Positions 1-55,643 of a stretch of DNA of 55,643 nucleotides are shown one piece after another; position 1 is the first letter of the stretch, and each line of letters starts with the position of its first letter. Both the position numbers and the translations under genes were made by a program. The DNA lies in the IMG/VR virus record IMGVR_UViG_3300030372_005607, positions 1 through 55,643 of that record. One strand, given 5' to 3'. Origin of the DNA: a virus. Its lineage: Duplodnaviria; Caudoviricetes. The notes below the pieces were generated by a model. The model saw nothing but the letters and a program-made list of their open reading frames with translations, was not told the origin of the DNA and made no database searches.

Positions 1-78
1 TTACCGGGATTTAAGATTCCTATTCCATTTGAGATAGGAATTATATTTAAGGTTATTCCAGAAAGAATAATGAGGGCC
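1..78. repeat. Terminal direct repeat, left copy (assembly circularisation overlap)
   Basis: Bases 1-78 are identical to 55566-55643 and lie inside a continuous reading frame. Confidence 0.97.
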
Positions 79-828
79 TTGAGCGGAGAGACTGACAGCA
101 GGCAGGCCGCCAATGCAATAATGAGAGGCATTACTAGCTCATTAAAGATGAATCCCTTCGAGGCTCAGGCTACCAAGCCAATCCTAGAGGTTATTGCCAA
201 CCATTCTTTCTTTACTGGCCAGCCAATTGTGCCAATCTACTTGGAGGACAGACTTCCGGAGTTCCAGCGCTTTGATGGAAGCAATGCTCTTGCCGTTTCC
301 ATATCTGAAAACTTTGGTGGTTCTCCGATTGAGATAGAGCACATCCTTAAGGGCTATACCGGAACTGTTGGTACTTGGATGTTGTTTGTAATGGACGACA
401 TGATTAGAAACATGACCAACATGCCTGCCAGACCTTCTTTTAGGGCAGACCAGTGGCCCATGCTCAAGAGGTTCCTTCAGACCGACCTTGGCTCAGAGGG
501 TCAGTTGAGCAATTTTTACGACCTAAGGTCAGAGGTAAGAAAGTTTTCTAACTCATTTAGGGATGCCCTTGAAGTAGGTAACGTAGAAAAGGCACGCGAA
601 ATTTACGAAAGATACCCTGCACTGGAGGGAATAAAGAAAGAGCTTCAGAAAATGGACAATGAGCTTTCCCAGTTAAGAAATTACAAATCTAATGTTTTCC
701 TGAGTCGAATGGACGAAGACGAAAAGCTTAAAATTATTAACAATATAGATGCTCGAAGGAAAGTAGTTACTGCAAAAGTAGGTAAGCTTCGAGAGTACAT
801 GGATCTCCCGGCTTTCGGTAATTTCTAG
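1..828 (+). CDS. C-terminal part (LPD38-like domain) of the giant polyvalent/ejection protein that starts at 49593
   Basis: Frame +1 is open from base 1 (LPGFKIPIPFEIGIIFKVIPER...NHSFFTGQPIV) and in frame with the 49593 ORF across the overlap. KIPxPFExG and NxSFFTGxPI are LPD38-type motifs. Confidence 0.85.
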   Translation, partial: LPGFKIPIPFEIGIIFKVIPERIMRALSGETDSRQAANAIMRGITSSLKMNPFEAQATKPILEVIANHSFFTGQPIVPIYLEDRLPEFQRFDGSNALAVSISENFGGSPIEIEHILKGYTGTVGTWMLFVMDDMIRNMTNMPARPSFRADQWPMLKRFLQTDLGSEGQLSNFYDLRSEVRKFSNSFRDALEVGNVEKAREIYERYPALEGIKKELQKMDNELSQLRNYKSNVFLSRMDEDEKLKIINNIDARRKVVTAKVGKLREYMDLPAFGNF

Positions 829-1151
829 TGGCACTTAGATTGAAAAAAGGCGTTTCTTTACGAGGGGTTAAGCCTGAAATTGCCATTGGCTTGCAGATGA
901 TAGAGGGATTCTTTGTAAAGAATCTTATTAGGGAAGTTTGGGTCACTTCTTGTGTTGACGGTAAGCACAAAAGAGGGTCTCTTCACTATGTAGGGTACGC
1001 AGTGGACCTGAGGGTATGGGCCATTAAGGAAAAAGATAGAGAGAGTTTTACTGAAAGGCTTTCGGATTATCTAGGTGATGAGTTCGATTGCTTATTTGAA
1101 CTTGACCACATTCATGTGGAATTTCAACCAAAGGAAAAGCTAAATGATTGA
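828..1151 (+). CDS. Endolysin, peptidase M15-like
   Basis: VTS...HKRGSLHYVGYAVDLR...DHIHVE carries the H/D/H zinc ligands of M15 peptidases; first gene of the lysis cassette; GTG start. Confidence 0.85.
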   Translation: MALRLKKGVSLRGVKPEIAIGLQMIEGFFVKNLIREVWVTSCVDGKHKRGSLHYVGYAVDLRVWAIKEKDRESFTERLSDYLGDEFDCLFELDHIHVEFQPKEKLND

Positions 1152-1332
1152 TTGGATTACTGGAAATTTTGATGGTGTTATTCAAATTATTACGCAGGTT
1201 GTCGGAATATTCGCCATCGTTGCTGTGTGGACTCCGAACTCTGCAGACAACAAGGTTGCAGACCTTTTGCTTGAAGCCGTCAACTTTCTTGGCGCAAACA
1301 TTGGCAAAGCCAAAAACTCTCCGGATGCGTAA
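1144..1332 (+). CDS. Holin-like small membrane protein
   Basis: 62 aa, hydrophobic segment followed by TPNSADNK; between endolysin and spanins. Confidence 0.65.
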   Translation: MIDWITGNFDGVIQIITQVVGIFAIVAVWTPNSADNKVADLLLEAVNFLGANIGKAKNSPDA

Positions 1333-1610
1333 TGTCAGCTTGGTTGACGTTTGGAATAGTTTTGGTGGTGATCTTTCTTGTCACCATCAAAATTTCCGGT
1401 AAAACGGCTAAGGAATTAGGAAGAGTCGATGAAAGGCGTAGGTCGCTCGAAAGGGATATCAAAAGGGTTGATACCGCCTTTGAAAAACTATCGGAACCTC
1501 TTCCTGATAGGCCCACTCTTGCTCGTCGCTGGTTGTTCCGTATTCGGAAAGCACGGGCACTTGATGAGAGTTCCTCCATGTCCGACTCCGACGATGGCAA
1601 TGGTCATTGA
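1332..1610 (+). CDS. i-spanin (Rz-like)
   Basis: N-terminal TM helix, charged coiled coil, overlapped by a lipoprotein ORF. Confidence 0.7.
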   Translation: MSAWLTFGIVLVVIFLVTIKISGKTAKELGRVDERRRSLERDIKRVDTAFEKLSEPLPDRPTLARRWLFRIRKARALDESSSMSDSDDGNGH

Positions 1611-1701
1611 ACTAGAAGAGGGGAGGATACCTGAGAACACTGAAACATTTCTTGCTGAGTTGGAAAGATACTGTTCGGCTATAGATGCTCTTAGAAATTA
1701 A
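1480..1701 (+). CDS. o-spanin (Rz1-like lipoprotein)
   Basis: From TTG 1480: MKNYRNLFLIGPLLLVAG-C lipobox, Pro-rich mature part, overlapping the i-spanin in another frame. Confidence 0.75.
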   Translation: MKNYRNLFLIGPLLLVAGCSVFGKHGHLMRVPPCPTPTMAMVIELEEGRIPENTETFLAELERYCSAIDALRN

Positions 1702-1755
1702 TAGAGTCCCCATAGCTTACCCCCCCAATCAAAACAACTAAAACAGGAGGGGAAA

Positions 1756-2013
1756 TTGGCTTCAAAGAAAAAGCTTCCTTCATTCGAGCAACTGTCAGAG
1801 TCATTCAAAGACTCGACAATACCTAGCAGGATGAGGAACGATTCTGAAATTTCGGAATGGTTGATAGGCATTTTTAAGATGAGAGATCTCGGTGAATTGC
1901 ATATTAAAAACACTGATATCTCAAGGGAGTTGTCCCTATTCACCGGAATGCCAATAACGGGGGACCACATTTCAAGGGCTTATGGTAGATGGAAAACAAA
2001 AGGAAAACTCTAA
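1756..2013 (+). CDS. Hypothetical protein (possible HTH)
   Basis: AGGAGG RBS, TTG start, helical 85 aa. Confidence 0.55.
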   Translation: MASKKKLPSFEQLSESFKDSTIPSRMRNDSEISEWLIGIFKMRDLGELHIKNTDISRELSLFTGMPITGDHISRAYGRWKTKGKL

Positions 2014-2900
2014 AAAGCAAGGAAGAGTTACAGGCTCACGCAGATCCTCAGAAGAGGGCGGCAGTAATTAACGCAATTCACGAACTCAAGCCGCCCCCCT
2101 CTTACGCAAGAAGCAAAAAGAAGAAAGACATTGGAAAAACCATACTGGTTGTTCCAGACTCTCATGCAAAGGTGGGAGTTCCTAACCACAGGTATGAATG
2201 GTTGGGAAGGCTAGCTACAGATATACAGCCGGATCATATCGTTGACATTGGTGACTGGTTCGATATGCACTCAATGAACGGTTATGACAAGCCTGGGTCT
2301 AGGTCTTTCCGTGGAGCTTCTTACTGGAATGACATAGAGATTGGGCTTGACGCTAGGCTTCGCTTCAAAGACCAGATAGATACTTACAACCGTGGCCGAA
2401 GGAAGGAATACAGGTACGAACCTGAATTAACCTTCTGTGTCGGAAACCACGAACAAAGAATATCTCGGTTCATTGAGGAAGAGCCTAGGTTTGAGGGAGT
2501 TATATCACTCGACGATCTCAGATCCGAGGAACTCGGATGGGAGCAAGTTCCATTTCTAGACATAAAGAATATCGAAGGCTGTAATTTCTCCCATTACTTC
2601 ACATCCGGTGTTATGTCAAGGCCAATATCTGGGATGCATCAGGCTGCCTCGCTTCTTACGAAGCGCTTTGAGACGTGCATTCAAGGACATACCCATACCT
2701 ATGATCACTCGGTCAAGAGCACGGCCAGCAGGCATATACACGGCCTTGTGGTTGGGTGCTTCTTCGAGCATGAGGAAAGCTGGGCTGGCCCCGCTAACCA
2801 TATGTGGAGAAGGGGTTTGTGTGTCCTGAGAAACGTAAAGATGGGCGACTTTGACGTGGAGTGGTGGAGCCTTGAAAGAATCAAGTCCTTATACTCGTAG
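1989..2900 (+). CDS. Calcineurin-like metallophosphoesterase
   Basis: PDSH, GDWFD, GNHE, H and GHTH motifs in canonical order. Confidence 0.92.
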   Translation: MENKRKTLKSKEELQAHADPQKRAAVINAIHELKPPPSYARSKKKKDIGKTILVVPDSHAKVGVPNHRYEWLGRLATDIQPDHIVDIGDWFDMHSMNGYDKPGSRSFRGASYWNDIEIGLDARLRFKDQIDTYNRGRRKEYRYEPELTFCVGNHEQRISRFIEEEPRFEGVISLDDLRSEELGWEQVPFLDIKNIEGCNFSHYFTSGVMSRPISGMHQAASLLTKRFETCIQGHTHTYDHSVKSTASRHIHGLVVGCFFEHEESWAGPANHMWRRGLCVLRNVKMGDFDVEWWSLERIKSLYS

Positions 2901-3258
2901 AAAAGATAAAATCAGAAATAGACTTCATCAGATATCTAGATACCTGCAAGACGAATACAAAGTAAAAGTTAGGTTAAGAGTCGAGAAGATGCCAAAATGC
3001 TCCAAGGATTGTCTTGGTGAAATATGCTTTGACACCGGAAAACTTCCACCGCTAATCAGAGTTTGCAATGGCATCTCAAAATCAGAAGCGATATCAACAC
3101 TTCTCCACGAGTTTGCTCACGCTGTTTCACACGTCAGGCATGGGCCATGCTGGGACAGGGATTATCACGGGCACGACAAAAACTTTGCGATTGTTCTCAA
3201 CGAAATAGAGAACAAATACTTTTACGAGGAGGGGGCTGAAGCCAGCCTTGAATACTAA
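2851..3258 (+). CDS. SprT/zincin-like metallopeptidase (true start uncertain)
   Basis: TLLHEFAH...HGHDKNF. Confidence 0.7.
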   Translation: MTWSGGALKESSPYTRRKDKIRNRLHQISRYLQDEYKVKVRLRVEKMPKCSKDCLGEICFDTGKLPPLIRVCNGISKSEAISTLLHEFAHAVSHVRHGPCWDRDYHGHDKNFAIVLNEIENKYFYEEGAEASLEY

Positions 3259-3260
3259 AG

Positions 3261-3479
3261 ATGAATAAAGATTCTATTCTGCCGAAAGAAATGCCTGCAG
3301 AAGAAGCCACTCGATGTCTATACCAAGCAAAGCAATACATGGAAAGTTCTCTCAGTCTTGTCATGAGAGAATCTGTTGCAAATTGTTTAAATGAAATTGT
3401 CTACCATCAACTAGTGACCCAAATGGGAGACATATTAAACGGCCTTAAGCTCTGTGCCGAAACGCTAGAGGAAAAATAG
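3261..3479 (+). CDS. Hypothetical protein
   Basis: Tightly packed in the operon. Confidence 0.55.
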   Translation: MNKDSILPKEMPAEEATRCLYQAKQYMESSLSLVMRESVANCLNEIVYHQLVTQMGDILNGLKLCAETLEEK

Positions 3480-3494
3480 AATCTTTCGCCTTCT

Positions 3495-3722
3495 CTACTC
3501 GACAGACCATCCCATTGATTTAAATTTTTCAGAATAGCTAGCGCCCCAGCAGCTACCCCCAACTTCTCCCGGTGCAGTGATGCAGACGCAATCGGGGGTT
3601 GCACATGTCCCGTAGCAAACAGAAGACGGGCAATAAGCGCATCTTGCCGATGTTGCGTACCCCAACGCTATAGATATGATAAAAATGGATGAAGCAACTA
3701 CAATCTTTGAAACTAGTTTCAT
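3495..3722 (-). CDS. Small Cys-rich secreted/membrane protein
   Basis: Signal-peptide-like N-terminus followed by 7 Cys in ~32 aa. Confidence 0.6.
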   Translation of the reverse strand: MKLVSKIVVASSIFIISIALGYATSARCAYCPSSVCYGTCATPDCVCITAPGEVGGSCWGASYSEKFKSMGWSVE

Positions 3723-3728
3723 TGCCTT

Positions 3729-3917
3729 TTAGTCCTCCCAGTTTTTAAGAATATATTGTTCAACAGCCCTTCTTACTAACTCAGCACCTGTTAGTTGTTT
3801 CTTGTCGGCTAATTTCTTTAATTTATCAATGTCGCTCTTCAAGAACAAAACATTGTAGTATTGCGTCTCGCCGTTAAGTGAAAACGGCATGAACCTAGCT
3901 CCCGGCATCTTTCTCAT
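3729..3917 (-). CDS. Ribbon-helix-helix DNA-binding protein
   Basis: YNVLF...KLKKLADKKQLTGAELVRRAVEQY fits the CopG/Arc pattern. Confidence 0.7.
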   Translation of the reverse strand: MRKMPGARFMPFSLNGETQYYNVLFLKSDIDKLKKLADKKQLTGAELVRRAVEQYILKNWED

Positions 3918-4128
3918 CCTCCAGATTGATTCTTCTGTGCAAGAACCAGATTGCCTTTTTTAAATCCTTCCGAAGCGATGCCTTCCTCCCCGCCCTAGAT
4001 ATATACTTGACTGCAGATGCCAAATGATGATCAAGCTTCCAGTCTTCGATTACGCAAATTGGCTCGATCTCTCGGCCCTCAATGTAATGCGGTGGGCTGT
4101 AGATGTGTTCGTCCTCATCATCACTCAT
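3895..4128 (-). CDS. DUF3310 family protein
   Basis: SPPHY...IEPI..I...AVKYISRAGRK...DLKKAIWFL. Confidence 0.85.
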   Translation of the reverse strand: MSDDEDEHIYSPPHYIEGREIEPICVIEDWKLDHHLASAVKYISRAGRKASLRKDLKKAIWFLHRRINLEDEKDAGS

Positions 4129-4606
4129 TATAAAATCTTTCCATCAATTGCTTAAAAAGCTTAAGGGCTTCTGGCTTGCTTCTCAATTCTGTTCTCGAAT
4201 TGATGTCTAGCATTGCCTTGAGGCGATCAACTGCTGCCGCTTCTGATCCGACATCAAGCCAATTCCAAAAGCTGTGGTTCGTTCTGCACAGCATCGAAAA
4301 CTTTGCAATGGCTTCGTCTACTTCCTTGGCATCCTTCTGTACTACTGGAAGATCATCCTCCTGTCCAAGCTGCACAAGAACACAGACGTATCGGGTGTTC
4401 GGGGATTGGGTCATCAACGACCTGACTCGTTCGTTCTGGTTCCGCCTGTCATGGCCAAGGTTGGGAGTGTCCAGCACATCCTCTGGATTCAACCTGAGGG
4501 TCACCTTGTGTCCGCCATTTGCGGTCATGCTTGTGCTCACCAATTGAGCTTCAAACTTTATTGTGATCTCTTCTGATTCCATCTTCTCCAAGACCTCATT
4601 GCCCAC
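4121..4606 (-). CDS. Hypothetical phage protein
   Basis: Coupled within the operon; LCR...FWNWL...SRTEL motif. Confidence 0.7.
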   Translation of the reverse strand: MGNEVLEKMESEEITIKFEAQLVSTSMTANGGHKVTLRLNPEDVLDTPNLGHDRRNQNERVRSLMTQSPNTRYVCVLVQLGQEDDLPVVQKDAKEVDEAIAKFSMLCRTNHSFWNWLDVGSEAAAVDRLKAMLDINSRTELRSKPEALKLFKQLMERFYNE

Positions 4607-4845
4607 CTGACTGGGTCAACTCCCCAGCCGACCCAGAAATCCTCCTCATATCCGTGACTGTGACTCTCTGCGTGGTGAAACCTGCACAGTGGAACAGCCA
4701 TGTCATCTCCAGAGGCTTTTTGCCCGAGCCCTCTCTTGATGCCTGTAACCGAGGGCCTCAGGTGGTGAGCATCCACGCCCGTCCTTTCGCAGATCAGACA
4801 TGGATGGCTCCTCACCTCAATCAAATATTGATTGTCTTTTTTCAA
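4558..4845 (-). CDS. DUF968/HNH-like zinc-binding putative nuclease
   Basis: CLIC...AHH...PLCRFHHAESH. Confidence 0.75.
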   Translation of the reverse strand: MKKDNQYLIEVRSHPCLICERTGVDAHHLRPSVTGIKRGLGQKASGDDMAVPLCRFHHAESHSHGYEEDFWVGWGVDPVRWAMRSWRRWNQKRSQ

Positions 4846-5180
4846 AGCGCGAAGGGGTCCTCTTCCTCTTCAACCTTGTGAGACGAAGCCTTTCCGTTTG
4901 CCTTCGCTCCGTTTGCCTTGAAGCTGTTGTCTTCAAGACAAAGTGAAAAGTACGAATCTCCCGTTGACTCATCCTTCCTCTTCCAAAGAGCCACCGAAAT
5001 CCAAGTCTCGTTCTCTTCTTTGAATTCGCTGACAAGATTTTTGATGAACATCGCGCATTCGCGATTCTTGTCATCCGCGTTGTTGCCGCTGAATCCGCCG
5101 ACGCGGATAGACCCTTTGAGGTCTGGGCGACTACCACCAGAATTGGGGTTTACCTGAACATTCCCGTACATTTTTGCCAT
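4842..5180 (-). CDS. Putative ssDNA-binding protein (DUF736-like)
   Basis: PDLKGSI...VALWKR...YFSL and an acidic EEEEDPFAL tail; next to recombination genes. Confidence 0.65.
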   Translation of the reverse strand: MAKMYGNVQVNPNSGGSRPDLKGSIRVGGFSGNNADDKNRECAMFIKNLVSEFKEENETWISVALWKRKDESTGDSYFSLCLEDNSFKANGAKANGKASSHKVEEEEDPFAL

Positions 5181-5816
5181 TTATTTCTCCCTTGTTAAAA
5201 GCTGTCTTTTTTCGTCAATCACTTCTTTGATTTTTTCCGTTACCACAGGGTATGAATCTTTTAATTTTTTAAGTTCTTCTTTATTTTCCTCAAAATATTT
5301 TTTCAATTCACCCATGCTTTTCATTCCATCGATCCACCCAGCGTGAAGATCGAAGATGCTTTTCTCGTGTTTTTTCAAGGCCACTTTTTCATGCGTATGT
5401 TCATCCTGTTCGACATTCTCTCCCTTGCTGAAGTCGTCAGCTTCGTCTTGTCCATAGATTCCGAACTTGTAGGCACCAACCAATTTCAAAACTGCCCTGG
5501 CGAGTGCGCGCTTTTCAGCCATCTCGGCCACGTAGTTTGATTTTGAGTTCCCCCCGCTTCCGCAAAGAGCCGAAGCGTAAGTCTCAATCCTAACATCGCC
5601 CTTGGTTGCGATTGCCTTCATCACAGCAAAATTCTCCCGAAGTTGCTGAGCTTCAAACTCAACTCGGATGTCATTTAGGTATTGTATTTTTTCGATTCCC
5701 GTGCGGCAAATGATGGTTTGCTTCTTGCCTCCCATTTTCAAATCGAAGAGATCTTCTTTTCGCACGAGTTCGTTTTTTTCGATGAGTTCTTCCAAAAAAT
5801 CGTTTTTGTTTTGCAT
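5181..5816 (-). CDS. Putative single-strand annealing recombinase
   Basis: AEMAEKRALARAVLK...IYGQDEADDF; located between exonuclease and SSB. Confidence 0.55.
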   Translation of the reverse strand: MQNKNDFLEELIEKNELVRKEDLFDLKMGGKKQTIICRTGIEKIQYLNDIRVEFEAQQLRENFAVMKAIATKGDVRIETYASALCGSGGNSKSNYVAEMAEKRALARAVLKLVGAYKFGIYGQDEADDFSKGENVEQDEHTHEKVALKKHEKSIFDLHAGWIDGMKSMGELKKYFEENKEELKKLKDSYPVVTEKIKEVIDEKRQLLTREK

Positions 5817-5823
5817 CTTAGTT

Positions 5824-6714
5824 TTACTTCCTCCTGTATCCCTTTTCCCTACGTTTCAACCAATCTAAATTTTGAGTGCAGAACGAACTGACTGGACAAA
5901 AGCTTTCGCACCGCCTGTATCGGCCGACAACCTCCACGATTTCTGCGTTGTCAGCGTCACTGCCATGAAATGCCGCGGTTGCATCTCGCTTCAACCGAAA
6001 GGTATCCAGCAAAATGTCGTCCTCCCAAACTTGCCACTTCTTGCCTCCGGGCCAACGCCCTCCGTGGGAACAATCTGGAAGGTTTTTCTCCGCTTCGCAA
6101 TGAAGACTCATCCGTTCTCTTACGAATTCCTCGGCCTCTCCATCGTCCCACATTGGCAATTGCAGGGTCACCCCGGGATTGCTGGGGTAGTCCCTCGTTC
6201 GCTCTGCTGTGGCCATCGAGAAGTCTCTGATGAATGCGTAAATTTCCAATCCAATCACTTCGGAGTCTGGCTTCTCTCGCTCGACCAGCCATCTGTAGAT
6301 GTTCAATTGCTGCTCCCACTTTGAAGTGTCGCGAAGCGAATACGCGCCCGTCAGCTTGTAATCCCCGATGATGATTTTTTCTTTTCCGTTTTCATCCTTT
6401 AAGACAATCTGCAGATCCATGGCCCCAGAGATTTTCTTGCCCTCAAAAATGGTGAACAGTCTTTCCTCGGCAATCTCTCCAGGGCCAGCGTCCTGAGACA
6501 AAAGCTCGTGGAAGATGGTGCTGAGGTATTTCCAGGGTGAAACATACGGATCATCCTCTATTTCTGATGAATGAATCTCAGTCAGTATTTTGATTCGAGG
6601 CTCATCCATGAGGGATGTTGCCGTGAAATCAGAATCGCCCGAATCGTAGTGAGGTTTCTGGGCGTATCGGATGAGTGGGCCAGGAGCGTTGTGGTTGTTG
6701 ATAATCTTTGCCAT
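5824..6714 (-). CDS. PD-(D/E)XK (Cas4-like) exonuclease
   Basis: ISGAMD...DYK...QLNIY and C-terminal RC..FC.V..FC; ATG 6714 has GAGGAAGG upstream. Confidence 0.85.
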   Translation of the reverse strand: MAKIINNHNAPGPLIRYAQKPHYDSGDSDFTATSLMDEPRIKILTEIHSSEIEDDPYVSPWKYLSTIFHELLSQDAGPGEIAEERLFTIFEGKKISGAMDLQIVLKDENGKEKIIIGDYKLTGAYSLRDTSKWEQQLNIYRWLVEREKPDSEVIGLEIYAFIRDFSMATAERTRDYPSNPGVTLQLPMWDDGEAEEFVRERMSLHCEAEKNLPDCSHGGRWPGGKKWQVWEDDILLDTFRLKRDATAAFHGSDADNAEIVEVVGRYRRCESFCPVSSFCTQNLDWLKRREKGYRRK

Positions 6715-6866
6715 TTGCCTTCCTCTGATTTTGCACACTACCTAAACGACAGCCTATGTCAACGAATCTTTAGATCTAAAATTTGTTTTGAATTGAATTA
6801 ACTGTTAAACACGACATATTCCGTTGTTATTGTTACATTTTTACTGATTTTAAATTTGGAATAAAA

Positions 6867-7241
6867 ATGATTCTTTGGACTCAAACAATTTTAGGAGAGC
6901 CTGCGAGCAAGGCAAATTCTAGAAGGCTTGTTTCGCTTGGCGGAAAGCCCCGTTTCATCAAAAGCCAGAAGGCTTTGGAGTACTCTCGGGATTTTGCTGC
7001 TCAGGTTTTGCCTCCCGAACAGGAAATATGCGAGGACATTTGTGTCAGAATAAAAATTTGGTATCGCACGAGAAGACCCGATCTCGACCCAAGCTTAATC
7101 TTTGACCTTCTTCAAAAGGAAAGAGTTATAAAAAATGACAGACAAATCAAGGAGATACACGCATTCCATGGCCTCGACAAGGAGAAACCCAGATCTCAAA
7201 TCGAAATTTCGACGGTGAGCGCAGACTCTGGATTGCAGTGA
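6867..7241 (+). CDS. rusA: RusA-like Holliday junction resolvase
   Basis: GEPASKANSR...RRPDLD..LIFDLLQ...NDRQI...LDKEKPR. Confidence 0.85.
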   Translation: MILWTQTILGEPASKANSRRLVSLGGKPRFIKSQKALEYSRDFAAQVLPPEQEICEDICVRIKIWYRTRRPDLDPSLIFDLLQKERVIKNDRQIKEIHAFHGLDKEKPRSQIEISTVSADSGLQ

Positions 7242-7465
7242 TCCTGCAAGCCTTCAGGGATTTCTGCAGCGAAAACCACAAGGATGTCGCTGGGGTATTC
7301 AAATGGCTTTCAACACCAGATTTCATCCACACCGCCCACATGGCACAGGTCGATGAACACTTGATTCTGGAAACATTCAAAAGGCTTGGCCAATTCAAAC
7401 CTTCTGTGCGAAAAAAAATGCTTCGAGAGATATCGCGGCAAATTTACGGTGGCCCGTCTCAATGA
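7238..7465 (+). CDS. Hypothetical protein
   Basis: GTGA overlap with rusA. Confidence 0.6.
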   Translation: MILQAFRDFCSENHKDVAGVFKWLSTPDFIHTAHMAQVDEHLILETFKRLGQFKPSVRKKMLREISRQIYGGPSQ

Positions 7466-7495
7466 AAAAACCGGCCAGCCACGAGGGCTGACCGG
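7465..7495 (-). terminator. Intrinsic terminator, minus strand
   Basis: CCGGTCAGCC-CTCGT-GGCTGGCCGG-TTTTTT; one pair is a G-U wobble only on the minus strand. Confidence 0.8.
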
Positions 7496-7544
7496 CAGGA
7501 GGAAGGCACCACAAAGGGGCCTATGCTGGTCGGCAAAAACCAGC
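7465..7544 (-). ncRNA. Candidate ~80-nt small RNA with an exposed anti-Shine-Dalgarno segment
   Basis: Own promoter; 5' hairpin GCTGGT/ACCAGC starting at the predicted +1; TGCCTTCCTCCTG segment; intrinsic terminator; no ORF inside. Confidence 0.6.
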
Positions 7545-7550
7545 CTCTGG

Positions 7551-7579
7551 AAATTATCACATTTAAAAATTTTAGGCAA
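7551..7579 (-). promoter_or_regulatory. Sigma70-like promoter for the candidate sRNA
   Basis: TTGCCT-17 nt-TAATTT with TGn extension; predicted +1 near 7544. Confidence 0.55.
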
Positions 7580-7584
7580 GCGAC

Positions 7585-7614
7585 TTGACAACCGAAACAA
7601 ATCGATACTATAGG
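7585..7614 (+). promoter_or_regulatory. Sigma70-like promoter for primase-helicase
   Basis: Perfect TTGACA at 7585-7590; -10 is TACTAT (15-nt spacer) or TATAGG (18-nt spacer), overlapped by TAGGTACCT. Confidence 0.5.
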
Positions 7615-7728
7615 TACCTCTCGGCGTGGCTTCCTGTCCCTATTAGCTTTCCTGAAGCCTTGAGGATTTGGTTGCTCCGATTTTTTAGGTTTTAAAGAAA
7701 TAGGTATATTTTTTAGGTACCTACAGGG
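7608..7728. repeat. Pair of TAGGTACCT(A) palindromic sites upstream of primase-helicase
   Basis: TAGGTACCT 7611-7619 and TAGGTACCTA 7714-7723; 7712-7728 is identical to 20260-20276. Confidence 0.8.
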
Positions 7729-7735
7729 GGGGGGA

Positions 7736-9484
7736 ATGGCAAGCAGTATTGAGCTTTTGGTGAGAGATGAATTCGGTGGCAAGACGGGGACAAGAAACTT
7801 CAACTGTCCATCCTGTTCTCCGGAAAGATCGCCACGGGGCGCACGCAAACGACCACTGACCGTCACGTTTGAGAAGGACGCGGCGGTGTTTTTTTGTCAT
7901 CACTGTGAGCAGAAGGGTCAGGTCAGACTGGCGGAAAAAAAGAGGACGTTGAAGAGGGTGCCTAACTATTCAAAAGTTGGCGAAAAAACAATTGACAGAA
8001 TCATGGCAAACCGATCAATCAACTTGCGTAATATGCCAGATTCGGTGATGGATTCGATTTGCCAGAGCGAGGATGTTTTCTTCACAGAACTCGGAGGTAA
8101 GTCACCAGCGATTGGCTTCCGTTACCCCGCCGACGACGCGATCAAGTGGCGATCCATGGAGGGCAAAAACTTCACCGCGTCTGGAGCCGCAAGATCTTTG
8201 TTTCCAGAGGGCCAAAGCATTGAAAAGGGTCAAACAGTACATTTGGTCGAGGGTGAATTCGATGCGCTTGCCCTCATTTCCTGCGGCATGGTTGCTTTTT
8301 CAACCCCGGCTGGCGCGAACATACCCGCCTCCGGGGAGTTGCCAGAATATTTGAAACCTCTAGTCAACGACCTTCGATCAGGAATCATTGAGGTTGTCAT
8401 TGCTGTTGATTCCGACGAGAGGGGTGTGAAATTTCGAGATAGCTTGGTGGACCACATCGGCAGGGAACGAGTGAGTTTCATCGATTGGTCAGAGTTTGGC
8501 GTCAAGGACGCTAATGAGCTTTTGGTCAAATCAGGCAGTGAATCCCTTGCCGATGCAGTTGTTTCGGGAGCGAGACCGGTTCTGTTTGAGGGCATTGTCA
8601 GCCCTCGGCAGGTGGCGAGTTCAATTGATCAGATTCGCACTGGAGGATTTCGACAGGGCACTGGGATCGGCATCCCCTCACTCGACAGGTTGATGACCAT
8701 TTGCTCTGACCAGATTTCAGTTGTCACCGGAGTTCCAGGCTCTGGAAAAAGCGAACTGATCGATGCATTCATGGTCAGGCTTGCTGAGAAGGATGATTGG
8801 AAATTCGCAATTTTTTCTGCTGAAAATCCCATCGACATCCATGTCGGCAAGCTGGCAGAAAAATTCATTGGCGCTCCAGTCTTTGAGGGTGAAAACCGGA
8901 TGTCGCGAGGCCAGATGGCTCGTGCTTCTGCGTGGCTCGACGATCATTTCTTTTTTCTCGATGCGTCTTCCAACAACAGCCTGAAGAGCATTTTGGACAG
9001 GACTGCCGTCCTTGTCGAACATCGTCAGGTCAACGGTTTGCTGATTGACCCCTTCAATTACACCGACGTTTCCCTCGACACGGACAGCATCTCGACGATG
9101 CTTACAGAACTGCATGCCTTTGCCTTGAAATTTCACATCCACATCTGGATTGTGGCTCATCCGCAAAAAATGTACCGCCAGGAGGGTGGTCGCATGCCCA
9201 CTCCAACGGGAATGGACATCTCTGGTTCGGCCGCTTGGTTTGCCAAGGCTGATTTCGGTCTGACAGTCGAGAGAACCGATGACGATGAGACCAAGGTGAT
9301 CGTTTGGAAATGCCGATTCAAATGGCTTGGGGACCTTGGAACCGCCTACCTGAGGTACGATTCCAACTCTGGAAGATTTGAGGAAGGAAGCAGTGCCGAA
9401 AAAATCGCGGAAACGATTGAAAATGTGACAGTGAGTGGTGAATCTGATGGCATCAAAAAAGAATCGTTCTCGTTTGATTTTTGA
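7736..9484 (+). CDS. Primase-helicase (T7 gp4/Twinkle type)
   Basis: CPSC/CHHC zinc finger; TOPRIM VEGEFD, DSD, KDANE; Walker A GVPGSGKS; IDP, VAHP, DISGSA SF4 motifs. Confidence 0.95.
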   Translation: MASSIELLVRDEFGGKTGTRNFNCPSCSPERSPRGARKRPLTVTFEKDAAVFFCHHCEQKGQVRLAEKKRTLKRVPNYSKVGEKTIDRIMANRSINLRNMPDSVMDSICQSEDVFFTELGGKSPAIGFRYPADDAIKWRSMEGKNFTASGAARSLFPEGQSIEKGQTVHLVEGEFDALALISCGMVAFSTPAGANIPASGELPEYLKPLVNDLRSGIIEVVIAVDSDERGVKFRDSLVDHIGRERVSFIDWSEFGVKDANELLVKSGSESLADAVVSGARPVLFEGIVSPRQVASSIDQIRTGGFRQGTGIGIPSLDRLMTICSDQISVVTGVPGSGKSELIDAFMVRLAEKDDWKFAIFSAENPIDIHVGKLAEKFIGAPVFEGENRMSRGQMARASAWLDDHFFFLDASSNNSLKSILDRTAVLVEHRQVNGLLIDPFNYTDVSLDTDSISTMLTELHAFALKFHIHIWIVAHPQKMYRQEGGRMPTPTGMDISGSAAWFAKADFGLTVERTDDDETKVIVWKCRFKWLGDLGTAYLRYDSNSGRFEEGSSAEKIAETIENVTVSGESDGIKKESFSFDF

Positions 9485-9941
9485 AAAGATAATCAACTGC
9501 GGCACTGAGGAATTACGGGAAAAGTTCCAAGTCGATTTTGAAAACATCGATATGAGAGGCGTTTTCAAACGCGCTCGTGTGATGGACCAAACAAAGATCG
9601 ACAAGTTGTTTCTAGACAAAGAGCTTAGTGCTCCGCAATACGGCGCCGCCGAAGAATACCTGTCTCTGCTCGTTAAGAGCGGAACCTTCCTGCGAAGTCC
9701 GGGCTTTGAGTCTGGCCCGGACTCCACAGGAAGGGACAAGGCCAAGTCAATGGCAGCAAGGATCATGGCCGTTTCCGGAGCTAGAAACAAACTCCGGAAA
9801 AGTTGCGGCAACGAGGTCTGCTACGTGGTTGACATGGCCATTGGGGGTGATGCAATCATCGACATTTCAATGCTGAGAATCGGACTCGATGCCCTTGCGG
9901 AATATTTTGGAACTCGTGGAATGTCCGACCCCAGGGGCTGA
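9435..9941 (+). CDS. Hypothetical protein, possible late-transcription regulator (start uncertain)
   Basis: Last gene of the replication operon; LSAPQYGAAEEY...LRIGLDALAEYFG. Confidence 0.55.
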   Translation: MVNLMASKKNRSRLIFEKIINCGTEELREKFQVDFENIDMRGVFKRARVMDQTKIDKLFLDKELSAPQYGAAEEYLSLLVKSGTFLRSPGFESGPDSTGRDKAKSMAARIMAVSGARNKLRKSCGNEVCYVVDMAIGGDAIIDISMLRIGLDALAEYFGTRGMSDPRG

Positions 9942-9946
9942 TGGTG

Positions 9947-11410
9947 TCAATACAGTCCTCGGTTGACGCCCATCTCGAAAGCCTCCCCTCCGATTCTCGT
10001 GCATTCTTTGTGGAATTCATCTGACAAATGGTTGTCAGCATTCTCGTGGGCCAGTTCATGAATAATTAGGTCGAGCATTTTTGAGTCTGGCTGGTCGAAC
10101 CATTTTCTGCCGAGCGTGTTCAGGTTGAAGTCCAGTGTTCCAATCGAATCGGGCGAATCGTGAATTTCGGATTTCGCGTAACATGCTAAATGGTTCCTGG
10201 CCCCGTATGTAATTCTGACATTGCAAGAGAACCCATGCGCTTGCATGGACAACTCTCTAGCGAGACCTGCCGCATGCTTCATCCCGCTATCCCATTCGCT
10301 CTCATCGAGCAACCTGACTTGGGGTGCATTGGGGTCGTCGGAATACGGAGATGGCGTTGAGAATTGGCTTTGTCCGGAAGGTTTGGTGGAAGAGAATCTT
10401 CTAGAGTTTTCCCACTGCTCCTTGGACAGTGACCTTCCTGCAATGACAGTTGCACCCGCATTGACAGCCCTTGAGTTTGCTTCCTTGTCTGACGGGTCGT
10501 ATGCCACCCTGTTGCGACCAAACCTTTGGTCAAGGAATGCGTTAAATGCCTCCTTATCCACCTCCCTGGACGAAGAAGCCTCCTGCGCCCAAGTGGCGTT
10601 CGCATCCTCGTGTGTAATTTCCCTGAACATTTCGTTTAAAACGATTACCCTGATCTTCCTAAGGAAGGAAGGGGGTACGTTGTCGCGATTCATGTTCATT
10701 GGAATTTTCTGACCGATGTCAATGTCGTACTTGTCGCCTGTTTCCACCACGGGTATTCCCATTTCGTATATCCTTGCCTTCCCTCCCCTTGGAACTTCGT
10801 AAATCGTTACATCTGCTCTGCGAACAGTTTTCTTCAGAACTCCCTCGAAGTCTGAGACCAATGTAGGCAGTCTGTGAGATGATGAGGACAGTGGTGTTCT
10901 TGAGTTCGTTTGAACTCCGTTCACAAAAACTGGAATGTCCGAAATAATGTTCATCAATTCCTGATTCACGATCTCCATCTCGTCTCGCTTCATCCGGATT
11001 GTTCCTGTGAATTTTGAACCAGCCTCAGTGCATTCCTTCGACTTGACCCTCTGGCCATCTTCGTTGAAGCAAATGGTTCCCTTGGTAGAGACGATCTTTG
11101 CGTCCTTGCACAGTGCCAGAACGAGCTTCTCTCCCAGGTTGAACCGACCCCTTTTGGTGGGATCAGCTTTCTTCTCGCTTTCTGCGAAAAGGGTGTAAGA
11201 ATGTGAAAGGTCGTTGAATCCATCGGGGTCATCGTCCTCAACTGTAATCTTCACAGATGGCGAGTTGGGAACTGGCTCCATTGTCACATGAACCGAGGTG
11301 GCCTCAGTGTCGAGAGCGTTCTGGACCAGTTCAAGGACTAGCTTTGCGTGTTGACCGTCTAGAATTTTGGACAGACCTTCTTTTGAAACATCGAACCATT
11401 GGCTTGCCAT
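9947..11410 (-). CDS. GHKL ATPase fused to a C-terminal zincin-like HExxH domain
   Basis: ELVQNALD, EDDDPDGF, GRFNLGEK, GSKF; C-terminal IIHELAH...HLSDEF; AGGAGG RBS. Confidence 0.85.
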   Translation of the reverse strand: MASQWFDVSKEGLSKILDGQHAKLVLELVQNALDTEATSVHVTMEPVPNSPSVKITVEDDDPDGFNDLSHSYTLFAESEKKADPTKRGRFNLGEKLVLALCKDAKIVSTKGTICFNEDGQRVKSKECTEAGSKFTGTIRMKRDEMEIVNQELMNIISDIPVFVNGVQTNSRTPLSSSSHRLPTLVSDFEGVLKKTVRRADVTIYEVPRGGKARIYEMGIPVVETGDKYDIDIGQKIPMNMNRDNVPPSFLRKIRVIVLNEMFREITHEDANATWAQEASSSREVDKEAFNAFLDQRFGRNRVAYDPSDKEANSRAVNAGATVIAGRSLSKEQWENSRRFSSTKPSGQSQFSTPSPYSDDPNAPQVRLLDESEWDSGMKHAAGLARELSMQAHGFSCNVRITYGARNHLACYAKSEIHDSPDSIGTLDFNLNTLGRKWFDQPDSKMLDLIIHELAHENADNHLSDEFHKECTRIGGEAFEMGVNRGLY

Positions 11411-11418
11411 GCTTCCTC

Positions 11419-11718
11419 CTATTTTACTGCCAGGAAAAGCATAATTGCTATTCCCGTTACGGCAGATGTTATCGCTGTCAGTGCAGCACCTATCAAGAGC
11501 AGGGACTTGAACAGAACCCCTGAGTTGCTAATTGTTTTATCATGATCGAAATCATCGCAATCTGGATTGCTTGCTCCTTTAGTTTCATCCTCGGTTGGGC
11601 ACTTAGCTCCATCACCAGGGATGACGACTAGGGCTTCGCTAATGTCCAATCCTTTAAATCGCTTTCTTCCGACGAGCCCGTCTCTTCGCAACATTTGTTC
11701 TCCTGTTTTTGATTTCAT
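11419..11718 (-). CDS. Membrane protein with C-terminal TM segment
   Basis: Long hydrophobic C-terminus; packed in the operon. Confidence 0.55.
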   Translation of the reverse strand: MKSKTGEQMLRRDGLVGRKRFKGLDISEALVVIPGDGAKCPTEDETKGASNPDCDDFDHDKTISNSGVLFKSLLLIGAALTAITSAVTGIAIMLFLAVK

Positions 11719-11914
11719 CGATCCCTATGTTGATTGCGTCTCGGAAGATATTCGTCATGGGGGTGCCCATCTGGTCAGCCAGTGAGGCAACCTCATCGTG
11801 GATCTCTTCTGATAGTAGGATCTTTACGTGCCAGGACTCGCCATTGTAGATGGGTCTTCGCCCCAGCTTCTTCTTGATTGTTTCCACTTTCTTCTCCATT
11901 AAATCATTTCCCAT
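11654..11914 (-). CDS. RHH-type DNA-binding protein
   Basis: GRRP...VKILLSEEIHDEVASLADQMGTPMTNIFRDAI. Confidence 0.65.
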   Translation of the reverse strand: MGNDLMEKKVETIKKKLGRRPIYNGESWHVKILLSEEIHDEVASLADQMGTPMTNIFRDAINIGIDEIKNRRTNVAKRRARRKKAI

Positions 11915-12260
11915 TAGTTAATGCTTTGTTGATTGCGTAATTTAAATTCCTAACAATTGATTCAAATTCTTCAAGCCTTGTCTTCTTCTTTGGTAGCTCC
12001 TCATCTTTGGTCCCGATCATAAATGCCTGGGCTCTTTGTGCGGCGTAGAGAATATCTGGGGCCGCACTCAATAATGAAAGAATTTCCATTCTCTCATTAT
12101 GCCTAAAGTTTTCCCCATTTTCGTTTCTTGATCCTTCAATGCAAGCTATCTTTGATTGTGCTCTTAGGGGAAGCCCGCTTTCTTTCTGTATGTTCCTTGT
12201 TACAACCCAGTTGCCTTCCTTGCACCAGTTTCCGTAATCGACGTTTGACTTATATTTCAT
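11904..12260 (-). CDS. Hypothetical protein
   Basis: LLSAAPDILYA motif, common in small phage early proteins. Confidence 0.7.
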   Translation of the reverse strand: MKYKSNVDYGNWCKEGNWVVTRNIQKESGLPLRAQSKIACIEGSRNENGENFRHNERMEILSLLSAAPDILYAAQRAQAFMIGTKDEELPKKKTRLEEFESIVRNLNYAINKALTNGK

Positions 12261-12276
12261 TCGCTTTCTCTTTCTT

Positions 12277-12567
12277 CTATGCGTCTGACTCTTTGACGCT
12301 TTTCAAGTCCCTGATAAAACAAAGTTCTTCGTATTCTTTGGTGATATAAACTGCTTGTTTCCTTTCTCCGTACTTTACGTAAAACGACTCGATGAACAGA
12401 TCACAATCTTCTTCTTCTTCAAGGAAGACACGTTCTCCATCCCTCTTGCTTTCCTTTGAGAATGAGAACGGTGACATGTTGACCATGCGAAGGTCATCCA
12501 GATCGACCTCAAGCCATTCAGACCAAGGGTCTTTGTGTATTGTGAAACCTCTAATATCAATTGACAC
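12277..12567 (-). CDS. Hypothetical acidic phage protein
   Basis: DPxxxWLEV...FLEEEEDC; GGGAGG RBS before GTG. Confidence 0.7.
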   Translation of the reverse strand: MSIDIRGFTIHKDPWSEWLEVDLDDLRMVNMSPFSFSKESKRDGERVFLEEEEDCDLFIESFYVKYGERKQAVYITKEYEELCFIRDLKSVKESDA

Positions 12568-12588
12568 GGAGTGTGCCTCCCTTACTCT
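12561..12588 (+). promoter_or_regulatory. Putative tRNA promoter
   Basis: TTGACA-16 nt-TACTCT, ~50 nt upstream of the tRNA. Confidence 0.5.
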
Positions 12589-12640
12589 CCCCCGAGCGAG
12601 GGAGGCATGTCGGAAACTTTCCGACCACTCCGAATCACGC

Positions 12641-12717
12641 GGACCCGTAGCTCAGTTGGTGAGAGCAACTGTCTTATAAGCAGTAGGTCGCGGGTTCAAG
12701 CCCCGCCGGGTCCACCA
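12641..12717 (+). tRNA. tRNA-Ile, anticodon UAU
   Basis: Acceptor GGACCCG/CGGGTCC, D arm GCTC/GAGC, anticodon arm ACTGT-CT TAT AA-GCAGT, T loop GGTTCAAG, discriminator A, encoded CCA. Confidence 0.95.
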
Positions 12718-13710
12718 CTATCGGCTAACAATATTCCTGAGCCTTTTGAAGGCACGATTCTTTAGCCTGTTTCCATCGCCCATGGTATTCGATTTCCACA
12801 TAGACTCAAGCTTCTTAACGGTTGCTTTAGACTGGTCCATTTGTTCCGCCTTGTGATCAAGCCAAGCGGTAACTGACTGGTAGGCTCCCCAGATTGTTTC
12901 CCCAGCGCCCTGATTGCCGAGGCCAAAGTATCTGTCAAGCTCTTCGATGTCGGCCGCCCTCTTTCCGTGGGTGACCTCCTGCCCATGCTTAGACTCCCGA
13001 ACAGACTTACCTCGGTGATCATCAAGAAGATTCTCTGAGAATGTTCTGAAGCTTTTTCTATCCATCTTGCAATGAGCCATGGACCGGTAGATTTCAAGAG
13101 TCGCAGAGACATTCTTTGACGACTCCTCTACTAGGCATTTTGCCATACTGAACCTTTCCTCAATGAACCGTCTGTGGTGAATACTGATAGCTCCCTTGCT
13201 CTGGTTCGCTAGTCCAGGGAGTTGATTGTTGCAAGCAATTCTACCTATGAAAGATAGGAGTTTGTTTGCGGATGCTGTTGTGTGATCTCCAAAAACCAGA
13301 AGCTTTGGAACAAGAACATCAACTCCCTCCTCTTGCATTATTGTTTCCTCTGGCATCGACATAGAGATCCATGCAGATCCGCCACCTGCGAGGATCCCAC
13401 ACTGGTCGAATGTCGCTCCGAAACTCGCTAGTGAATCACAGATAGAAAAAACCGACTTGTATTGCTGCAAACCGTAAGCACTTGTGGCAATGCCATATGG
13501 CGCTGACGTTTCCACATTCCTAATGATTGATCTGTTTTTAATTTTTCTGAAATGTCCGTCAACTTCCATAAAGCAATCTGTCTTTTCAACTTCGTAGCCA
13601 ATCTCGGGAACCATTTCGATCACGTCATCAACCGATAGCGCCTCCCCTACGTCATTGATAATTCCAGGGTACGTCCCTGTGGATCTTGAAATAACACTTG
13701 CGCGACTCAT
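12718..13710 (-). CDS. DUF932 (phage/plasmid-like) protein
   Basis: G.L.GG..AW, RIACNNQL, ISIHH, TIWGAYQSVTAWLDH, G...K..AF motifs. Confidence 0.85.
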   Translation of the reverse strand: MSRASVISRSTGTYPGIINDVGEALSVDDVIEMVPEIGYEVEKTDCFMEVDGHFRKIKNRSIIRNVETSAPYGIATSAYGLQQYKSVFSICDSLASFGATFDQCGILAGGGSAWISMSMPEETIMQEEGVDVLVPKLLVFGDHTTASANKLLSFIGRIACNNQLPGLANQSKGAISIHHRRFIEERFSMAKCLVEESSKNVSATLEIYRSMAHCKMDRKSFRTFSENLLDDHRGKSVRESKHGQEVTHGKRAADIEELDRYFGLGNQGAGETIWGAYQSVTAWLDHKAEQMDQSKATVKKLESMWKSNTMGDGNRLKNRAFKRLRNIVSR

Positions 13711-13723
13711 TCTTGCCTCCTCC

Positions 13724-13795
13724 TTATTGATAGGCCCTTGTCATCAGCCATATGATAAATCCGTAAAGAAAAATTATCTGTACGTTCATTCTCAT
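13724..13795 (-). CDS. Candidate 23-aa hydrophobic peptide
   Basis: MRMNVQIIFLYGFIIWLMTRAYQ fills the gap between two genes; GAGGA upstream. Confidence 0.45.
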   Translation of the reverse strand: MRMNVQIIFLYGFIIWLMTRAYQ

Positions 13796-13796
13796 T

Positions 13797-14021
13797 TTAA
13801 TCCTCGAATACCACGTTTTCTTCTTTGACCATTCTGTCAATTATCTTGTAGTAGATTTCATCACGATCTTTATTTGTCCATTCGGTTCCCAAACTGTCGA
13901 GTTCCATTTCGATTGTTTTTTTAAGCTTGCTGATCGAGATCGTCATAATGGAATTTCTTGAGTATGAGAATTTCTTTGATAGCCTCGGCCTTGAAAATCT
14001 TTGACGATATTTATTGGGCAT
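13797..14021 (-). CDS. Hypothetical protein
   Basis: Operon packing. Confidence 0.55.
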   Translation of the reverse strand: MPNKYRQRFSRPRLSKKFSYSRNSIMTISISKLKKTIEMELDSLGTEWTNKDRDEIYYKIIDRMVKEENVVFED

Positions 14022-14199
14022 TGTCGATGCCTTTCATGATTTCCCTAGCTCTCGTCTCTGACCTTTCGATCTCACGGTCAACTACTCTTGCGATTTTCAT
14101 AAAAGACTTCTGGATTTCTTCTCTGGATTTTGGATTAGTTCGATACTCATTGAGCATAAACGGGACAAGAAGCTCCCAACCACCTGCATTCGATTGCAT
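14011..14199 (-). CDS. Hypothetical protein (start moved to ATG 14199)
   Basis: AGGAGG RBS before MQSNAGGW. Confidence 0.65.
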   Translation of the reverse strand: MQSNAGGWELLVPFMLNEYRTNPKSREEIQKSFMKIARVVDREIERSETRAREIMKGIDNAQ

Positions 14200-14225
14200 T
14201 GCCGTCCTCCTTTTTTTCGTTTTTG

Positions 14226-14414
14226 TTAGTCTGTCTCGATCATAGACCGTCCGACGATGCGCCCGTTCTTGACAACGACGGTCAACGGTTTGTCGCTTGT
14301 CTTGAACCAATCAGCGGCAAAATCCCAAGCCTCCTCGCCTAACGAATCTACGGTGCAGTGCCATTCAACGTCGTCCCAATCCTGCTTTGTTATCTTGACG
14401 TGTTTCTTTTCCAT
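14226..14414 (-). CDS. Hypothetical protein
   Basis: AGGAGG RBS. Confidence 0.7.
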   Translation of the reverse strand: MEKKHVKITKQDWDDVEWHCTVDSLGEEAWDFAADWFKTSDKPLTVVVKNGRIVGRSMIETD

Positions 14415-14435
14415 CGTCCTTCCTCCTCACTTTCT

Positions 14436-14735
14436 TCACTCATCATTATCATCCTCCAAAGTGGGCCTAGTGTTTAACTCATTAACAACTACTTTTATTA
14501 ACGCATTCAGAGAATTAATTGTATTTTCAAGGCTTTGGATGTGATCTATAGTCCTGCGAATTAAAGGTTTTATTTCTGCATAATTTTCATTACCTCTGAG
14601 TCTTCTCAACTCGACCATAAAAACGGGTTTCTTATTCCATTTATCTAACTCCTTACGCATCACTTTTATTAGCGTCCTGGCGGTCGTGATATTTGATGCT
14701 TCTACTTCATATTCTTCACTCGTCTCTACTGTCAT
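14436..14735 (-). CDS. Hypothetical coiled-coil protein
   Basis: Operon packing, AT-rich. Confidence 0.65.
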   Translation of the reverse strand: MTVETSEEYEVEASNITTARTLIKVMRKELDKWNKKPVFMVELRRLRGNENYAEIKPLIRRTIDHIQSLENTINSLNALIKVVVNELNTRPTLEDDNDE

Positions 14736-14738
14736 GTT

Positions 14739-15116
14739 CTAGTCTCGCTCCTCTTTCCAAAACGCAATCGCAATTCTAACCGCGTCGTGGCCGTGGCCGT
14801 CAATGCCTCCCTTGATTTTAAAACGGGCGGCGAGTTCTCCCTTCTCCTCGTCGTTTTTGCACTCGAACACATATGATGAGTTTAGATCGTGACTGTGCCA
14901 ATCTTTAAAACTGGAGGGATCGTCTTCGTTTCGCTCCTCCTCGTAGCACCACGTTTCAAAACTCCCGTCTGTGGATTTAGCCTCATCCCTGTAGAATTTC
15001 AAAATCTCGTCCATGTCCTTGAAAGTCTGAGCTTCCGGCGGTGTCATGTGGGGGATGTCGATCAAAATTACGGTGTGCTCGGGTTCAATGAACCAGCTTG
15101 TTCTGTCGAGTCTCAT
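14739..15116 (-). CDS. Hypothetical acidic protein (start moved to ATG 15116)
   Basis: AGGAGGAG RBS before MRLDRTSW. Confidence 0.7.
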   Translation of the reverse strand: MRLDRTSWFIEPEHTVILIDIPHMTPPEAQTFKDMDEILKFYRDEAKSTDGSFETWCYEEERNEDDPSSFKDWHSHDLNSSYVFECKNDEEKGELAARFKIKGGIDGHGHDAVRIAIAFWKEERD

Positions 15117-15342
15117 TTTTCTTTTGCTCCTCCTTTTTAAAAAGTCAGCGCGAGCAACCTGCTCGCGAGTCCGATATGCTGCTATGTATTCTGAAAAATA
15201 TCCTCCTAAAAAAACCTGAAGAAATAATGGGAAACGAGCCCCACTGAGAAGATAAAAAAGAAAGTGATCGTCCACTCAACGGGAACGCTCATCATTCGCC
15301 TAGGCTGCTTGTTGATGATCCGGTCTAGATCTTTGAAATCTT

Positions 15343-15594
15343 TCACGACTGATCCTCCCTAATAATCTCACACTGCTCGACTTCAAAGCCTTCGATCTCA
15401 CTGTCATATGTTTTCCAATGCTCCCAATCGAAAGCATTGGGTTCACTATTAAACAAAGAGATCGCCTCGTCCTCCGTAGCCGCATCGACATGCACAACGC
15501 AGGACTTCCACTCCTTGCTCTTAATGTCCAGCCTGAGTTCATACTTATTCATTTTCATACCCCTCCAATAGACAGTTGAACTTGTCCTGCTCAT
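15343..15594 (-). CDS. Small acidic hypothetical protein (likely start MKMNKY near 15558)
   Basis: GGAGGGG upstream of the internal ATG; VDAATEDEA motif. Confidence 0.65.
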   Translation of the reverse strand: MSRTSSTVYWRGMKMNKYELRLDIKSKEWKSCVVHVDAATEDEAISLFNSEPNAFDWEHWKTYDSEIEGFEVEQCEIIREDQS

Positions 15595-15646
15595 GCAACA
15601 ATTACGGCGACTGTCGTGATCGCTTCACACATCGGCGTCAACCTCC

Positions 15647-15805
15647 TTATATTTCTGAGAAAATCTTATCTTCGTATGCCTGCTCAACCTTTGCCGAATC
15701 AAAATCATCATAATCGTCAAAAGGTTCATCGAAGTCGTCATGATCTACTGAGATTTCTTCTTCTAGTTCTTTGGGGTCCATTCCGTCCGGTAAATTTCGG
15801 TTCAT
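15647..15805 (-). CDS. 52-aa highly acidic protein (not in ORF track)
   Basis: GGGAGG RBS; MNRNLPDGMDPKELEEEISVDHDDFDEPFDDYDDFDSAKVEQAYEDKIFSEI; 20 D/E vs 4 K/R. Confidence 0.75.
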   Translation of the reverse strand: MNRNLPDGMDPKELEEEISVDHDDFDEPFDDYDDFDSAKVEQAYEDKIFSEI

Positions 15806-15819
15806 TTTTCCTCCCTTAA

Positions 15820-16545
15820 TTAAATTTCTTGCACGAATCCCGACGTATCATGGTATGCGGTGCCCTTTGCGGTCAGGCCCACCACGTAGCCTTCGCTGCC
15901 CTCTGGATCGAGGAACCTATAATCGTGCTGGTCTCCGTTGATCACAGTGAATCCCTCCCATTTTTCAGGGAGCTTCGTCTGGTCTCTGGTTCGGAATACC
16001 ACGGCGACATTCCCTCCCAGTCCCAGGATTTCTCTGGCCTCTGCCCTGTTTCCATTCCCTAGAGAAAATGTGATGTGATGATTCTTTGGCCTATCCCTTA
16101 ACCACCGCTTCATCCTCGGGAATACCTTGGTGTAGTCATAGAATTGAATCTCTGGAAACTCTCCATGCATCTTCATCGCTAGACCTAGATCAGAGGTTCC
16201 ATCTAGCCTTGCCACCGGTTTGAACCCCTTCTTTTCTGCCCTCTTGATGAGCTTGTTCAATTCTTCTCTTAGTTCTTGGCCGAATCCCTTCCTATCCTCA
16301 AAGAATTTGACGGTCTTTTTGATCCGCGCATCCTTCACTGTTTTCATTCTGCCCCTGCCCTGTTCATCTAGGCAGGGTTTGTCGCAGCCGTTTGCCTTCG
16401 CTGCGGGGCATACCGTAACTTTTCTACCGATGAATTCCGAAACCTTATCTGCACTGGCTAGGTGCAGGATTGTCCCCTCGAAACCCCTCTCCTTTAATTC
16501 TTTCTTGGTCTTGGGGTTCGATGCCATATTTGAAAGCAATGTCAT
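15820..16545 (-). CDS. GP88-like protein
   Basis: CPAAKANGCDKPCL..GRG, RLDGTSD, FYDYTK, HITFS, GDQHDYRFLD, GLTAKG. Confidence 0.85.
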   Translation of the reverse strand: MTLLSNMASNPKTKKELKERGFEGTILHLASADKVSEFIGRKVTVCPAAKANGCDKPCLDEQGRGRMKTVKDARIKKTVKFFEDRKGFGQELREELNKLIKRAEKKGFKPVARLDGTSDLGLAMKMHGEFPEIQFYDYTKVFPRMKRWLRDRPKNHHITFSLGNGNRAEAREILGLGGNVAVVFRTRDQTKLPEKWEGFTVINGDQHDYRFLDPEGSEGYVVGLTAKGTAYHDTSGFVQEI

Positions 16546-16760
16546 ACTCTCTCCTTTTTGTAGGGTACAATTTTGTGCCTCACTTCCCGCTCAATCCTTT
16601 TCAACGACATCGCTACTAAAATCCTTATCTTTCGTTCGCTTGTTTCTTGTTCAAACTCCTCCACAGCGGTATTTTCCTTATCGAACCCTGACAACGTGAT
16701 GAAGCACTCCAAAAGTTCTTCCTCGGAATATCCGGGAAGGTCCTCGATGTAATAGGTCAT
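16542..16760 (-). CDS. Hypothetical protein
   Basis: ATGA-coupled on both sides. Confidence 0.65.
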   Translation of the reverse strand: MTYYIEDLPGYSEEELLECFITLSGFDKENTAVEEFEQETSERKIRILVAMSLKRIEREVRHKIVPYKKERV

Positions 16761-16900
16761 GCCATTTCCTTTTTAGTGTCGAGCCATGCCAGGAGCACAG
16801 CCTGTGCCGCCTCGGCGACCTCCCGAGTCGTCAACTCTGGACACTCTCGTTCTATCACCTCGCACGTTCCGAAAAATGCGCTCAGTTGTTGGTTTGTCAT
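16757..16900 (-). CDS. Hypothetical 47-aa protein (start moved to ATG 16900)
   Basis: GAGGGG RBS inside a 20-bp repeat. Confidence 0.6.
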   Translation of the reverse strand: MTNQQLSAFFGTCEVIERECPELTTREVAEAAQAVLLAWLDTKKEMA

Positions 16901-17312
16901 GGTGTCCCCTCTCGTGGTGTTGGTTTGTGGTGGTGGTGGTGCGCCACGCCAGCCACGCACAGTCTCGCGGGGCTGACGTTCGGCAGTATCAGAGCCGCGC
17001 GTAGGGCAGCCCGGCGGACATTCGTGACACCTCCAACTGATCTACAACGTAGATCTGCTGCCTGATCGCGTCGCAAACCCTATCCTTGATGCGGGCAGCG
17101 TCTGAAGTATGGGATTCTTGGTCGAGCCGATTAAGTCGTTTGATCAGACCGCACAGTTGGGTTTCCGCGTCGAGCACGTCTAGCCCGCCGGCGGCGACCT
17201 GTTCAACAATCGCGAGTCCCTCGCGCCAGATTTGGTTTAGGATCTCCGCAAAGTCTGCCGTACTGGTTTCGGTGTTGGTGTTGGTGTTGGTCGTCATGGT
17301 GTCCCCTCTCGT
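16896..17312. repeat. 20-bp direct repeat GTCATGGTGTCCCCTCTCGT at 16896-16915 and 17293-17312
   Basis: Exact duplicate spanning RBS and start codon of two adjacent genes. Confidence 0.9.
16989..17297 (-). CDS. Hypothetical helical protein
   Basis: Same RBS repeat; N-terminal TN repeats. Confidence 0.7.
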   Translation of the reverse strand: MTTNTNTNTETSTADFAEILNQIWREGLAIVEQVAAGGLDVLDAETQLCGLIKRLNRLDQESHTSDAARIKDRVCDAIRQQIYVVDQLEVSRMSAGLPYARL

Positions 17313-17512
17313 TATCCAAAGATCAGGAGGGCTTGCTCTGCCCCCATCACGTTGTTATTTCCGCATGATTCACATGCGTATCCCTCGGCGTCTGGTTCCA
17401 CCCCTTCCTGCCTTTCGAGGCAGTTAGTGCAGACTCCCTCGTATGCGTCGAATTCGCTTTCGAGAATTTCCAGTGCTACTGAAACAATTTCCTCGTAGCT
17501 TTTGACGGGCAT
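17312..17512 (-). CDS. Small zinc-finger protein
   Basis: CTNC...EPDA..YACESCG...V.G. Confidence 0.75.
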   Translation of the reverse strand: MPVKSYEEIVSVALEILESEFDAYEGVCTNCLERQEGVEPDAEGYACESCGNNNVMGAEQALLIFG

Positions 17513-17516
17513 GGTC

Positions 17517-17765
17517 CTACTTTCCTCCATCCACCCCAAACGAAGCAGGCTCTTCAGGTGAAAAAAGTTCTTCCCATTCCGAGGGTGTTATTCCTGTGAA
17601 GACAAACTCGCGCTCACCTGGGCTCAACTCTGGGAAGAAATCAGCCAACAGTGGCATATCTGGTCCACCGCTGAACCATTCGTCGAGCTTCTCCTGTGAT
17701 GTGTTGAGTCTCATTTTTCCCATTCTTCCTGAAATGGGACTTTCTCTGGTCAACCAAACAGCCAT
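17517..17765 (-). CDS. Hypothetical phage protein
   Basis: FPELSPGEREFVFTGITPSEWEELF motif. Confidence 0.75.
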   Translation of the reverse strand: MAVWLTRESPISGRMGKMRLNTSQEKLDEWFSGGPDMPLLADFFPELSPGEREFVFTGITPSEWEELFSPEEPASFGVDGGK

Positions 17766-17774
17766 TCGTCATCC

Positions 17775-17858
17775 TCACGGTGTGAATAATTTGCAGAATT
17801 GAAATTGCCAATAGACAGCCGTTGCCAGTATTACAACGAGCATCAAAAACCGGAACAA
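17775..17858 (-). CDS. Candidate 27-aa hydrophobic peptide
   Basis: AGGAGG 9 nt before TTG; MFRFLMLVVILATAVYWQFQFCKLFTP. Confidence 0.5.
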   Translation of the reverse strand: MFRFLMLVVILATAVYWQFQFCKLFTP

Positions 17859-17873
17859 ATCATTTTCCCTCCT

Positions 17874-18164
17874 TTAGTGAAAGCCACTCCACCTGTTCAT
17901 TGCGAACCACATGGCACAATGCTCTGGATTGTCCATCAGCGGCCTCTGGGGGTGGGGGAACATCTCGTGCTCCGCTCCTGTGATCCCCCTTGTTTTTGCG
18001 TGTTTCCTGAGAATGGAGTCGGGTACCTCCTCCAAAGGGATGATCTTTGTTTTGGATGCTTCATCTAATAGAAAGATTTTCAGGAAAGGTTTCCTGTTCT
18101 CATCGGTCCTCCAGACCGCAGCATGCTCGACGCCCTGTACGACGACTTGATCTATATTTGCCAT
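17874..18164 (-). CDS. Hypothetical protein (start moved to ATG 18164)
   Basis: AGGAG RBS before MANIDQ. Confidence 0.7.
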   Translation of the reverse strand: MANIDQVVVQGVEHAAVWRTDENRKPFLKIFLLDEASKTKIIPLEEVPDSILRKHAKTRGITGAEHEMFPHPQRPLMDNPEHCAMWFAMNRWSGFH

Positions 18165-18203
18165 GCTTTTTCTCCTATATTTTTTTCCATCGTCATACTG
18201 CCT

Positions 18204-18237
18204 AAACAAAAAATCCCCGGAGATAATCCCCGGGGAT
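18204..18237 (-). terminator. Intrinsic terminator
   Basis: ATCCCCGG-loop-CCGGGGAT followed by TTTTTGTTT on the minus strand. Confidence 0.75.
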
Positions 18238-18272
18238 CCGTTGTTCACGCACCATGCTCTAGGACTTTGTTT

Positions 18273-18584
18273 TCAGTCCCAGTGGTTCTCTCTCATCGGC
18301 ACACCGTCCCAGATTTTGGCCCAGGAATAGTCCGAAACTTTGAATCCGTCTCCGTCCAGAATTCTCTTGGTCATCACCTCTCCGGTGAATTTTCCCTTTA
18401 CCGGTGAAGACTCAAATTCACCCCCGAAAGCTTCGTCTGTCGAGGACTTGGCTATTTTTCTGACCTTGACAGACTTACCACTTTTGGTCATTCCGACGAC
18501 CTGATAGAAATCTGCAATCGTCATGGAATATCCCCAACTACAACAAAAAACAGTACCTACTTTGATTTGGTTTGAAATTGCCAA
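18273..18584 (-). CDS. Hypothetical beta-rich early protein
   Basis: VGTVF..SWGY..T..DFYQV...SGKSV; GGAGGAG RBS, TTG start. Confidence 0.8.
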   Translation of the reverse strand: MAISNQIKVGTVFCCSWGYSMTIADFYQVVGMTKSGKSVKVRKIAKSSTDEAFGGEFESSPVKGKFTGEVMTKRILDGDGFKVSDYSWAKIWDGVPMRENHWD

Positions 18585-18655
18585 CGGTGCTCCTCCAATT
18601 GAGAGGGGGCATCATTGCCCCCCCTCGGGTGATCATCCATTCGGACGATGAAACC

Positions 18656-18683
18656 ATTATAGGGGGTCCTAAATGAATTGCAA
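18656..18683 (-). promoter_or_regulatory. Early sigma70-like promoter
   Basis: TTGCAA-16 nt-TATAAT. Confidence 0.7.
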
Positions 18684-18693
18684 CCCCTAAAAG

Positions 18694-18722
18694 AAAAAAA
18701 ACCCCCGGAAAAACTCCGGGGG
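18694..18722 (-). terminator. Intrinsic terminator
   Basis: CCCCCGGA-loop-TCCGGGGG followed by T8. Confidence 0.8.
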
Positions 18723-18729
18723 CAGTGGT

Positions 18730-19287
18730 TTAGAATTTCGCCGCAATCATGGCGGCAAAATAAAACCCCTTTTGATTTTCCGCGCGGATCAGGTCGGAAA
18801 GTTCTTTCGATCTAATCCGACGCCCCACTATATGGGACCAAAATTTGAATTTTTGATCGCGATAGTGCTGGTCGACCCTAGCGGAGTCGGCTCCGCTGTA
18901 TTGGTCGGATTCTGCATTGGCGTAAGCATTGGCCAGCTTTCGGCCAATTTGATTGCGTTTGCGAGATTCCGCCCGCGATACCATGCGCGGGGGCCTTGCA
19001 CCCTTCGCCCGCTTCGGCTCGACGGTCGAAACGCCCCCGTACTCCTCCAGAATCTTAACGGACCTCAGCTTCCCGCCGGCGGTTATATAGGCCGCCAGCC
19101 ACTGCGGGGCCTTCGGGGCCTTCGGGGCCGTTGGGGCCTTGGTGGCCTTGGTGGCCTTCTTGGCCTTGGTGATTTCCCAGGAGTGGAAAGTATCGTCTGC
19201 TTCCCGAGCTTCCCTTCTCTCTTCTCTTAATCTGGCAAGTTCCGCGGAATCCCCACGGAGCCCCATTCCATAAGCTAAATTAGCCAT
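18730..19287 (-). CDS. Basic hypothetical protein with KAP/KAT repeats; first early gene
   Basis: AGGAGG RBS; own promoter and terminator. Confidence 0.75.
   Translation of the reverse strand: MANLAYGMGLRGDSAELARLREERREAREADDTFHSWEITKAKKATKATKAPTAPKAPKAPQWLAAYITAGGKLRSVKILEEYGGVSTVEPKRAKGARPPRMVSRAESRKRNQIGRKLANAYANAESDQYSGADSARVDQHYRDQKFKFWSHIVGRRIRSKELSDLIRAENQKGFYFAAMIAAKF
19105..19167. repeat. Seven degenerate 9-bp tandem units (e.g. CGGGGCCTT, GGTGGCCTT)
   Basis: Encodes KAKKATKATKAPTAPKAPKAP on the minus strand. Confidence 0.85.
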
Positions 19288-19340
19288 AGGGGTTACCCCT
19301 CCTTTCGCCCATTCGGGCGATTGATTGAACCAACATTTTC

Positions 19341-19369
19341 ATTATCGGGGTTTTAAATTCAGAAATCAA
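19341..19369 (-). promoter_or_regulatory. Early sigma70-like promoter
   Basis: TTGATT-17 nt-GATAAT, similar to the 18656-18683 promoter. Confidence 0.55.
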
Positions 19370-19436
19370 TAGAAAAAAGGGTCTGAAATTAAAAAAAGTT
19401 TTGGGGGTAAAACCCAGCGAAAGAAAGGAGAAAACG

Positions 19437-19937
19437 GTGCGAAAGCTAACTAAAAAACAAGAAGAGTTTTCTAGGATGGTGGGAGACGGTCGGGGGCAAG
19501 TTGAGGCCTATAGAGAGGTATATGAGACCAGCGGAACACCAAACGGACAACGGGTAGACGCTCACAGGCTTTCTAATCGACCTAATGTAGCCCTAGCGAT
19601 AGAGGAGAGAAGGGCATCGAATGCACGTCTTGCGGCACAATCTGCGCGGTCTCGGTCGGCATGGATTGTTGAGCGGCTTTTCGCCGAATCAGAAGACCAA
19701 GAGTCACCCGCTGCAGCGAGGATTCGAGCCCTAGAGATACTCGGTAAGGCTTCGGGATTATTCGATAGCGAAGGGGACAGAGAGTCGAAACGCAAGACGG
19801 CGACCGAGTCCGAACTGGCATCGGAATTAACAGCGAGGCTGCAAGATCTTCTGCCCGGGCTCGGTGTTATCGATACGGATCGGATCGTTTCGGAAGTTGA
19901 GGAGAGCGACGACGACGACCCCCCCACCCCCCTGTGA
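19437..19937 (+). CDS. terS: Terminase small subunit
   Basis: LTKKQEEF...AYREVY HTH and ARIRALEILGK motifs; AGGAG RBS before GTG 19437. Confidence 0.75.
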   Translation: MRKLTKKQEEFSRMVGDGRGQVEAYREVYETSGTPNGQRVDAHRLSNRPNVALAIEERRASNARLAAQSARSRSAWIVERLFAESEDQESPAAARIRALEILGKASGLFDSEGDRESKRKTATESELASELTARLQDLLPGLGVIDTDRIVSEVEESDDDDPPTPL

Positions 19938-20084
19938 GCGAAGGCGTAGGCTTCTCCTCATATTACATAGTATTCTGCACATACAAATACCATTTTTCTG
20001 AAAACCCACTTAAACGGCGTTAACCCCGAAAGTCTGAGTTTTTTGCCTAGGAGTCCCATACCCTAAAAAAATTTATAAAAAAAT

Positions 20085-20114
20085 TTGACAAAAACCGATT
20101 TTTTTAGCTATGGT
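20085..20114 (+). promoter_or_regulatory. Sigma70-like promoter
   Basis: TTGACA-18 nt-TATGGT with upstream A tracts. Confidence 0.55.
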
Positions 20115-20123
20115 GCCAACGCG

Positions 20124-20276
20124 CCCTGTAGGTACCTACTCAGTTAAGTAACTACATCCTAAAGTGCTTTGTAGTTACCTCCTTTCCTGTATTAGTCTGG
20201 TAATACAGGAATTGAGTTAGTTATAGGGATAGGCAAGTTTAGTTCTTAGGTACCTAATCTTTAGGTACCTACAGGG
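20124..20276. other. Structured non-coding element bounded by a 15-bp inverted repeat
   Basis: CCCTGTAGGTACCTA / TAGGTACCTACAGGG enclosing 9-bp and 11-bp perfect hairpins and a third palindrome. Confidence 0.8.
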
Positions 20277-20284
20277 ATATAGGC

Positions 20285-20614
20285 ATGCCTAATCAAGCAG
20301 AAGAGAAGGTTGTTTGGTACCACCTAGAGCCTCAAGAAGTAGATTCTTGGGAGTTCGAGTACTTCAACCTAGATACCGGCAGTTGGACGCCGGTAATAGA
20401 TTTCACTCCTGTCTATCCCTGTGATGCTTGTTTCCAGACATTCGTTTCTGTTCCTGAGTTTCATTGCTGCATAAGAGCCAGGGCAGTGAACGAAGCAGGC
20501 TCCTCAGAATGGTCTGAGCCAAGGCCTTTACCAGAGCCGGGCATTTCCTCAATGCTTTTCGTTGTTATCACTGTGGCCCTTCTCAGGGGCCTTGTGCGGC
20601 GATTTATTGGGTAG
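20285..20614 (+). CDS. FN3-like protein with a PEP-CTERM sorting signal
   Basis: RARAVNEAGSSEWSEP (FN3 F-G strands), then LPEPG, a hydrophobic helix and an Arg-containing tail. Confidence 0.75.
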   Translation: MPNQAEEKVVWYHLEPQEVDSWEFEYFNLDTGSWTPVIDFTPVYPCDACFQTFVSVPEFHCCIRARAVNEAGSSEWSEPRPLPEPGISSMLFVVITVALLRGLVRRFIG

Positions 20615-20624
20615 TCCGAATAAG

Positions 20625-20653
20625 AAAGCCCCCAGAGTTTCCTCTAGGGGCTT
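20625..20653. terminator. Probable bidirectional terminator
   Basis: AAAGCCCC...GGGGCTTT between convergent genes. Confidence 0.6.
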
Positions 20654-20679
20654 TGCCTAACCTGGGAATGTGAGACTCT

Positions 20680-20883
20680 CTAATAATGTTTAGGGGTCCA
20701 TCCTTCTCCCTTAAACTTAGAGGGGGATGCAAACAGTAGTCTTTCCAGAGAACAGTAACGAGTACCGTCTTCCTTTCTCTTGCTCTTACATCCAGCCTTC
20801 TTCTTCAAAGGCTCGTCAGTAATAGCTTGAAAGACCTCGAACTGCTTTCCGCATTTGCGGCACCTGTATTCATAGGTCGGCAT
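20680..20883 (-). CDS. FmdB-family zinc-ribbon protein
   Basis: MPTYEYRCRKCGKQFEVFQAITDEPL...FKGEGW; ATG at 20883. Confidence 0.88.
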   Translation of the reverse strand: MPTYEYRCRKCGKQFEVFQAITDEPLKKKAGCKSKRKEDGTRYCSLERLLFASPSKFKGEGWTPKHY

Positions 20884-21313
20884 CTGTTGATTCAGGCTCC
20901 TGAACAATCGGTTTAATCTGTTTTCTAACTTCGTACATAACACTGTTATACCCGAATTGACTAGCGTGTTTTACCAGCTTGGGCTCGCCAGTCACAAACT
21001 CAATAGAAGTGCAGCCGTTGTTTGCAGCAATATTGTCTAATTCCTCGTAGATCGTTGCTGCTCCGTTTTCCGTTGGGCACCAAGCAATCCAGATAAACAG
21101 GTTTTTGCCGGTCTCGGTCTCGTCCATACGGCACACAATAAACCCATCACTGGGCTCCATGCCTTCTCCGACCAGCAGCGCCGCACTCCCAGTGATACAT
21201 GCAGCGTAAATGTCTTCGGGAATCCAGTCTCTCCATGGCATTTCTCGCCAGACACTCAGTATCCCGCGATAAACTTCTTGCCAAATAGGCCGAATATCCA
21301 CTGCCTTCAGCAT
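20870..21313 (-). CDS. GNAT-like fold protein
   Basis: GFIV...LFIWIAW...IAANNGCTSIEF...FGY; AGAGGAG RBS before ATG 21313. Confidence 0.6.
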   Translation of the reverse strand: MLKAVDIRPIWQEVYRGILSVWREMPWRDWIPEDIYAACITGSAALLVGEGMEPSDGFIVCRMDETETGKNLFIWIAWCPTENGAATIYEELDNIAANNGCTSIEFVTGEPKLVKHASQFGYNSVMYEVRKQIKPIVQEPESTDADL

Positions 21314-21588
21314 TTCATCTCCTCTGTAGTTGTTATAAAAAGCTAATGGATACAATACGTTATAAGACTAATACACTTTAGTCTTCCAGTGATATCTATC
21401 CAAAAGCTTGTTTGGTTTGAGATACATAGCATTTACTTACGTTGAACAATATTAAATAGCCATGATCGCTTAACCCAATATTGGCCCTTTAGTTAATCAT
21501 TAACTACTTAACTTGAGCATTGTTTTTAAGGATATAATCACTTAAAACAGGTAGTTAAGAGCTTTCTTACAAAGTTGTAGATAAGTTG

Positions 21589-21618
21589 TTGACGTAATTG
21601 TCAAGGCATGTGTATAAT
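21589..21618 (+). promoter_or_regulatory. Promoter of the packaging/structural operon
   Basis: TTGACG-18 nt-TATAAT. Confidence 0.7.
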
Positions 21619-21737
21619 CACGTTGGATTTGTGCACCGAAACGCTGGGGGCGTTTCTTGGGGGAACGCAGATCCAAAGGGGCGCTCCTTGGTTGATCACC
21701 GGGTTGAGCGCCCCGGTCCTTTAAGCAGGAGATAAAC

Positions 21738-23246
21738 CTGTCGGTAGATCTAAGTTCGGTAAAGGATCTGATAGACGTTATTCCTGACGAGGAAAAGCGA
21801 GATATCCTTGATATCATCGACAGGATCGATGAATTAAGGTCAAACAGAAAAGCTCAAACGAGCTTTATGGAGTTTGTTCGCAGGGTTTGGCCCTCTTTTA
21901 TAGAGGGTTCTCATCACAGAATTATGGGTGAGTCCTTCGAGAAGGTTATTTCCGACGATTACCGTCGTTTAATAATCAACATGGCCCCCAGGCATACGAA
22001 ATCTGAGTTTGCCTCATACCTACTTCCAGCTTGGTTCTTGGGAAACAATCCGGGCAAGAAGGTAATTCAAACCGCTCACACCGCAGAACTAGCTGTTGGC
22101 TTTGGCCGGAAGGTTCGTAACTTAGTTGATTCAGATGAGTTCAAGGCAATATTCCCCAATGTTTCCTTGAGGTCTGACTCAAAAGCTGCCGGTCGCTGGA
22201 ACACAAACCATGGAGGGGAATACTTCGCAATCGGCGTGGGTGGCGCAGTCACCGGTAAGGGTGCGGATCTTCTGATTATCGACGATCCCCATTCGGAGCA
22301 GGAAGCACAACTCGGAGACGCATCGGTATTTGATAAGGTCTACGAGTGGTACACGTCTGGCCCACGCCAACGTCTTCAGCCCCGTGGGAAAATTATTCAG
22401 GTCGCCACCCGGTGGTCACAACGCGACCTGACTGGTCAGCTTCTGAAGAATGCTTCCGAGAGAGACGGGACTGATCAGTGGGAAGTTATTGAATTTCCAG
22501 CGATATTGCCTTCCGGCAACCCATTGTGGCCAGAGTTTTGGTCAATTGATGAGCTTGAGAAGGTCAAGGCAGAGCTTCCTTCCTCCAAGTGGTCTGCTCA
22601 ATATCAACAAGATCCAACGGCTGACGAAGCGGCAATCATCAAAAGAGAGTGGTGGAAAAGGTGGGATAGCCAAGAACCACCGCAATGCGAATTCTTAATA
22701 CAGTCTTGGGATACAGCGTTTCTTAAAACAGAAAGGGCCGATTACTCGGCTTGCACGACCTGGGGCGTTTTCTACACAGACCAAACAGAGGATGGAAAGC
22801 TTCGGCCCAACGTCATTCTTTTGAATGCATTTCAGAAAAGAATGGAGTTTCCCGAACTTAAAAAGAAGGCTTACGAGTCTTACACGCAATGGAAGCCCGA
22901 TGCGTGTATTGTTGAAGCAAAGGCTGCTGGTTCCCCACTGATATTTGAGCTAAGGCAGATGGGCGTTCCGGTAAGTGAATATGTTCCATCTAGGGGCAGA
23001 GATAAGATTGCTCGTGTAAATGCGGTTGCTGATCTCTTTTCCTCTGGTGTTATATGGGCTCCCAATAAGAGGTTTGCAGAGGAAGTTATAGAGCAATTTG
23101 CTGGATTTCCCGGTGCTTCTTCTCATGATGACCTTGTCGATTCTTCAACCCAGGCTCTTCTTAGATTTCGTCAGGGTGGTTTTGTTCCGCTTAACAGCGA
23201 TGAAGACTTAGAATATGTGCCAAAGCATGCTTATTCTCCGTATTGA
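21738..23246 (+). CDS. terL: Terminase large subunit (probable CTG start 21738; first ATG 21867)
   Basis: APRHTKS, TGKGADLLIIDDPH, YQQDP, QSWDTA, VEAKAAG, HDDLVD. Confidence 0.97.
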   Translation: MSVDLSSVKDLIDVIPDEEKRDILDIIDRIDELRSNRKAQTSFMEFVRRVWPSFIEGSHHRIMGESFEKVISDDYRRLIINMAPRHTKSEFASYLLPAWFLGNNPGKKVIQTAHTAELAVGFGRKVRNLVDSDEFKAIFPNVSLRSDSKAAGRWNTNHGGEYFAIGVGGAVTGKGADLLIIDDPHSEQEAQLGDASVFDKVYEWYTSGPRQRLQPRGKIIQVATRWSQRDLTGQLLKNASERDGTDQWEVIEFPAILPSGNPLWPEFWSIDELEKVKAELPSSKWSAQYQQDPTADEAAIIKREWWKRWDSQEPPQCEFLIQSWDTAFLKTERADYSACTTWGVFYTDQTEDGKLRPNVILLNAFQKRMEFPELKKKAYESYTQWKPDACIVEAKAAGSPLIFELRQMGVPVSEYVPSRGRDKIARVNAVADLFSSGVIWAPNKRFAEEVIEQFAGFPGASSHDDLVDSSTQALLRFRQGGFVPLNSDEDLEYVPKHAYSPY

Positions 23247-23256
23247 GGTTTGATCA

Positions 23257-23907
23257 TTGGACGAGTACGAAAAAGCAGCTTCGGATCTTATAAAGTTACA
23301 CGAAGGTTCGGTTCCTAATTACTACAGCCTACCCTCTCGTTACGGCAATTCTGGTGCGACAGTAGGTATCGGCGTTGACTTGGGACAACACAACAGAAGC
23401 AGATTGGAAGATTTGGGTATTCCGGGTTCAATCATAGACAAGGTCGAACCCCTTTTTGGTGTAAAAAACATAGATGGCGAAGGTGCTGTTGAAGAGGCAA
23501 TTTCAAAATCTCAGCAGCTTAACCCCGAAGAATTAGATCTTTTGAACAATGCGTTCCTTCAGGAAAACTCTATTGGTTTGATGTCTGATCTAGGACCATC
23601 TTTGGAAAACATAGATCCGGAACTTTTTTCTAGGCTTGCTTCTGCTAGGTATCGCGGTTCATTAAAAAAGAATCACAAGACATTTGGCCTTATTCGAGAA
23701 GGTCGTTTTAAAGAAGCTTCGGTTGAATTTCTTAACAATCAAGAATATAAAAATTTAAAAAAATCCAATCCGAAAGATGGCGTCGTAAGGCGAATGGAAG
23801 AGCTTGCATCTGCTTTGTCTTCTTATCCCGAAAGCCAAGACTTGCAAATCGCTCAGTACAAACGTGGCGGAAAAATAAGAGACGCTTACGGAAGATCTTT
23901 AATTTAA
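23257..23907 (+). CDS. Pesticin-type (T4 lysozyme-like) muramidase
   Basis: LHEG...NSGATVGIGVDLGQ...RRMEE; GAGG RBS, TTG start. Confidence 0.8.
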   Translation: MDEYEKAASDLIKLHEGSVPNYYSLPSRYGNSGATVGIGVDLGQHNRSRLEDLGIPGSIIDKVEPLFGVKNIDGEGAVEEAISKSQQLNPEELDLLNNAFLQENSIGLMSDLGPSLENIDPELFSRLASARYRGSLKKNHKTFGLIREGRFKEASVEFLNNQEYKNLKKSNPKDGVVRRMEELASALSSYPESQDLQIAQYKRGGKIRDAYGRSLI

Positions 23908-23931
23908 GATCTTAGAGGTTATTAAAACCAA

Positions 23932-26418
23932 ATGGCAATTGAGCCTGTTATGGAAGCCTTGATTAACGATGTCGCTGCCGATGGTGTTGCAGTTGGCGAG
24001 ATTGACGTTGATGCCGAGGCACCTGAAATAATCATCGAGGCTGACGATGATGGAATAATGATTGAGTTCTCGCCCCAAGAGGACGAAGAGGAAGAGATAG
24101 CTTTCGACGCAAACCTTGCTGAGTATTGCGACGAAGAATGTCTCGACCATCTTGCCAGCGAACTGCTTGGCCTTTGCGTTTCTGATCGCGAGTCGAGGAA
24201 GGATTGGGAAGAAACCTACATTAAGGGTCTTGACCAATTAGGCATGAAGATCGAAGACAGAAGCACCCCCTGGCCGGGGGCGTGCGGGGTGCAGCACCCA
24301 GTCCTTGCGGAAGCCGTTGTTCGTTTCCAGGCCCAGACTATCACAGAGATTTTTCCAAACGCAGGACCTGTAAAAACTAAAATAATCGGCAAGCCTGATG
24401 AGGCCAAGGAAAAACAAGCGTTTCGCGTAAAAGAGTATATGAATTACTTGATTACCGAAGACATGCCAGAGTATCGATCCGAAACGGAAAAGATGCTTTT
24501 CAACTTGGCACTTGCTGGCAGTGCTTTTAGAAAAGTTTATTGGGATGCAAGCATGGGCCGACCCTGCTCCATGTTTATACCCGCAGAAGAACTTCTAGTT
24601 TCTTACGGTGCTCCGTCTCTCGAAATGGCAGAGCGAGTCACCCATGTAATGAAAAAGACATCTAACGAGGTCAGGAAGCTTCAGGTTGCTGGCTTCTATC
24701 TCGACATAGATCTTTCAGATCCTAGTGACGATATTTCTGATGTCCAAGAAAAATACAATGAGCTAACTGGAGACTCACCGGGCTTTTCGTCTGACAACAG
24801 GCATACCATTTTTGAGATTCACGTTGACTTGGATCTCTCTGGTTTTGAGGACATGAAGGACGGGGACCCTACAGGAATTGCGCTCCCCTATGTCGTAAGT
24901 CTTGACAAGGACAGCGGCGAGATTCTTTCTATTCGACGAAACTGGATGGAGAGTGATTCTTTCAAGATGCGAAGGAATCATTTTGTCCATTACGAATATC
25001 TCCCCGGCATGGGTTTTTACGGTTTTGGTCTTATCCACCTTATCGGTGGCATTGCTAAATCGTCAACTTCTCTTCTTCGCCAATTGGTCGATGCGGGGAC
25101 TTTGGCGAATCTCCCCGGAGGCCTTAAGGCAAGGGGGCTTAGAATTAAGGGCGACGATTCACCGATCATGCCAGGAGAGTTTCGGGACGTTGATGTTCCC
25201 GGCGGCGCAATCAGGGACAATATCACTTTCCTTCCTTACAAAGAACCTTCCAATGTTCTTTACCAATTGCTTCAAAACATTGTCGAAGAGGGAAGAAGGT
25301 TTGCTTCTATAACCGATATGAAGGTTTCTGATATGAACCAGCAGGCTCCCGTGGGAACCACGCTGGCAATTATCGAAAGATCAATGAAAGTTATGAACGC
25401 AATCCAAGCTCGCGTTCATTATTCGATGAAAAGAGAGTTTAAAATTCTTTCTGGCATTGTAAGAGATTACATGCCTGAGGATTATGAATGGGAAGTCGAT
25501 GGAGTTGAGGCCTTTAAAGCAGTTGACTTCGATGATCGAATTGATGTTATCCCCGTCTCAGATCCAAACTCTTCAACGATGGCGCAGCGAATTATGCAAT
25601 ATCAAGCAGCACTTCAATTGGCTGCTACTGCTCCTCAGCTTTATAACCTTTCTGAGCTTCATCGACAGATGCTCGATGTACTAGGCATTGAAGACGCCGA
25701 CGACATTGTTCCGACAGAAGACGACATCAAGGCTCTTGATCCAGTTTCTGAAAACATGAATATTCTTAAGACCGATCCTGTTAGGGCTTATATTTGGCAA
25801 GATCATCTTTCGCATATCCAAGTTCACATGGATGCTGCTAAGGATCCGAAGATGATGCAGATTATTCAGTCTTCCCCCAAGGCTAAGCAGATAGAGGCTT
25901 CCCTTGCTGCTCATGTCCTTGAGCATCTTGGATTTCAGTATAGGCAGGAGATTGAAAAAGAACTCGGCGTGCCCCTGCCTCCCCCGGATGAACCTTTGCC
26001 CCAAGATATTGAAGTCAGAATATCATCCCTTGTTGCCGAGGCTGGGAGCAGATTACTGGGCCGAGATGTTGCTGAAGCTCAACTCAAAGAGCAGATGGCG
26101 AAGATGCAGGATCCGGTCATACAGCAGCAGAACCGGGAGCTTGACATCAAGGAAGCAGAGCTTCAGCACAAGATGAAGGTAGATGCTTCTAGGATTGCAG
26201 CCGATCTTAAGAAGGCAAAAGACCGGCTTGAAGTCGAAAAAGATCGCATTACATCTAACGAGATGCTAACCGGCATGCAGGCTGGCAAAGATGCCGTTAT
26301 TGAAAATCTCAAGTTAGACAACAAGAAGAGGGCGGAAAGCGCCAAGGAGCTTGTTGAAGGTCTTAAGGTTGGTCTAGATGTTGCTGAAAAAATTAAAGCT
26401 GAAAGGGAATCTGAGTGA
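23932..26418 (+). CDS. Portal protein (P22-like)
   Basis: 828 aa after terL; PWPGACGV.HP, GSAFRKVY, FYGFGL, DAGTLANLP, APVGTT; long C-terminal helical barrel. Confidence 0.93.
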   Translation: MAIEPVMEALINDVAADGVAVGEIDVDAEAPEIIIEADDDGIMIEFSPQEDEEEEIAFDANLAEYCDEECLDHLASELLGLCVSDRESRKDWEETYIKGLDQLGMKIEDRSTPWPGACGVQHPVLAEAVVRFQAQTITEIFPNAGPVKTKIIGKPDEAKEKQAFRVKEYMNYLITEDMPEYRSETEKMLFNLALAGSAFRKVYWDASMGRPCSMFIPAEELLVSYGAPSLEMAERVTHVMKKTSNEVRKLQVAGFYLDIDLSDPSDDISDVQEKYNELTGDSPGFSSDNRHTIFEIHVDLDLSGFEDMKDGDPTGIALPYVVSLDKDSGEILSIRRNWMESDSFKMRRNHFVHYEYLPGMGFYGFGLIHLIGGIAKSSTSLLRQLVDAGTLANLPGGLKARGLRIKGDDSPIMPGEFRDVDVPGGAIRDNITFLPYKEPSNVLYQLLQNIVEEGRRFASITDMKVSDMNQQAPVGTTLAIIERSMKVMNAIQARVHYSMKREFKILSGIVRDYMPEDYEWEVDGVEAFKAVDFDDRIDVIPVSDPNSSTMAQRIMQYQAALQLAATAPQLYNLSELHRQMLDVLGIEDADDIVPTEDDIKALDPVSENMNILKTDPVRAYIWQDHLSHIQVHMDAAKDPKMMQIIQSSPKAKQIEASLAAHVLEHLGFQYRQEIEKELGVPLPPPDEPLPQDIEVRISSLVAEAGSRLLGRDVAEAQLKEQMAKMQDPVIQQQNRELDIKEAELQHKMKVDASRIAADLKKAKDRLEVEKDRITSNEMLTGMQAGKDAVIENLKLDNKKRAESAKELVEGLKVGLDVAEKIKAERESE

Positions 26419-26606
26419 GTAAAAGCTGGAGTGAGCTTTTTAGGGAAAAACTCAGGGAGAACATGAACAACAAAGCGGATGATTTAGCGACTGGATGCGC
26501 TTCTGATTTCGCCGACTACAGATATTGCGTTGGTGTTATAGAGGGGTTAGCTCTCGCAGAGAGAGAGTTTTTAGACATCATCGAACGAATTGAAAAGGAC
26601 CAATAA
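26415..26606 (+). CDS. Small head-module hypothetical protein
   Basis: DFADYRYCVGVIEGL; GTGA-coupled to portal. Confidence 0.8.
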   Translation: MSKSWSELFREKLRENMNNKADDLATGCASDFADYRYCVGVIEGLALAEREFLDIIERIEKDQ

Positions 26607-26685
26607 TTACGCCCATTGTGGGTGCATGTGGTAACGGCCCGCCATTAAAGAGGCTGCAAACAGCGAAAGCTGCAAAAGGACGTAA

Positions 26686-27075
26686 ATGGCTGAAGAGTCG
26701 GAAGAGTTAGAGGAGTATCACGAGATTCTTAATAAAGCCGGTGATAACTTACCAAAGCCTAGTGGCTGGAAAGTTCTCATTGCGGTTCCAAAAGCAAAAG
26801 AAAAAACTGATGGCGGTATATATAAGCCATACGAATCAATGAACGCCGAAGAGGTCGGTACGATCATTGGTTTAGTTCTTAAGCTTGGTGACCTTGCTTA
26901 TAAGGATCAAAAAAAATTCCCATCGGGTCCATGGTGTCATCGTGGCGACTTTGTCGTTATGAGAACTTACTCTGGAACCCGCTTCAAAGTTGGGGATCAG
27001 GAATTCCGCCTAATTAATGATGACACGGTAGAGGCCGTCGTTGACGATCCCAGAGGGGTTGCAAAAGTAATATGA
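26686..27075 (+). CDS. groES: GroES-like co-chaperonin
   Basis: PSGWKVLI...TDGGI...VLKLG...GDFV...YSGTRF...RLINDD.V.AVV. Confidence 0.9.
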   Translation: MAEESEELEEYHEILNKAGDNLPKPSGWKVLIAVPKAKEKTDGGIYKPYESMNAEEVGTIIGLVLKLGDLAYKDQKKFPSGPWCHRGDFVVMRTYSGTRFKVGDQEFRLINDDTVEAVVDDPRGVAKVI

Positions 27076-28055
27076 GTAATGAACAGCTAGTTTCGTCTCC
27101 TATGGGAGGCGCACCTGAAGACGAAGATGTTCAAGAAGAAATCTCGGAAGAAGTTGAACTTGACATAGTAGATGACACTCCTGAGCAAGATAGAAATAGA
27201 AAATCTCCAAAGGATGAATCTAGGTCTGATCACGAAGAAGAACTAAAAAGCGTTAGCCAGTCAGTTCAGAAACGGATTAAGAAACTTAAGTTTGACTATC
27301 ACGAAGAGAGGAGAAACAAAGAATCTGCTGCGAGGCTCAGAGATGAGGCTGTTTCCTACGCGCAAAAAATTTCAGAGGAAAACAAGCAGCTAAGGGATCT
27401 TCTAAACCGCGGTGAGCAAGTCCTTATCGACGAAGTTAAAAACCGAACCGAGAAGGACGTTTTTTCCGCAAAAGAAAAACTTAAAAGAGCGCATGAAGAA
27501 GGCGACATTGATGCTTTGGCAGATGCCCAAGAGCAACTAACCAAAGCATCCTACGAAGCCCAGAGAGCTTCGGAGTTTAAGCCTGTTTCTGATACGCCCT
27601 CGCAAGAACAGCCCGTTGAACAACAACAGGCTGCTTCTCAAGTACCAACCCCTGATCCGAAAGCGGCTCAGTGGGCTAGTAAAAATCCTTGGTTTCAAAC
27701 TGACAGAGAAATGACAGCATTTGCCTTTGCTGTTCATGAGGGTTTGGTTAAGCAAGGTGTCAATCCGACTAGTAATCAGTATTACAGTTTGATTGATAAA
27801 AAAATGCAGGAAAGATTTCCTGATAAATTCGAGTCGGCATCTGAAGCTGAAGAACCTGCTGAAGAGTCGAACCTTCGTTCCGATGGGGCCACTCGAAAAC
27901 CTTCGACGGTAGTAGCACCTGCAAGGCGAACTACGGGTGCAAAAAATCGCAAAATCCGAATGACGAAGACTCAGGTCGCTCTCGCAAAGCGTCTGGGTAT
28001 CACTCCTGAGCAGTACGCCAAACAGGTTTTGGAACTGGAGAAAGCAAATGGTTGA
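27072..28055 (+). CDS. Capsid scaffolding protein
   Basis: Acidic coiled coil, WASKNPWF, C-terminal AKRLGITPEQYAK. Confidence 0.8.
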   Translation: MSNEQLVSSPMGGAPEDEDVQEEISEEVELDIVDDTPEQDRNRKSPKDESRSDHEEELKSVSQSVQKRIKKLKFDYHEERRNKESAARLRDEAVSYAQKISEENKQLRDLLNRGEQVLIDEVKNRTEKDVFSAKEKLKRAHEEGDIDALADAQEQLTKASYEAQRASEFKPVSDTPSQEQPVEQQQAASQVPTPDPKAAQWASKNPWFQTDREMTAFAFAVHEGLVKQGVNPTSNQYYSLIDKKMQERFPDKFESASEAEEPAEESNLRSDGATRKPSTVVAPARRTTGAKNRKIRMTKTQVALAKRLGITPEQYAKQVLELEKANG

Positions 28056-28527
28056 TAAAACTACGCTTAATGAGGAACAGGATCCTCGCGCAAAACGAGA
28101 GCATGAGACCCGAGAGTCTGATGCTCGACCTGATACATGGACTCCCCCCAGTGTTCTTCCGACGCCGGATCCGCAGGATGGTTATGTCTTCCGATGGATT
28201 CGTACCTCAATGCGAGGTGAGGCGGATAACACGAATGTTTCCCGAAAATATCGGGAAGGATGGGAACCTGTTCGCTTGGAAGATCACCCCGAGCTTCGCC
28301 TGATTCCGGACATTGATAGCCGGTTTGATGGCGCTGCCGTTGTGGGTGGTTTGATGCTTTGCAAAAACTCTGCTGAAAAAATGAATCAGAAAAAAGAGTA
28401 CATGCAGAAAATCAACCAAGAGCAGATGGATGCCGTGGATCAGAACTATATGCGTGAACAAGATGCGAGAATGCCTTTGCTCCCTCCGGAGCGGAGAACT
28501 CGCGTCACGTTTGGCGACGGCTCTTAG
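28048..28527 (+). CDS. Head-module hypothetical protein
   Basis: WTPPSVLP.P...FRWIR...REGWEPV...GGLMLCK. Confidence 0.8.
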   Translation: MVDKTTLNEEQDPRAKREHETRESDARPDTWTPPSVLPTPDPQDGYVFRWIRTSMRGEADNTNVSRKYREGWEPVRLEDHPELRLIPDIDSRFDGAAVVGGLMLCKNSAEKMNQKKEYMQKINQEQMDAVDQNYMREQDARMPLLPPERRTRVTFGDGS

Positions 28528-28576
28528 GAGAGGTACTCCTAATCAGGCCGTTGCCTGATGTTAAGGAGAATTAGTT

Positions 28577-29179
28577 ATGGCTTATGGACTTCGGCCCATC
28601 CAAGCTGGCCCCGGCGGGGCCTACAATTCTGGGGGCTTTACTGAATATCCGATTGCTGATGGTGAAACTGACAGTATTTTCACCGGAACTTTTGTTGTTC
28701 AGGAAGCGTCTGGCTATGTGACGGCGTTGGCAACCAGCCCTGTTGTTGGTTCGCCTACGGTTACAGGTATGACAATTGGCGTTGCTGTTGGTTTTCGATA
28801 TACGGATACCGATGGTAGCATTAAGTTTAGCACTTACTATCCGGGCGGCGGCTACACAAATGCTTTTGCTTTTGTTGCCGACAATCCGGAGCAGAGATTC
28901 CTCATTAAGTCTGATGGTGCGACAGTTCAGGCCGACATGGGTCTCAACGCTCCTGTTGTTTCTAATTCAGGAACTGCGAGTAATGTTGCCCAGGGAAGTA
29001 CAACCACCGGGCTTTCGACGACTGTATTGGATCAAAGCTCTCAAGCAACCACTACGGGCATTGCTCTGCGACTTCTTTCCATTCCGGAAGACGGGTCGAA
29101 TGAGTCTAGCAGCACGCCTAACGTCATTGTCAAAATTAACCCTGCGGTTCATCAACTGCTTGAGCCTTTGGGACTCTAG
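28577..29179 (+). CDS. Capsid decoration/cement protein
   Basis: AYGLRP N-terminus, beta-rich, immediately before the MCP. Confidence 0.7.
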   Translation: MAYGLRPIQAGPGGAYNSGGFTEYPIADGETDSIFTGTFVVQEASGYVTALATSPVVGSPTVTGMTIGVAVGFRYTDTDGSIKFSTYYPGGGYTNAFAFVADNPEQRFLIKSDGATVQADMGLNAPVVSNSGTASNVAQGSTTTGLSTTVLDQSSQATTTGIALRLLSIPEDGSNESSSTPNVIVKINPAVHQLLEPLGL

Positions 29180-29196
29180 GAAAGGAGTAATTAATC

Positions 29197-30105
29197 ATGG
29201 CAATTTCACGCGCACAAATGATGAAAGAACTCCTTCCCGGACTCAATGCACTTTTTGGGTTGGAGTATGACACTTACGAAAACGAGCATGAAGACATCTA
29301 CGAAATGGAGTCTTCGGATCGAGCCTTTGAAGAAGAAGTTCAGCTTTCTGGGTTCGGTGCTGCTCCGGTGAAGTCGGAAGGTTCCGCTATCGCTTACGAT
29401 ACGGCACAGGAAGTCTTCACTGCCCGATACAACCACGAGACGGTTGCTTTGGGTTATTCGATCACGGAAGAAGCCGTTGAGGATAACCTCTACGACTCGC
29501 TTTCTGCTCGATACACGAAGGCCCTCGCACGGGCGATGGCTAGCACCAAGCAAACGAAGGCTGCTTCTCCGTTGAACAACGGATTCGGCACCTTCCAATC
29601 GGGCGACGGTGTTGTTCTTTTCAGCACCTCGCATCCGCTGGTAAATGGCGGAACCAACAGCAACCGACCGCAGACCCTGTCGGATCTTAATGAGACTTCG
29701 CTTGAGCAGGCAGTGATTGATATTGCTGCGTTCACTGATCAGCGCGGCCTCAAGGTTGCTGCTCGACCGAAGCGGCTCATTGTTCCTGCCGCCAACATGT
29801 TCGTTGCGACTCGCGTTCTGGAGTCGGATCGGCGTGCTGGCACCGCAGACAACGATGTGAACGCTCTGCGAACCAACGGAAGTATTCCGGATGGTTGGCG
29901 GGTCAACCACTACATCACTGGTGATGACGATTGGTTCATCATCACGGATGTTCCGAACGGCATGAAGGGCTTCAATCGAACCCCTCTGCAGACGAGCATG
30001 GACGGTGATTTTGACACCGGCAATGTTCGATACAAGGCGCGAGAGCGATACTCCTTTGGAGTTAGCGATCCGCTGGGCATCTACGGTTCAAGTGGTGCTG
30101 CGTAA
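29197..30105 (+). CDS. Major capsid protein (HK97 fold, Mu gpT-like)
   Basis: MAISRAQ..KELLPGLNALFGLEY...DFDTGNVRYKARERYSFG; followed by a terminator. Confidence 0.93.
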   Translation: MAISRAQMMKELLPGLNALFGLEYDTYENEHEDIYEMESSDRAFEEEVQLSGFGAAPVKSEGSAIAYDTAQEVFTARYNHETVALGYSITEEAVEDNLYDSLSARYTKALARAMASTKQTKAASPLNNGFGTFQSGDGVVLFSTSHPLVNGGTNSNRPQTLSDLNETSLEQAVIDIAAFTDQRGLKVAARPKRLIVPAANMFVATRVLESDRRAGTADNDVNALRTNGSIPDGWRVNHYITGDDDWFIITDVPNGMKGFNRTPLQTSMDGDFDTGNVRYKARERYSFGVSDPLGIYGSSGAA

Positions 30106-30113
30106 CTAGGATT

Positions 30114-30144
30114 GGGCGGGGGCCTTCGGGCTCCCGCTCTTTTT
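30114..30144 (+). terminator. Intrinsic terminator after MCP
   Basis: GGGCGGGGGCC-TTCG-GGCTCCCGCTC-TTTTT. Confidence 0.85.
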
Positions 30145-30155
30145 CCGGTGGTTTA

Positions 30156-30437
30156 TTGATGTCGATTGAATATCGTGGTCAAAAGTTTTCGGGCTATAAC
30201 AAGCCCAAGAGGACTCCCTCCCATCCGAAAAAGTCTCACGTTGTTCTAGCCAAAGATGGCGAGAAGGTGAAGATGATTCGGTTTGGTGAGCAGGGAGCAA
30301 GCACTGCGGGCAAGCCCAAGTCGGGTGAGTCCGACCGAATGAAAGCAAAGCGCAAATCATTCAAAGCTCGCCATGGCAAAAATATTGCCAAGGGGAAAAT
30401 GTCTGCTGCCTATTGGGCAGATAAGACAAAATGGTAA
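30156..30437 (+). CDS. Small basic phage protein
   Basis: HVVLAK...IRFGEQG...RKSFKARH...SAAYWA...W. Confidence 0.8.
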   Translation: MMSIEYRGQKFSGYNKPKRTPSHPKKSHVVLAKDGEKVKMIRFGEQGASTAGKPKSGESDRMKAKRKSFKARHGKNIAKGKMSAAYWADKTKW

Positions 30438-30509
30438 ACCAAACTCGTCAGACTTAAAAAGACAGTACGCGGACTGGCGAGGTAGTTGCGTACAACGAGG
30501 TAATACAAA

Positions 30510-31046
30510 ATGGGCAAGACAACTTTTAGTGGTCCGGTAAGGTCTTTGAGTGGGTTTTATTCTGCTGGACAAAACTCTGCCGTAGACGTTGCAAACGGAA
30601 CTTCTAATTTCACGATTGGAAGCACTGCTGGTTATGGCGTTGAAGATTACGCAGGTAAAATTATTACGCTTAACGACGCTGACATGACTATTACTCTTCC
30701 CACCATTAGCGCGGTGGCTCCCGGAGATAGTACGGACCCTGGGCAACTTAACAATTTGGGTTTAAAATTCAGATTCCTTGTGGTTACAGAGTCTACTGCT
30801 TTGATTATTAACTGCGGTGGGAGTGACGTTTTTATCGGCGGTGTTCACATCGGGATTGACAATGCGGCCACTACGGATTGGCAAGGCCCAGATGGTTCAG
30901 ATAATACGTTTACTATGAACGGAAGCACAAAGGGTGGTGATCCGGGTAGTTACGTTACTTTTGAGTCTGTAGCCGCGAACAAATGGCTTGTTCAGGGCAA
31001 TCTTATTGGATCAGGCACGCTCGCTACTCCGTTCACGACGGTTTAG
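30510..31046 (+). CDS. Putative head fibre/decoration protein
   Basis: MGKTTFSGPVRS N-terminus, TITLP beta-rich body. Confidence 0.65.
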   Translation: MGKTTFSGPVRSLSGFYSAGQNSAVDVANGTSNFTIGSTAGYGVEDYAGKIITLNDADMTITLPTISAVAPGDSTDPGQLNNLGLKFRFLVVTESTALIINCGGSDVFIGGVHIGIDNAATTDWQGPDGSDNTFTMNGSTKGGDPGSYVTFESVAANKWLVQGNLIGSGTLATPFTTV

Positions 31047-31054
31047 CCATTATG

Positions 31055-31084
31055 ATTAGGGGGCACCTTCGGGTGCCTCCTAAT
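31055..31084 (+). terminator. UUCG hairpin (terminator or mRNA-stabilising)
   Basis: ATTAGGGGGCACC-TTCG-GGTGCCTCCTAAT; no U tract. Confidence 0.55.
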
Positions 31085-31089
31085 ATCCT

Positions 31090-31242
31090 ATGCCTTATAA
31101 AGTCCAAAAAAAGTCTGGTTCTCGGCCCTGGAAGATTATTGCTAACGGGAAAGTTGTTGGCAGTTCTGCGACTAAGTCGTCTGCAGAGGCCTCTGTTCGA
31201 GCCCGCCATGCATCTGAAAAGAAAGGCGGAAATAAGCGTTGA
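31090..31242 (+). CDS. 50-aa basic protein (not in ORF track)
   Basis: MPYKVQKKSGSRPWKIIANGKVVGSSATKSSAEASVRARHASEKKGGNKR; TTGA overlap with the next gene. Confidence 0.75.
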   Translation: MPYKVQKKSGSRPWKIIANGKVVGSSATKSSAEASVRARHASEKKGGNKR

Positions 31243-31625
31243 GTTACTTAGGAACTGTTTTATCGGATACCTACACGTTTGATAGCACCACGGATAAAAA
31301 GTACCTTCCGGCGGGAAGCACTATTTATCAGGCCGCTTCCATTATGGGCATTTTGCTTCAGCCGAAGGAGTATGGAGGCGGTAGTGAGCCAGATCCAGAT
31401 ACCGATGAATCTTTTCAGTTAAAGGACAAGAAGACTGGCGATGTTCTTTTTTCTTGCAGGATTCTGCCAACGCCCAAGCAGGGAAGAAACCGAAGAACTT
31501 ACAATGTTCAAAGGATTATATTCCCAGGAAACGGAATAAGGGCCGAGAATGGTGTTGAGTTTTTACCTTTGTCTTCCGGGACTAATGTCGCAATTGAGCG
31601 ACTCACAATATTTTATCAGGTTTAA
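31239..31625 (+). CDS. Virion beta-sandwich paralog A1
   Basis: FPGNGIRAENGV...LTIFY. Confidence 0.75.
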   Translation: MSYLGTVLSDTYTFDSTTDKKYLPAGSTIYQAASIMGILLQPKEYGGGSEPDPDTDESFQLKDKKTGDVLFSCRILPTPKQGRNRRTYNVQRIIFPGNGIRAENGVEFLPLSSGTNVAIERLTIFYQV

Positions 31626-31629
31626 CTAA

Positions 31630-32046
31630 ATGTCCGTTTCTTTGAATTGTTTTTACAGGCAATACGCATTTAATGCCGCTTACAACGCCGATACGTTGTT
31701 CGACAATGGCGATGCTGAAATAAGCGGAAGAGTATGTTTAAGGAACGCTTGGATAACTACCGTTCTTAATGCTTCTAACCCTTATTGGTCAAGCGTTAAG
31801 ATTGCAAATGGGACTGAATACAGCGACTCAAATGTTGTATTGGAGCTTCCTTATGTATGCAACGCTGTTGCTGACATCTACACAAACGTAAAAATTCCAG
31901 GCAATGGTATGTTGTTTGAGGATGGTCTTTCTTTTCGGTTTAGCATCCCCACTCAAAAGAACAGTGCCGATGGTTCTTTCAATCTAATACAGACGGTAAC
32001 CCTTCTTTATAGCGGCGGGGCAACCTCTATAGTTGCCCCCGTTTAG
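31630..32046 (+). CDS. Virion beta-sandwich paralog A2
   Basis: ISGRVCL...IPGNGMLFEDGL...VTLLY. Confidence 0.78.
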   Translation: MSVSLNCFYRQYAFNAAYNADTLFDNGDAEISGRVCLRNAWITTVLNASNPYWSSVKIANGTEYSDSNVVLELPYVCNAVADIYTNVKIPGNGMLFEDGLSFRFSIPTQKNSADGSFNLIQTVTLLYSGGATSIVAPV

Positions 32047-32053
32047 GTCAGAT

Positions 32054-32455
32054 ATGAGTTTTGAAGGTCATTTAAAAACCATAAGCTTTGCTGCCGTCGA
32101 AAGCGATACCGCATTTGACGCTAGAACCGTAAAGGGTAGATGTAGGCTCGTTGGGTTTTCCCTCACGCCTCAGTATTTAAGCGAAAGCGGCACTCCGGGG
32201 ACAGCTCCCAACCCGAATGGAACGGTGAAACTTGAAGACTTGAATGATTCAAAAACTGGTAGTTCCGGAGTTGTAATATTTGAGTTTCCAGTCCTTTACT
32301 CAGTAAATAATTCACAAATGCTTAGCTGCTCTCTTTTAGATAGCGATGCCTACATTTTATTTAATAATGGAATTTACGTTAATTTTTCAAGTACAGGTAC
32401 TACAAAGGGTCCGCTCGACCCTAATGCCGCTGAGCTAAGTCTTTTTTATTACTAG
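32054..32455 (+). CDS. Virion beta-sandwich paralog A3
   Basis: VKGRCRL...YILFNNGIYV...LSLFY; ATG 32054. Confidence 0.78.
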   Translation: MSFEGHLKTISFAAVESDTAFDARTVKGRCRLVGFSLTPQYLSESGTPGTAPNPNGTVKLEDLNDSKTGSSGVVIFEFPVLYSVNNSQMLSCSLLDSDAYILFNNGIYVNFSSTGTTKGPLDPNAAELSLFYY

Positions 32456-32462
32456 GTTTATT

Positions 32463-32816
32463 ATGGTAGAAATTCAGTCTAGGATGATTACAGAGTTGAG
32501 CGATATTGCCCAAAGCGGTTTAGCCGTTAGCGGCAGGTCTCGATTGTACGGTGCAGTTTTTGGTAACGCAGAAAAATATACCACTTCTGCTACCGCACCC
32601 CCCTACATCGAGTTTAAAAATGGATCGAACTCGGGGGAGTTGCTTGTCGTAATATCCAATTGTCCTAATGGCTGCGAAGACTATTTCGTTTCCAGTACAA
32701 CATATATTGATTTTCCTCCGGGCGGAATTCTTTTTGAAGACGGAATTTACGTAAATATTCCCGGTACCCAAAAGGCCCGAATATGTATTTTGTTCCAGGG
32801 TGGTGCAGACGCTTGA
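32463..32816 (+). CDS. Virion beta-sandwich paralog A4
   Basis: VSGRSRL...FPPGGILFEDGIYV...ICILF. Confidence 0.78.
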   Translation: MVEIQSRMITELSDIAQSGLAVSGRSRLYGAVFGNAEKYTTSATAPPYIEFKNGSNSGELLVVISNCPNGCEDYFVSSTTYIDFPPGGILFEDGIYVNIPGTQKARICILFQGGADA

Positions 32817-32817
32817 T

Positions 32818-33231
32818 ATGCCTTTAATCTCATCTTCGTCACATACTCTTGATTCAAACATAACGATTGCCGGTAGGTTAAAACTTTTCGGCATTCAGTA
32901 TTCTATGATTGACCATTCCTACAACCCGAAAGGCGGTTTTAACGGCTACACCATGAGACTCGCCCTTCAGAATTTTAGAATAGTAATAAAAGACACCGAC
33001 ACTAACGGATCAGAAAGGCTTGCTTTTTTATTTGCTGGTGGAAGCAGTCACACTGGTGCAAACGCAAGTGGCACTGGAGTTTCACCTGCTAGTTTTATGT
33101 TTGGATCAAACTATATTCTTTTTGAAAACGGATTGTTTATACCTAAGTTAAGTGGAGACGGTGGTTTAGAAGATGCTACTGCTGGCCCGATCCCAGGAGA
33201 GGTAAGGGTTTCCCTTTTCTATGAAAAGTAA
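32818..33231 (+). CDS. Virion beta-sandwich paralog A5
   Basis: IAGRLKL...YILFENGLFI...VSLFY; ATG 32818. Confidence 0.78.
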   Translation: MPLISSSSHTLDSNITIAGRLKLFGIQYSMIDHSYNPKGGFNGYTMRLALQNFRIVIKDTDTNGSERLAFLFAGGSSHTGANASGTGVSPASFMFGSNYILFENGLFIPKLSGDGGLEDATAGPIPGEVRVSLFYEK

Positions 33232-33233
33232 AA

Positions 33234-33530
33234 ATGGAAAGCACAACTAACACTACGTTTTGGTCTGCAATATCTATAATTACTGCCGCTCTCGGCGGTA
33301 TTTTTTTTGTCTTAATTTCTCACGCTGAAAGTCCCAAGCATTCAGAGTCTGCTCATGAGGATGATGTAAGTCGCATAGAGGTTTATGTGGCTACGGTGGG
33401 GACTAAGGTTGACCATAACTCCAGGGTGTTAGCAGAGTTGAAGCTTGACCTAAAGGAACTTAGGGTTGAGCAAAATAACGCAAGCCAAAGAATTTTAGAG
33501 GCTATCGGAGGTAGAAGAGATGGCCGTTAA
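33234..33530 (+). CDS. Membrane protein with coiled coil
   Basis: N-terminal TM segment plus heptad C-terminus. Confidence 0.65.
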   Translation: MESTTNTTFWSAISIITAALGGIFFVLISHAESPKHSESAHEDDVSRIEVYVATVGTKVDHNSRVLAELKLDLKELRVEQNNASQRILEAIGGRRDGR

Positions 33531-34245
33531 TACCGTTACTAGTTTTAGCCCGGATGTCGGAGATGTCGTAGAGGAGGCATTTGAGCGTGCTGGCCTCGAA
33601 ATGGTTTCTGGCTATGACCTGAGAAGTGCTAGGCGAAGTCTAGATTTGATGTGCATAGAGTGGGCTAACAGGGGTATCAATCTGTGGACGGTCGAGGAGC
33701 TAAAATACACCCTAAACCCTGACGGAAGTGGCACTCAGACCTTGGTAAAGGGAACAGGTACTTATCAGCTTAGGGACAATACTGTTTCGGTACTTGAGGT
33801 TGTTCTGCGTACTGACGACGAAGACACATCCCTTCAGACCGATTATGAGCTAAATAGAATTTCTAGGGAAACCTATATGGGTATTCCCTCTAAGCTAACA
33901 GAGGGCAGGCCCACACAGGTTTACATTGATCGTCAGCAGGGCAAGGTTGAAGCAAAGGTCTGGCCGGTGCCTGATGAAAGCAGCAAGTATAAGATTATAT
34001 ACACGCGGGTTCGCAGAATGACTGATTCTGGACCGGGCGGAACTTACAATCCTGATGTTCCCGATAGGTTTTGGCCTGCTCTGGTTGCCGGACTTGCTTA
34101 CAACATTGCCTGCAAGCGGCCTGAGGCTGCTGCCAGAATAGAGATGCTGAAGGCTAACTACGAGCAACAGTTTACTTTGGCTGCAGAAGAAGATAGGGAA
34201 AAGGCTGCCGTTCGATTTTATCCCGGTGGCTATCAGTACTCATGA
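33520..34245 (+). CDS. Head-tail adaptor-like protein
   Basis: EEAFER.G...ARRSL...EWANRGINLW...GRP...WPVPD...AEEDRE. Confidence 0.75.
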   Translation: MAVNTVTSFSPDVGDVVEEAFERAGLEMVSGYDLRSARRSLDLMCIEWANRGINLWTVEELKYTLNPDGSGTQTLVKGTGTYQLRDNTVSVLEVVLRTDDEDTSLQTDYELNRISRETYMGIPSKLTEGRPTQVYIDRQQGKVEAKVWPVPDESSKYKIIYTRVRRMTDSGPGGTYNPDVPDRFWPALVAGLAYNIACKRPEAAARIEMLKANYEQQFTLAAEEDREKAAVRFYPGGYQYS

Positions 34246-34547
34246 CAGCGTATGCCACTGGCAGTAAGGCATTTGGCTTTTGTGATAGATGCAGCTTCAG
34301 GTACCCGCTGCGCGAACTAAAGCAAGAGGTTGTTAATTTAAACACAACCAACCTTTTGTTTTGCCCAGAGTGTTGGGACCCGGATCAACCGCAGAACCTT
34401 ATCGGAAGATTAAACGTCGATGATCCGCAGGCGTTAATGAACCCAAGGCCCCCTACGGGGCTTAGCAAGAGCAGGAGCTTGTCCGGATTTGATCCCGTTA
34501 GGGGTATGGAAATGGTTTCCTCAATCGGTCGGGCTCATTTAATTTAG
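34242..34547 (+). CDS. Zinc-finger protein of the tail module
   Basis: CDRC...CPECWDPDQPQ...DPQAL.NPRP. Confidence 0.8.
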   Translation: MTAYATGSKAFGFCDRCSFRYPLRELKQEVVNLNTTNLLFCPECWDPDQPQNLIGRLNVDDPQALMNPRPPTGLSKSRSLSGFDPVRGMEMVSSIGRAHLI

Positions 34548-34556
34548 GAGATTGAT

Positions 34557-34832
34557 ATGCCTAAGGTTGGTATGAAAAACTTTAGTTATGACCAAAAGGG
34601 TATGGACCAAGCAACCCAGGAAGCCCGTCGCACTGGTCTTCCCATTGAATACGAAGACCGCAATTACGCCCAGTACAATGCAGGTGGTCGCGTTATGTCG
34701 GGTCGTCGTCCCTATGCGAGTGCTAACGAAAATGTTAAAAAGCGCATGGCCGATGAAACTAAGCCTAAGGCTGCTAAGAAAAAGAAGCTTCCCGTTGGCG
34801 ATTTTCCCGAAAAGAAAACTCGCAAGGTTTAG
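34557..34832 (+). CDS. Small basic protein with YNAGGRV motif
   Basis: AGGAG RBS; MPKVG.K.F.Y N-terminus. Confidence 0.75.
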   Translation: MPKVGMKNFSYDQKGMDQATQEARRTGLPIEYEDRNYAQYNAGGRVMSGRRPYASANENVKKRMADETKPKAAKKKKLPVGDFPEKKTRKV

Positions 34833-34867
34833 TGGTTGTTTGCCTACATATACAGGGTTGAATAAAG

Positions 34868-35599
34868 ATGGCATTTACTTACAGCACTCTTAAATCTGCA
34901 ATTGATGAGTACACGCAGAATGCGGATAACTGGGGCTCAACTTCCCAGATAGATACCATCATTAAGCAAGCTGAAGAGCGCATCAACCTTGCGGTCCAGA
35001 TTGCTAACTACAATACCAAGACGCATACAGATGCTCACCAGTCTGCAAACATAGTTGCTGGCAACTCTTCTGTAGTTATTGCCGGGACTGGCCCGGGCAT
35101 TGCATCTAGCAACGTGACCTCGCCCCTGTCTCCTCTTTATTTCAAGATCAGGTCGGGTGACGGAACGGACTCAAACCCTTGGGTCTACTTGCTCTTAAAG
35201 GATTACAATTTCCTGCAGGAGTATTCGCCATACGATGCAAGTGCCAACAGGGCTCAGCCAAAATATTACAGCTTCTACAACGATGTTCGGTCAGATGGCA
35301 AGGCCACATTCTCTTTTGCTCCCATTGCCGATGGGACTTACGATTTTGAAATACTTTATTATTTCAAGCCGCCTTCGATTGTGACCGATACTTCAGGCAC
35401 ATGGTTAAGCACTCACGGATCTTCCGCTCTTCTCTATGGCTGCTTGGTAGAGGCATATATTTTCATGAAGGGAGAGGCTGACCTCATTCAGCTTTACGAC
35501 ACTAAGTTCAAGGAAGCCCTTCAGATTCTTGTGAATTCCCAAAGGGGCGAATTCAGAAATGCCACCTACAGGGAAGAAGCTTCTAGGGGTGCTGCATAA
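34868..35599 (+). CDS. Second adaptor/tail-tubular-like protein
   Basis: TYSTLKSAI..Y...IKQAEERI...PKYY...TWL....ALLYGCLVEAY.FMKG. Confidence 0.7.
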   Translation: MAFTYSTLKSAIDEYTQNADNWGSTSQIDTIIKQAEERINLAVQIANYNTKTHTDAHQSANIVAGNSSVVIAGTGPGIASSNVTSPLSPLYFKIRSGDGTDSNPWVYLLLKDYNFLQEYSPYDASANRAQPKYYSFYNDVRSDGKATFSFAPIADGTYDFEILYYFKPPSIVTDTSGTWLSTHGSSALLYGCLVEAYIFMKGEADLIQLYDTKFKEALQILVNSQRGEFRNATYREEASRGAA

Positions 35600-36027
35600 T
35601 GGGTATCATTGCCGGAATGACGGATTCCTTTAAAGAGCAACTCCTCAAGAAGGAGCATGATCTGGAGGACGATACTCTCAAGATTGCTCTTTACACAAAG
35701 GATGCGAGCATCGGCCCGAATACGACCATTTATACAACGAGTGGAGAAGTCTCTGGTACTAACTATACGGCTGGTGGAAACGTACTTTCCGGCAAAACAA
35801 TCACCGTATCCGGAGGTACTGTTTATGTTGATTTTAATGACTCGACTTGGTCGAGCGCGACCGTTTCCGATGTTTCTGGAGCCCTTATTTACAATTCAAC
35901 CGCAGGGCTCAAGTCTATTGCAGTTTTAGACTTTGGCGTCTTGGGGGGCATTTCGGTAAATGCCTCTGATTTTAAAGTCAAGTTTCCGTCCGCTACAGCG
36001 GATGACGCGATTATTAGGATTTCGTAA
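35599..36027 (+). CDS. Tail-associated protein
   Basis: SFKEQLL..H....KIALY...YTAGG...GALIYN...VLDFG. Confidence 0.7.
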   Translation: MGIIAGMTDSFKEQLLKKEHDLEDDTLKIALYTKDASIGPNTTIYTTSGEVSGTNYTAGGNVLSGKTITVSGGTVYVDFNDSTWSSATVSDVSGALIYNSTAGLKSIAVLDFGVLGGISVNASDFKVKFPSATADDAIIRIS

Positions 36028-37952
36028 TGGCCTCAACTTATAGCAGCAATATTTCTATTGAAATTATCGGATCTGGCGATCAGGCGGGAACCTGGGGCGA
36101 CACGACTAACGAAAATTGGAAGAGGATTGAGCAATCCGCAAGTACCTATTCCACGGTTAGCCTAAGCGGTAAATCTAGCCCTTATAATTGGTTGTTGTCA
36201 AATTCAACAAATGCTGGCGATCCGGGTTCTGAGGGAAGATCGGCTTTTGTAGAATTTACAAACGCAAGTGGCGACATGACCATCAACATCAGGGGTAATA
36301 CAGCTAGCGACTATCCCAATAGGGTGTTCTTCGCCTACAACAATTCCGGCAATGACCTTACATTTAATTGTAATTCATCAACTGACTTTATATTAAAGAA
36401 CGGCTTCTCTGCAGTTATATACACAGACCCCGGAACCAAGGTTGGCAATGCATTAAATTCTCTCCAGACCGAAAAAGTTGCTGCTAGTAGCCTTACCTCC
36501 GGCAGGGTTGTTATTGCTGGTTCCAATGGCCTTCTTGGCGATGACAGTGATCTTACGTTCTCAGGGGATACTCTCACTGCTACAAAAATCGGGGCATTTA
36601 CCGCTGCTGGTTCAATTAATTTTGACAACCAAGATATGACAAATGTCGATATCGATAGTGGAGCTATTGATGGTACGGACGTTACCGTTGGTACAGGTAA
36701 AACACTTAATGTCAGTGCAGGTACCCTGACTACATCTGCTACTCAGAAGAAAAGCATATTAGAGGGTGCTGGTTCTAATATCGACATTGGGAGCTATGAC
36801 CTCAGGGCTGGCACCATAACTCCAGACGGTTTAACCGCAACAAGAGTTGTTTTTGCCGGAACGGATGGCGTTCTTTCTGATGACTCCGATTTTACTTACA
36901 ACACTTCTACCAACACGCTTGATGTTGAAAATGTAACCGGACTAAAATCACTTACATCGGAGTCATCACAAAGCCTAGTTATGACTCTTAAAGCAGATTC
37001 TGCTGGTACCACTGTTGAGAAATACCTTACAAAAGAAATGGAAGTTGACGGTGAAACGAGAACTACTCTTTACGGCGGCCCGGCAGATCCCGACAATAAA
37101 AACAGCACTACCTATTATGGCTATGGCTTACACTCCGGCGGCGGCAATGTTCAAAGATATTTAAATTTTAGTGAAAATATTACAGTTTCTGGATACGGGT
37201 TTAGGGCTCGAACAAAATCCGCAGGCGCAGCATTAGAAACTAGAGAAACGTATTCTTCTTTCGGCGGGAATGCCGGGGTCGAATCTAATCAATTTCTTGA
37301 AATTGCCGAGGCAATAACAGACGCCTCTGCAACATCTATTAAAATTAAACCCATTGATACTAGCGAAGCTTATGATGTAGCTACATTTAATCGCCTTTCG
37401 CCCGGTCATGCGATAAGGGTAGGCAGTGAGTACATGCTTCTCGTCGCATGCACTCAGCCGGGAGCTTCTAATACTGATTCCGACACTTGGAAAGTTATTA
37501 GGGATATTAAAAATCAAAGCGCGGCTTCTACGCATAGTCTTGGGGCCAACATTACATCCGTTGAGCCTTGGTGGTCTAGCGTTCATGCGGGTTCGATGAG
37601 CCCGTTAGAGGGATCTTACGCTTTCAAGGTTGAAAGAGGATGGGGAACAACTGGCAGTTTTACGCACTCTTTAAAGAGTACCGTCAGGGACTGTATGGGC
37701 GACGCAACCGACAGGCAAGATGTAACCCCTTCTAGGATAAGTGTATTGCTTAGGTGCCATACTGCCAACGCAAATTACGCTGTAGGAGAAGTACTTAGCG
37801 TTAGTCCGGAGTATCTCCAGACTAGCGCAAACACTACAAGTATTTATTGGGTTGCTAACTCCGGTGGCGTTAAAGTTTTAGACAAGAGCACTCGCGCTCT
37901 GGCAACAGTTACTAATGCCAATTTTCATTTAGTCTTTGAGGCTTGGTCTTAA
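36027..37952 (+). CDS. Tail fibre
   Basis: MASTYS...G.Q.GTWG.TTN attachment motif; S/T/G-rich; internal repeat LTSGRVVIAG..G.L.DDSD / LTATRVVFAG..G.L.DDSD. Confidence 0.8.
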   Translation: MASTYSSNISIEIIGSGDQAGTWGDTTNENWKRIEQSASTYSTVSLSGKSSPYNWLLSNSTNAGDPGSEGRSAFVEFTNASGDMTINIRGNTASDYPNRVFFAYNNSGNDLTFNCNSSTDFILKNGFSAVIYTDPGTKVGNALNSLQTEKVAASSLTSGRVVIAGSNGLLGDDSDLTFSGDTLTATKIGAFTAAGSINFDNQDMTNVDIDSGAIDGTDVTVGTGKTLNVSAGTLTTSATQKKSILEGAGSNIDIGSYDLRAGTITPDGLTATRVVFAGTDGVLSDDSDFTYNTSTNTLDVENVTGLKSLTSESSQSLVMTLKADSAGTTVEKYLTKEMEVDGETRTTLYGGPADPDNKNSTTYYGYGLHSGGGNVQRYLNFSENITVSGYGFRARTKSAGAALETRETYSSFGGNAGVESNQFLEIAEAITDASATSIKIKPIDTSEAYDVATFNRLSPGHAIRVGSEYMLLVACTQPGASNTDSDTWKVIRDIKNQSAASTHSLGANITSVEPWWSSVHAGSMSPLEGSYAFKVERGWGTTGSFTHSLKSTVRDCMGDATDRQDVTPSRISVLLRCHTANANYAVGEVLSVSPEYLQTSANTTSIYWVANSGGVKVLDKSTRALATVTNANFHLVFEAWS

Positions 37953-40663
37953 TGCTGAAAAAGCTTTCCCTTGAGCCCGGAATGCAGCAAGAAGGAACAC
38001 AGTATTCTGCTGAAGGTTACTGGTTTGATTGCGACAAGATCAGATTTCGGCAAGGTCGTCCCGAAAAGATAGGTGGTTGGGTAAGGCCTAGTTCTAATAC
38101 TTTTATTGGAACCTCCAGAAAGCTTCACAACTGGTCCTCTATTAACAACGATGACTATTTGGGTATTGGTACTAATAAAAAGGCCTATATAGAGATTGGC
38201 GGGGTTTGTTACGACGTTACTCCGAACAGATATAAAAACACCGTAAGGCTTACAATGTCCACTGTTCCGGCAGACTGGGGAGCAAGCGGCGAGGCTGCAA
38301 CGGATGGGGCAACAACCATATATACCGATGGTTCCGTTACGGACGATTCATACCTTAGGGTAGACAACGAGTACATAAAGATTACCGGTTCAAGTGGTTC
38401 AAGCGCGCCTTACACGCTGACTGTAACAAGGGGCCATCTAGGCTCTACCGCCGCTTCCCACACGGCAGGGGCGGCAGTATTTGAAATACCTAAAGTTTCA
38501 AATCCAATAGGTATCGTTGGTGGCTCTAGTACCGTAATAATCAAAGACGAAGGCCACGGTGCCTTCCAGGGCGATTACGTTACGTTTTTGTCGATCAGTA
38601 CTGACCCCGATGACACTTCTGGTGTGGGTGGCATCACGAGATCTATTCTTATGCCCGGCTATTCGACTTCTGATTCTACTCAGGGTTGGGAAGTGACACG
38701 GGTTTTGAATTCGGATTACTATGAAATATCGGTTGGTACAAGCGGTACAGTAACTGGCACTACTACACTATCGGATTCTATAGACTCTTCCACTAGTACC
38801 GTTAAAGTTAGTGGCGAATACGCAAACCTTGCCGCCAATGACTTTGTAAAAATAGATAATGAATATATAAAATTAGTTACAAAAACAGGTTCTGACAATC
38901 AGTTTACATCTTGTCTTCGTGGTCAATTTGGTAGTTCTCCCGAAGCCCATAGCAGTGGCGCTGCGGTTCAGAAAGTCGGCTTAAGCTCATCTCCAAGTTT
39001 TCTGGGTGGAGATTGTTGGATGATTTATGACGTGCATGCGGCGGATAGCCAGTTTGCAGACGGTTCTGGATTTGGTTCAGGAAGGTGGGGCGGAAGGCCA
39101 GATGCTATTGCTTCCACAACATTAGACGTTTCGTCAGAGATTAGTGACTCAGCAACTGGTAATCAAGGTATTAATGGTTCAACTGGTTTTTCTTCATCTG
39201 GCACTGTCCTTATTAATTCTGAATTGATTTCTTACGTATCAATCAGCGCAAGTCAGATCAACCTATCTGCTAGGGGGGTCTTGGGTACTTCGGCATCCGC
39301 TCACGATGATGAATCTACCGTTTATGATGTGACCAGCTTTTGGACTTCCTGGGGCCAGGGTAATCAGTCTTCTGTGGATACATCTATTAGGACTTGGTCT
39401 TTAGATAATTACGGAGAGGACCTTATTCTGGCAGCCAGGGACGGTGCTCCTTATTATTGGAACAAGTCCGAAAAGTGCGATGGGTCTATACCTGCTGCTT
39501 TGGTCGGTACGACCGATGGCAAGTCTAACAACGGAACGCTAATTGGCGATGCAATACCCATGTCAAGCTTGGGTGTGTCTGATTCTATTATCAATCCACC
39601 TAATGCTGATATCGGTCAAGGTGCATGTCCTGAAAAGGTCCGCATCATGATGGTACACCCATCTAAGCCGATCATTGTTGCGTTTGGATGCACCGATACA
39701 TTTGGAACCTTTGACCCATTGTTGATCCGATGGTCCGATGCGGACAGGCCGGGCTCCTGGGATGTTGTCGGCGGAAACCAAGCTGGCGGTACTGCCCTCC
39801 AGACTGGCTCAGAGATAGTTAGTGCTGGTAGGTCCAAAAGAGAAATTCTCATCTGGACCGACGAGGCTCTTTACGCCATGAGATACGTTGGTGGGGAGCT
39901 TATTTTTTCTTTCTCTGAAATTGCTAGCGGCGTCAATATAGTTGCTCCCAATGCCTATGGTGTTGCTGGCGACAGGATCTTCTGGATGGGGGACAGAAAC
40001 TTTTACATGTACGATGGCAACGTGACAGTTTTGCCATGTTCCGTTTTGAATTATGTTTTTTCTAACTTTGATTACTCTAATAAACAAAAAGTTTTTTCTG
40101 CACGAAATAGCAGCTTTGGTGAGATTTCTTGGTTTTACCAGTCTTTGTCCGAAAGTTCATCCGATGTAGATAAGTATGTCACTTATAACTACATTGAAAA
40201 CTCATGGGCTTTTGGGAACATGAGTAGAACTTCTTGGAGTGATTCTGGAATACGTCAGTATCCTTATGCTTCCTACATCGATAACACTAACGAAAACAGG
40301 TCGTTTCTTTATCAACAGGAGAGAGGATCTGATGCTGATGGTTCTGCTCTAACTGCTTATGTCGAGTCTGGTTTTATAGATATCGATGACGGGGATAGCT
40401 TTTCTTTTGTATCAAGGGTTGTTCCCGACATTAGATTTTCTTCTGGTGGCAATATCGGTATGAACATACAGATAACTCCAAGAGATTTTCCCAACAGTTC
40501 GGACGGAACAACTTCGGACCTTGCTGTAACCTCATCTACTGGGCAGAAAAAAACTAGGGTTAGGGGTAGGCAGATAAAGGTTAGATTTGAGTCAACATCA
40601 GCGGGTGTTTCTTGGACTGTCGGCGATACTCGAATAGGCATACAGCCTGACGGGAGAAGGTAA
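37952..40663 (+). CDS. Tail nozzle/packaged-DNA stabilisation protein (P22 gp10-like) with inserted repeat domains
   Basis: WFDCDKIRFR.G.PEKIGGW, WSLDNYGEDL, DPLLIRWSD, RVRGRQ, C-terminal PDGRR. Confidence 0.8.
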   Translation: MLKKLSLEPGMQQEGTQYSAEGYWFDCDKIRFRQGRPEKIGGWVRPSSNTFIGTSRKLHNWSSINNDDYLGIGTNKKAYIEIGGVCYDVTPNRYKNTVRLTMSTVPADWGASGEAATDGATTIYTDGSVTDDSYLRVDNEYIKITGSSGSSAPYTLTVTRGHLGSTAASHTAGAAVFEIPKVSNPIGIVGGSSTVIIKDEGHGAFQGDYVTFLSISTDPDDTSGVGGITRSILMPGYSTSDSTQGWEVTRVLNSDYYEISVGTSGTVTGTTTLSDSIDSSTSTVKVSGEYANLAANDFVKIDNEYIKLVTKTGSDNQFTSCLRGQFGSSPEAHSSGAAVQKVGLSSSPSFLGGDCWMIYDVHAADSQFADGSGFGSGRWGGRPDAIASTTLDVSSEISDSATGNQGINGSTGFSSSGTVLINSELISYVSISASQINLSARGVLGTSASAHDDESTVYDVTSFWTSWGQGNQSSVDTSIRTWSLDNYGEDLILAARDGAPYYWNKSEKCDGSIPAALVGTTDGKSNNGTLIGDAIPMSSLGVSDSIINPPNADIGQGACPEKVRIMMVHPSKPIIVAFGCTDTFGTFDPLLIRWSDADRPGSWDVVGGNQAGGTALQTGSEIVSAGRSKREILIWTDEALYAMRYVGGELIFSFSEIASGVNIVAPNAYGVAGDRIFWMGDRNFYMYDGNVTVLPCSVLNYVFSNFDYSNKQKVFSARNSSFGEISWFYQSLSESSSDVDKYVTYNYIENSWAFGNMSRTSWSDSGIRQYPYASYIDNTNENRSFLYQQERGSDADGSALTAYVESGFIDIDDGDSFSFVSRVVPDIRFSSGGNIGMNIQITPRDFPNSSDGTTSDLAVTSSTGQKKTRVRGRQIKVRFESTSAGVSWTVGDTRIGIQPDGRR

Positions 40664-40845
40664 TGGCCGAGATTGGCAAGGGTTACATATTAAGCAAGCA
40701 AACCGGCGGTGATTTGTCTAGAACTATTTACGAACTTCAGCAAAAAATTAACGAGATTGAGCAGATGAAAGGCGATTTGTTTAGCCTTGGTGTTGCAAGA
40801 ATGATTTTTATGATGCCGTCTATAGGTGTCAAAACTACTTTCTAA
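40663..40845 (+). CDS. Small coiled-coil tail protein
   Basis: TAATG-coupled on both sides. Confidence 0.7.
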   Translation: MAEIGKGYILSKQTGGDLSRTIYELQQKINEIEQMKGDLFSLGVARMIFMMPSIGVKTTF

Positions 40846-41267
40846 TGTCTACGAGATACAAGGTCTTGGGTCAACTTGCTGGCTCTTACAGTAGTGCCCA
40901 GACTCTTTACACGGTTCCCACTTCCAGTCTTTTTAGGTACGGGGACAGGGCTTCAAACCTAAGGAAGGCGATTGTATCAAGCGTCATAGTTACAAATCTT
41001 AACCTTGACGATGCAATCAAATACAGCATGGCCGTTGTGCCAAGCGGCGAATCTGTTTCATCAGAACATTACATAGTGAAGGATTACCAGATAAACGCAG
41101 TTAGGGAGGATGGTGACTGGCTTAACTTTGTGCCTAACACTCATCTTGTTTCTTTAGATTTGACCCTTGACCCCGGGGCCTACATATCTTTTCAAGTAAC
41201 AGATCCCGCAGACGACACGAAGGCAGCCAGCGTTAAGTTCAATGCCTTCGGTGCGGAGATTTTTTAA
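40845..41267 (+). CDS. Virion paralog B1
   Basis: YKVLGQ...LYTVP...AIVSSVIVTN...LTLDPG...FNAFGAEI. Confidence 0.8.
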   Translation: MSTRYKVLGQLAGSYSSAQTLYTVPTSSLFRYGDRASNLRKAIVSSVIVTNLNLDDAIKYSMAVVPSGESVSSEHYIVKDYQINAVREDGDWLNFVPNTHLVSLDLTLDPGAYISFQVTDPADDTKAASVKFNAFGAEIF

Positions 41268-41644
41268 TGTCCGTTAACAGAAGGATTATTGCCCAGAAGT
41301 TGTTTATACCGGCAACCGATTCTAAAACCATTTACACGGTTCCTGAATCCACGGATTCCAAGTACGGAATGTCTAAGCATGCTGTTATAAGCAGCTTGGT
41401 TGCTTGCAACTTGACAGCCTCCCAGTCTCTTGTAGTGGCAATAAGGGTTGTTAAGAGTGGTAACCCCATACTGGACCCAAACAATATTATTTTGGGACAA
41501 AGGCCGCTGGCCCCAGACGAAACAATTGTTTTCCCGCTTTCTCTTACTTTAGAGTCTGGCGACAGTGTTTACGGCGTGACTACGCAAATCCTGGCTGGCA
41601 GTGGCCTTTTAAATATCGGTGTTTACGGCAGGGAGATTGACTAA
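41267..41644 (+). CDS. Virion paralog B2
   Basis: IYTVP...KYG...AVISSLVACN...LTLESGD...YGREI. Confidence 0.8.
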   Translation: MSVNRRIIAQKLFIPATDSKTIYTVPESTDSKYGMSKHAVISSLVACNLTASQSLVVAIRVVKSGNPILDPNNIILGQRPLAPDETIVFPLSLTLESGDSVYGVTTQILAGSGLLNIGVYGREID

Positions 41645-42045
41645 TGGCCGAAAGCTTTAAAATTCTTGGCCAAGTTTATTTGCAGGATGCATCAGGTGGT
41701 AGTGCTCCTGTATGGAAAGTTCTTTACGTTGTTCCAGAAAGGAGCGACGCTAAGTATGGGTCTGCTTCGGCTCAGGCTGTTATCTCATCAATAGTTATAT
41801 GCAATGAAGAAACTAGCGATACCAAATACAATATTGCGGTTGTCCCAAATGGCGAAGACGTTAATTCCAGTCCTAATTTCCACCATATTATTTTTAACGA
41901 AAAAGTTGTCGCTTCGGAATCTACACATGTCATATCCCTTGGCCTTGGCTTGCAAAGCGGAGACGCTATTTACGTCAAGCAATCGAAGGCAAACGACGGG
42001 AAAAAATTCAGTGTTAATGCATTCGGAATAGAGATGGTCTCATGA
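41644..42045 (+). CDS. Virion paralog B3
   Basis: FKILGQ...LYVVP...KYG...AVISSIVICN...LGLQSGD...NAFGIEM. Confidence 0.8.
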   Translation: MAESFKILGQVYLQDASGGSAPVWKVLYVVPERSDAKYGSASAQAVISSIVICNEETSDTKYNIAVVPNGEDVNSSPNFHHIIFNEKVVASESTHVISLGLGLQSGDAIYVKQSKANDGKKFSVNAFGIEMVS

Positions 42046-43391
42046 AAAGAAATATCGGAAAATTTAATAAAATTGCTTACCAAGATGGCGGCGAGGTTGC
42101 CGCTTTCGATGAGCCCCGGTTTGATGAAGATTCTGAGGACATCGGACCTCCCATTCTTGGGGCTCCTATGCCAACTCCGAATGCCCGCACTGGTGTACTT
42201 GGTCAGATTTCTGAGCCGAAAGAGGACATCTCTCCCCAGAGATATGCTGGGGAAATGGCCTCACGTAAGCGAATGAAGAAAATGCCGCAGCAATCCCCAC
42301 TAGGCCCAATAACTGGTGGCCTTAAGAGTGTTCAGGAAGCAAATATTCCTTCATCTCCGGACCAGCAAGCTTCTTTGGGTGACCGGTGGATGGGAGAAGT
42401 TTGGCAGGGTTTGACTTCCGAAGAGAATCCAGTTTCAAACAGTCTTGGCCTCTCCGGAATTGGTTACGCGCATGGGGGTTCCGTTGAAAGCGCTATGGAT
42501 CTTTACAACCAAACCATTAGCGAGCTTGAGTCTGGTGGGATTGGTTACGCGGGTGGTGGTCTTGTAGATAAGTCTGAAGAAATAGCATCTATGGGTCGTA
42601 ACGGCGACACGATGCTTATGCACATTAATCCTTCGGAGCTTCAGGGTCTTCAAAGCTTGCTTGGACCTGTTTCAATTAACCCGGACACGGGAAACCCCGA
42701 GGCATTTGCTTGGTTGGTTCCTCTGATTGGTGCCGCTATGGGAACAATAGCTGCTGGTGGCATGTCTGATTGGGAGCTTGGTCCCACACTTGCCGGTGCT
42801 GGAATCGGTGCAACGATGGGTCTTGGATTAGGCGGGCTTGCCGGTGCCGGTGCCGGGGCCGGCGCTGCTAAAGCTGGGGCGATTGCCAATATTGCTCCGT
42901 CACTAAGTAAGGCTGTTTCAGCTTCGACTCCTTCTATGATTGGTGGGAAAATGGCAATTCCCACAGTGACGCAAAGCGTTTTGGGAACCCAAGCAAATGC
43001 GCTTTTGGCAAATCCCTTAATATCCGGCGCTTCTTTTGGGGTTCCGCAGGCATCTGCGGGTGGGTTGGGTTCGGTGGCTTCTGCTGGTGCTGGCCCTTTC
43101 GGTCAGGCTGCTTTTAATGCGATTGCTCCATCAGCGATGAAAGCTGGAGAAATAGCCCCCAAGGCCCCGGGAATACTTGGAACATTAAAAAAAGCAATTT
43201 CCGGTAGTGGCTCTGACATGGCCCTTAAGGGTCTTGGCGCTTTAGGTTCTGGCGGTGGCAACAGGCCAGCGCCCCCGCCCGCTTCTCCTCCCATTCAAAG
43301 ACGGAAAAGTCAAAGCGTTGACCCCAGGCAGTTTATGCGGAAGCCAACTATGGGGCAGGGACTTCCTGGCAGCAGAAGGATAGGGGGCTGA
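42042..43391 (+). CDS. Internal virion/ejection protein
   Basis: Three YxxGGxV motifs, GRNGDTMLMHI...NPDTGNPEAF, Gly/Ala-rich hydrophobic segment. Confidence 0.7.
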   Translation: MKRNIGKFNKIAYQDGGEVAAFDEPRFDEDSEDIGPPILGAPMPTPNARTGVLGQISEPKEDISPQRYAGEMASRKRMKKMPQQSPLGPITGGLKSVQEANIPSSPDQQASLGDRWMGEVWQGLTSEENPVSNSLGLSGIGYAHGGSVESAMDLYNQTISELESGGIGYAGGGLVDKSEEIASMGRNGDTMLMHINPSELQGLQSLLGPVSINPDTGNPEAFAWLVPLIGAAMGTIAAGGMSDWELGPTLAGAGIGATMGLGLGGLAGAGAGAGAAKAGAIANIAPSLSKAVSASTPSMIGGKMAIPTVTQSVLGTQANALLANPLISGASFGVPQASAGGLGSVASAGAGPFGQAAFNAIAPSAMKAGEIAPKAPGILGTLKKAISGSGSDMALKGLGALGSGGGNRPAPPPASPPIQRRKSQSVDPRQFMRKPTMGQGLPGSRRIGG

Positions 43392-43392
43392 A

Positions 43393-46300
43393 ATGGACGA
43401 AGAAGAAGAAGAAATTATCAACCCTTTTGAAGAAGTAGATTTTGAAGAAGGCCTCGGTCCTCAGCCCGATGACTTTGATCCTAACTTTGATGTCCTTGAT
43501 GTTGTCGAAGCTATTGGAACCCAAAACCCAGAGTACGATTTTTATTCTGCAGAAGGCGAAGCACCGGGAACCATCGATAAGTACGACGTTGCCTTTCTTC
43601 AAGCCGGTGAGCCTTCACTTGCTGCTCAAGAAATCATGGGTGGTTACGAAGCCCCTGAACTGTCTTCTATCGTTCCAGAGCGTTTACAAGGCGTGTGGTC
43701 ATTGACAGAAGCCCTTGGAACCGTCAATCCAGATTTAAATGTTTTTGGCGATGATTTAATTACCGGAGAAGACATAGTAGCATTTGGCAGGGGTATACCG
43801 TTCGCCAGAGATTACTACGGTGGTTACGGAGTTTCTCCTGATGAAATAGAAGAGTCTGAAACTTACGGACAGGCCTACGCAGGGTATGTACCTACAGAAG
43901 GTATAGACTCTTTGCAGTATCTATTTGGTCCGCAGAGCATACCGCCTGGATTAGAGAAGACATTTTTTGATGTAGAAAGGGATCCGTTTAGGCAAGATTG
44001 GTCGGAGGGGGCATTTGTTCCTTATTACTATGATCTTGGTGAAATGTCTGAAGTGGATCAGGACCTTTATCGAAATTCGGAATCGTTTCTTTCCGACCTT
44101 GGAGAGAGGGCCTCTGCTTCTGGTTTCGATGACATCAATTTGTATCTGATGTCTCTTTCGTCAGAAGACCCTGTTGAGTTTTCTAGGCAAAGGGATTTGT
44201 ATAATTACTTTGCTCCTATATACGAGGAGCTTGGGCCGCGGTATAGGGCGATACAACAGGAGTCTTTCCAAGAAAGTCTAAGATCTCCTGAGATGAGAGA
44301 CTATTTGCAAACCCCGGAGGGTAGTCGGGATATAGTCCAATCGATAGGCATTTTGGCTGCTGCATCGGGCATAGACCCTTCGAGATTGACCAGTCAAGAC
44401 GTTTCAGCATTGCTGGACATAATCGGAACTGGCGGACTTGATAGTCTGATCTACGGCAACGAAACCACAGGGCCAAGATTTAGTGTTGTTAGTTCGGACG
44501 ATGGTGGATCTACTACGGTTTCTCAGAAAATTGTAGACCAAAATGGCAATGATATTATTCGTGTTGAAGACGGTCAAATTAAAGACGCTGTAACTAATGA
44601 AACTTTAGAACTTGACCCGATTACCGGAACAATCGATATCCTTGATGAAAACGGTAACAAGGCCGCCACTGTTTCACTTGGAGAAGACGGATCAATTGAA
44701 ATAGATGAAGTATCCGGACCCGATCCGTCAAATACCGTTTTTGACGATCCGCCCGGTCAAACTACTGGGGGTCCAGGCCCTGATCAACAATATCAGGCCA
44801 CTCCGGGTTTTGATAGAGGCGACATTTCATACTTCTATGACGTTAACGACTTCAGCGAAGGATACGAGTTTTTAAGATTTGTTTCGCCAGATGGCTTTCG
44901 ATACAACCCGGACGCAGACATAGAGAGTGGCGAATACGGGGTTAGCTTTGGAGACTTTTCCCTTAGATCTGGCGCTGACGAGGTCAGGCAATATGATCAA
45001 ATATATGGGAATAACCCAATTATGGGATACAACCCAGATGATGCGCCAATTGATTGGTCCGAACTTGATACGCTACCCGGCGAGTCTTCTCAAATAATAT
45101 CTGGTTTTGCTTCTGAAACAGCGACCATTAACGGAGGGAAGAGTGAAGACAGTGTTTCTTTGGTCCAGTACCCTGCGTTTTTGGTAAGTGCTGTAAATGA
45201 TAACGAACCCAGTCTGATGAGAGTTAGCGGTGGAGACCCATACGCTTGGTGGGAAAGCCTTAGCACTTCGGACAGATTGAAGTTTGAAAGTGCTTACTCC
45301 GGCGAAGGTGAGGACGTTGTTTATGTAGACGTTGAAGATCCAACAGCGGATATATTTAACCGAGACGAATCCGGCAAAATAACAGAATACTTAATGCCGA
45401 TGTGGATGGTTAAAAAGCAACTTGTCTCGAAGGATTTTGGCGATGAAGTTGACCACAAGATGTGGAGCCATCTTTCTGCAAGTGCAAGAAACGATCTTCA
45501 AGAAAAAGCTGCTAGTGATTCTCAAACAATTACCGGAGAAGACCTGAAACTAGTTCCCGTCATGAGGGTATCTGATGACGGCACCATTGAAACCGCGACG
45601 TTTAATTATGGCACTTCCTCAGAGGACGATGCAGTTATTATTTTCCCAGACCCCCAGCAGAAATCAACCAGCGTAAGAATAGAGCCAAATATAGATAAGC
45701 TTACCTTCGGCCAGTTTGCCAAAGTAGTCGCTGATTCCGGATTCGACAATACATTCGTTGATCATGCTGATTATATGAGCGAGGCAACTAAAGAACTTGT
45801 AAGAAATGATCTTGGAGATAATCGCGCTTGGGAGTCTTTCCACAATACGGGACGAAACCGTTATGAAGTAAGAGGTAATTTTGAAGCTAAAGCGGCCTCT
45901 GGAGATTTTGCGCGTAATACTACGTACAAGGGGTCTAGAAATTCAGGCACTTCTGCTAATAGAAATGATTGGCCTAACTTTGATTCACCCTGGCACGGCA
46001 CGGCCTTTCCGGATGGCCTTTTTGATTATGTCATAAACAATATCGACAACTTCAGAGATGCGACCGGTGGAGATGTCTATGCCGTTCCCATTAGGGCAAG
46101 CGGCGATCCGGATATAGAAATAGGAAGTGTTCAAGATTGGACACCCGGGGGCGTCAGGCAGGGGGCAGGTAACAGGCGTTACCCTTATGGCGAAAGTTTT
46201 AAACAAATTGACATTGATGGAGAAAAGGTACTTTCTGGTATCGATAATGAAACCTCTTCTCAATACCAGAATGTAAAAACCCTTGGGGATATTAAGAACG

Positions 46301-47187
46301 CAGATCCTATTGATTGGGGTGTGTTTCTTGCTGGTGCGGGCGATGCAGAAGAAGACGATCTTACAGATTCCCAAAGAGCGGCCAGGGACGGTGGGTGGGA
46401 AGGCATCTACAACACCGATTGGATTCCTTTCGGAAAAGAAGATGTAGATGAGTACGGAAATGACATCCAGTACTACCCCATAAAAGATCCCGCTTCTGAC
46501 GTTGGCGGTGTTTACTTTGGAATTGAAGAGTGGATGCTTCAAGTTGGAAGAATGTATCAAGCATATTCAAACGCAATAGACAATAGACCGGCTAGCACGC
46601 TAAATGAGAAGAAATTCTACGAAGACATTATTGGTCAGAAACAAAAAACTTACGAGAGCCCTGACGGATTAAGTTTTGATGAAATAGAAAACATGGACGA
46701 ACGCAAGAGGCTTCAAAAGCAATGGTCTGAAGAAACGGACTCGGATTGGCTCAGTGAACTGATAAGGGTGGAAGGTGCCTATTCGGGAGACAATTTTTCA
46801 GATTTGTTTGGGGGTTTTGAGGCACCTTACCCATTGTTTGTTCCTGCTGATTTTGAGACAGAATCACTTTACTCTGGCGGGATTGTGGGTGTTTCCGATA
46901 GCCCTGGGCACACTGGGGATTTTGAGTTTTCTGGCGGCGGCTACGTGCCGGGGGTTCAGGGTGGTATGGATGACACAGTACCTGCCGTTACTGACGGGTC
47001 TTCGCTTGCAAAATTGTCTAGCGGTGAGTTTGTAATACCGGCAGATGTTGTCTCTGGACTTGGAGATGGCAACAATGCTAACGGAGCCCAAAAACTGTAT
47101 GAAATGATGGATCGTATTAGGTCTTTTAAAACGGGGAGCCCTGTTCAACCTCCCCCGATAGATGAATCAATGGTTCTTCCTGAATAG
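43393..47187 (+). CDS. Large acidic internal virion protein
   Basis: 1264 aa, D/E-rich; C-terminal GG.DD.VPA...LSSGEFVIPADVVS.LG.G domain. Confidence 0.7.
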   Translation: MDEEEEEIINPFEEVDFEEGLGPQPDDFDPNFDVLDVVEAIGTQNPEYDFYSAEGEAPGTIDKYDVAFLQAGEPSLAAQEIMGGYEAPELSSIVPERLQGVWSLTEALGTVNPDLNVFGDDLITGEDIVAFGRGIPFARDYYGGYGVSPDEIEESETYGQAYAGYVPTEGIDSLQYLFGPQSIPPGLEKTFFDVERDPFRQDWSEGAFVPYYYDLGEMSEVDQDLYRNSESFLSDLGERASASGFDDINLYLMSLSSEDPVEFSRQRDLYNYFAPIYEELGPRYRAIQQESFQESLRSPEMRDYLQTPEGSRDIVQSIGILAAASGIDPSRLTSQDVSALLDIIGTGGLDSLIYGNETTGPRFSVVSSDDGGSTTVSQKIVDQNGNDIIRVEDGQIKDAVTNETLELDPITGTIDILDENGNKAATVSLGEDGSIEIDEVSGPDPSNTVFDDPPGQTTGGPGPDQQYQATPGFDRGDISYFYDVNDFSEGYEFLRFVSPDGFRYNPDADIESGEYGVSFGDFSLRSGADEVRQYDQIYGNNPIMGYNPDDAPIDWSELDTLPGESSQIISGFASETATINGGKSEDSVSLVQYPAFLVSAVNDNEPSLMRVSGGDPYAWWESLSTSDRLKFESAYSGEGEDVVYVDVEDPTADIFNRDESGKITEYLMPMWMVKKQLVSKDFGDEVDHKMWSHLSASARNDLQEKAASDSQTITGEDLKLVPVMRVSDDGTIETATFNYGTSSEDDAVIIFPDPQQKSTSVRIEPNIDKLTFGQFAKVVADSGFDNTFVDHADYMSEATKELVRNDLGDNRAWESFHNTGRNRYEVRGNFEAKAASGDFARNTTYKGSRNSGTSANRNDWPNFDSPWHGTAFPDGLFDYVINNIDNFRDATGGDVYAVPIRASGDPDIEIGSVQDWTPGGVRQGAGNRRYPYGESFKQIDIDGEKVLSGIDNETSSQYQNVKTLGDIKNADPIDWGVFLAGAGDAEEDDLTDSQRAARDGGWEGIYNTDWIPFGKEDVDEYGNDIQYYPIKDPASDVGGVYFGIEEWMLQVGRMYQAYSNAIDNRPASTLNEKKFYEDIIGQKQKTYESPDGLSFDEIENMDERKRLQKQWSEETDSDWLSELIRVEGAYSGDNFSDLFGGFEAPYPLFVPADFETESLYSGGIVGVSDSPGHTGDFEFSGGGYVPGVQGGMDDTVPAVTDGSSLAKLSSGEFVIPADVVSGLGDGNNANGAQKLYEMMDRIRSFKTGSPVQPPPIDESMVLPE

Positions 47188-47196
47188 GGGAAAGAG

Positions 47197-48114
47197 ATGA
47201 GTGGCGGATCACCTAAAAGTACTACGCAAACAGTAATCCAAGAAATTCCCGAATGGGCAAAGCCTTATTATAAAGGTATTGCATCTAGGGGAAGATCTGA
47301 GTCAGGAAAACTTTACAAGCCATACGGAGGTGAGCGGGTTGCTGGCTTCACTTCTCCAGAACGAAGGGCCTTTCGGGCTGCCGAGGGTATTTATGCTGCA
47401 GGGCCACGAGAAGAGTTGGACTGGTCTTACGGAAGAACCCAAAGGGCTGCTGACATTGGCAACCGCCCCGGTCTTTGGAGTTCCAAGGCTTATGAGCAAT
47501 ATGCAAATCCTTATACAGAAAATGTTCTTGATCTAGGCAGGGACAGGCTTCTTGAGGGATATAGAGAAGCTATGCCTCAGGCCATTCGCTCTGCAAAAGA
47601 ACCGTTTTATGAGGCTGGCATTGTTGGCGGCAGGCAAAATGTTATGGGCGCTAGGGCTGCTGGTGAAGTCTCTGATGCATTTGCGAAGAACTTAAGAGAG
47701 TATGAGGCCGAAGGTCTTGCATCTGCTTACGACGCTGCCCAGGAGTCTTTTAGGGCCGACAGGGACGCAAGGCAAGCTGGTGCCGATCTTCAATTGAGGG
47801 CTGCTTCTCAAGCTCAGAATTTGGCATCTGCTCAGCAGAGTCAGGCTTTCGAGAGAATCAACGCTTTGCAATCTGCTGGGCTGTCCCAGAGAGAGATGAA
47901 TCAGGCGATTAGAGATATTGCTTATCAGGATTTTTTGCAGAAGCAGAATTACCAAAAGGATCAATTGAATTGGTATGCGGCCCTGTTATCTGGGACTCCT
48001 TACAACGTAACCAATCAATCTACTGTTAGCACTCAACCGGGCGCAAGCCCGATCTCTCAAGGTGTTGGCCTAGCAACCGCCGGACTAGGCGCTTACAAGA
48101 TGTTCAATAGTTAG
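47197..48114 (+). CDS. DNA ejection/pilot protein
   Basis: IPEWAKPY...Y.GERVAGF...Y.NPY, Q/A-rich helices, Gly-rich hydrophobic C-terminus. Confidence 0.7.
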   Translation: MSGGSPKSTTQTVIQEIPEWAKPYYKGIASRGRSESGKLYKPYGGERVAGFTSPERRAFRAAEGIYAAGPREELDWSYGRTQRAADIGNRPGLWSSKAYEQYANPYTENVLDLGRDRLLEGYREAMPQAIRSAKEPFYEAGIVGGRQNVMGARAAGEVSDAFAKNLREYEAEGLASAYDAAQESFRADRDARQAGADLQLRAASQAQNLASAQQSQAFERINALQSAGLSQREMNQAIRDIAYQDFLQKQNYQKDQLNWYAALLSGTPYNVTNQSTVSTQPGASPISQGVGLATAGLGAYKMFNS

Positions 48115-48122
48115 GATTAAAA

Positions 48123-49586
48123 ATGAGTTACTCACTTCTTGAAATGCAAGAAACTCTCAGAAATATTCCCATTGATGGTGTTAAGCGAGTTGCCTCCGGT
48201 CAGCATGGTAAAGCACATCAGCTATTGGCAATGGATGAGTTGAAGCGTCGCCAAGAGATGTCTGCCAACGCACAGGCAGAATCAGCAGAGGCTGGCGTCC
48301 AGGCTCCTCCAATGATCGACCAGTACATGAAACTTGCTGGAGATGTTAGTCAATTACCAATTCAGCAGCAGATGCCCGGACAGGGTCAGATTCCCCAAGC
48401 TCCTGCCAGGGGCTTGCCTCCGCAGATGCCTCCGCAGATGCCTATGACCACAGAAGGTTATTCTAACGGTGGCATTGTTGATCTTTTTGAAGGCATGGGA
48501 CCGCCTTCAACGATTACATCTGCCGCAATACCGAACCAGGGGGGAGCAAGACCCTCTGTAAATGAAATTTTGAAAGAATACAAAAGTCATCTTTATCCAA
48601 CTAGAAAAGAAGAAATTATTAAACAACTTTTAGCAACTGGAATGTCCCCGGAAATGGCAGAAATAGAGGCTGTTAGGGTTTTAGAAAATGAAAGCACAAG
48701 GCATTTTATTTCTGCTCAGCCCAAAAACCGAAGCCTGATGGAAATTTTGGGAGTACACCCAGGAGGTGCTGATAAGGCGCGGGAGCTTAGGGATCAAGAA
48801 AATGTAATTAATTTAAACCGGCAAAACTTAGAAGATTCTCCGGGTGCATTTTCAAGGTTGATTTCCGATGTACCGGGACAATTTGTTAGAGGAGTATCTT
48901 CGGGAGCATCTAGTTTTTCTGATGCGTTAAAAAGCCCAAGACAAAGAGCCATTGATAATTACAATGAGCGCCTTGCGAGACAGACGAAAGAATCACCTCA
49001 AACACCTAATAGCAATGGCCTGATAGAAGTTAATAGGACTGTCCAAGCGGCCGCGGGGAATGGTAATAGTGGTACACCAAATTCCCGAGGTAGCGAAGAT
49101 GACAATCAAGACAGAAATGTAACAACTCAGGACAGCTCTGACATTTTCAACTCTCCCTGGGCCGCGCTTATGCAAGCCGGTTTGAATATTGCCGCCGGAG
49201 ATTCTCCTGACGCCATATCTAATATTGCCGGTGGAGCAGGCGATGCATTCAAGCAATACCAAGGAAGGCTTGTTCAAGAAAGGGAACTTGAAGATCGCAG
49301 GGATAGGGATAGATTCCAGAATAAACTCGTTGACGCTCAGGTTGCACAACTTGAGGCTGAGACTGGTATGATAAATCAATACAGTGGACTAGATTTACAA
49401 AAGATCATTTCAGAAACTCAGGCATCTCCAGCATACCAGATTGCAAAGCCTGAAGAACAAAAAGAATTACTTCTAAATGCAATTGAAGCAGCTAAAGCCG
49501 CTGCAGCTCGATACTCACTTCCGGGGATTGGTCCGATTAAGATTGATTCTTCAGATCTTAAAAGACAAGTGAGCGGTAGGAAGTAA
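48123..49586 (+). CDS. DNA ejection protein
   Basis: EL.RR N-terminus, YSNGGIV, ALMQAGL.IAAG.SP.A..NI. Confidence 0.7.
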   Translation: MSYSLLEMQETLRNIPIDGVKRVASGQHGKAHQLLAMDELKRRQEMSANAQAESAEAGVQAPPMIDQYMKLAGDVSQLPIQQQMPGQGQIPQAPARGLPPQMPPQMPMTTEGYSNGGIVDLFEGMGPPSTITSAAIPNQGGARPSVNEILKEYKSHLYPTRKEEIIKQLLATGMSPEMAEIEAVRVLENESTRHFISAQPKNRSLMEILGVHPGGADKARELRDQENVINLNRQNLEDSPGAFSRLISDVPGQFVRGVSSGASSFSDALKSPRQRAIDNYNERLARQTKESPQTPNSNGLIEVNRTVQAAAGNGNSGTPNSRGSEDDNQDRNVTTQDSSDIFNSPWAALMQAGLNIAAGDSPDAISNIAGGAGDAFKQYQGRLVQERELEDRRDRDRFQNKLVDAQVAQLEAETGMINQYSGLDLQKIISETQASPAYQIAKPEEQKELLLNAIEAAKAAAARYSLPGIGPIKIDSSDLKRQVSGRK

Positions 49587-49592
49587 ATATTT

Positions 49593-52500
49593 ATGTCTTT
49601 TGCATGGAATGACGAATCGCCGAATGTAGTTGTGTTCCCTGATGGAACTTCTTATGAATTGCAGGCGGGGATTTCTGCTGAGGAAGCCCATAGGTATTTT
49701 GAATCTATTGGTGCTTACGAGTCGCACGGCAAGTCTGTTTCTGGCGAGGATGATGCAGAGGAAAGATCTGGTTTTGTGCCTGGAATTTTTTCTAGCATCG
49801 AAAATATTAAAGGAACTTTCGGATCGGCACTTCCATTTACAGCGGCTGGTCTTCCTATTACCGGCACTGAAGAACAAAGGCTTGAATATCTAAAGAAGGG
49901 TCAGGAGATTTCAAGTAAGTCTAGAGAAGCTCAAATGGAAGAGCTTCCAGATCCAGCATCAGTGGAAAGCATCAAGGAGGCCTATGATGATGGAGGTGCT
50001 TGGGACGCTCTTTCTGAAACATGGGACTTTGCGAAAGAATCGGTAGGGCAACAGGTTCCGATTTTCGGCGGCTTGATGGCAGCCCAAAAGGTTGGTGCTA
50101 GTAAACTTGTTTCAAATAGTTTAATAGGAAGAGCCGGAACTGCTCTTCTTGCAAGGGCTGTCCCGGCTGCAGTCGCCCCTTATGTTGCTGCAAGTTTTAC
50201 AAATCCTTGGACCGGTGCTGCTGCAGCGCTCGCACTGTCTGCTGCATTCGCGTACTCCAGCATGCTTCGCGATAATGCTGAAACTGCAGAAGACTTAGAG
50301 GACATTAAGGTCCTTAGGGCAGCAACTGCGGCCGCTCCTCATGCGGCTATGGAGTATTTGGGTTTTGCTATGACAGGGGCATTTGGCCCTATAAAGCAGA
50401 AGCTTGCTGCAAAAACCCTAAAGGATACTTTGGCTGGCGCATCTACCTCTGCCGGTAGGGAGGCATGGAAAGCTTCCGGTAAGCAAGTGGCCAAGTCTCT
50501 GACAGAATTTCCAACCGAGCTTGCACAGACAGTTATAGAAAGAGCACAGGCTGGAGAATCTATAAGCCTTGACGATGCTGACTTTGTCATGGAGATGATA
50601 AATGTTGCAGCAGCCACCGCTCCAGTTGTTGGTGTTTTTGGTGGTTACGGAGGCTACAGGTCTTACAAGAACGAAAAGGCCACTGGTCAAGAGTTTGAGA
50701 AAAAAACGAAACTCGAAAAAGCTCATCGCAACGCTGTATCTGAGGCCAGAAGGCTAAAGATAGAAGAGCAGGAAGCCAATGCCAGGAGAATTGCTGACGA
50801 AGCTACAGCTAGGTATGAAAGTGCTGTTGGTGCGGAAAGGGCGATGGACGAAAGGATCGTTCAGGAAGTTGAGAAGCTTGCAGAAAGAACACCCGTAGAA
50901 TACGAAGACATCTTAGAAGCTCTCGATTCCAGGGGCGTCACTCCTGATAACGTATTTAATTCTGGAGTTGCCGCTTTTATTTTCAGAAACACTGACGGAA
51001 ATGTAAAAAGTCTTGATCAACTAAAAGACAGTCCTGCACTTTCTCAAAAGGAAAGAGACCAGAGAGCTAAGTACAGGAGAAGGGTTTACTCGATACTTAG
51101 CGGAATGGGTTCTTTTGAGTACGTCGGTGCTGATAAGGATTCTTCACTTACTTTTAGCGAATACACATCTGAACAATTCGACAAAGTGATAAAAGCAACT
51201 AGGAAATTTAAAGGCAAGGGCAGAAATACTAAGATAAACAGAGACAACATTAGAAAAATACTAGGCTTCGGTAACTCTGGAATTGAAAACAGAATTGCTG
51301 GCGCAATAAAAAGAGATCTAAAGCTAGACGGTTATTCACAACGGGTTAACAACGTGGATGTAGGCAGGAATCCGGGTCACACCGAGGCTCAATATCGCGA
51401 GATCATGGACCTTGCTAGGTCCAATGGCCGACTGACCCAAGAAATATACGAACAGGTTACAAATAATTACGGAAGAGAACCGTATTCGCAATTCGTTGAA
51501 GATGCCCTTGTTCGAGGCGGCTTGGATCCCGCAGAGGCAGAGAACAATGTCTATGTTCCTATGCGTGCCGAAAAGGGAATTGGTTTTATAGACGTTCAGA
51601 TTGACCCTGATGCTACTGGCTTTTTTATACGCGACGAGGATGGGAAAATTGTCGGCGGTGCAAGTACAAAATCCATGGCCAATGATGTCCTAAGGGTTTT
51701 GAAACATCGAAGCCGATCTTACACAGTAAAAAGGAACGGCCAGACATATAAGACCTTCAAGAGCAAGGGCTGGGCCGATCAGGTTGTTTCCAAGGAATCT
51801 CAAATGAACCCTGAGGATTCATTTGAGGTTGTTTCCAATCCCGTAGCAAAACTTGAAATTGACAAAACAAAAAGTCCTGGGTTTAGAGTTGTTGAGCAGT
51901 TTAGAGATGAAGATGGAAATCCCAAAGACACTTACGAAGATTCGTTTTCTCCGACCATAGAGATAGCTGAAGAAAGAAAGGTCGAGAGAGAAAGAGAATA
52001 CAGCGTAGGCGAGTCTTCGTGGGACAGGCGATCCGATAAACGTCGAGAGCAAGCGATGCAGGACTTGCTTTACGGACCTAAGGAGCGTGGATACTGGATG
52101 CCGGGAGTTCCTTATGTCAAGCCGGTACTCGAAGACTATGCCCCAGCGGAGCCAGTCCTTTCCGAAGAAGAAACTAGAATTGTCGAGGCTATTGACAGTC
52201 AGCTAGAAGCAATTGGCATTACTGATTTTAAGGGAAAGGTAGAAAAAAGCATAGCTGCTGGAGAAAACACCGATGCTCTTGGTCAGATTAACCTCTTGTA
52301 TCGAACGATATCAGTTGCTTTGGATAAAGTTTCTGGAGCCGACACAGACGCTGAACTAGACTCCGCTGTTGCTAGTGTCGTAGACCACGAAGTTATACAT
52401 GCCATGCGAGAGCTTGACCTCTTTGAGGACAGCGAATGGCTTGCTCTTACGAGGAGTATCGCAAGGATACGAATACCGGATTCGGTCAGGAATCAAAACC

Positions 52501-55500
52501 CTGAATTGTTTGACGATAAGACGACGTTCCTGCAATGGGCAGAAACCGTCTATGGAGAAACAGAAAGAGCCAAAAGCCTTAAGTTAAGGAAAAATCCCGA
52601 TGAATATTGGGATTACATTACAGAGGAAGCTGTTGCAGAGCTTCATTCTGCCTATAAGAATAACCCCGAAGTTTTTGAGCAGGTCTCAGGAGAGACCAAG
52701 AGCCTCCTTGACAGGTTCAAGGGATTCCTTGAGCGAGTCTATAACTCAATTACAGGTATAGGATACAAGGACGCATCTAGTGTTTTCGCTGATATAGGCA
52801 AGGGGACCATAGGTGCAAGGAAGCGTGGCGAGATAAGAACTATTAAACCGGGTCAGAAATACGGGACAGTTCAGTCGCTCACGCAGCCAGAGACAGTCAC
52901 AGGTGTAAGGGCCTCTGATACCCAGGAAACGAGGGGCGGTTCTCCGATTAACTTAGAAACGGAAACTGAAAAGAAATCCTTAAGGGCCATACCTCGCAAA
53001 TTCAACTCAAGCGTTCAGATAAATGGTGACTGGTCAGAGCTTATCCTTAGCGGTCAGAAAACCGTAGAGACATCTGGCCAGTCAATGGTTAAAAATGGGG
53101 GCGCTCCTGGGTGGGTTTTGCTTAGGGATGAAAGCGGCAATGCATCGGGTGCTGCAAAATTTGGAAGGCGATTTGAATACAAGTCGAAGGAAGACTTCGA
53201 TAAAGATTTTGACAGGCACAAGGTTCCGGTTTCTAGCAGCTTTTCTTTTGGTAAAAGAAACAAAACATACGGATACCCAGTAGAGGAGTTCGTTAGGTTT
53301 GAGCAGCCTGTTCAAGTTAAAACTCCCGCTGGTCAAAACAGAAAGAAAAACCTTACCTCTCCCGTTGTCCCCTTGCTTTCTGCCGAAGCCGAGGTGCTTA
53401 TACCTCCCAATGTAATAAAGAACCTAGAGGAAGTTCGGGAAGGAACAACGGAGAGCGAGCCCTACTTTGTCCAGAGGGTCAATTCCGGACCAGAATCAAA
53501 CTTGGATATTAGGCCCGAGATTTCAAACAGGCAAGAACTTAAGCAGAGATCAATCGACATAGCCAATGATGTTATAGAGCCAGTTAAGTTTTCATTGTTT
53601 GACCGCAAGAACCTTAACCCAGAAAATAAAAGATCTGCTGGCACAAGTTCATACGAAGAGTCTAAAGCCAGGGTGGTTCCCGCTTCGGAAAACCTAACCT
53701 TCTTTGAGCGATTTATGAAAGTCTTGGAGGAAAGGGGCTTTTCATATTTTCGTCAGAAATTCATAGACAAGTACGACGCAATAAACAAGTTGTCTAAAAA
53801 GGCCGGGGAAAAGCGAAGGTTGTCTGGAGATGACCAGATGCTTTTGGCGAACGTAAGTGCTGCATCTGCCGCCTACATGTCCGACAGTGTCCAGGGTGTT
53901 GTGTCCGAATCAATCACATCTGGACAGCCGGTTTACAGTGGCGGAATAGTGCGTGTCGATTACGAAAAGCCAGGGCTTTTTGAGATACTAAAAGATGTAT
54001 ACCAGCAGGGATACATACAGGATTTTCATTTCTGGCTTCTATCACGAAGGTCTTCGAGAATTGACAAGGATACTGGAAAATTAGTTCCCGTTAGTCCCGA
54101 GCAGATTGCTGAAGTCGAATCTTTCCTTCAGGCTCGTCCTGAGCTTAAGGATCTTTTTGAGAGAACAAATGAGCAATACCAACAATGGAACGAAAACTTA
54201 GTAGACTTTTTGAGGGACACGGGTGTCGTTGACGAAGGCCTCGGTGAGGTCTTTAAGTCTTACGGAGATTACGTTCCGTTTTACAGGCAATACGAGGGCG
54301 AAGCCCACGAAGAACAATCTAGGGCTTTGAGTGAGCTTGTTGGTCAAAGCGTAGAGGAGTTGCAGAATACAATTGATCCACAAACGGGTAGGCCGATAGT
54401 TGGAAGGGGACCTGTTTCAGTTGACGCCGCAACTCCCAGCTCTTTGTTTGGCTCTCTTGTAGGGGTCAGGCCTCCCAAGAGATTAAAGGGCGGCGACTCA
54501 ATGGTTGTTCCCATGCTTGAAGGGGTAATGAAAAACCTTCAAGCCGCAATCTCCTCTGGTTCCAAGAACGTCGCTGCCCAAAGGACCATGAGGGACGCTG
54601 TTCTTGTTGGAGATGCAAGGAAGATAGACAAGAAATCCGACGCCGAATACATATCTGACGTAGTAACTATACGGGTCAATGGTCGTGATGAGTTTTACGA
54701 AGTGAACGATATGCTTCTTTACGACTCGATTAGCGGGATGATGGAAGGAAAGATCCCGTACATGAGTTTCTTTTCTGGTCCGTCCAATCTCCTTAGGGAA
54801 CTTGTAACAAGGTCACCTGACTTTATTTTTGCAAACCTTCTCAGGGACAGTATTTCCACATGGACAACTAGTGGTTCAAACATGACTCCGCTCGTTGGAA
54901 CAATGAAGAACTTCTTCAAGGGCGGCATTTCCATGAGTGGAAATGTAGATCCATCCTTGCGAGCACTCACAGGTTCCGGAGTCGTTGGTGGCTATGACAA
55001 CTCTAGGTACCCAAAAGATCTCCAAAAATCTTTTGATAAGAGGATGCGGGAAGAGGGGCTTACTGTATCTGGCAAAAAGCGAGGGCTAAGGGACAACTCG
55101 CTGTTTAACAGCATGAACAAAATATGGGATTGGTCGGGAGATGTTACAACTAAGTCTGATGCTGCAACTCGTATTGCGGTTTATGAAGACGTTTATAAGA
55201 ATTTATTAAACAAAGGTCACAGCCAAGAAGAGGCCGAGGCGGAAGCAATATTCCAAGCAAAGGAAGTTATCAACTTTTCAAGAAGGGGTAACTCCACACT
55301 TGCCAGGATTGTTACAACTGCAATTCCGTTCCTTAACGCTAGGGTCCAGGGGCTTGATGTTCTGTGGCGTGCGGCCAGGGGCCAGTACGCTTCTGATTAT
55401 TCAAAGATTGGACAAAAGAATTCTGTAAAATCGTTCTTATTCAGGGGTGGCCTACTAGCCACACTGACTGGGATGTACGCGCTTGCTGCCCACGACGAAG

Positions 55501-55643
55501 AAGAATGGAAAGCCGCGAGTCCGGCAGAGCAAGACGATAACTGGATATTCCCGGGTATCGGAAGCTTACCGGGATTTAAGATTCCTATTCCATTTGAGAT
55601 AGGAATTATATTTAAGGTTATTCCAGAAAGAATAATGAGGGCC
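49593..55643 (+). CDS. Giant polyvalent/ejection protein (~2,266 aa including 1-828): zincin MPTase, ASCH-like and LPD38-like domains
   Basis: ATG 49593; same frame at every point I checked (HEVIH 52386, LILSGQKTVET ~53040, junction 55566). Its absence from the ORF track is consistent with no stop before the window end; I did not read every codon. Confidence 0.88.
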   Translation, partial: MSFAWNDESPNVVVFPDGTSYELQAGISAEEAHRYFESIGAYESHGKSVSGEDDAEERSGFVPGIFSSIENIKGTFGSALPFTAAGLPITGTEEQRLEYLKKGQEISSKSREAQMEELPDPASVESIKEAYDDGGAWDALSETWDFAKESVGQQVPIFGGLMAAQKVGASKLVSNSLIGRAGTALLARAVPAAVAPYVAASFTNPWTGAAAALALSAAFAYSSMLRDNAETAEDLEDIKVLRAATAAAPHAAMEYLGFAMTGAFGPIKQKLAAKTLKDTLAGASTSAGREAWKASGKQVAKSLTEFPTELAQTVIERAQAGESISLDDADFVMEMINVAAATAPVVGVFGGYGGYRSYKNEKATGQEFEKKTKLEKAHRNAVSEARRLKIEEQEANARRIADEATARYESAVGAERAMDERIVQEVEKLAERTPVEYEDILEALDSRGVTPDNVFNSGVAAFIFRNTDGNVKSLDQLKDSPALSQKERDQRAKYRRRVYSILSGMGSFEYVGADKDSSLTFSEYTSEQFDKVIKATRKFKGKGRNTKINRDNIRKILGFGNSGIENRIAGAIKRDLKLDGYSQRVNNVDVGRNPGHTEAQYREIMDLARSNGRLTQEIYEQVTNNYGREPYSQFVEDALVRGGLDPAEAENNVYVPMRAEKGIGFIDVQIDPDATGFFIRDEDGKIVGGASTKSMANDVLRVLKHRSRSYTVKRNGQTYKTFKSKGWADQVVSKESQMNPEDSFEVVSNPVAKLEIDKTKSPGFRVVEQFRDEDGNPKDTYEDSFSPTIEIAEERKVEREREYSVGESSWDRRSDKRREQAMQDLLYGPKERGYWMPGVPYVKPVLEDYAPAEPVLSEEETRIVEAIDSQLEAIGITDFKGKVEKSIAAGENTDALGQINLLYRTISVALDKVSGADTDAELDSAVASVVDHEVIHAMRELDLFEDSEWLALTRSIARIRIPDSVRNQNPELFDDKTTFLQWAETVYGETERAKSLKLRKNPDEYWDYITEEAVAELHSAYKNNPEVFEQVSGETKSLLDRFKGFLERVYNSITGIGYKDASSVFADIGKGTIGARKRGEIRTIKPGQKYGTVQSLTQPETVTGVRASDTQETRGGSPINLETETEKKSLRAIPRKFNSSVQINGDWSELILSGQKTVETSGQSMVKNGGAPGWVLLRDESGNASGAAKFGRRFEYKSKEDFDKDFDRHKVPVSSSFSFGKRNKTYGYPVEEFVRFEQPVQVKTPAGQNRKKNLTSPVVPLLSAEAEVLIPPNVIKNLEEVREGTTESEPYFVQRVNSGPESNLDIRPEISNRQELKQRSIDIANDVIEPVKFSLFDRKNLNPENKRSAGTSSYEESKARVVPASENLTFFERFMKVLEERGFSYFRQKFIDKYDAINKLSKKAGEKRRLSGDDQMLLANVSAASAAYMSDSVQGVVSESITSGQPVYSGGIVRVDYEKPGLFEILKDVYQQGYIQDFHFWLLSRRSSRIDKDTGKLVPVSPEQIAEVESFLQARPELKDLFERTNEQYQQWNENLVDFLRDTGVVDEGLGEVFKSYGDYVPFYRQYEGEAHEEQSRALSELVGQSVEELQNTIDPQTGRPIVGRGPVSVDAATPSSLFGSLVGVRPPKRLKGGDSMVVPMLEGVMKNLQAAISSGSKNVAAQRTMRDAVLVGDARKIDKKSDAEYISDVVTIRVNGRDEFYEVNDMLLYDSISGMMEGKIPYMSFFSGPSNLLRELVTRSPDFIFANLLRDSISTWTTSGSNMTPLVGTMKNFFKGGISMSGNVDPSLRALTGSGVVGGYDNSRYPKDLQKSFDKRMREEGLTVSGKKRGLRDNSLFNSMNKIWDWSGDVTTKSDAATRIAVYEDVYKNLLNKGHSQEEAEAEAIFQAKEVINFSRRGNSTLARIVTTAIPFLNARVQGLDVLWRAARGQYASDYSKIGQKNSVKSFLFRGGLLATLTGMYALAAHDEEEWKAASPAEQDDNWIFPGIGSLPGFKIPIPFEIGIIFKVIPERIMRA
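55566..55643. repeat. Terminal direct repeat, right copy
   Basis: Identical to 1-78. Confidence 0.97.

Follow-up and report, generated by a model that had tools for sequence, protein, structure and literature searches.

A candidate small RNA gene with an anti-Shine-Dalgarno seed beside the primase-helicase gene of an uncultured marine phage

The 55,643-nucleotide stretch of DNA from an uncultured marine phage that was analysed here (IMGVR_UViG_3300030372_005607, positions 1 to 55,643; hereafter the window) raises the question of what is encoded on its minus strand at 7546–7464, where an ORF-free unit made up of a promoter-like site, a 5′ hairpin, a second stem, a UCCUCCU linker and a terminator lies between two genes of the + strand, ORF75 (7238–7465) and primase-helicase (7736–9484). 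An earlier note on this DNA had described a mini transcription unit at this place, and its promoter, hairpin, weak stem, seed and terminator were all found where they had been reported, forming a stand-alone non-coding unit with a promoter back to back with that of the primase-helicase gene. On balance, we lean towards reading the unit as a gene for an ~80-nt RNA that would pair, through an anti-Shine-Dalgarno (anti-SD) seed, with ribosome-binding sites (RBSs) of the same phage and lower the translation of early, recombination and replication genes. The elements of the locus are given below, with the two promoter boxes of the small RNA as read from the sequence.

7574–7579, minus strand: −35-like box TTGCCT of the small-RNA promoter
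7551–7561, minus strand: extended −10 region TGTGATAATTT
7464–7546, minus strand: predicted ~80-nt non-coding RNA, with +1 near 7546–7544 and its 3′ end in the U-run 7469–7464
7525–7544, minus strand: 5′ hairpin of 7 pairs with a loop of 6, in both the MFE and the centroid structure
7504–7522, minus strand: weak second stem with GGCCCCUUUG, from the predicted fold
7496–7508, minus strand: seed UGCCUUCCUCCUG, the complement of + strand 7496–7508
7464–7496, minus strand: intrinsic terminator, with a stem at 7496–7470 of 11 pairs (8 G-C), a loop of 5 and U6 at 7469–7464
7584–7613, + strand: divergent promoter of the primase-helicase gene, TTGACA-N18-TATAGG, whose −10 overlaps the palindrome TAGGTACCT
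7724–7738, + strand: primase-helicase translation start, CA + G9 run + A + ATG (CA + G9 at 7724–7734)

The −35-like box and the TTGACA of the primase promoter, on the + strand, are 4 nt apart, and the small-RNA promoter can be read either as TTGCCT (7579–7574), a 17-nt spacer and TG-A-TAATTT (7559–7551), or as TGT-GATAAT (7561–7553) behind a 15-nt spacer. It fell below the consensus threshold in the window phage as well as in the related locus L038, and it was absent from the list given by a sigma-70 scan because its −10 matches only 3/6 positions. We regard it as a putative, sub-consensus promoter, a reading based on its conservation in three lineages as described further below. The predicted RNA folded at −39.9 kcal/mol (z = −4.73), with none of 200 shuffled sequences folding as well and with −32.9 kcal/mol for the plus strand. 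Directly 5′ of the terminator, UCCUCCU (7503–7497) was unpaired in both the MFE and the centroid structure, at a P(unpaired) of 0.99, and the CCCUUU of the second stem had a P(unpaired) of 0.66. The minus-strand terminator ranked top of 18 terminator-like sites in a scan of 4000–16000; because two of its pairs are G-U it is a structure of the minus strand, and there is no T-run on the + strand at this position. Minus-strand ORFs of at least 50 aa numbered two in the window unit, both implausible, and none in the L038 unit, with none common to the two. Among natural variants, the DNA runs X3, X4 and X5 had no substitution within the unit, and the contrast with the flanks is small (0 in 362 nt against 3 in 210 nt); with no substitution in the unit, there was no covariation within the species. 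The search for sequencing runs with this phage listed no RNA run, and the RNA run X11, taken from the sample that also gave X3, yielded no mapped reads, which counts neither for nor against a transcript.

With regard to the flanking sequence, the 3′ end of the RNA (7469–7464) overlaps the ORF75 stop codon (7463–7465) by no more than its final two bases, and ORF75 itself gave no family match in Pfam, PHROGs or Atlas. That the CAGGAGG at 7496 should be a + strand RBS was rejected, since no + strand start codon is found 3–13 nt behind it, and the same was true for its equivalents at the RNA locus in 9/9 relatives listed. The short + strand ORFs located further behind CAGGAGG differ, by reading, between the window, L038 and L003. 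AT-rich direct repeats are also present near the unit in the window phage (ATTTTTTAGGT twice), with positions 7660–7719 having 72% A+T.

Relatives of the window were found at the protein level. The phage collection gave no DNA-level match to the window, and in nucleotide alignment of the intergenic region L037 was the one sequence that aligned, being the same phage at 99.6%. A protein search gave primases of 63–69% identity (P0002–P0009), scans of viral contigs with P0004 and P0003 returned the known clade only, at most at 54% identity, and tblastn of the primase-helicase against cultured relatives gave nothing above 31% identity, for which reason no host or published transcriptome was usable. 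Conservation of the locus, which the earlier note had suggested as a check, was indeed seen, with the layout kept at 64–66% primase identity. Four lineages (window, L038/L039, L040 and L070) have retained a hairpin, a C-rich linker and a terminator on the minus strand upstream of the primase/helicase gene, and these are here called linker-type units. The primases of L038/L039 and L040 have 66% and 64% aa identity to that of the window phage, respectively, and their minus-strand terminators, situated 271–276 nt before the primase start, differ in sequence from that of the window. In L038/L039 and L040 every unit folded into hairpins, an unpaired linker (AUCCUCCU, UUGCCCCCC) and the terminator (z of −4.9 to −6.0); L070 has ACCUCCC ahead of the terminator and L040 has a C6 linker instead of CCUCC. 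The promoter form TTGnnn-16/17-TAAWTT, which has a TG shortly before the −10, recurs in three lineages, the −35 equivalents being TTGACA (L038/L039) and TTGCGT (L040) at the same distance from the TAAWTT −10, and the −10 equivalents being TGTGTAATTT in L038 and TGTTAAATT in L040. Back to back with the small-RNA promoter, also in L038/L039 and L040, stands the primase promoter of the form TTGACA-N17/18-TATAGGTACCT, and a G-run RBS precedes the primase gene in L038, L040 and L070 too. In L038 the RusA-ORF75 module is found elsewhere in inverted orientation, with ORF75 beyond the primase gene at a distance of 2.4 kb, and the unit stays beside the primase gene, again between + strand genes.

The anti-SD motif was conserved more widely than the linker-type architecture. 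Counting non-identical upstream regions only, the 700 nt ahead of the primase gene contained CCTCCTG or CCTCCCG on their minus strand in 17/21 regions of the clade of at least 51% identity, compared with 1/47 regions in more distant relatives. For about 11 further sequence types (the 51–57% clade), CCUCCU forms the hairpin loop of a Y-shaped RNA. This hairpin-loop placement, found in most relatives and in a differently shaped RNA, is missing from the earlier note. Among 11 distinct Y-shaped sequences 91.4% of cells were paired, compared with 83.4% upon shuffling (as high in 0/500), ten pairs had changed on both sides where 4.6 were expected, and slid controls gave 56–65%. The minus-strand MFE was below the plus-strand MFE for 15/15 Y-type and 4/4 linker-type RNAs, and the motif had a P(unpaired) of 0.67–1.00 in 12/12 RNAs, the whole-RNA means being 0.31–0.54. 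A covariance model (R1) having a hairpin 1 with the CCUCCU loop and a long hairpin 2 with a UAUCCCUUUC loop gave 18 strong matches (at least 53.6 bits) in a set of 89 sources, none outside the clade, and matches in 9/70 further viral loci, all from that same clade again. It found no match at E ≤ 1 in the window, L038, L039 or L040, so that only position, strand and motif link the two architectures; the window RNA has place, strand and motif in common with the Y-shaped family and a different shape. The Y-type RNAs have no canonical terminator, L055 has a UGCCCU loop without CCUCC, and L009/L057 have the variant CCUCCUA.

If the RNA were to act in trans, its seed should find partners among the translation starts of the phage. 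The earlier note had listed six RBSs matching the seed, each of which we could verify, as follows.

6712–6727, minus strand: exonuclease start with GAGGAAGGCA; match at 6716–6725 (10/10), ATG at 6714–6712
5814–5836, minus strand: start of gene 5181–5816 with CAGGAGGAAG; match at 5827–5836 (10/10), 13 nt before the ATG at 5816
11408–11420, minus strand: start of the GHKL ATPase gene 9947–11410 with AGGAGGAAG; match at 11412–11420 (9/9)
13708–13724, minus strand: DUF932 gene start with AGGAGGAGGCA; match at 13714–13724, with one bulge
14197–14211, minus strand: start of a 62-codon ORF (ATG 14199) with AGGAGGACGGCA; match at 14200–14211 (11/12)
14412–14427, minus strand: start of ORF 14226–14414 with AGGAGGAAGG; match at 14418–14427 (10/10)

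The exonuclease protein matches the phrog_2139 exonuclease; the name 'putative recombinase' that had been given to gene 5181–5816 found no backing in Pfam or PHROG. The start of ORF 14226–14414 gave the top-ranked duplex (−19.6 kcal/mol), and the primase-helicase start was predicted to form 11 pairs with the seed, G-U included, at −19.3 kcal/mol (rank 2/74, or 1/75 in another ranking). The G9 RBS of primase-helicase, as a best or second-best predicted partner, is absent from the earlier note.

Any RNA containing CCUCC matches strong SDs, and the fit of the seed was consequently compared with that of sequences in which this core was preserved. Keeping CCUCC, 22 of 65,536 13-mers (0.034%) matched at least 4 start regions over at least 9 nt, and 2 of the 65,536 matched 3 start regions over at least 10 nt, with the start regions taken from a crude gene caller that chooses starts by SD strength. 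With pyrimidine-only flanks, 3/256 were as good as the real seed, which hence surpassed random flanks in the SD-preserving comparison that the earlier note had put forward. Pseudo-seeds made from 15 real GGAGG start regions matched at most 2 other starts, compared with 4 for the complement of the RNA, and in a blind 9-mer scan of the whole RNA the complements at translation starts came from the seed part only. Set against late-gene RBSs, another comparison of the earlier note, the outcome was divided: predicted pairing was stronger for the minus-strand early block (n = 28) than for the late block (n = 33; Mann-Whitney p = 5e-4), but a generic anti-SD likewise paired better with early genes (p = 1.6e-3), so that this contrast is not specific to the small RNA.

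Comparing phages, we found that the window seed matched over at least 9 nt 4/76 of its own start regions and 0/10 of those of L038, that the L038 seed at the same length matched 2/10 of its own and 0/76 of those of the window, and that the L070 seed matched over at least 8 nt 2/6 of its own and none elsewhere, the sets of the relatives being small (6–10 genes). Each phage's seed, in other words, fits its own starts and not those of another phage. The primase/helicase start was the top-ranked duplex in the window (1/75), L040 (1/7) and L070 (1/6), and in L038 the primase start region was outside the five best of 10. At the exonuclease start, at least 8 contiguous pairs with the phage's own RNA were found at 8/14 loci, with the fit being shorter than 8 nt at 6/14. 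A single conserved target of the CAGGAGG type was also considered and discarded, there being no orthologous gene with CAGGAGG at its start across the relatives.

In the reading that we prefer, host RNA polymerase would start at the extended −10 promoter, back to back with the primase-helicase promoter, and transcribe leftwards on the minus strand to the strong intrinsic terminator. The folded RNA would consist of the terminator hairpin preceded by one or two 5′ hairpins, with CCUUCCUCCUG exposed and UCCUCCU fully single-stranded, and this pyrimidine stretch would be the anti-SD seed that pairs with phage RBSs and excludes 30S subunits; pairing may also create RNase cleavage sites. Its predicted partners are the exonuclease, gene 5181–5816, the GHKL ATPase, DUF932, the two small ORFs and the G9 RBS of primase-helicase. 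As the exposed stretch mirrors the RBSs of the phage's own early genes, it probably turns down their translation, and the net effect would fall on early, recombination and replication genes with strong SDs. Of the trans-acting early-gene shut-off proposed in the earlier note, the minus-strand unit, its conservation and the pairing beyond the SD core were borne out by what was computed here (unit anatomy, minus-strand conservation, motif exposure, covariation in the RNA of relatives and fit to own starts), whereas repression as the direction of the effect and its timing are, like transcription and pairing in vivo, what we infer. A further-reaching proposal, which we offer tentatively and consider open to real doubt, is that the anti-SD seed co-evolves across the marine clade with the RBSs of the phages' own early genes (the exonuclease operon, primase-helicase and others), making the RNA a master translational switch for the early programme, comparable as an RNA to T4 RegB, with a seed closer to the phage RBS consensus than any single RBS is.

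Other explanations have to be weighed against this trans-acting RNA. The unit could act in cis, the RNA or its transcription affecting only + strand read-through from the upstream operon, either as an antisense RNA like lambda OOP or as an insulator by convergent transcription that leaves primase-helicase to its own operator-controlled promoter, with the anti-SD look being incidental. Such a role, which we consider unlikely, would agree with the position and size of the unit, both reminiscent of OOP, and with its place in every lineage between an upstream + operon (RusA-ORF75 in the window, different + genes in L038) and the primase/helicase gene. There is also no + strand terminator between ORF75 and the primase promoter, so that the small RNA would be complementary over its whole length to any read-through transcript. 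Y-type relatives have a minus-strand TTGACA-N17-TATAnn promoter at the primase start and, by eye, no + strand promoter between the RNA and that start, a layout in which the primase mRNA may start upstream and overlap the RNA. Action in cis nevertheless leaves unexplained why an exposed CCUCCU(G) is conserved while the remaining sequence is replaced, and why the seed flanks fit distant start regions in the same phage; moreover, the overlap with ORF75 does not extend beyond its stop codon and ORF75 is not adjacent in L038. The distant fit is also unexplained if the unit gives an origin-associated transcript, a short RNA opening the duplex or priming DNA synthesis in the manner of transcription-activated origins, with the structured, purine/pyrimidine-asymmetric region acting at the level of DNA or an R-loop, which we find very unlikely. 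The location directly upstream of a replication gene in all lineages would suit an origin, as would the AT-rich direct repeats of the window phage, the iteron-like array in which L009/L057 have four to five TTGACTCTGT-like units ahead of the RNA promoter, and the long GA-rich/CU-rich arms of the Y-type hairpin 2, which could favour stable RNA-DNA hybrids. Against it, the strong terminator and RNA helices that depend on G-U pairs and show compensatory changes indicate an RNA that is released and folded, and cumulative GC skew tracks gene orientation and gives no origin signal at the unit.

The flanks of the seed also bear upon the notion that the RNA is a decoy or mimic of the 16S rRNA 3′ tail, exposing CCUCCU (UCCCUUUC in relatives) and either soaking up strong-SD host mRNAs, as was also proposed in the earlier note, or binding a protein that recognizes the tail (a ribosomal protein, host nuclease or defence factor), with the phage's own genes not being targets. 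We judge this to be quite unlikely. Although the conserved core is an exact generic anti-SD, and the two loops of the Y-type RNAs together resemble a CCUCCUUUC-type tail, the flanks beyond the core vary by phage and track own start regions, which neither a mimic nor a host-directed RNA predicts, and the C6 that replaces the core in L040 suits the G6 RBS of its primase but not GGAGG. That there is no RNA gene at all, the hairpin and T-run merely stopping stray antisense transcription and CCUCCUG being a leftover or a chance RBS-like string, seems to us highly improbable. It would fit a sub-consensus promoter, and no terminator separates the convergent genes at 9941/9947, which makes antisense transcription across the primase gene conceivable; but position and motif are conserved across lineages with 51–66% primase identity, covariation is seen, the motif is exposed in every one of the 12 RNAs, and neither the window nor the nine relatives listed have a start codon suitably placed behind CAGGAGG.

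To our knowledge, phage small RNAs with a defined role are few, and the known cases come mostly from temperate coliphages. A review likewise describes only a small number that are encoded by phages and have a known function (PMC12197685), and within the literature terms searched no paper on a family of anti-SD phage sRNAs was found. PAK_P3 sRNA2 was considered for comparison as an anti-SD phage sRNA and dropped, its conserved stretch resembling a tRNA T-psi-C loop. Rfam models at gathering thresholds gave tRNA only, without a match to the c4 models, and E-value scans had their lowest values at 0.88 for 7350–7800 and 0.25 for L053 2400–3050, both at chance level and far below gathering scores. 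As in the class of trans-encoded base-pairing sRNAs with an anti-SD or C-rich seed, the predicted RNA has a putative promoter and a terminator without coding capacity, an exposed C-rich motif and SD complementarity beyond the core.

RsaE/RoxS of Bacillota belong here, S. aureus RNAIII being a similar case. Motifs 1 and 2 of RsaE are C-rich and exposed in a hairpin loop or in an unpaired stretch between two hairpins, and binding of RsaE/RoxS to the SD sequences of several mRNAs prevents formation of initiation complexes (PMC6158497). The window unit resembles them in being, by prediction, a small transcription unit of its own that ends in an intrinsic terminator, and the Y-type loop and the linker type correspond to the same two placements of the C-rich motif. 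It differs in being phage-encoded instead of cellular, in having the phage's own early and replication genes as predicted targets, in its full CCUCCU anti-SD as compared with the CCCC/UCCC motif, and in having no sequence or Rfam relationship to them; its host is, in addition, probably Gram-negative, judging solely by a putative PEP-CTERM reading. Lambda OOP is an RNA of ~77–80 nt with its own promoter and intrinsic terminator, running counter to the main direction just upstream of the replication genes, and it acts through a long antisense overlap with the cII 3′ end. The window RNA shares with it the short length, own promoter and terminator, orientation opposite to the flanking genes and position upstream of a replication gene, but has no substantial antisense overlap, its conserved part being a short exposed seed. 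The c4 antisense RNA of phages P1 and P7 has complementary sequences placed in loops, blocks translation at an RBS and is directed at a single specific region of the operon that encodes it, this specificity underlying heteroimmunity (PMC12197685). Phage origin, complementary sequence placed in loops and RBS blocking would be common to c4 and, by prediction, the Y-type and window RNAs, whereas the window RNA has a generic anti-SD as its seed, for which there are many candidate targets. The RegB endoribonuclease of T4 inactivates early phage mRNAs via GGAG-type SDs and helps the early-to-middle switch; there a protein cuts the SD and here an RNA would mask it, so that the likeness concerns the proposed outcome only. 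In plasmid R1, the antisense RNA CopA, acting on CopT, lies beside the replication gene and limits translation by pairing near the RBS, and the fit to the G-run RBS of the primase gene could be read in this way. Plasmid antisense RNAs, however, overlap their target in cis, in contrast to the divergent promoters and ~8–11 pairs, several of them G-U, seen here.

What the comparison of relatives yields, namely position, strand, covariation, motif exposure and seeds that follow the RBSs of their own phage, points to an RNA gene conserved among abundant, uncultured marine phages. The locus also offers a clonable test case that needs no host culture, comprising one RNA of 80 nt, the six or seven start regions and the natural seed variants CCUCCU, CCUCCC and C6. 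Should the proposed action hold true, one RNA would time early genes by masking a class of RBSs, and the SD strength and flavour of a phage gene would be part of a regulatory code.

The window record is that of a complete virus of 55,643 bp with terminal repeats and a G+C content of 46.5%, and the sequencing runs that contain this phage are marine metagenomes. The predicted small RNA, of about 80 nt, is encoded on the minus strand at 7546-7464. It falls within the 270 nt that separate two plus-strand genes, ORF75 and primase-helicase. The surroundings, as mapped with a crude gene caller, are as follows.

Gene map of the window around the RNA unit
70-3479, plus strand: first plus-strand block
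3729-6714, minus strand: minus-strand block
Short plus-strand island: RusA, ORF75, primase-helicase and ORF164, namely
6867-7241, plus strand: RusA (Pfam RusA)
7238-7465, plus strand: ORF75
7736-9484, plus strand: primase-helicase (Toprim plus DnaB_C)
9947-21313, minus strand: long minus-strand block
21924-49586, plus strand: late block

ORF75 is conserved among relatives, matched no family of Pfam, PHROGs or the Atlas, and is translationally coupled to RusA through a GTGA overlap. ORF164 (plus strand) and a GHKL ATPase gene (minus strand) converge with their ends 5 nt apart (9941-9947) at a junction having no terminator-like site, where transcripts of each block may continue into the other as antisense. 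A lone tRNA-Ile (anticodon UAU; 12641-12717, plus strand) lies within the minus-strand early block. For the last 6 kb (49587-55643) the crude caller gave just two ORFs of 35-41 aa, with the GC skew still rising as for plus-strand coding DNA; genes there may be atypical, or missed by the caller.

All elements that the earlier note had proposed for a minus-strand transcription unit were found at the level of sequence.

Elements of the RNA unit
7579-7574, minus strand: -35-like TTGCCT, read from the sequence
Ending at 7551, minus strand: TG-A-TAATTT, 17 nt after TTGCCT, read from the sequence
From 7544, minus strand: 5' hairpin of 7 pairs in the fold
Complement of 7496-7508, minus strand: seed string UGCCUUCCUCCUG, read from the sequence
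Minus strand: terminator with an 11-pair stem (8 G-C) and T6, from the terminator scan

A weak second stem follows the 5' hairpin. RNAfold gave -39.9 kcal/mol for the small RNA (z = -4.73), with UCCUCCU unpaired at a probability of 0.99, and its terminator ranked best of 18 terminator-like sites at 4000-16000. The promoter, whose -10 has an alternative reading, TGT-GATAAT at a spacing of 15 nt, is sub-consensus and was not listed by a sigma-70 scan, and is thus the weak point of the unit.

The six matches between the seed and ribosome-binding sites (RBSs) of the phage's own genes held exactly as claimed. 'ORF 14199' is a genuine 62-codon frame overlooked by the crude caller, and the exonuclease label was backed by a match to phrog_2139; the name 'recombinase' for 5181-5816 found no family support. 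For the exonuclease, a GTG start at 6738 was rejected and the ATG at 6714 taken. When the small RNA was scanned blind, 9-mer by 9-mer, only the seed proved to have complements at translation starts. When CCUCC was kept and the rest of the 13-mer (eight positions) was randomised, matching of at least four start regions over at least 9 nt was equalled by 22 of the 65,536 variants, two variants matched three start regions over at least 10 nt, and with pyrimidine-only flanks 3/256 were as good. Fifteen pseudo-seeds were taken from genuine GGAGG start regions, in register with the seed, and each matched at most two other start regions, as compared with four for the complement of the small RNA, which places the seed nearer the RBS consensus of this phage than any single RBS.

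The phage collection held no DNA-level relative of the window. Protein-guided scans for relatives of the primase-helicase yielded 34 viral and 80 metagenome loci, one of which (L037) comes from the window phage itself (99.6% over 521 nt). Two lineages with primases of 66/65% (L038/L039) and 64% (L040) amino acid identity have no intergenic DNA alignable with the window; in both, a strong terminator on the minus strand precedes the primase start by 271-276 nt (267 nt in the window), and the minus strand has the same order of -35, -10, hairpins, single-stranded pyrimidine linker and terminator. In these relatives the -35 box is TTGACA or TTGCGT, 16-17 nt from a TAAWTT -10 that has TG a short way upstream. 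The linkers read UCCUCCU in the window and AUCCUCCU and UUGCCCCCC in the relatives, whose fold z-scores range from -4.9 to -6.0. A divergent plus-strand promoter, TTGACA-N17/18-TATAGGTACCT, is conserved as well. The L070 locus, with a helicase-only gene and RusA-ORF75 synteny as in the window, carries ACCUCCC between a hairpin and a terminator. In L038/L039 the RusA-ORF75 module (L038 4428-5011, corresponding to window 6867-7465) is inverted, lying downstream of the primase-ORF164 operon and converging on it, so that close relatives differ here by the rearrangement of a module. The L038 unit stayed beside the primase gene while the module moved, again with plus-strand genes on both flanks, showing that it is neither tied to ORF75 nor the terminator of a minus-strand gene.

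The seed flanks vary between phages, tracking each phage's own genes: CUU-CCUCC faces GGAGG-AAG in the window, CAU-CCUCC faces GGAGG-AUG in L038, and CCUCC-CGA faces UCG-GGAGG in L070. At 9 nt or more, the window seed matched 4/76 of its own start regions and 0/10 of those of L038, and the L038 seed 2/10 of its own and 0/76 of the window's; at 8 nt or more, the L070 seed matched 2/6 of its own and none elsewhere, in a comparison of few lineages with small gene sets for the relatives and a crude gene caller. The flank test on the L038 seed gave 0.7%.

In relatives of 51-57% primase identity, a hairpin of 5-9 pairs in the same gap has a minus-strand CCUCCU as its loop and is followed by a long GA/CU hairpin whose loop contains UAUCCCUUUC, and an outer stem often encloses both. 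These predicted Y-shaped RNAs lie on the minus strand upstream of the primase gene in L003-L010, L036 and L044-L058. Early genes of these phages have two Shine-Dalgarno flavours, GAGGAGGA and GAAAGGGA, complementary to loops 1 and 2; the conserved UAUCCCUUUC is the complement of GAAAGGGA-type RBSs, that of the exonuclease included. For an alignment of 11 distinct sequences, RNAalifold gave 17 pairs, 9 with compensatory changes; paired cells reached 91.4%, compared with 83.4% in shuffles (0/500 as high) and 56-65% in slid controls, and both-side changes occurred at 10 pairs, with 4.6 expected. Through G-U pairs the minus strand folds better in 15/15 Y-type and 4/4 linker-type units. In the 700 nt ahead of the primase gene, CCTCCTG or CCTCCCG occurs in 17/21 non-identical regions of the clade of at least 51% identity and in 1/47 regions at 43% identity or less; some of the regions do not reach 700 nt, and many of the clade's entries are near-duplicates. 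The four exceptions have CCUCCUA (L009, L057), C6 (L040) and UGCCCU (L055). A covariance model built from the Y-type RNAs finds that clade only (18 strong matches in 89 sources, 9/70 further loci) and gave no match to window-type units, so that what connects the two architectures is position, strand, type of promoter and motif, and homology is not demonstrable at the sequence level. Just upstream of the RNA promoter, L009 (~3110-3160) and L057 (~2790-2840) carry on the minus strand four to five tandem TTGACTCTGT-like units, which look like iterons or reiterated -35 boxes. Taken together, the unit is very probably a genuine gene for a non-coding RNA, and a conserved one.

The start regions that scored best against the window seed in RNAduplex were 14226-14414 (-19.6), primase-helicase (-19.3), 5181-5816, GHKL and DUF932; the primase-helicase start engages all 11 bases of the seed through CA plus G9, with G-U at four of them. 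Using a 12-mer seed, the primase start ranked 1/75 in the window, 1/7 in L040, where a C6 linker faces a G6 RBS, and 1/6 in L070, and fell outside the top five of 10 in L038. The exonuclease start has at least 8 contiguous Watson-Crick pairs with the phage's own RNA in 8/14 loci and a fit of 5-7 in the remaining six; the linker does the pairing in window-type phages, loop 2 in Y-type ones. Genes of the minus-strand early block are predicted to pair more strongly than late genes (p = 5e-4), a trend also given by a generic anti-Shine-Dalgarno sequence (p = 1.6e-3).

The nine-G run of the primase-helicase RBS (7726-7734) is one G shorter in a natural variant in the DNA sequencing run X5, and G6 runs precede the primase/helicase gene in L038, L040 and L070. 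A palindrome, TAGGTACCT(A), occurs five times in the window, with 9 strand hits for 0.2 expected.

Sites of TAGGTACCT(A) in the window
7611-7619
7714-7723
20129-20138
20247-20256
20262-20271

A pair of these sites flanks the 5' region of primase-helicase, one overlapping its promoter -10, and copies lie between small-RNA promoter and primase start in L038/L039 (L038 ~2060-2170) and L040 (~1160-1170); the palindrome is likely an operator of a phage regulator.

Lambda OOP is similar to the small RNA in size, orientation and place by replication genes; it works by long overlap, which the window RNA lacks. For T4 RegB, the proposed outcome is the sole likeness. The small RNA matched no Rfam family, and full-text literature searches turned up no account of a phage RNA of this kind. 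RBS masking by an exposed pyrimidine seed, the mode proposed here for the phage RNA, is described for RsaE/RoxS (PMC6158497), which bind Shine-Dalgarno sequences and present C-rich motifs in two settings, a loop and an unpaired stretch between two hairpins. The c4 RNA of P1/P7, given in the review PMC12197685 as the loop-presented, RBS-blocking phage RNA, has one specific target. PAK_P3 sRNA2, whose conserved stretch is described as like the tRNA T-psi-C loop, was dropped as an anti-Shine-Dalgarno parallel.

A role exclusively in cis, countering read-through out of the upstream operon, would agree with the lack of a plus-strand terminator ahead of the unit and, in Y-type relatives, with a promoter on the minus strand where the primase gene starts and no plus-strand promoter seen by eye between RNA and primase start; we consider it unlikely as the whole explanation. 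A mimic of the 16S tail directed at host mRNAs or a protein is slightly less likely still, an origin-associated transcript is improbable, and that there is no gene at all is very improbable. All four leave unexplained why the seed flanks fit each phage's own start regions and not those of the others. The most economical reading, towards which we lean modestly, is that the small RNA, once released and folded, would mask RBSs of phage mRNAs with its exposed pyrimidine seed, to which a cis role may be additional.
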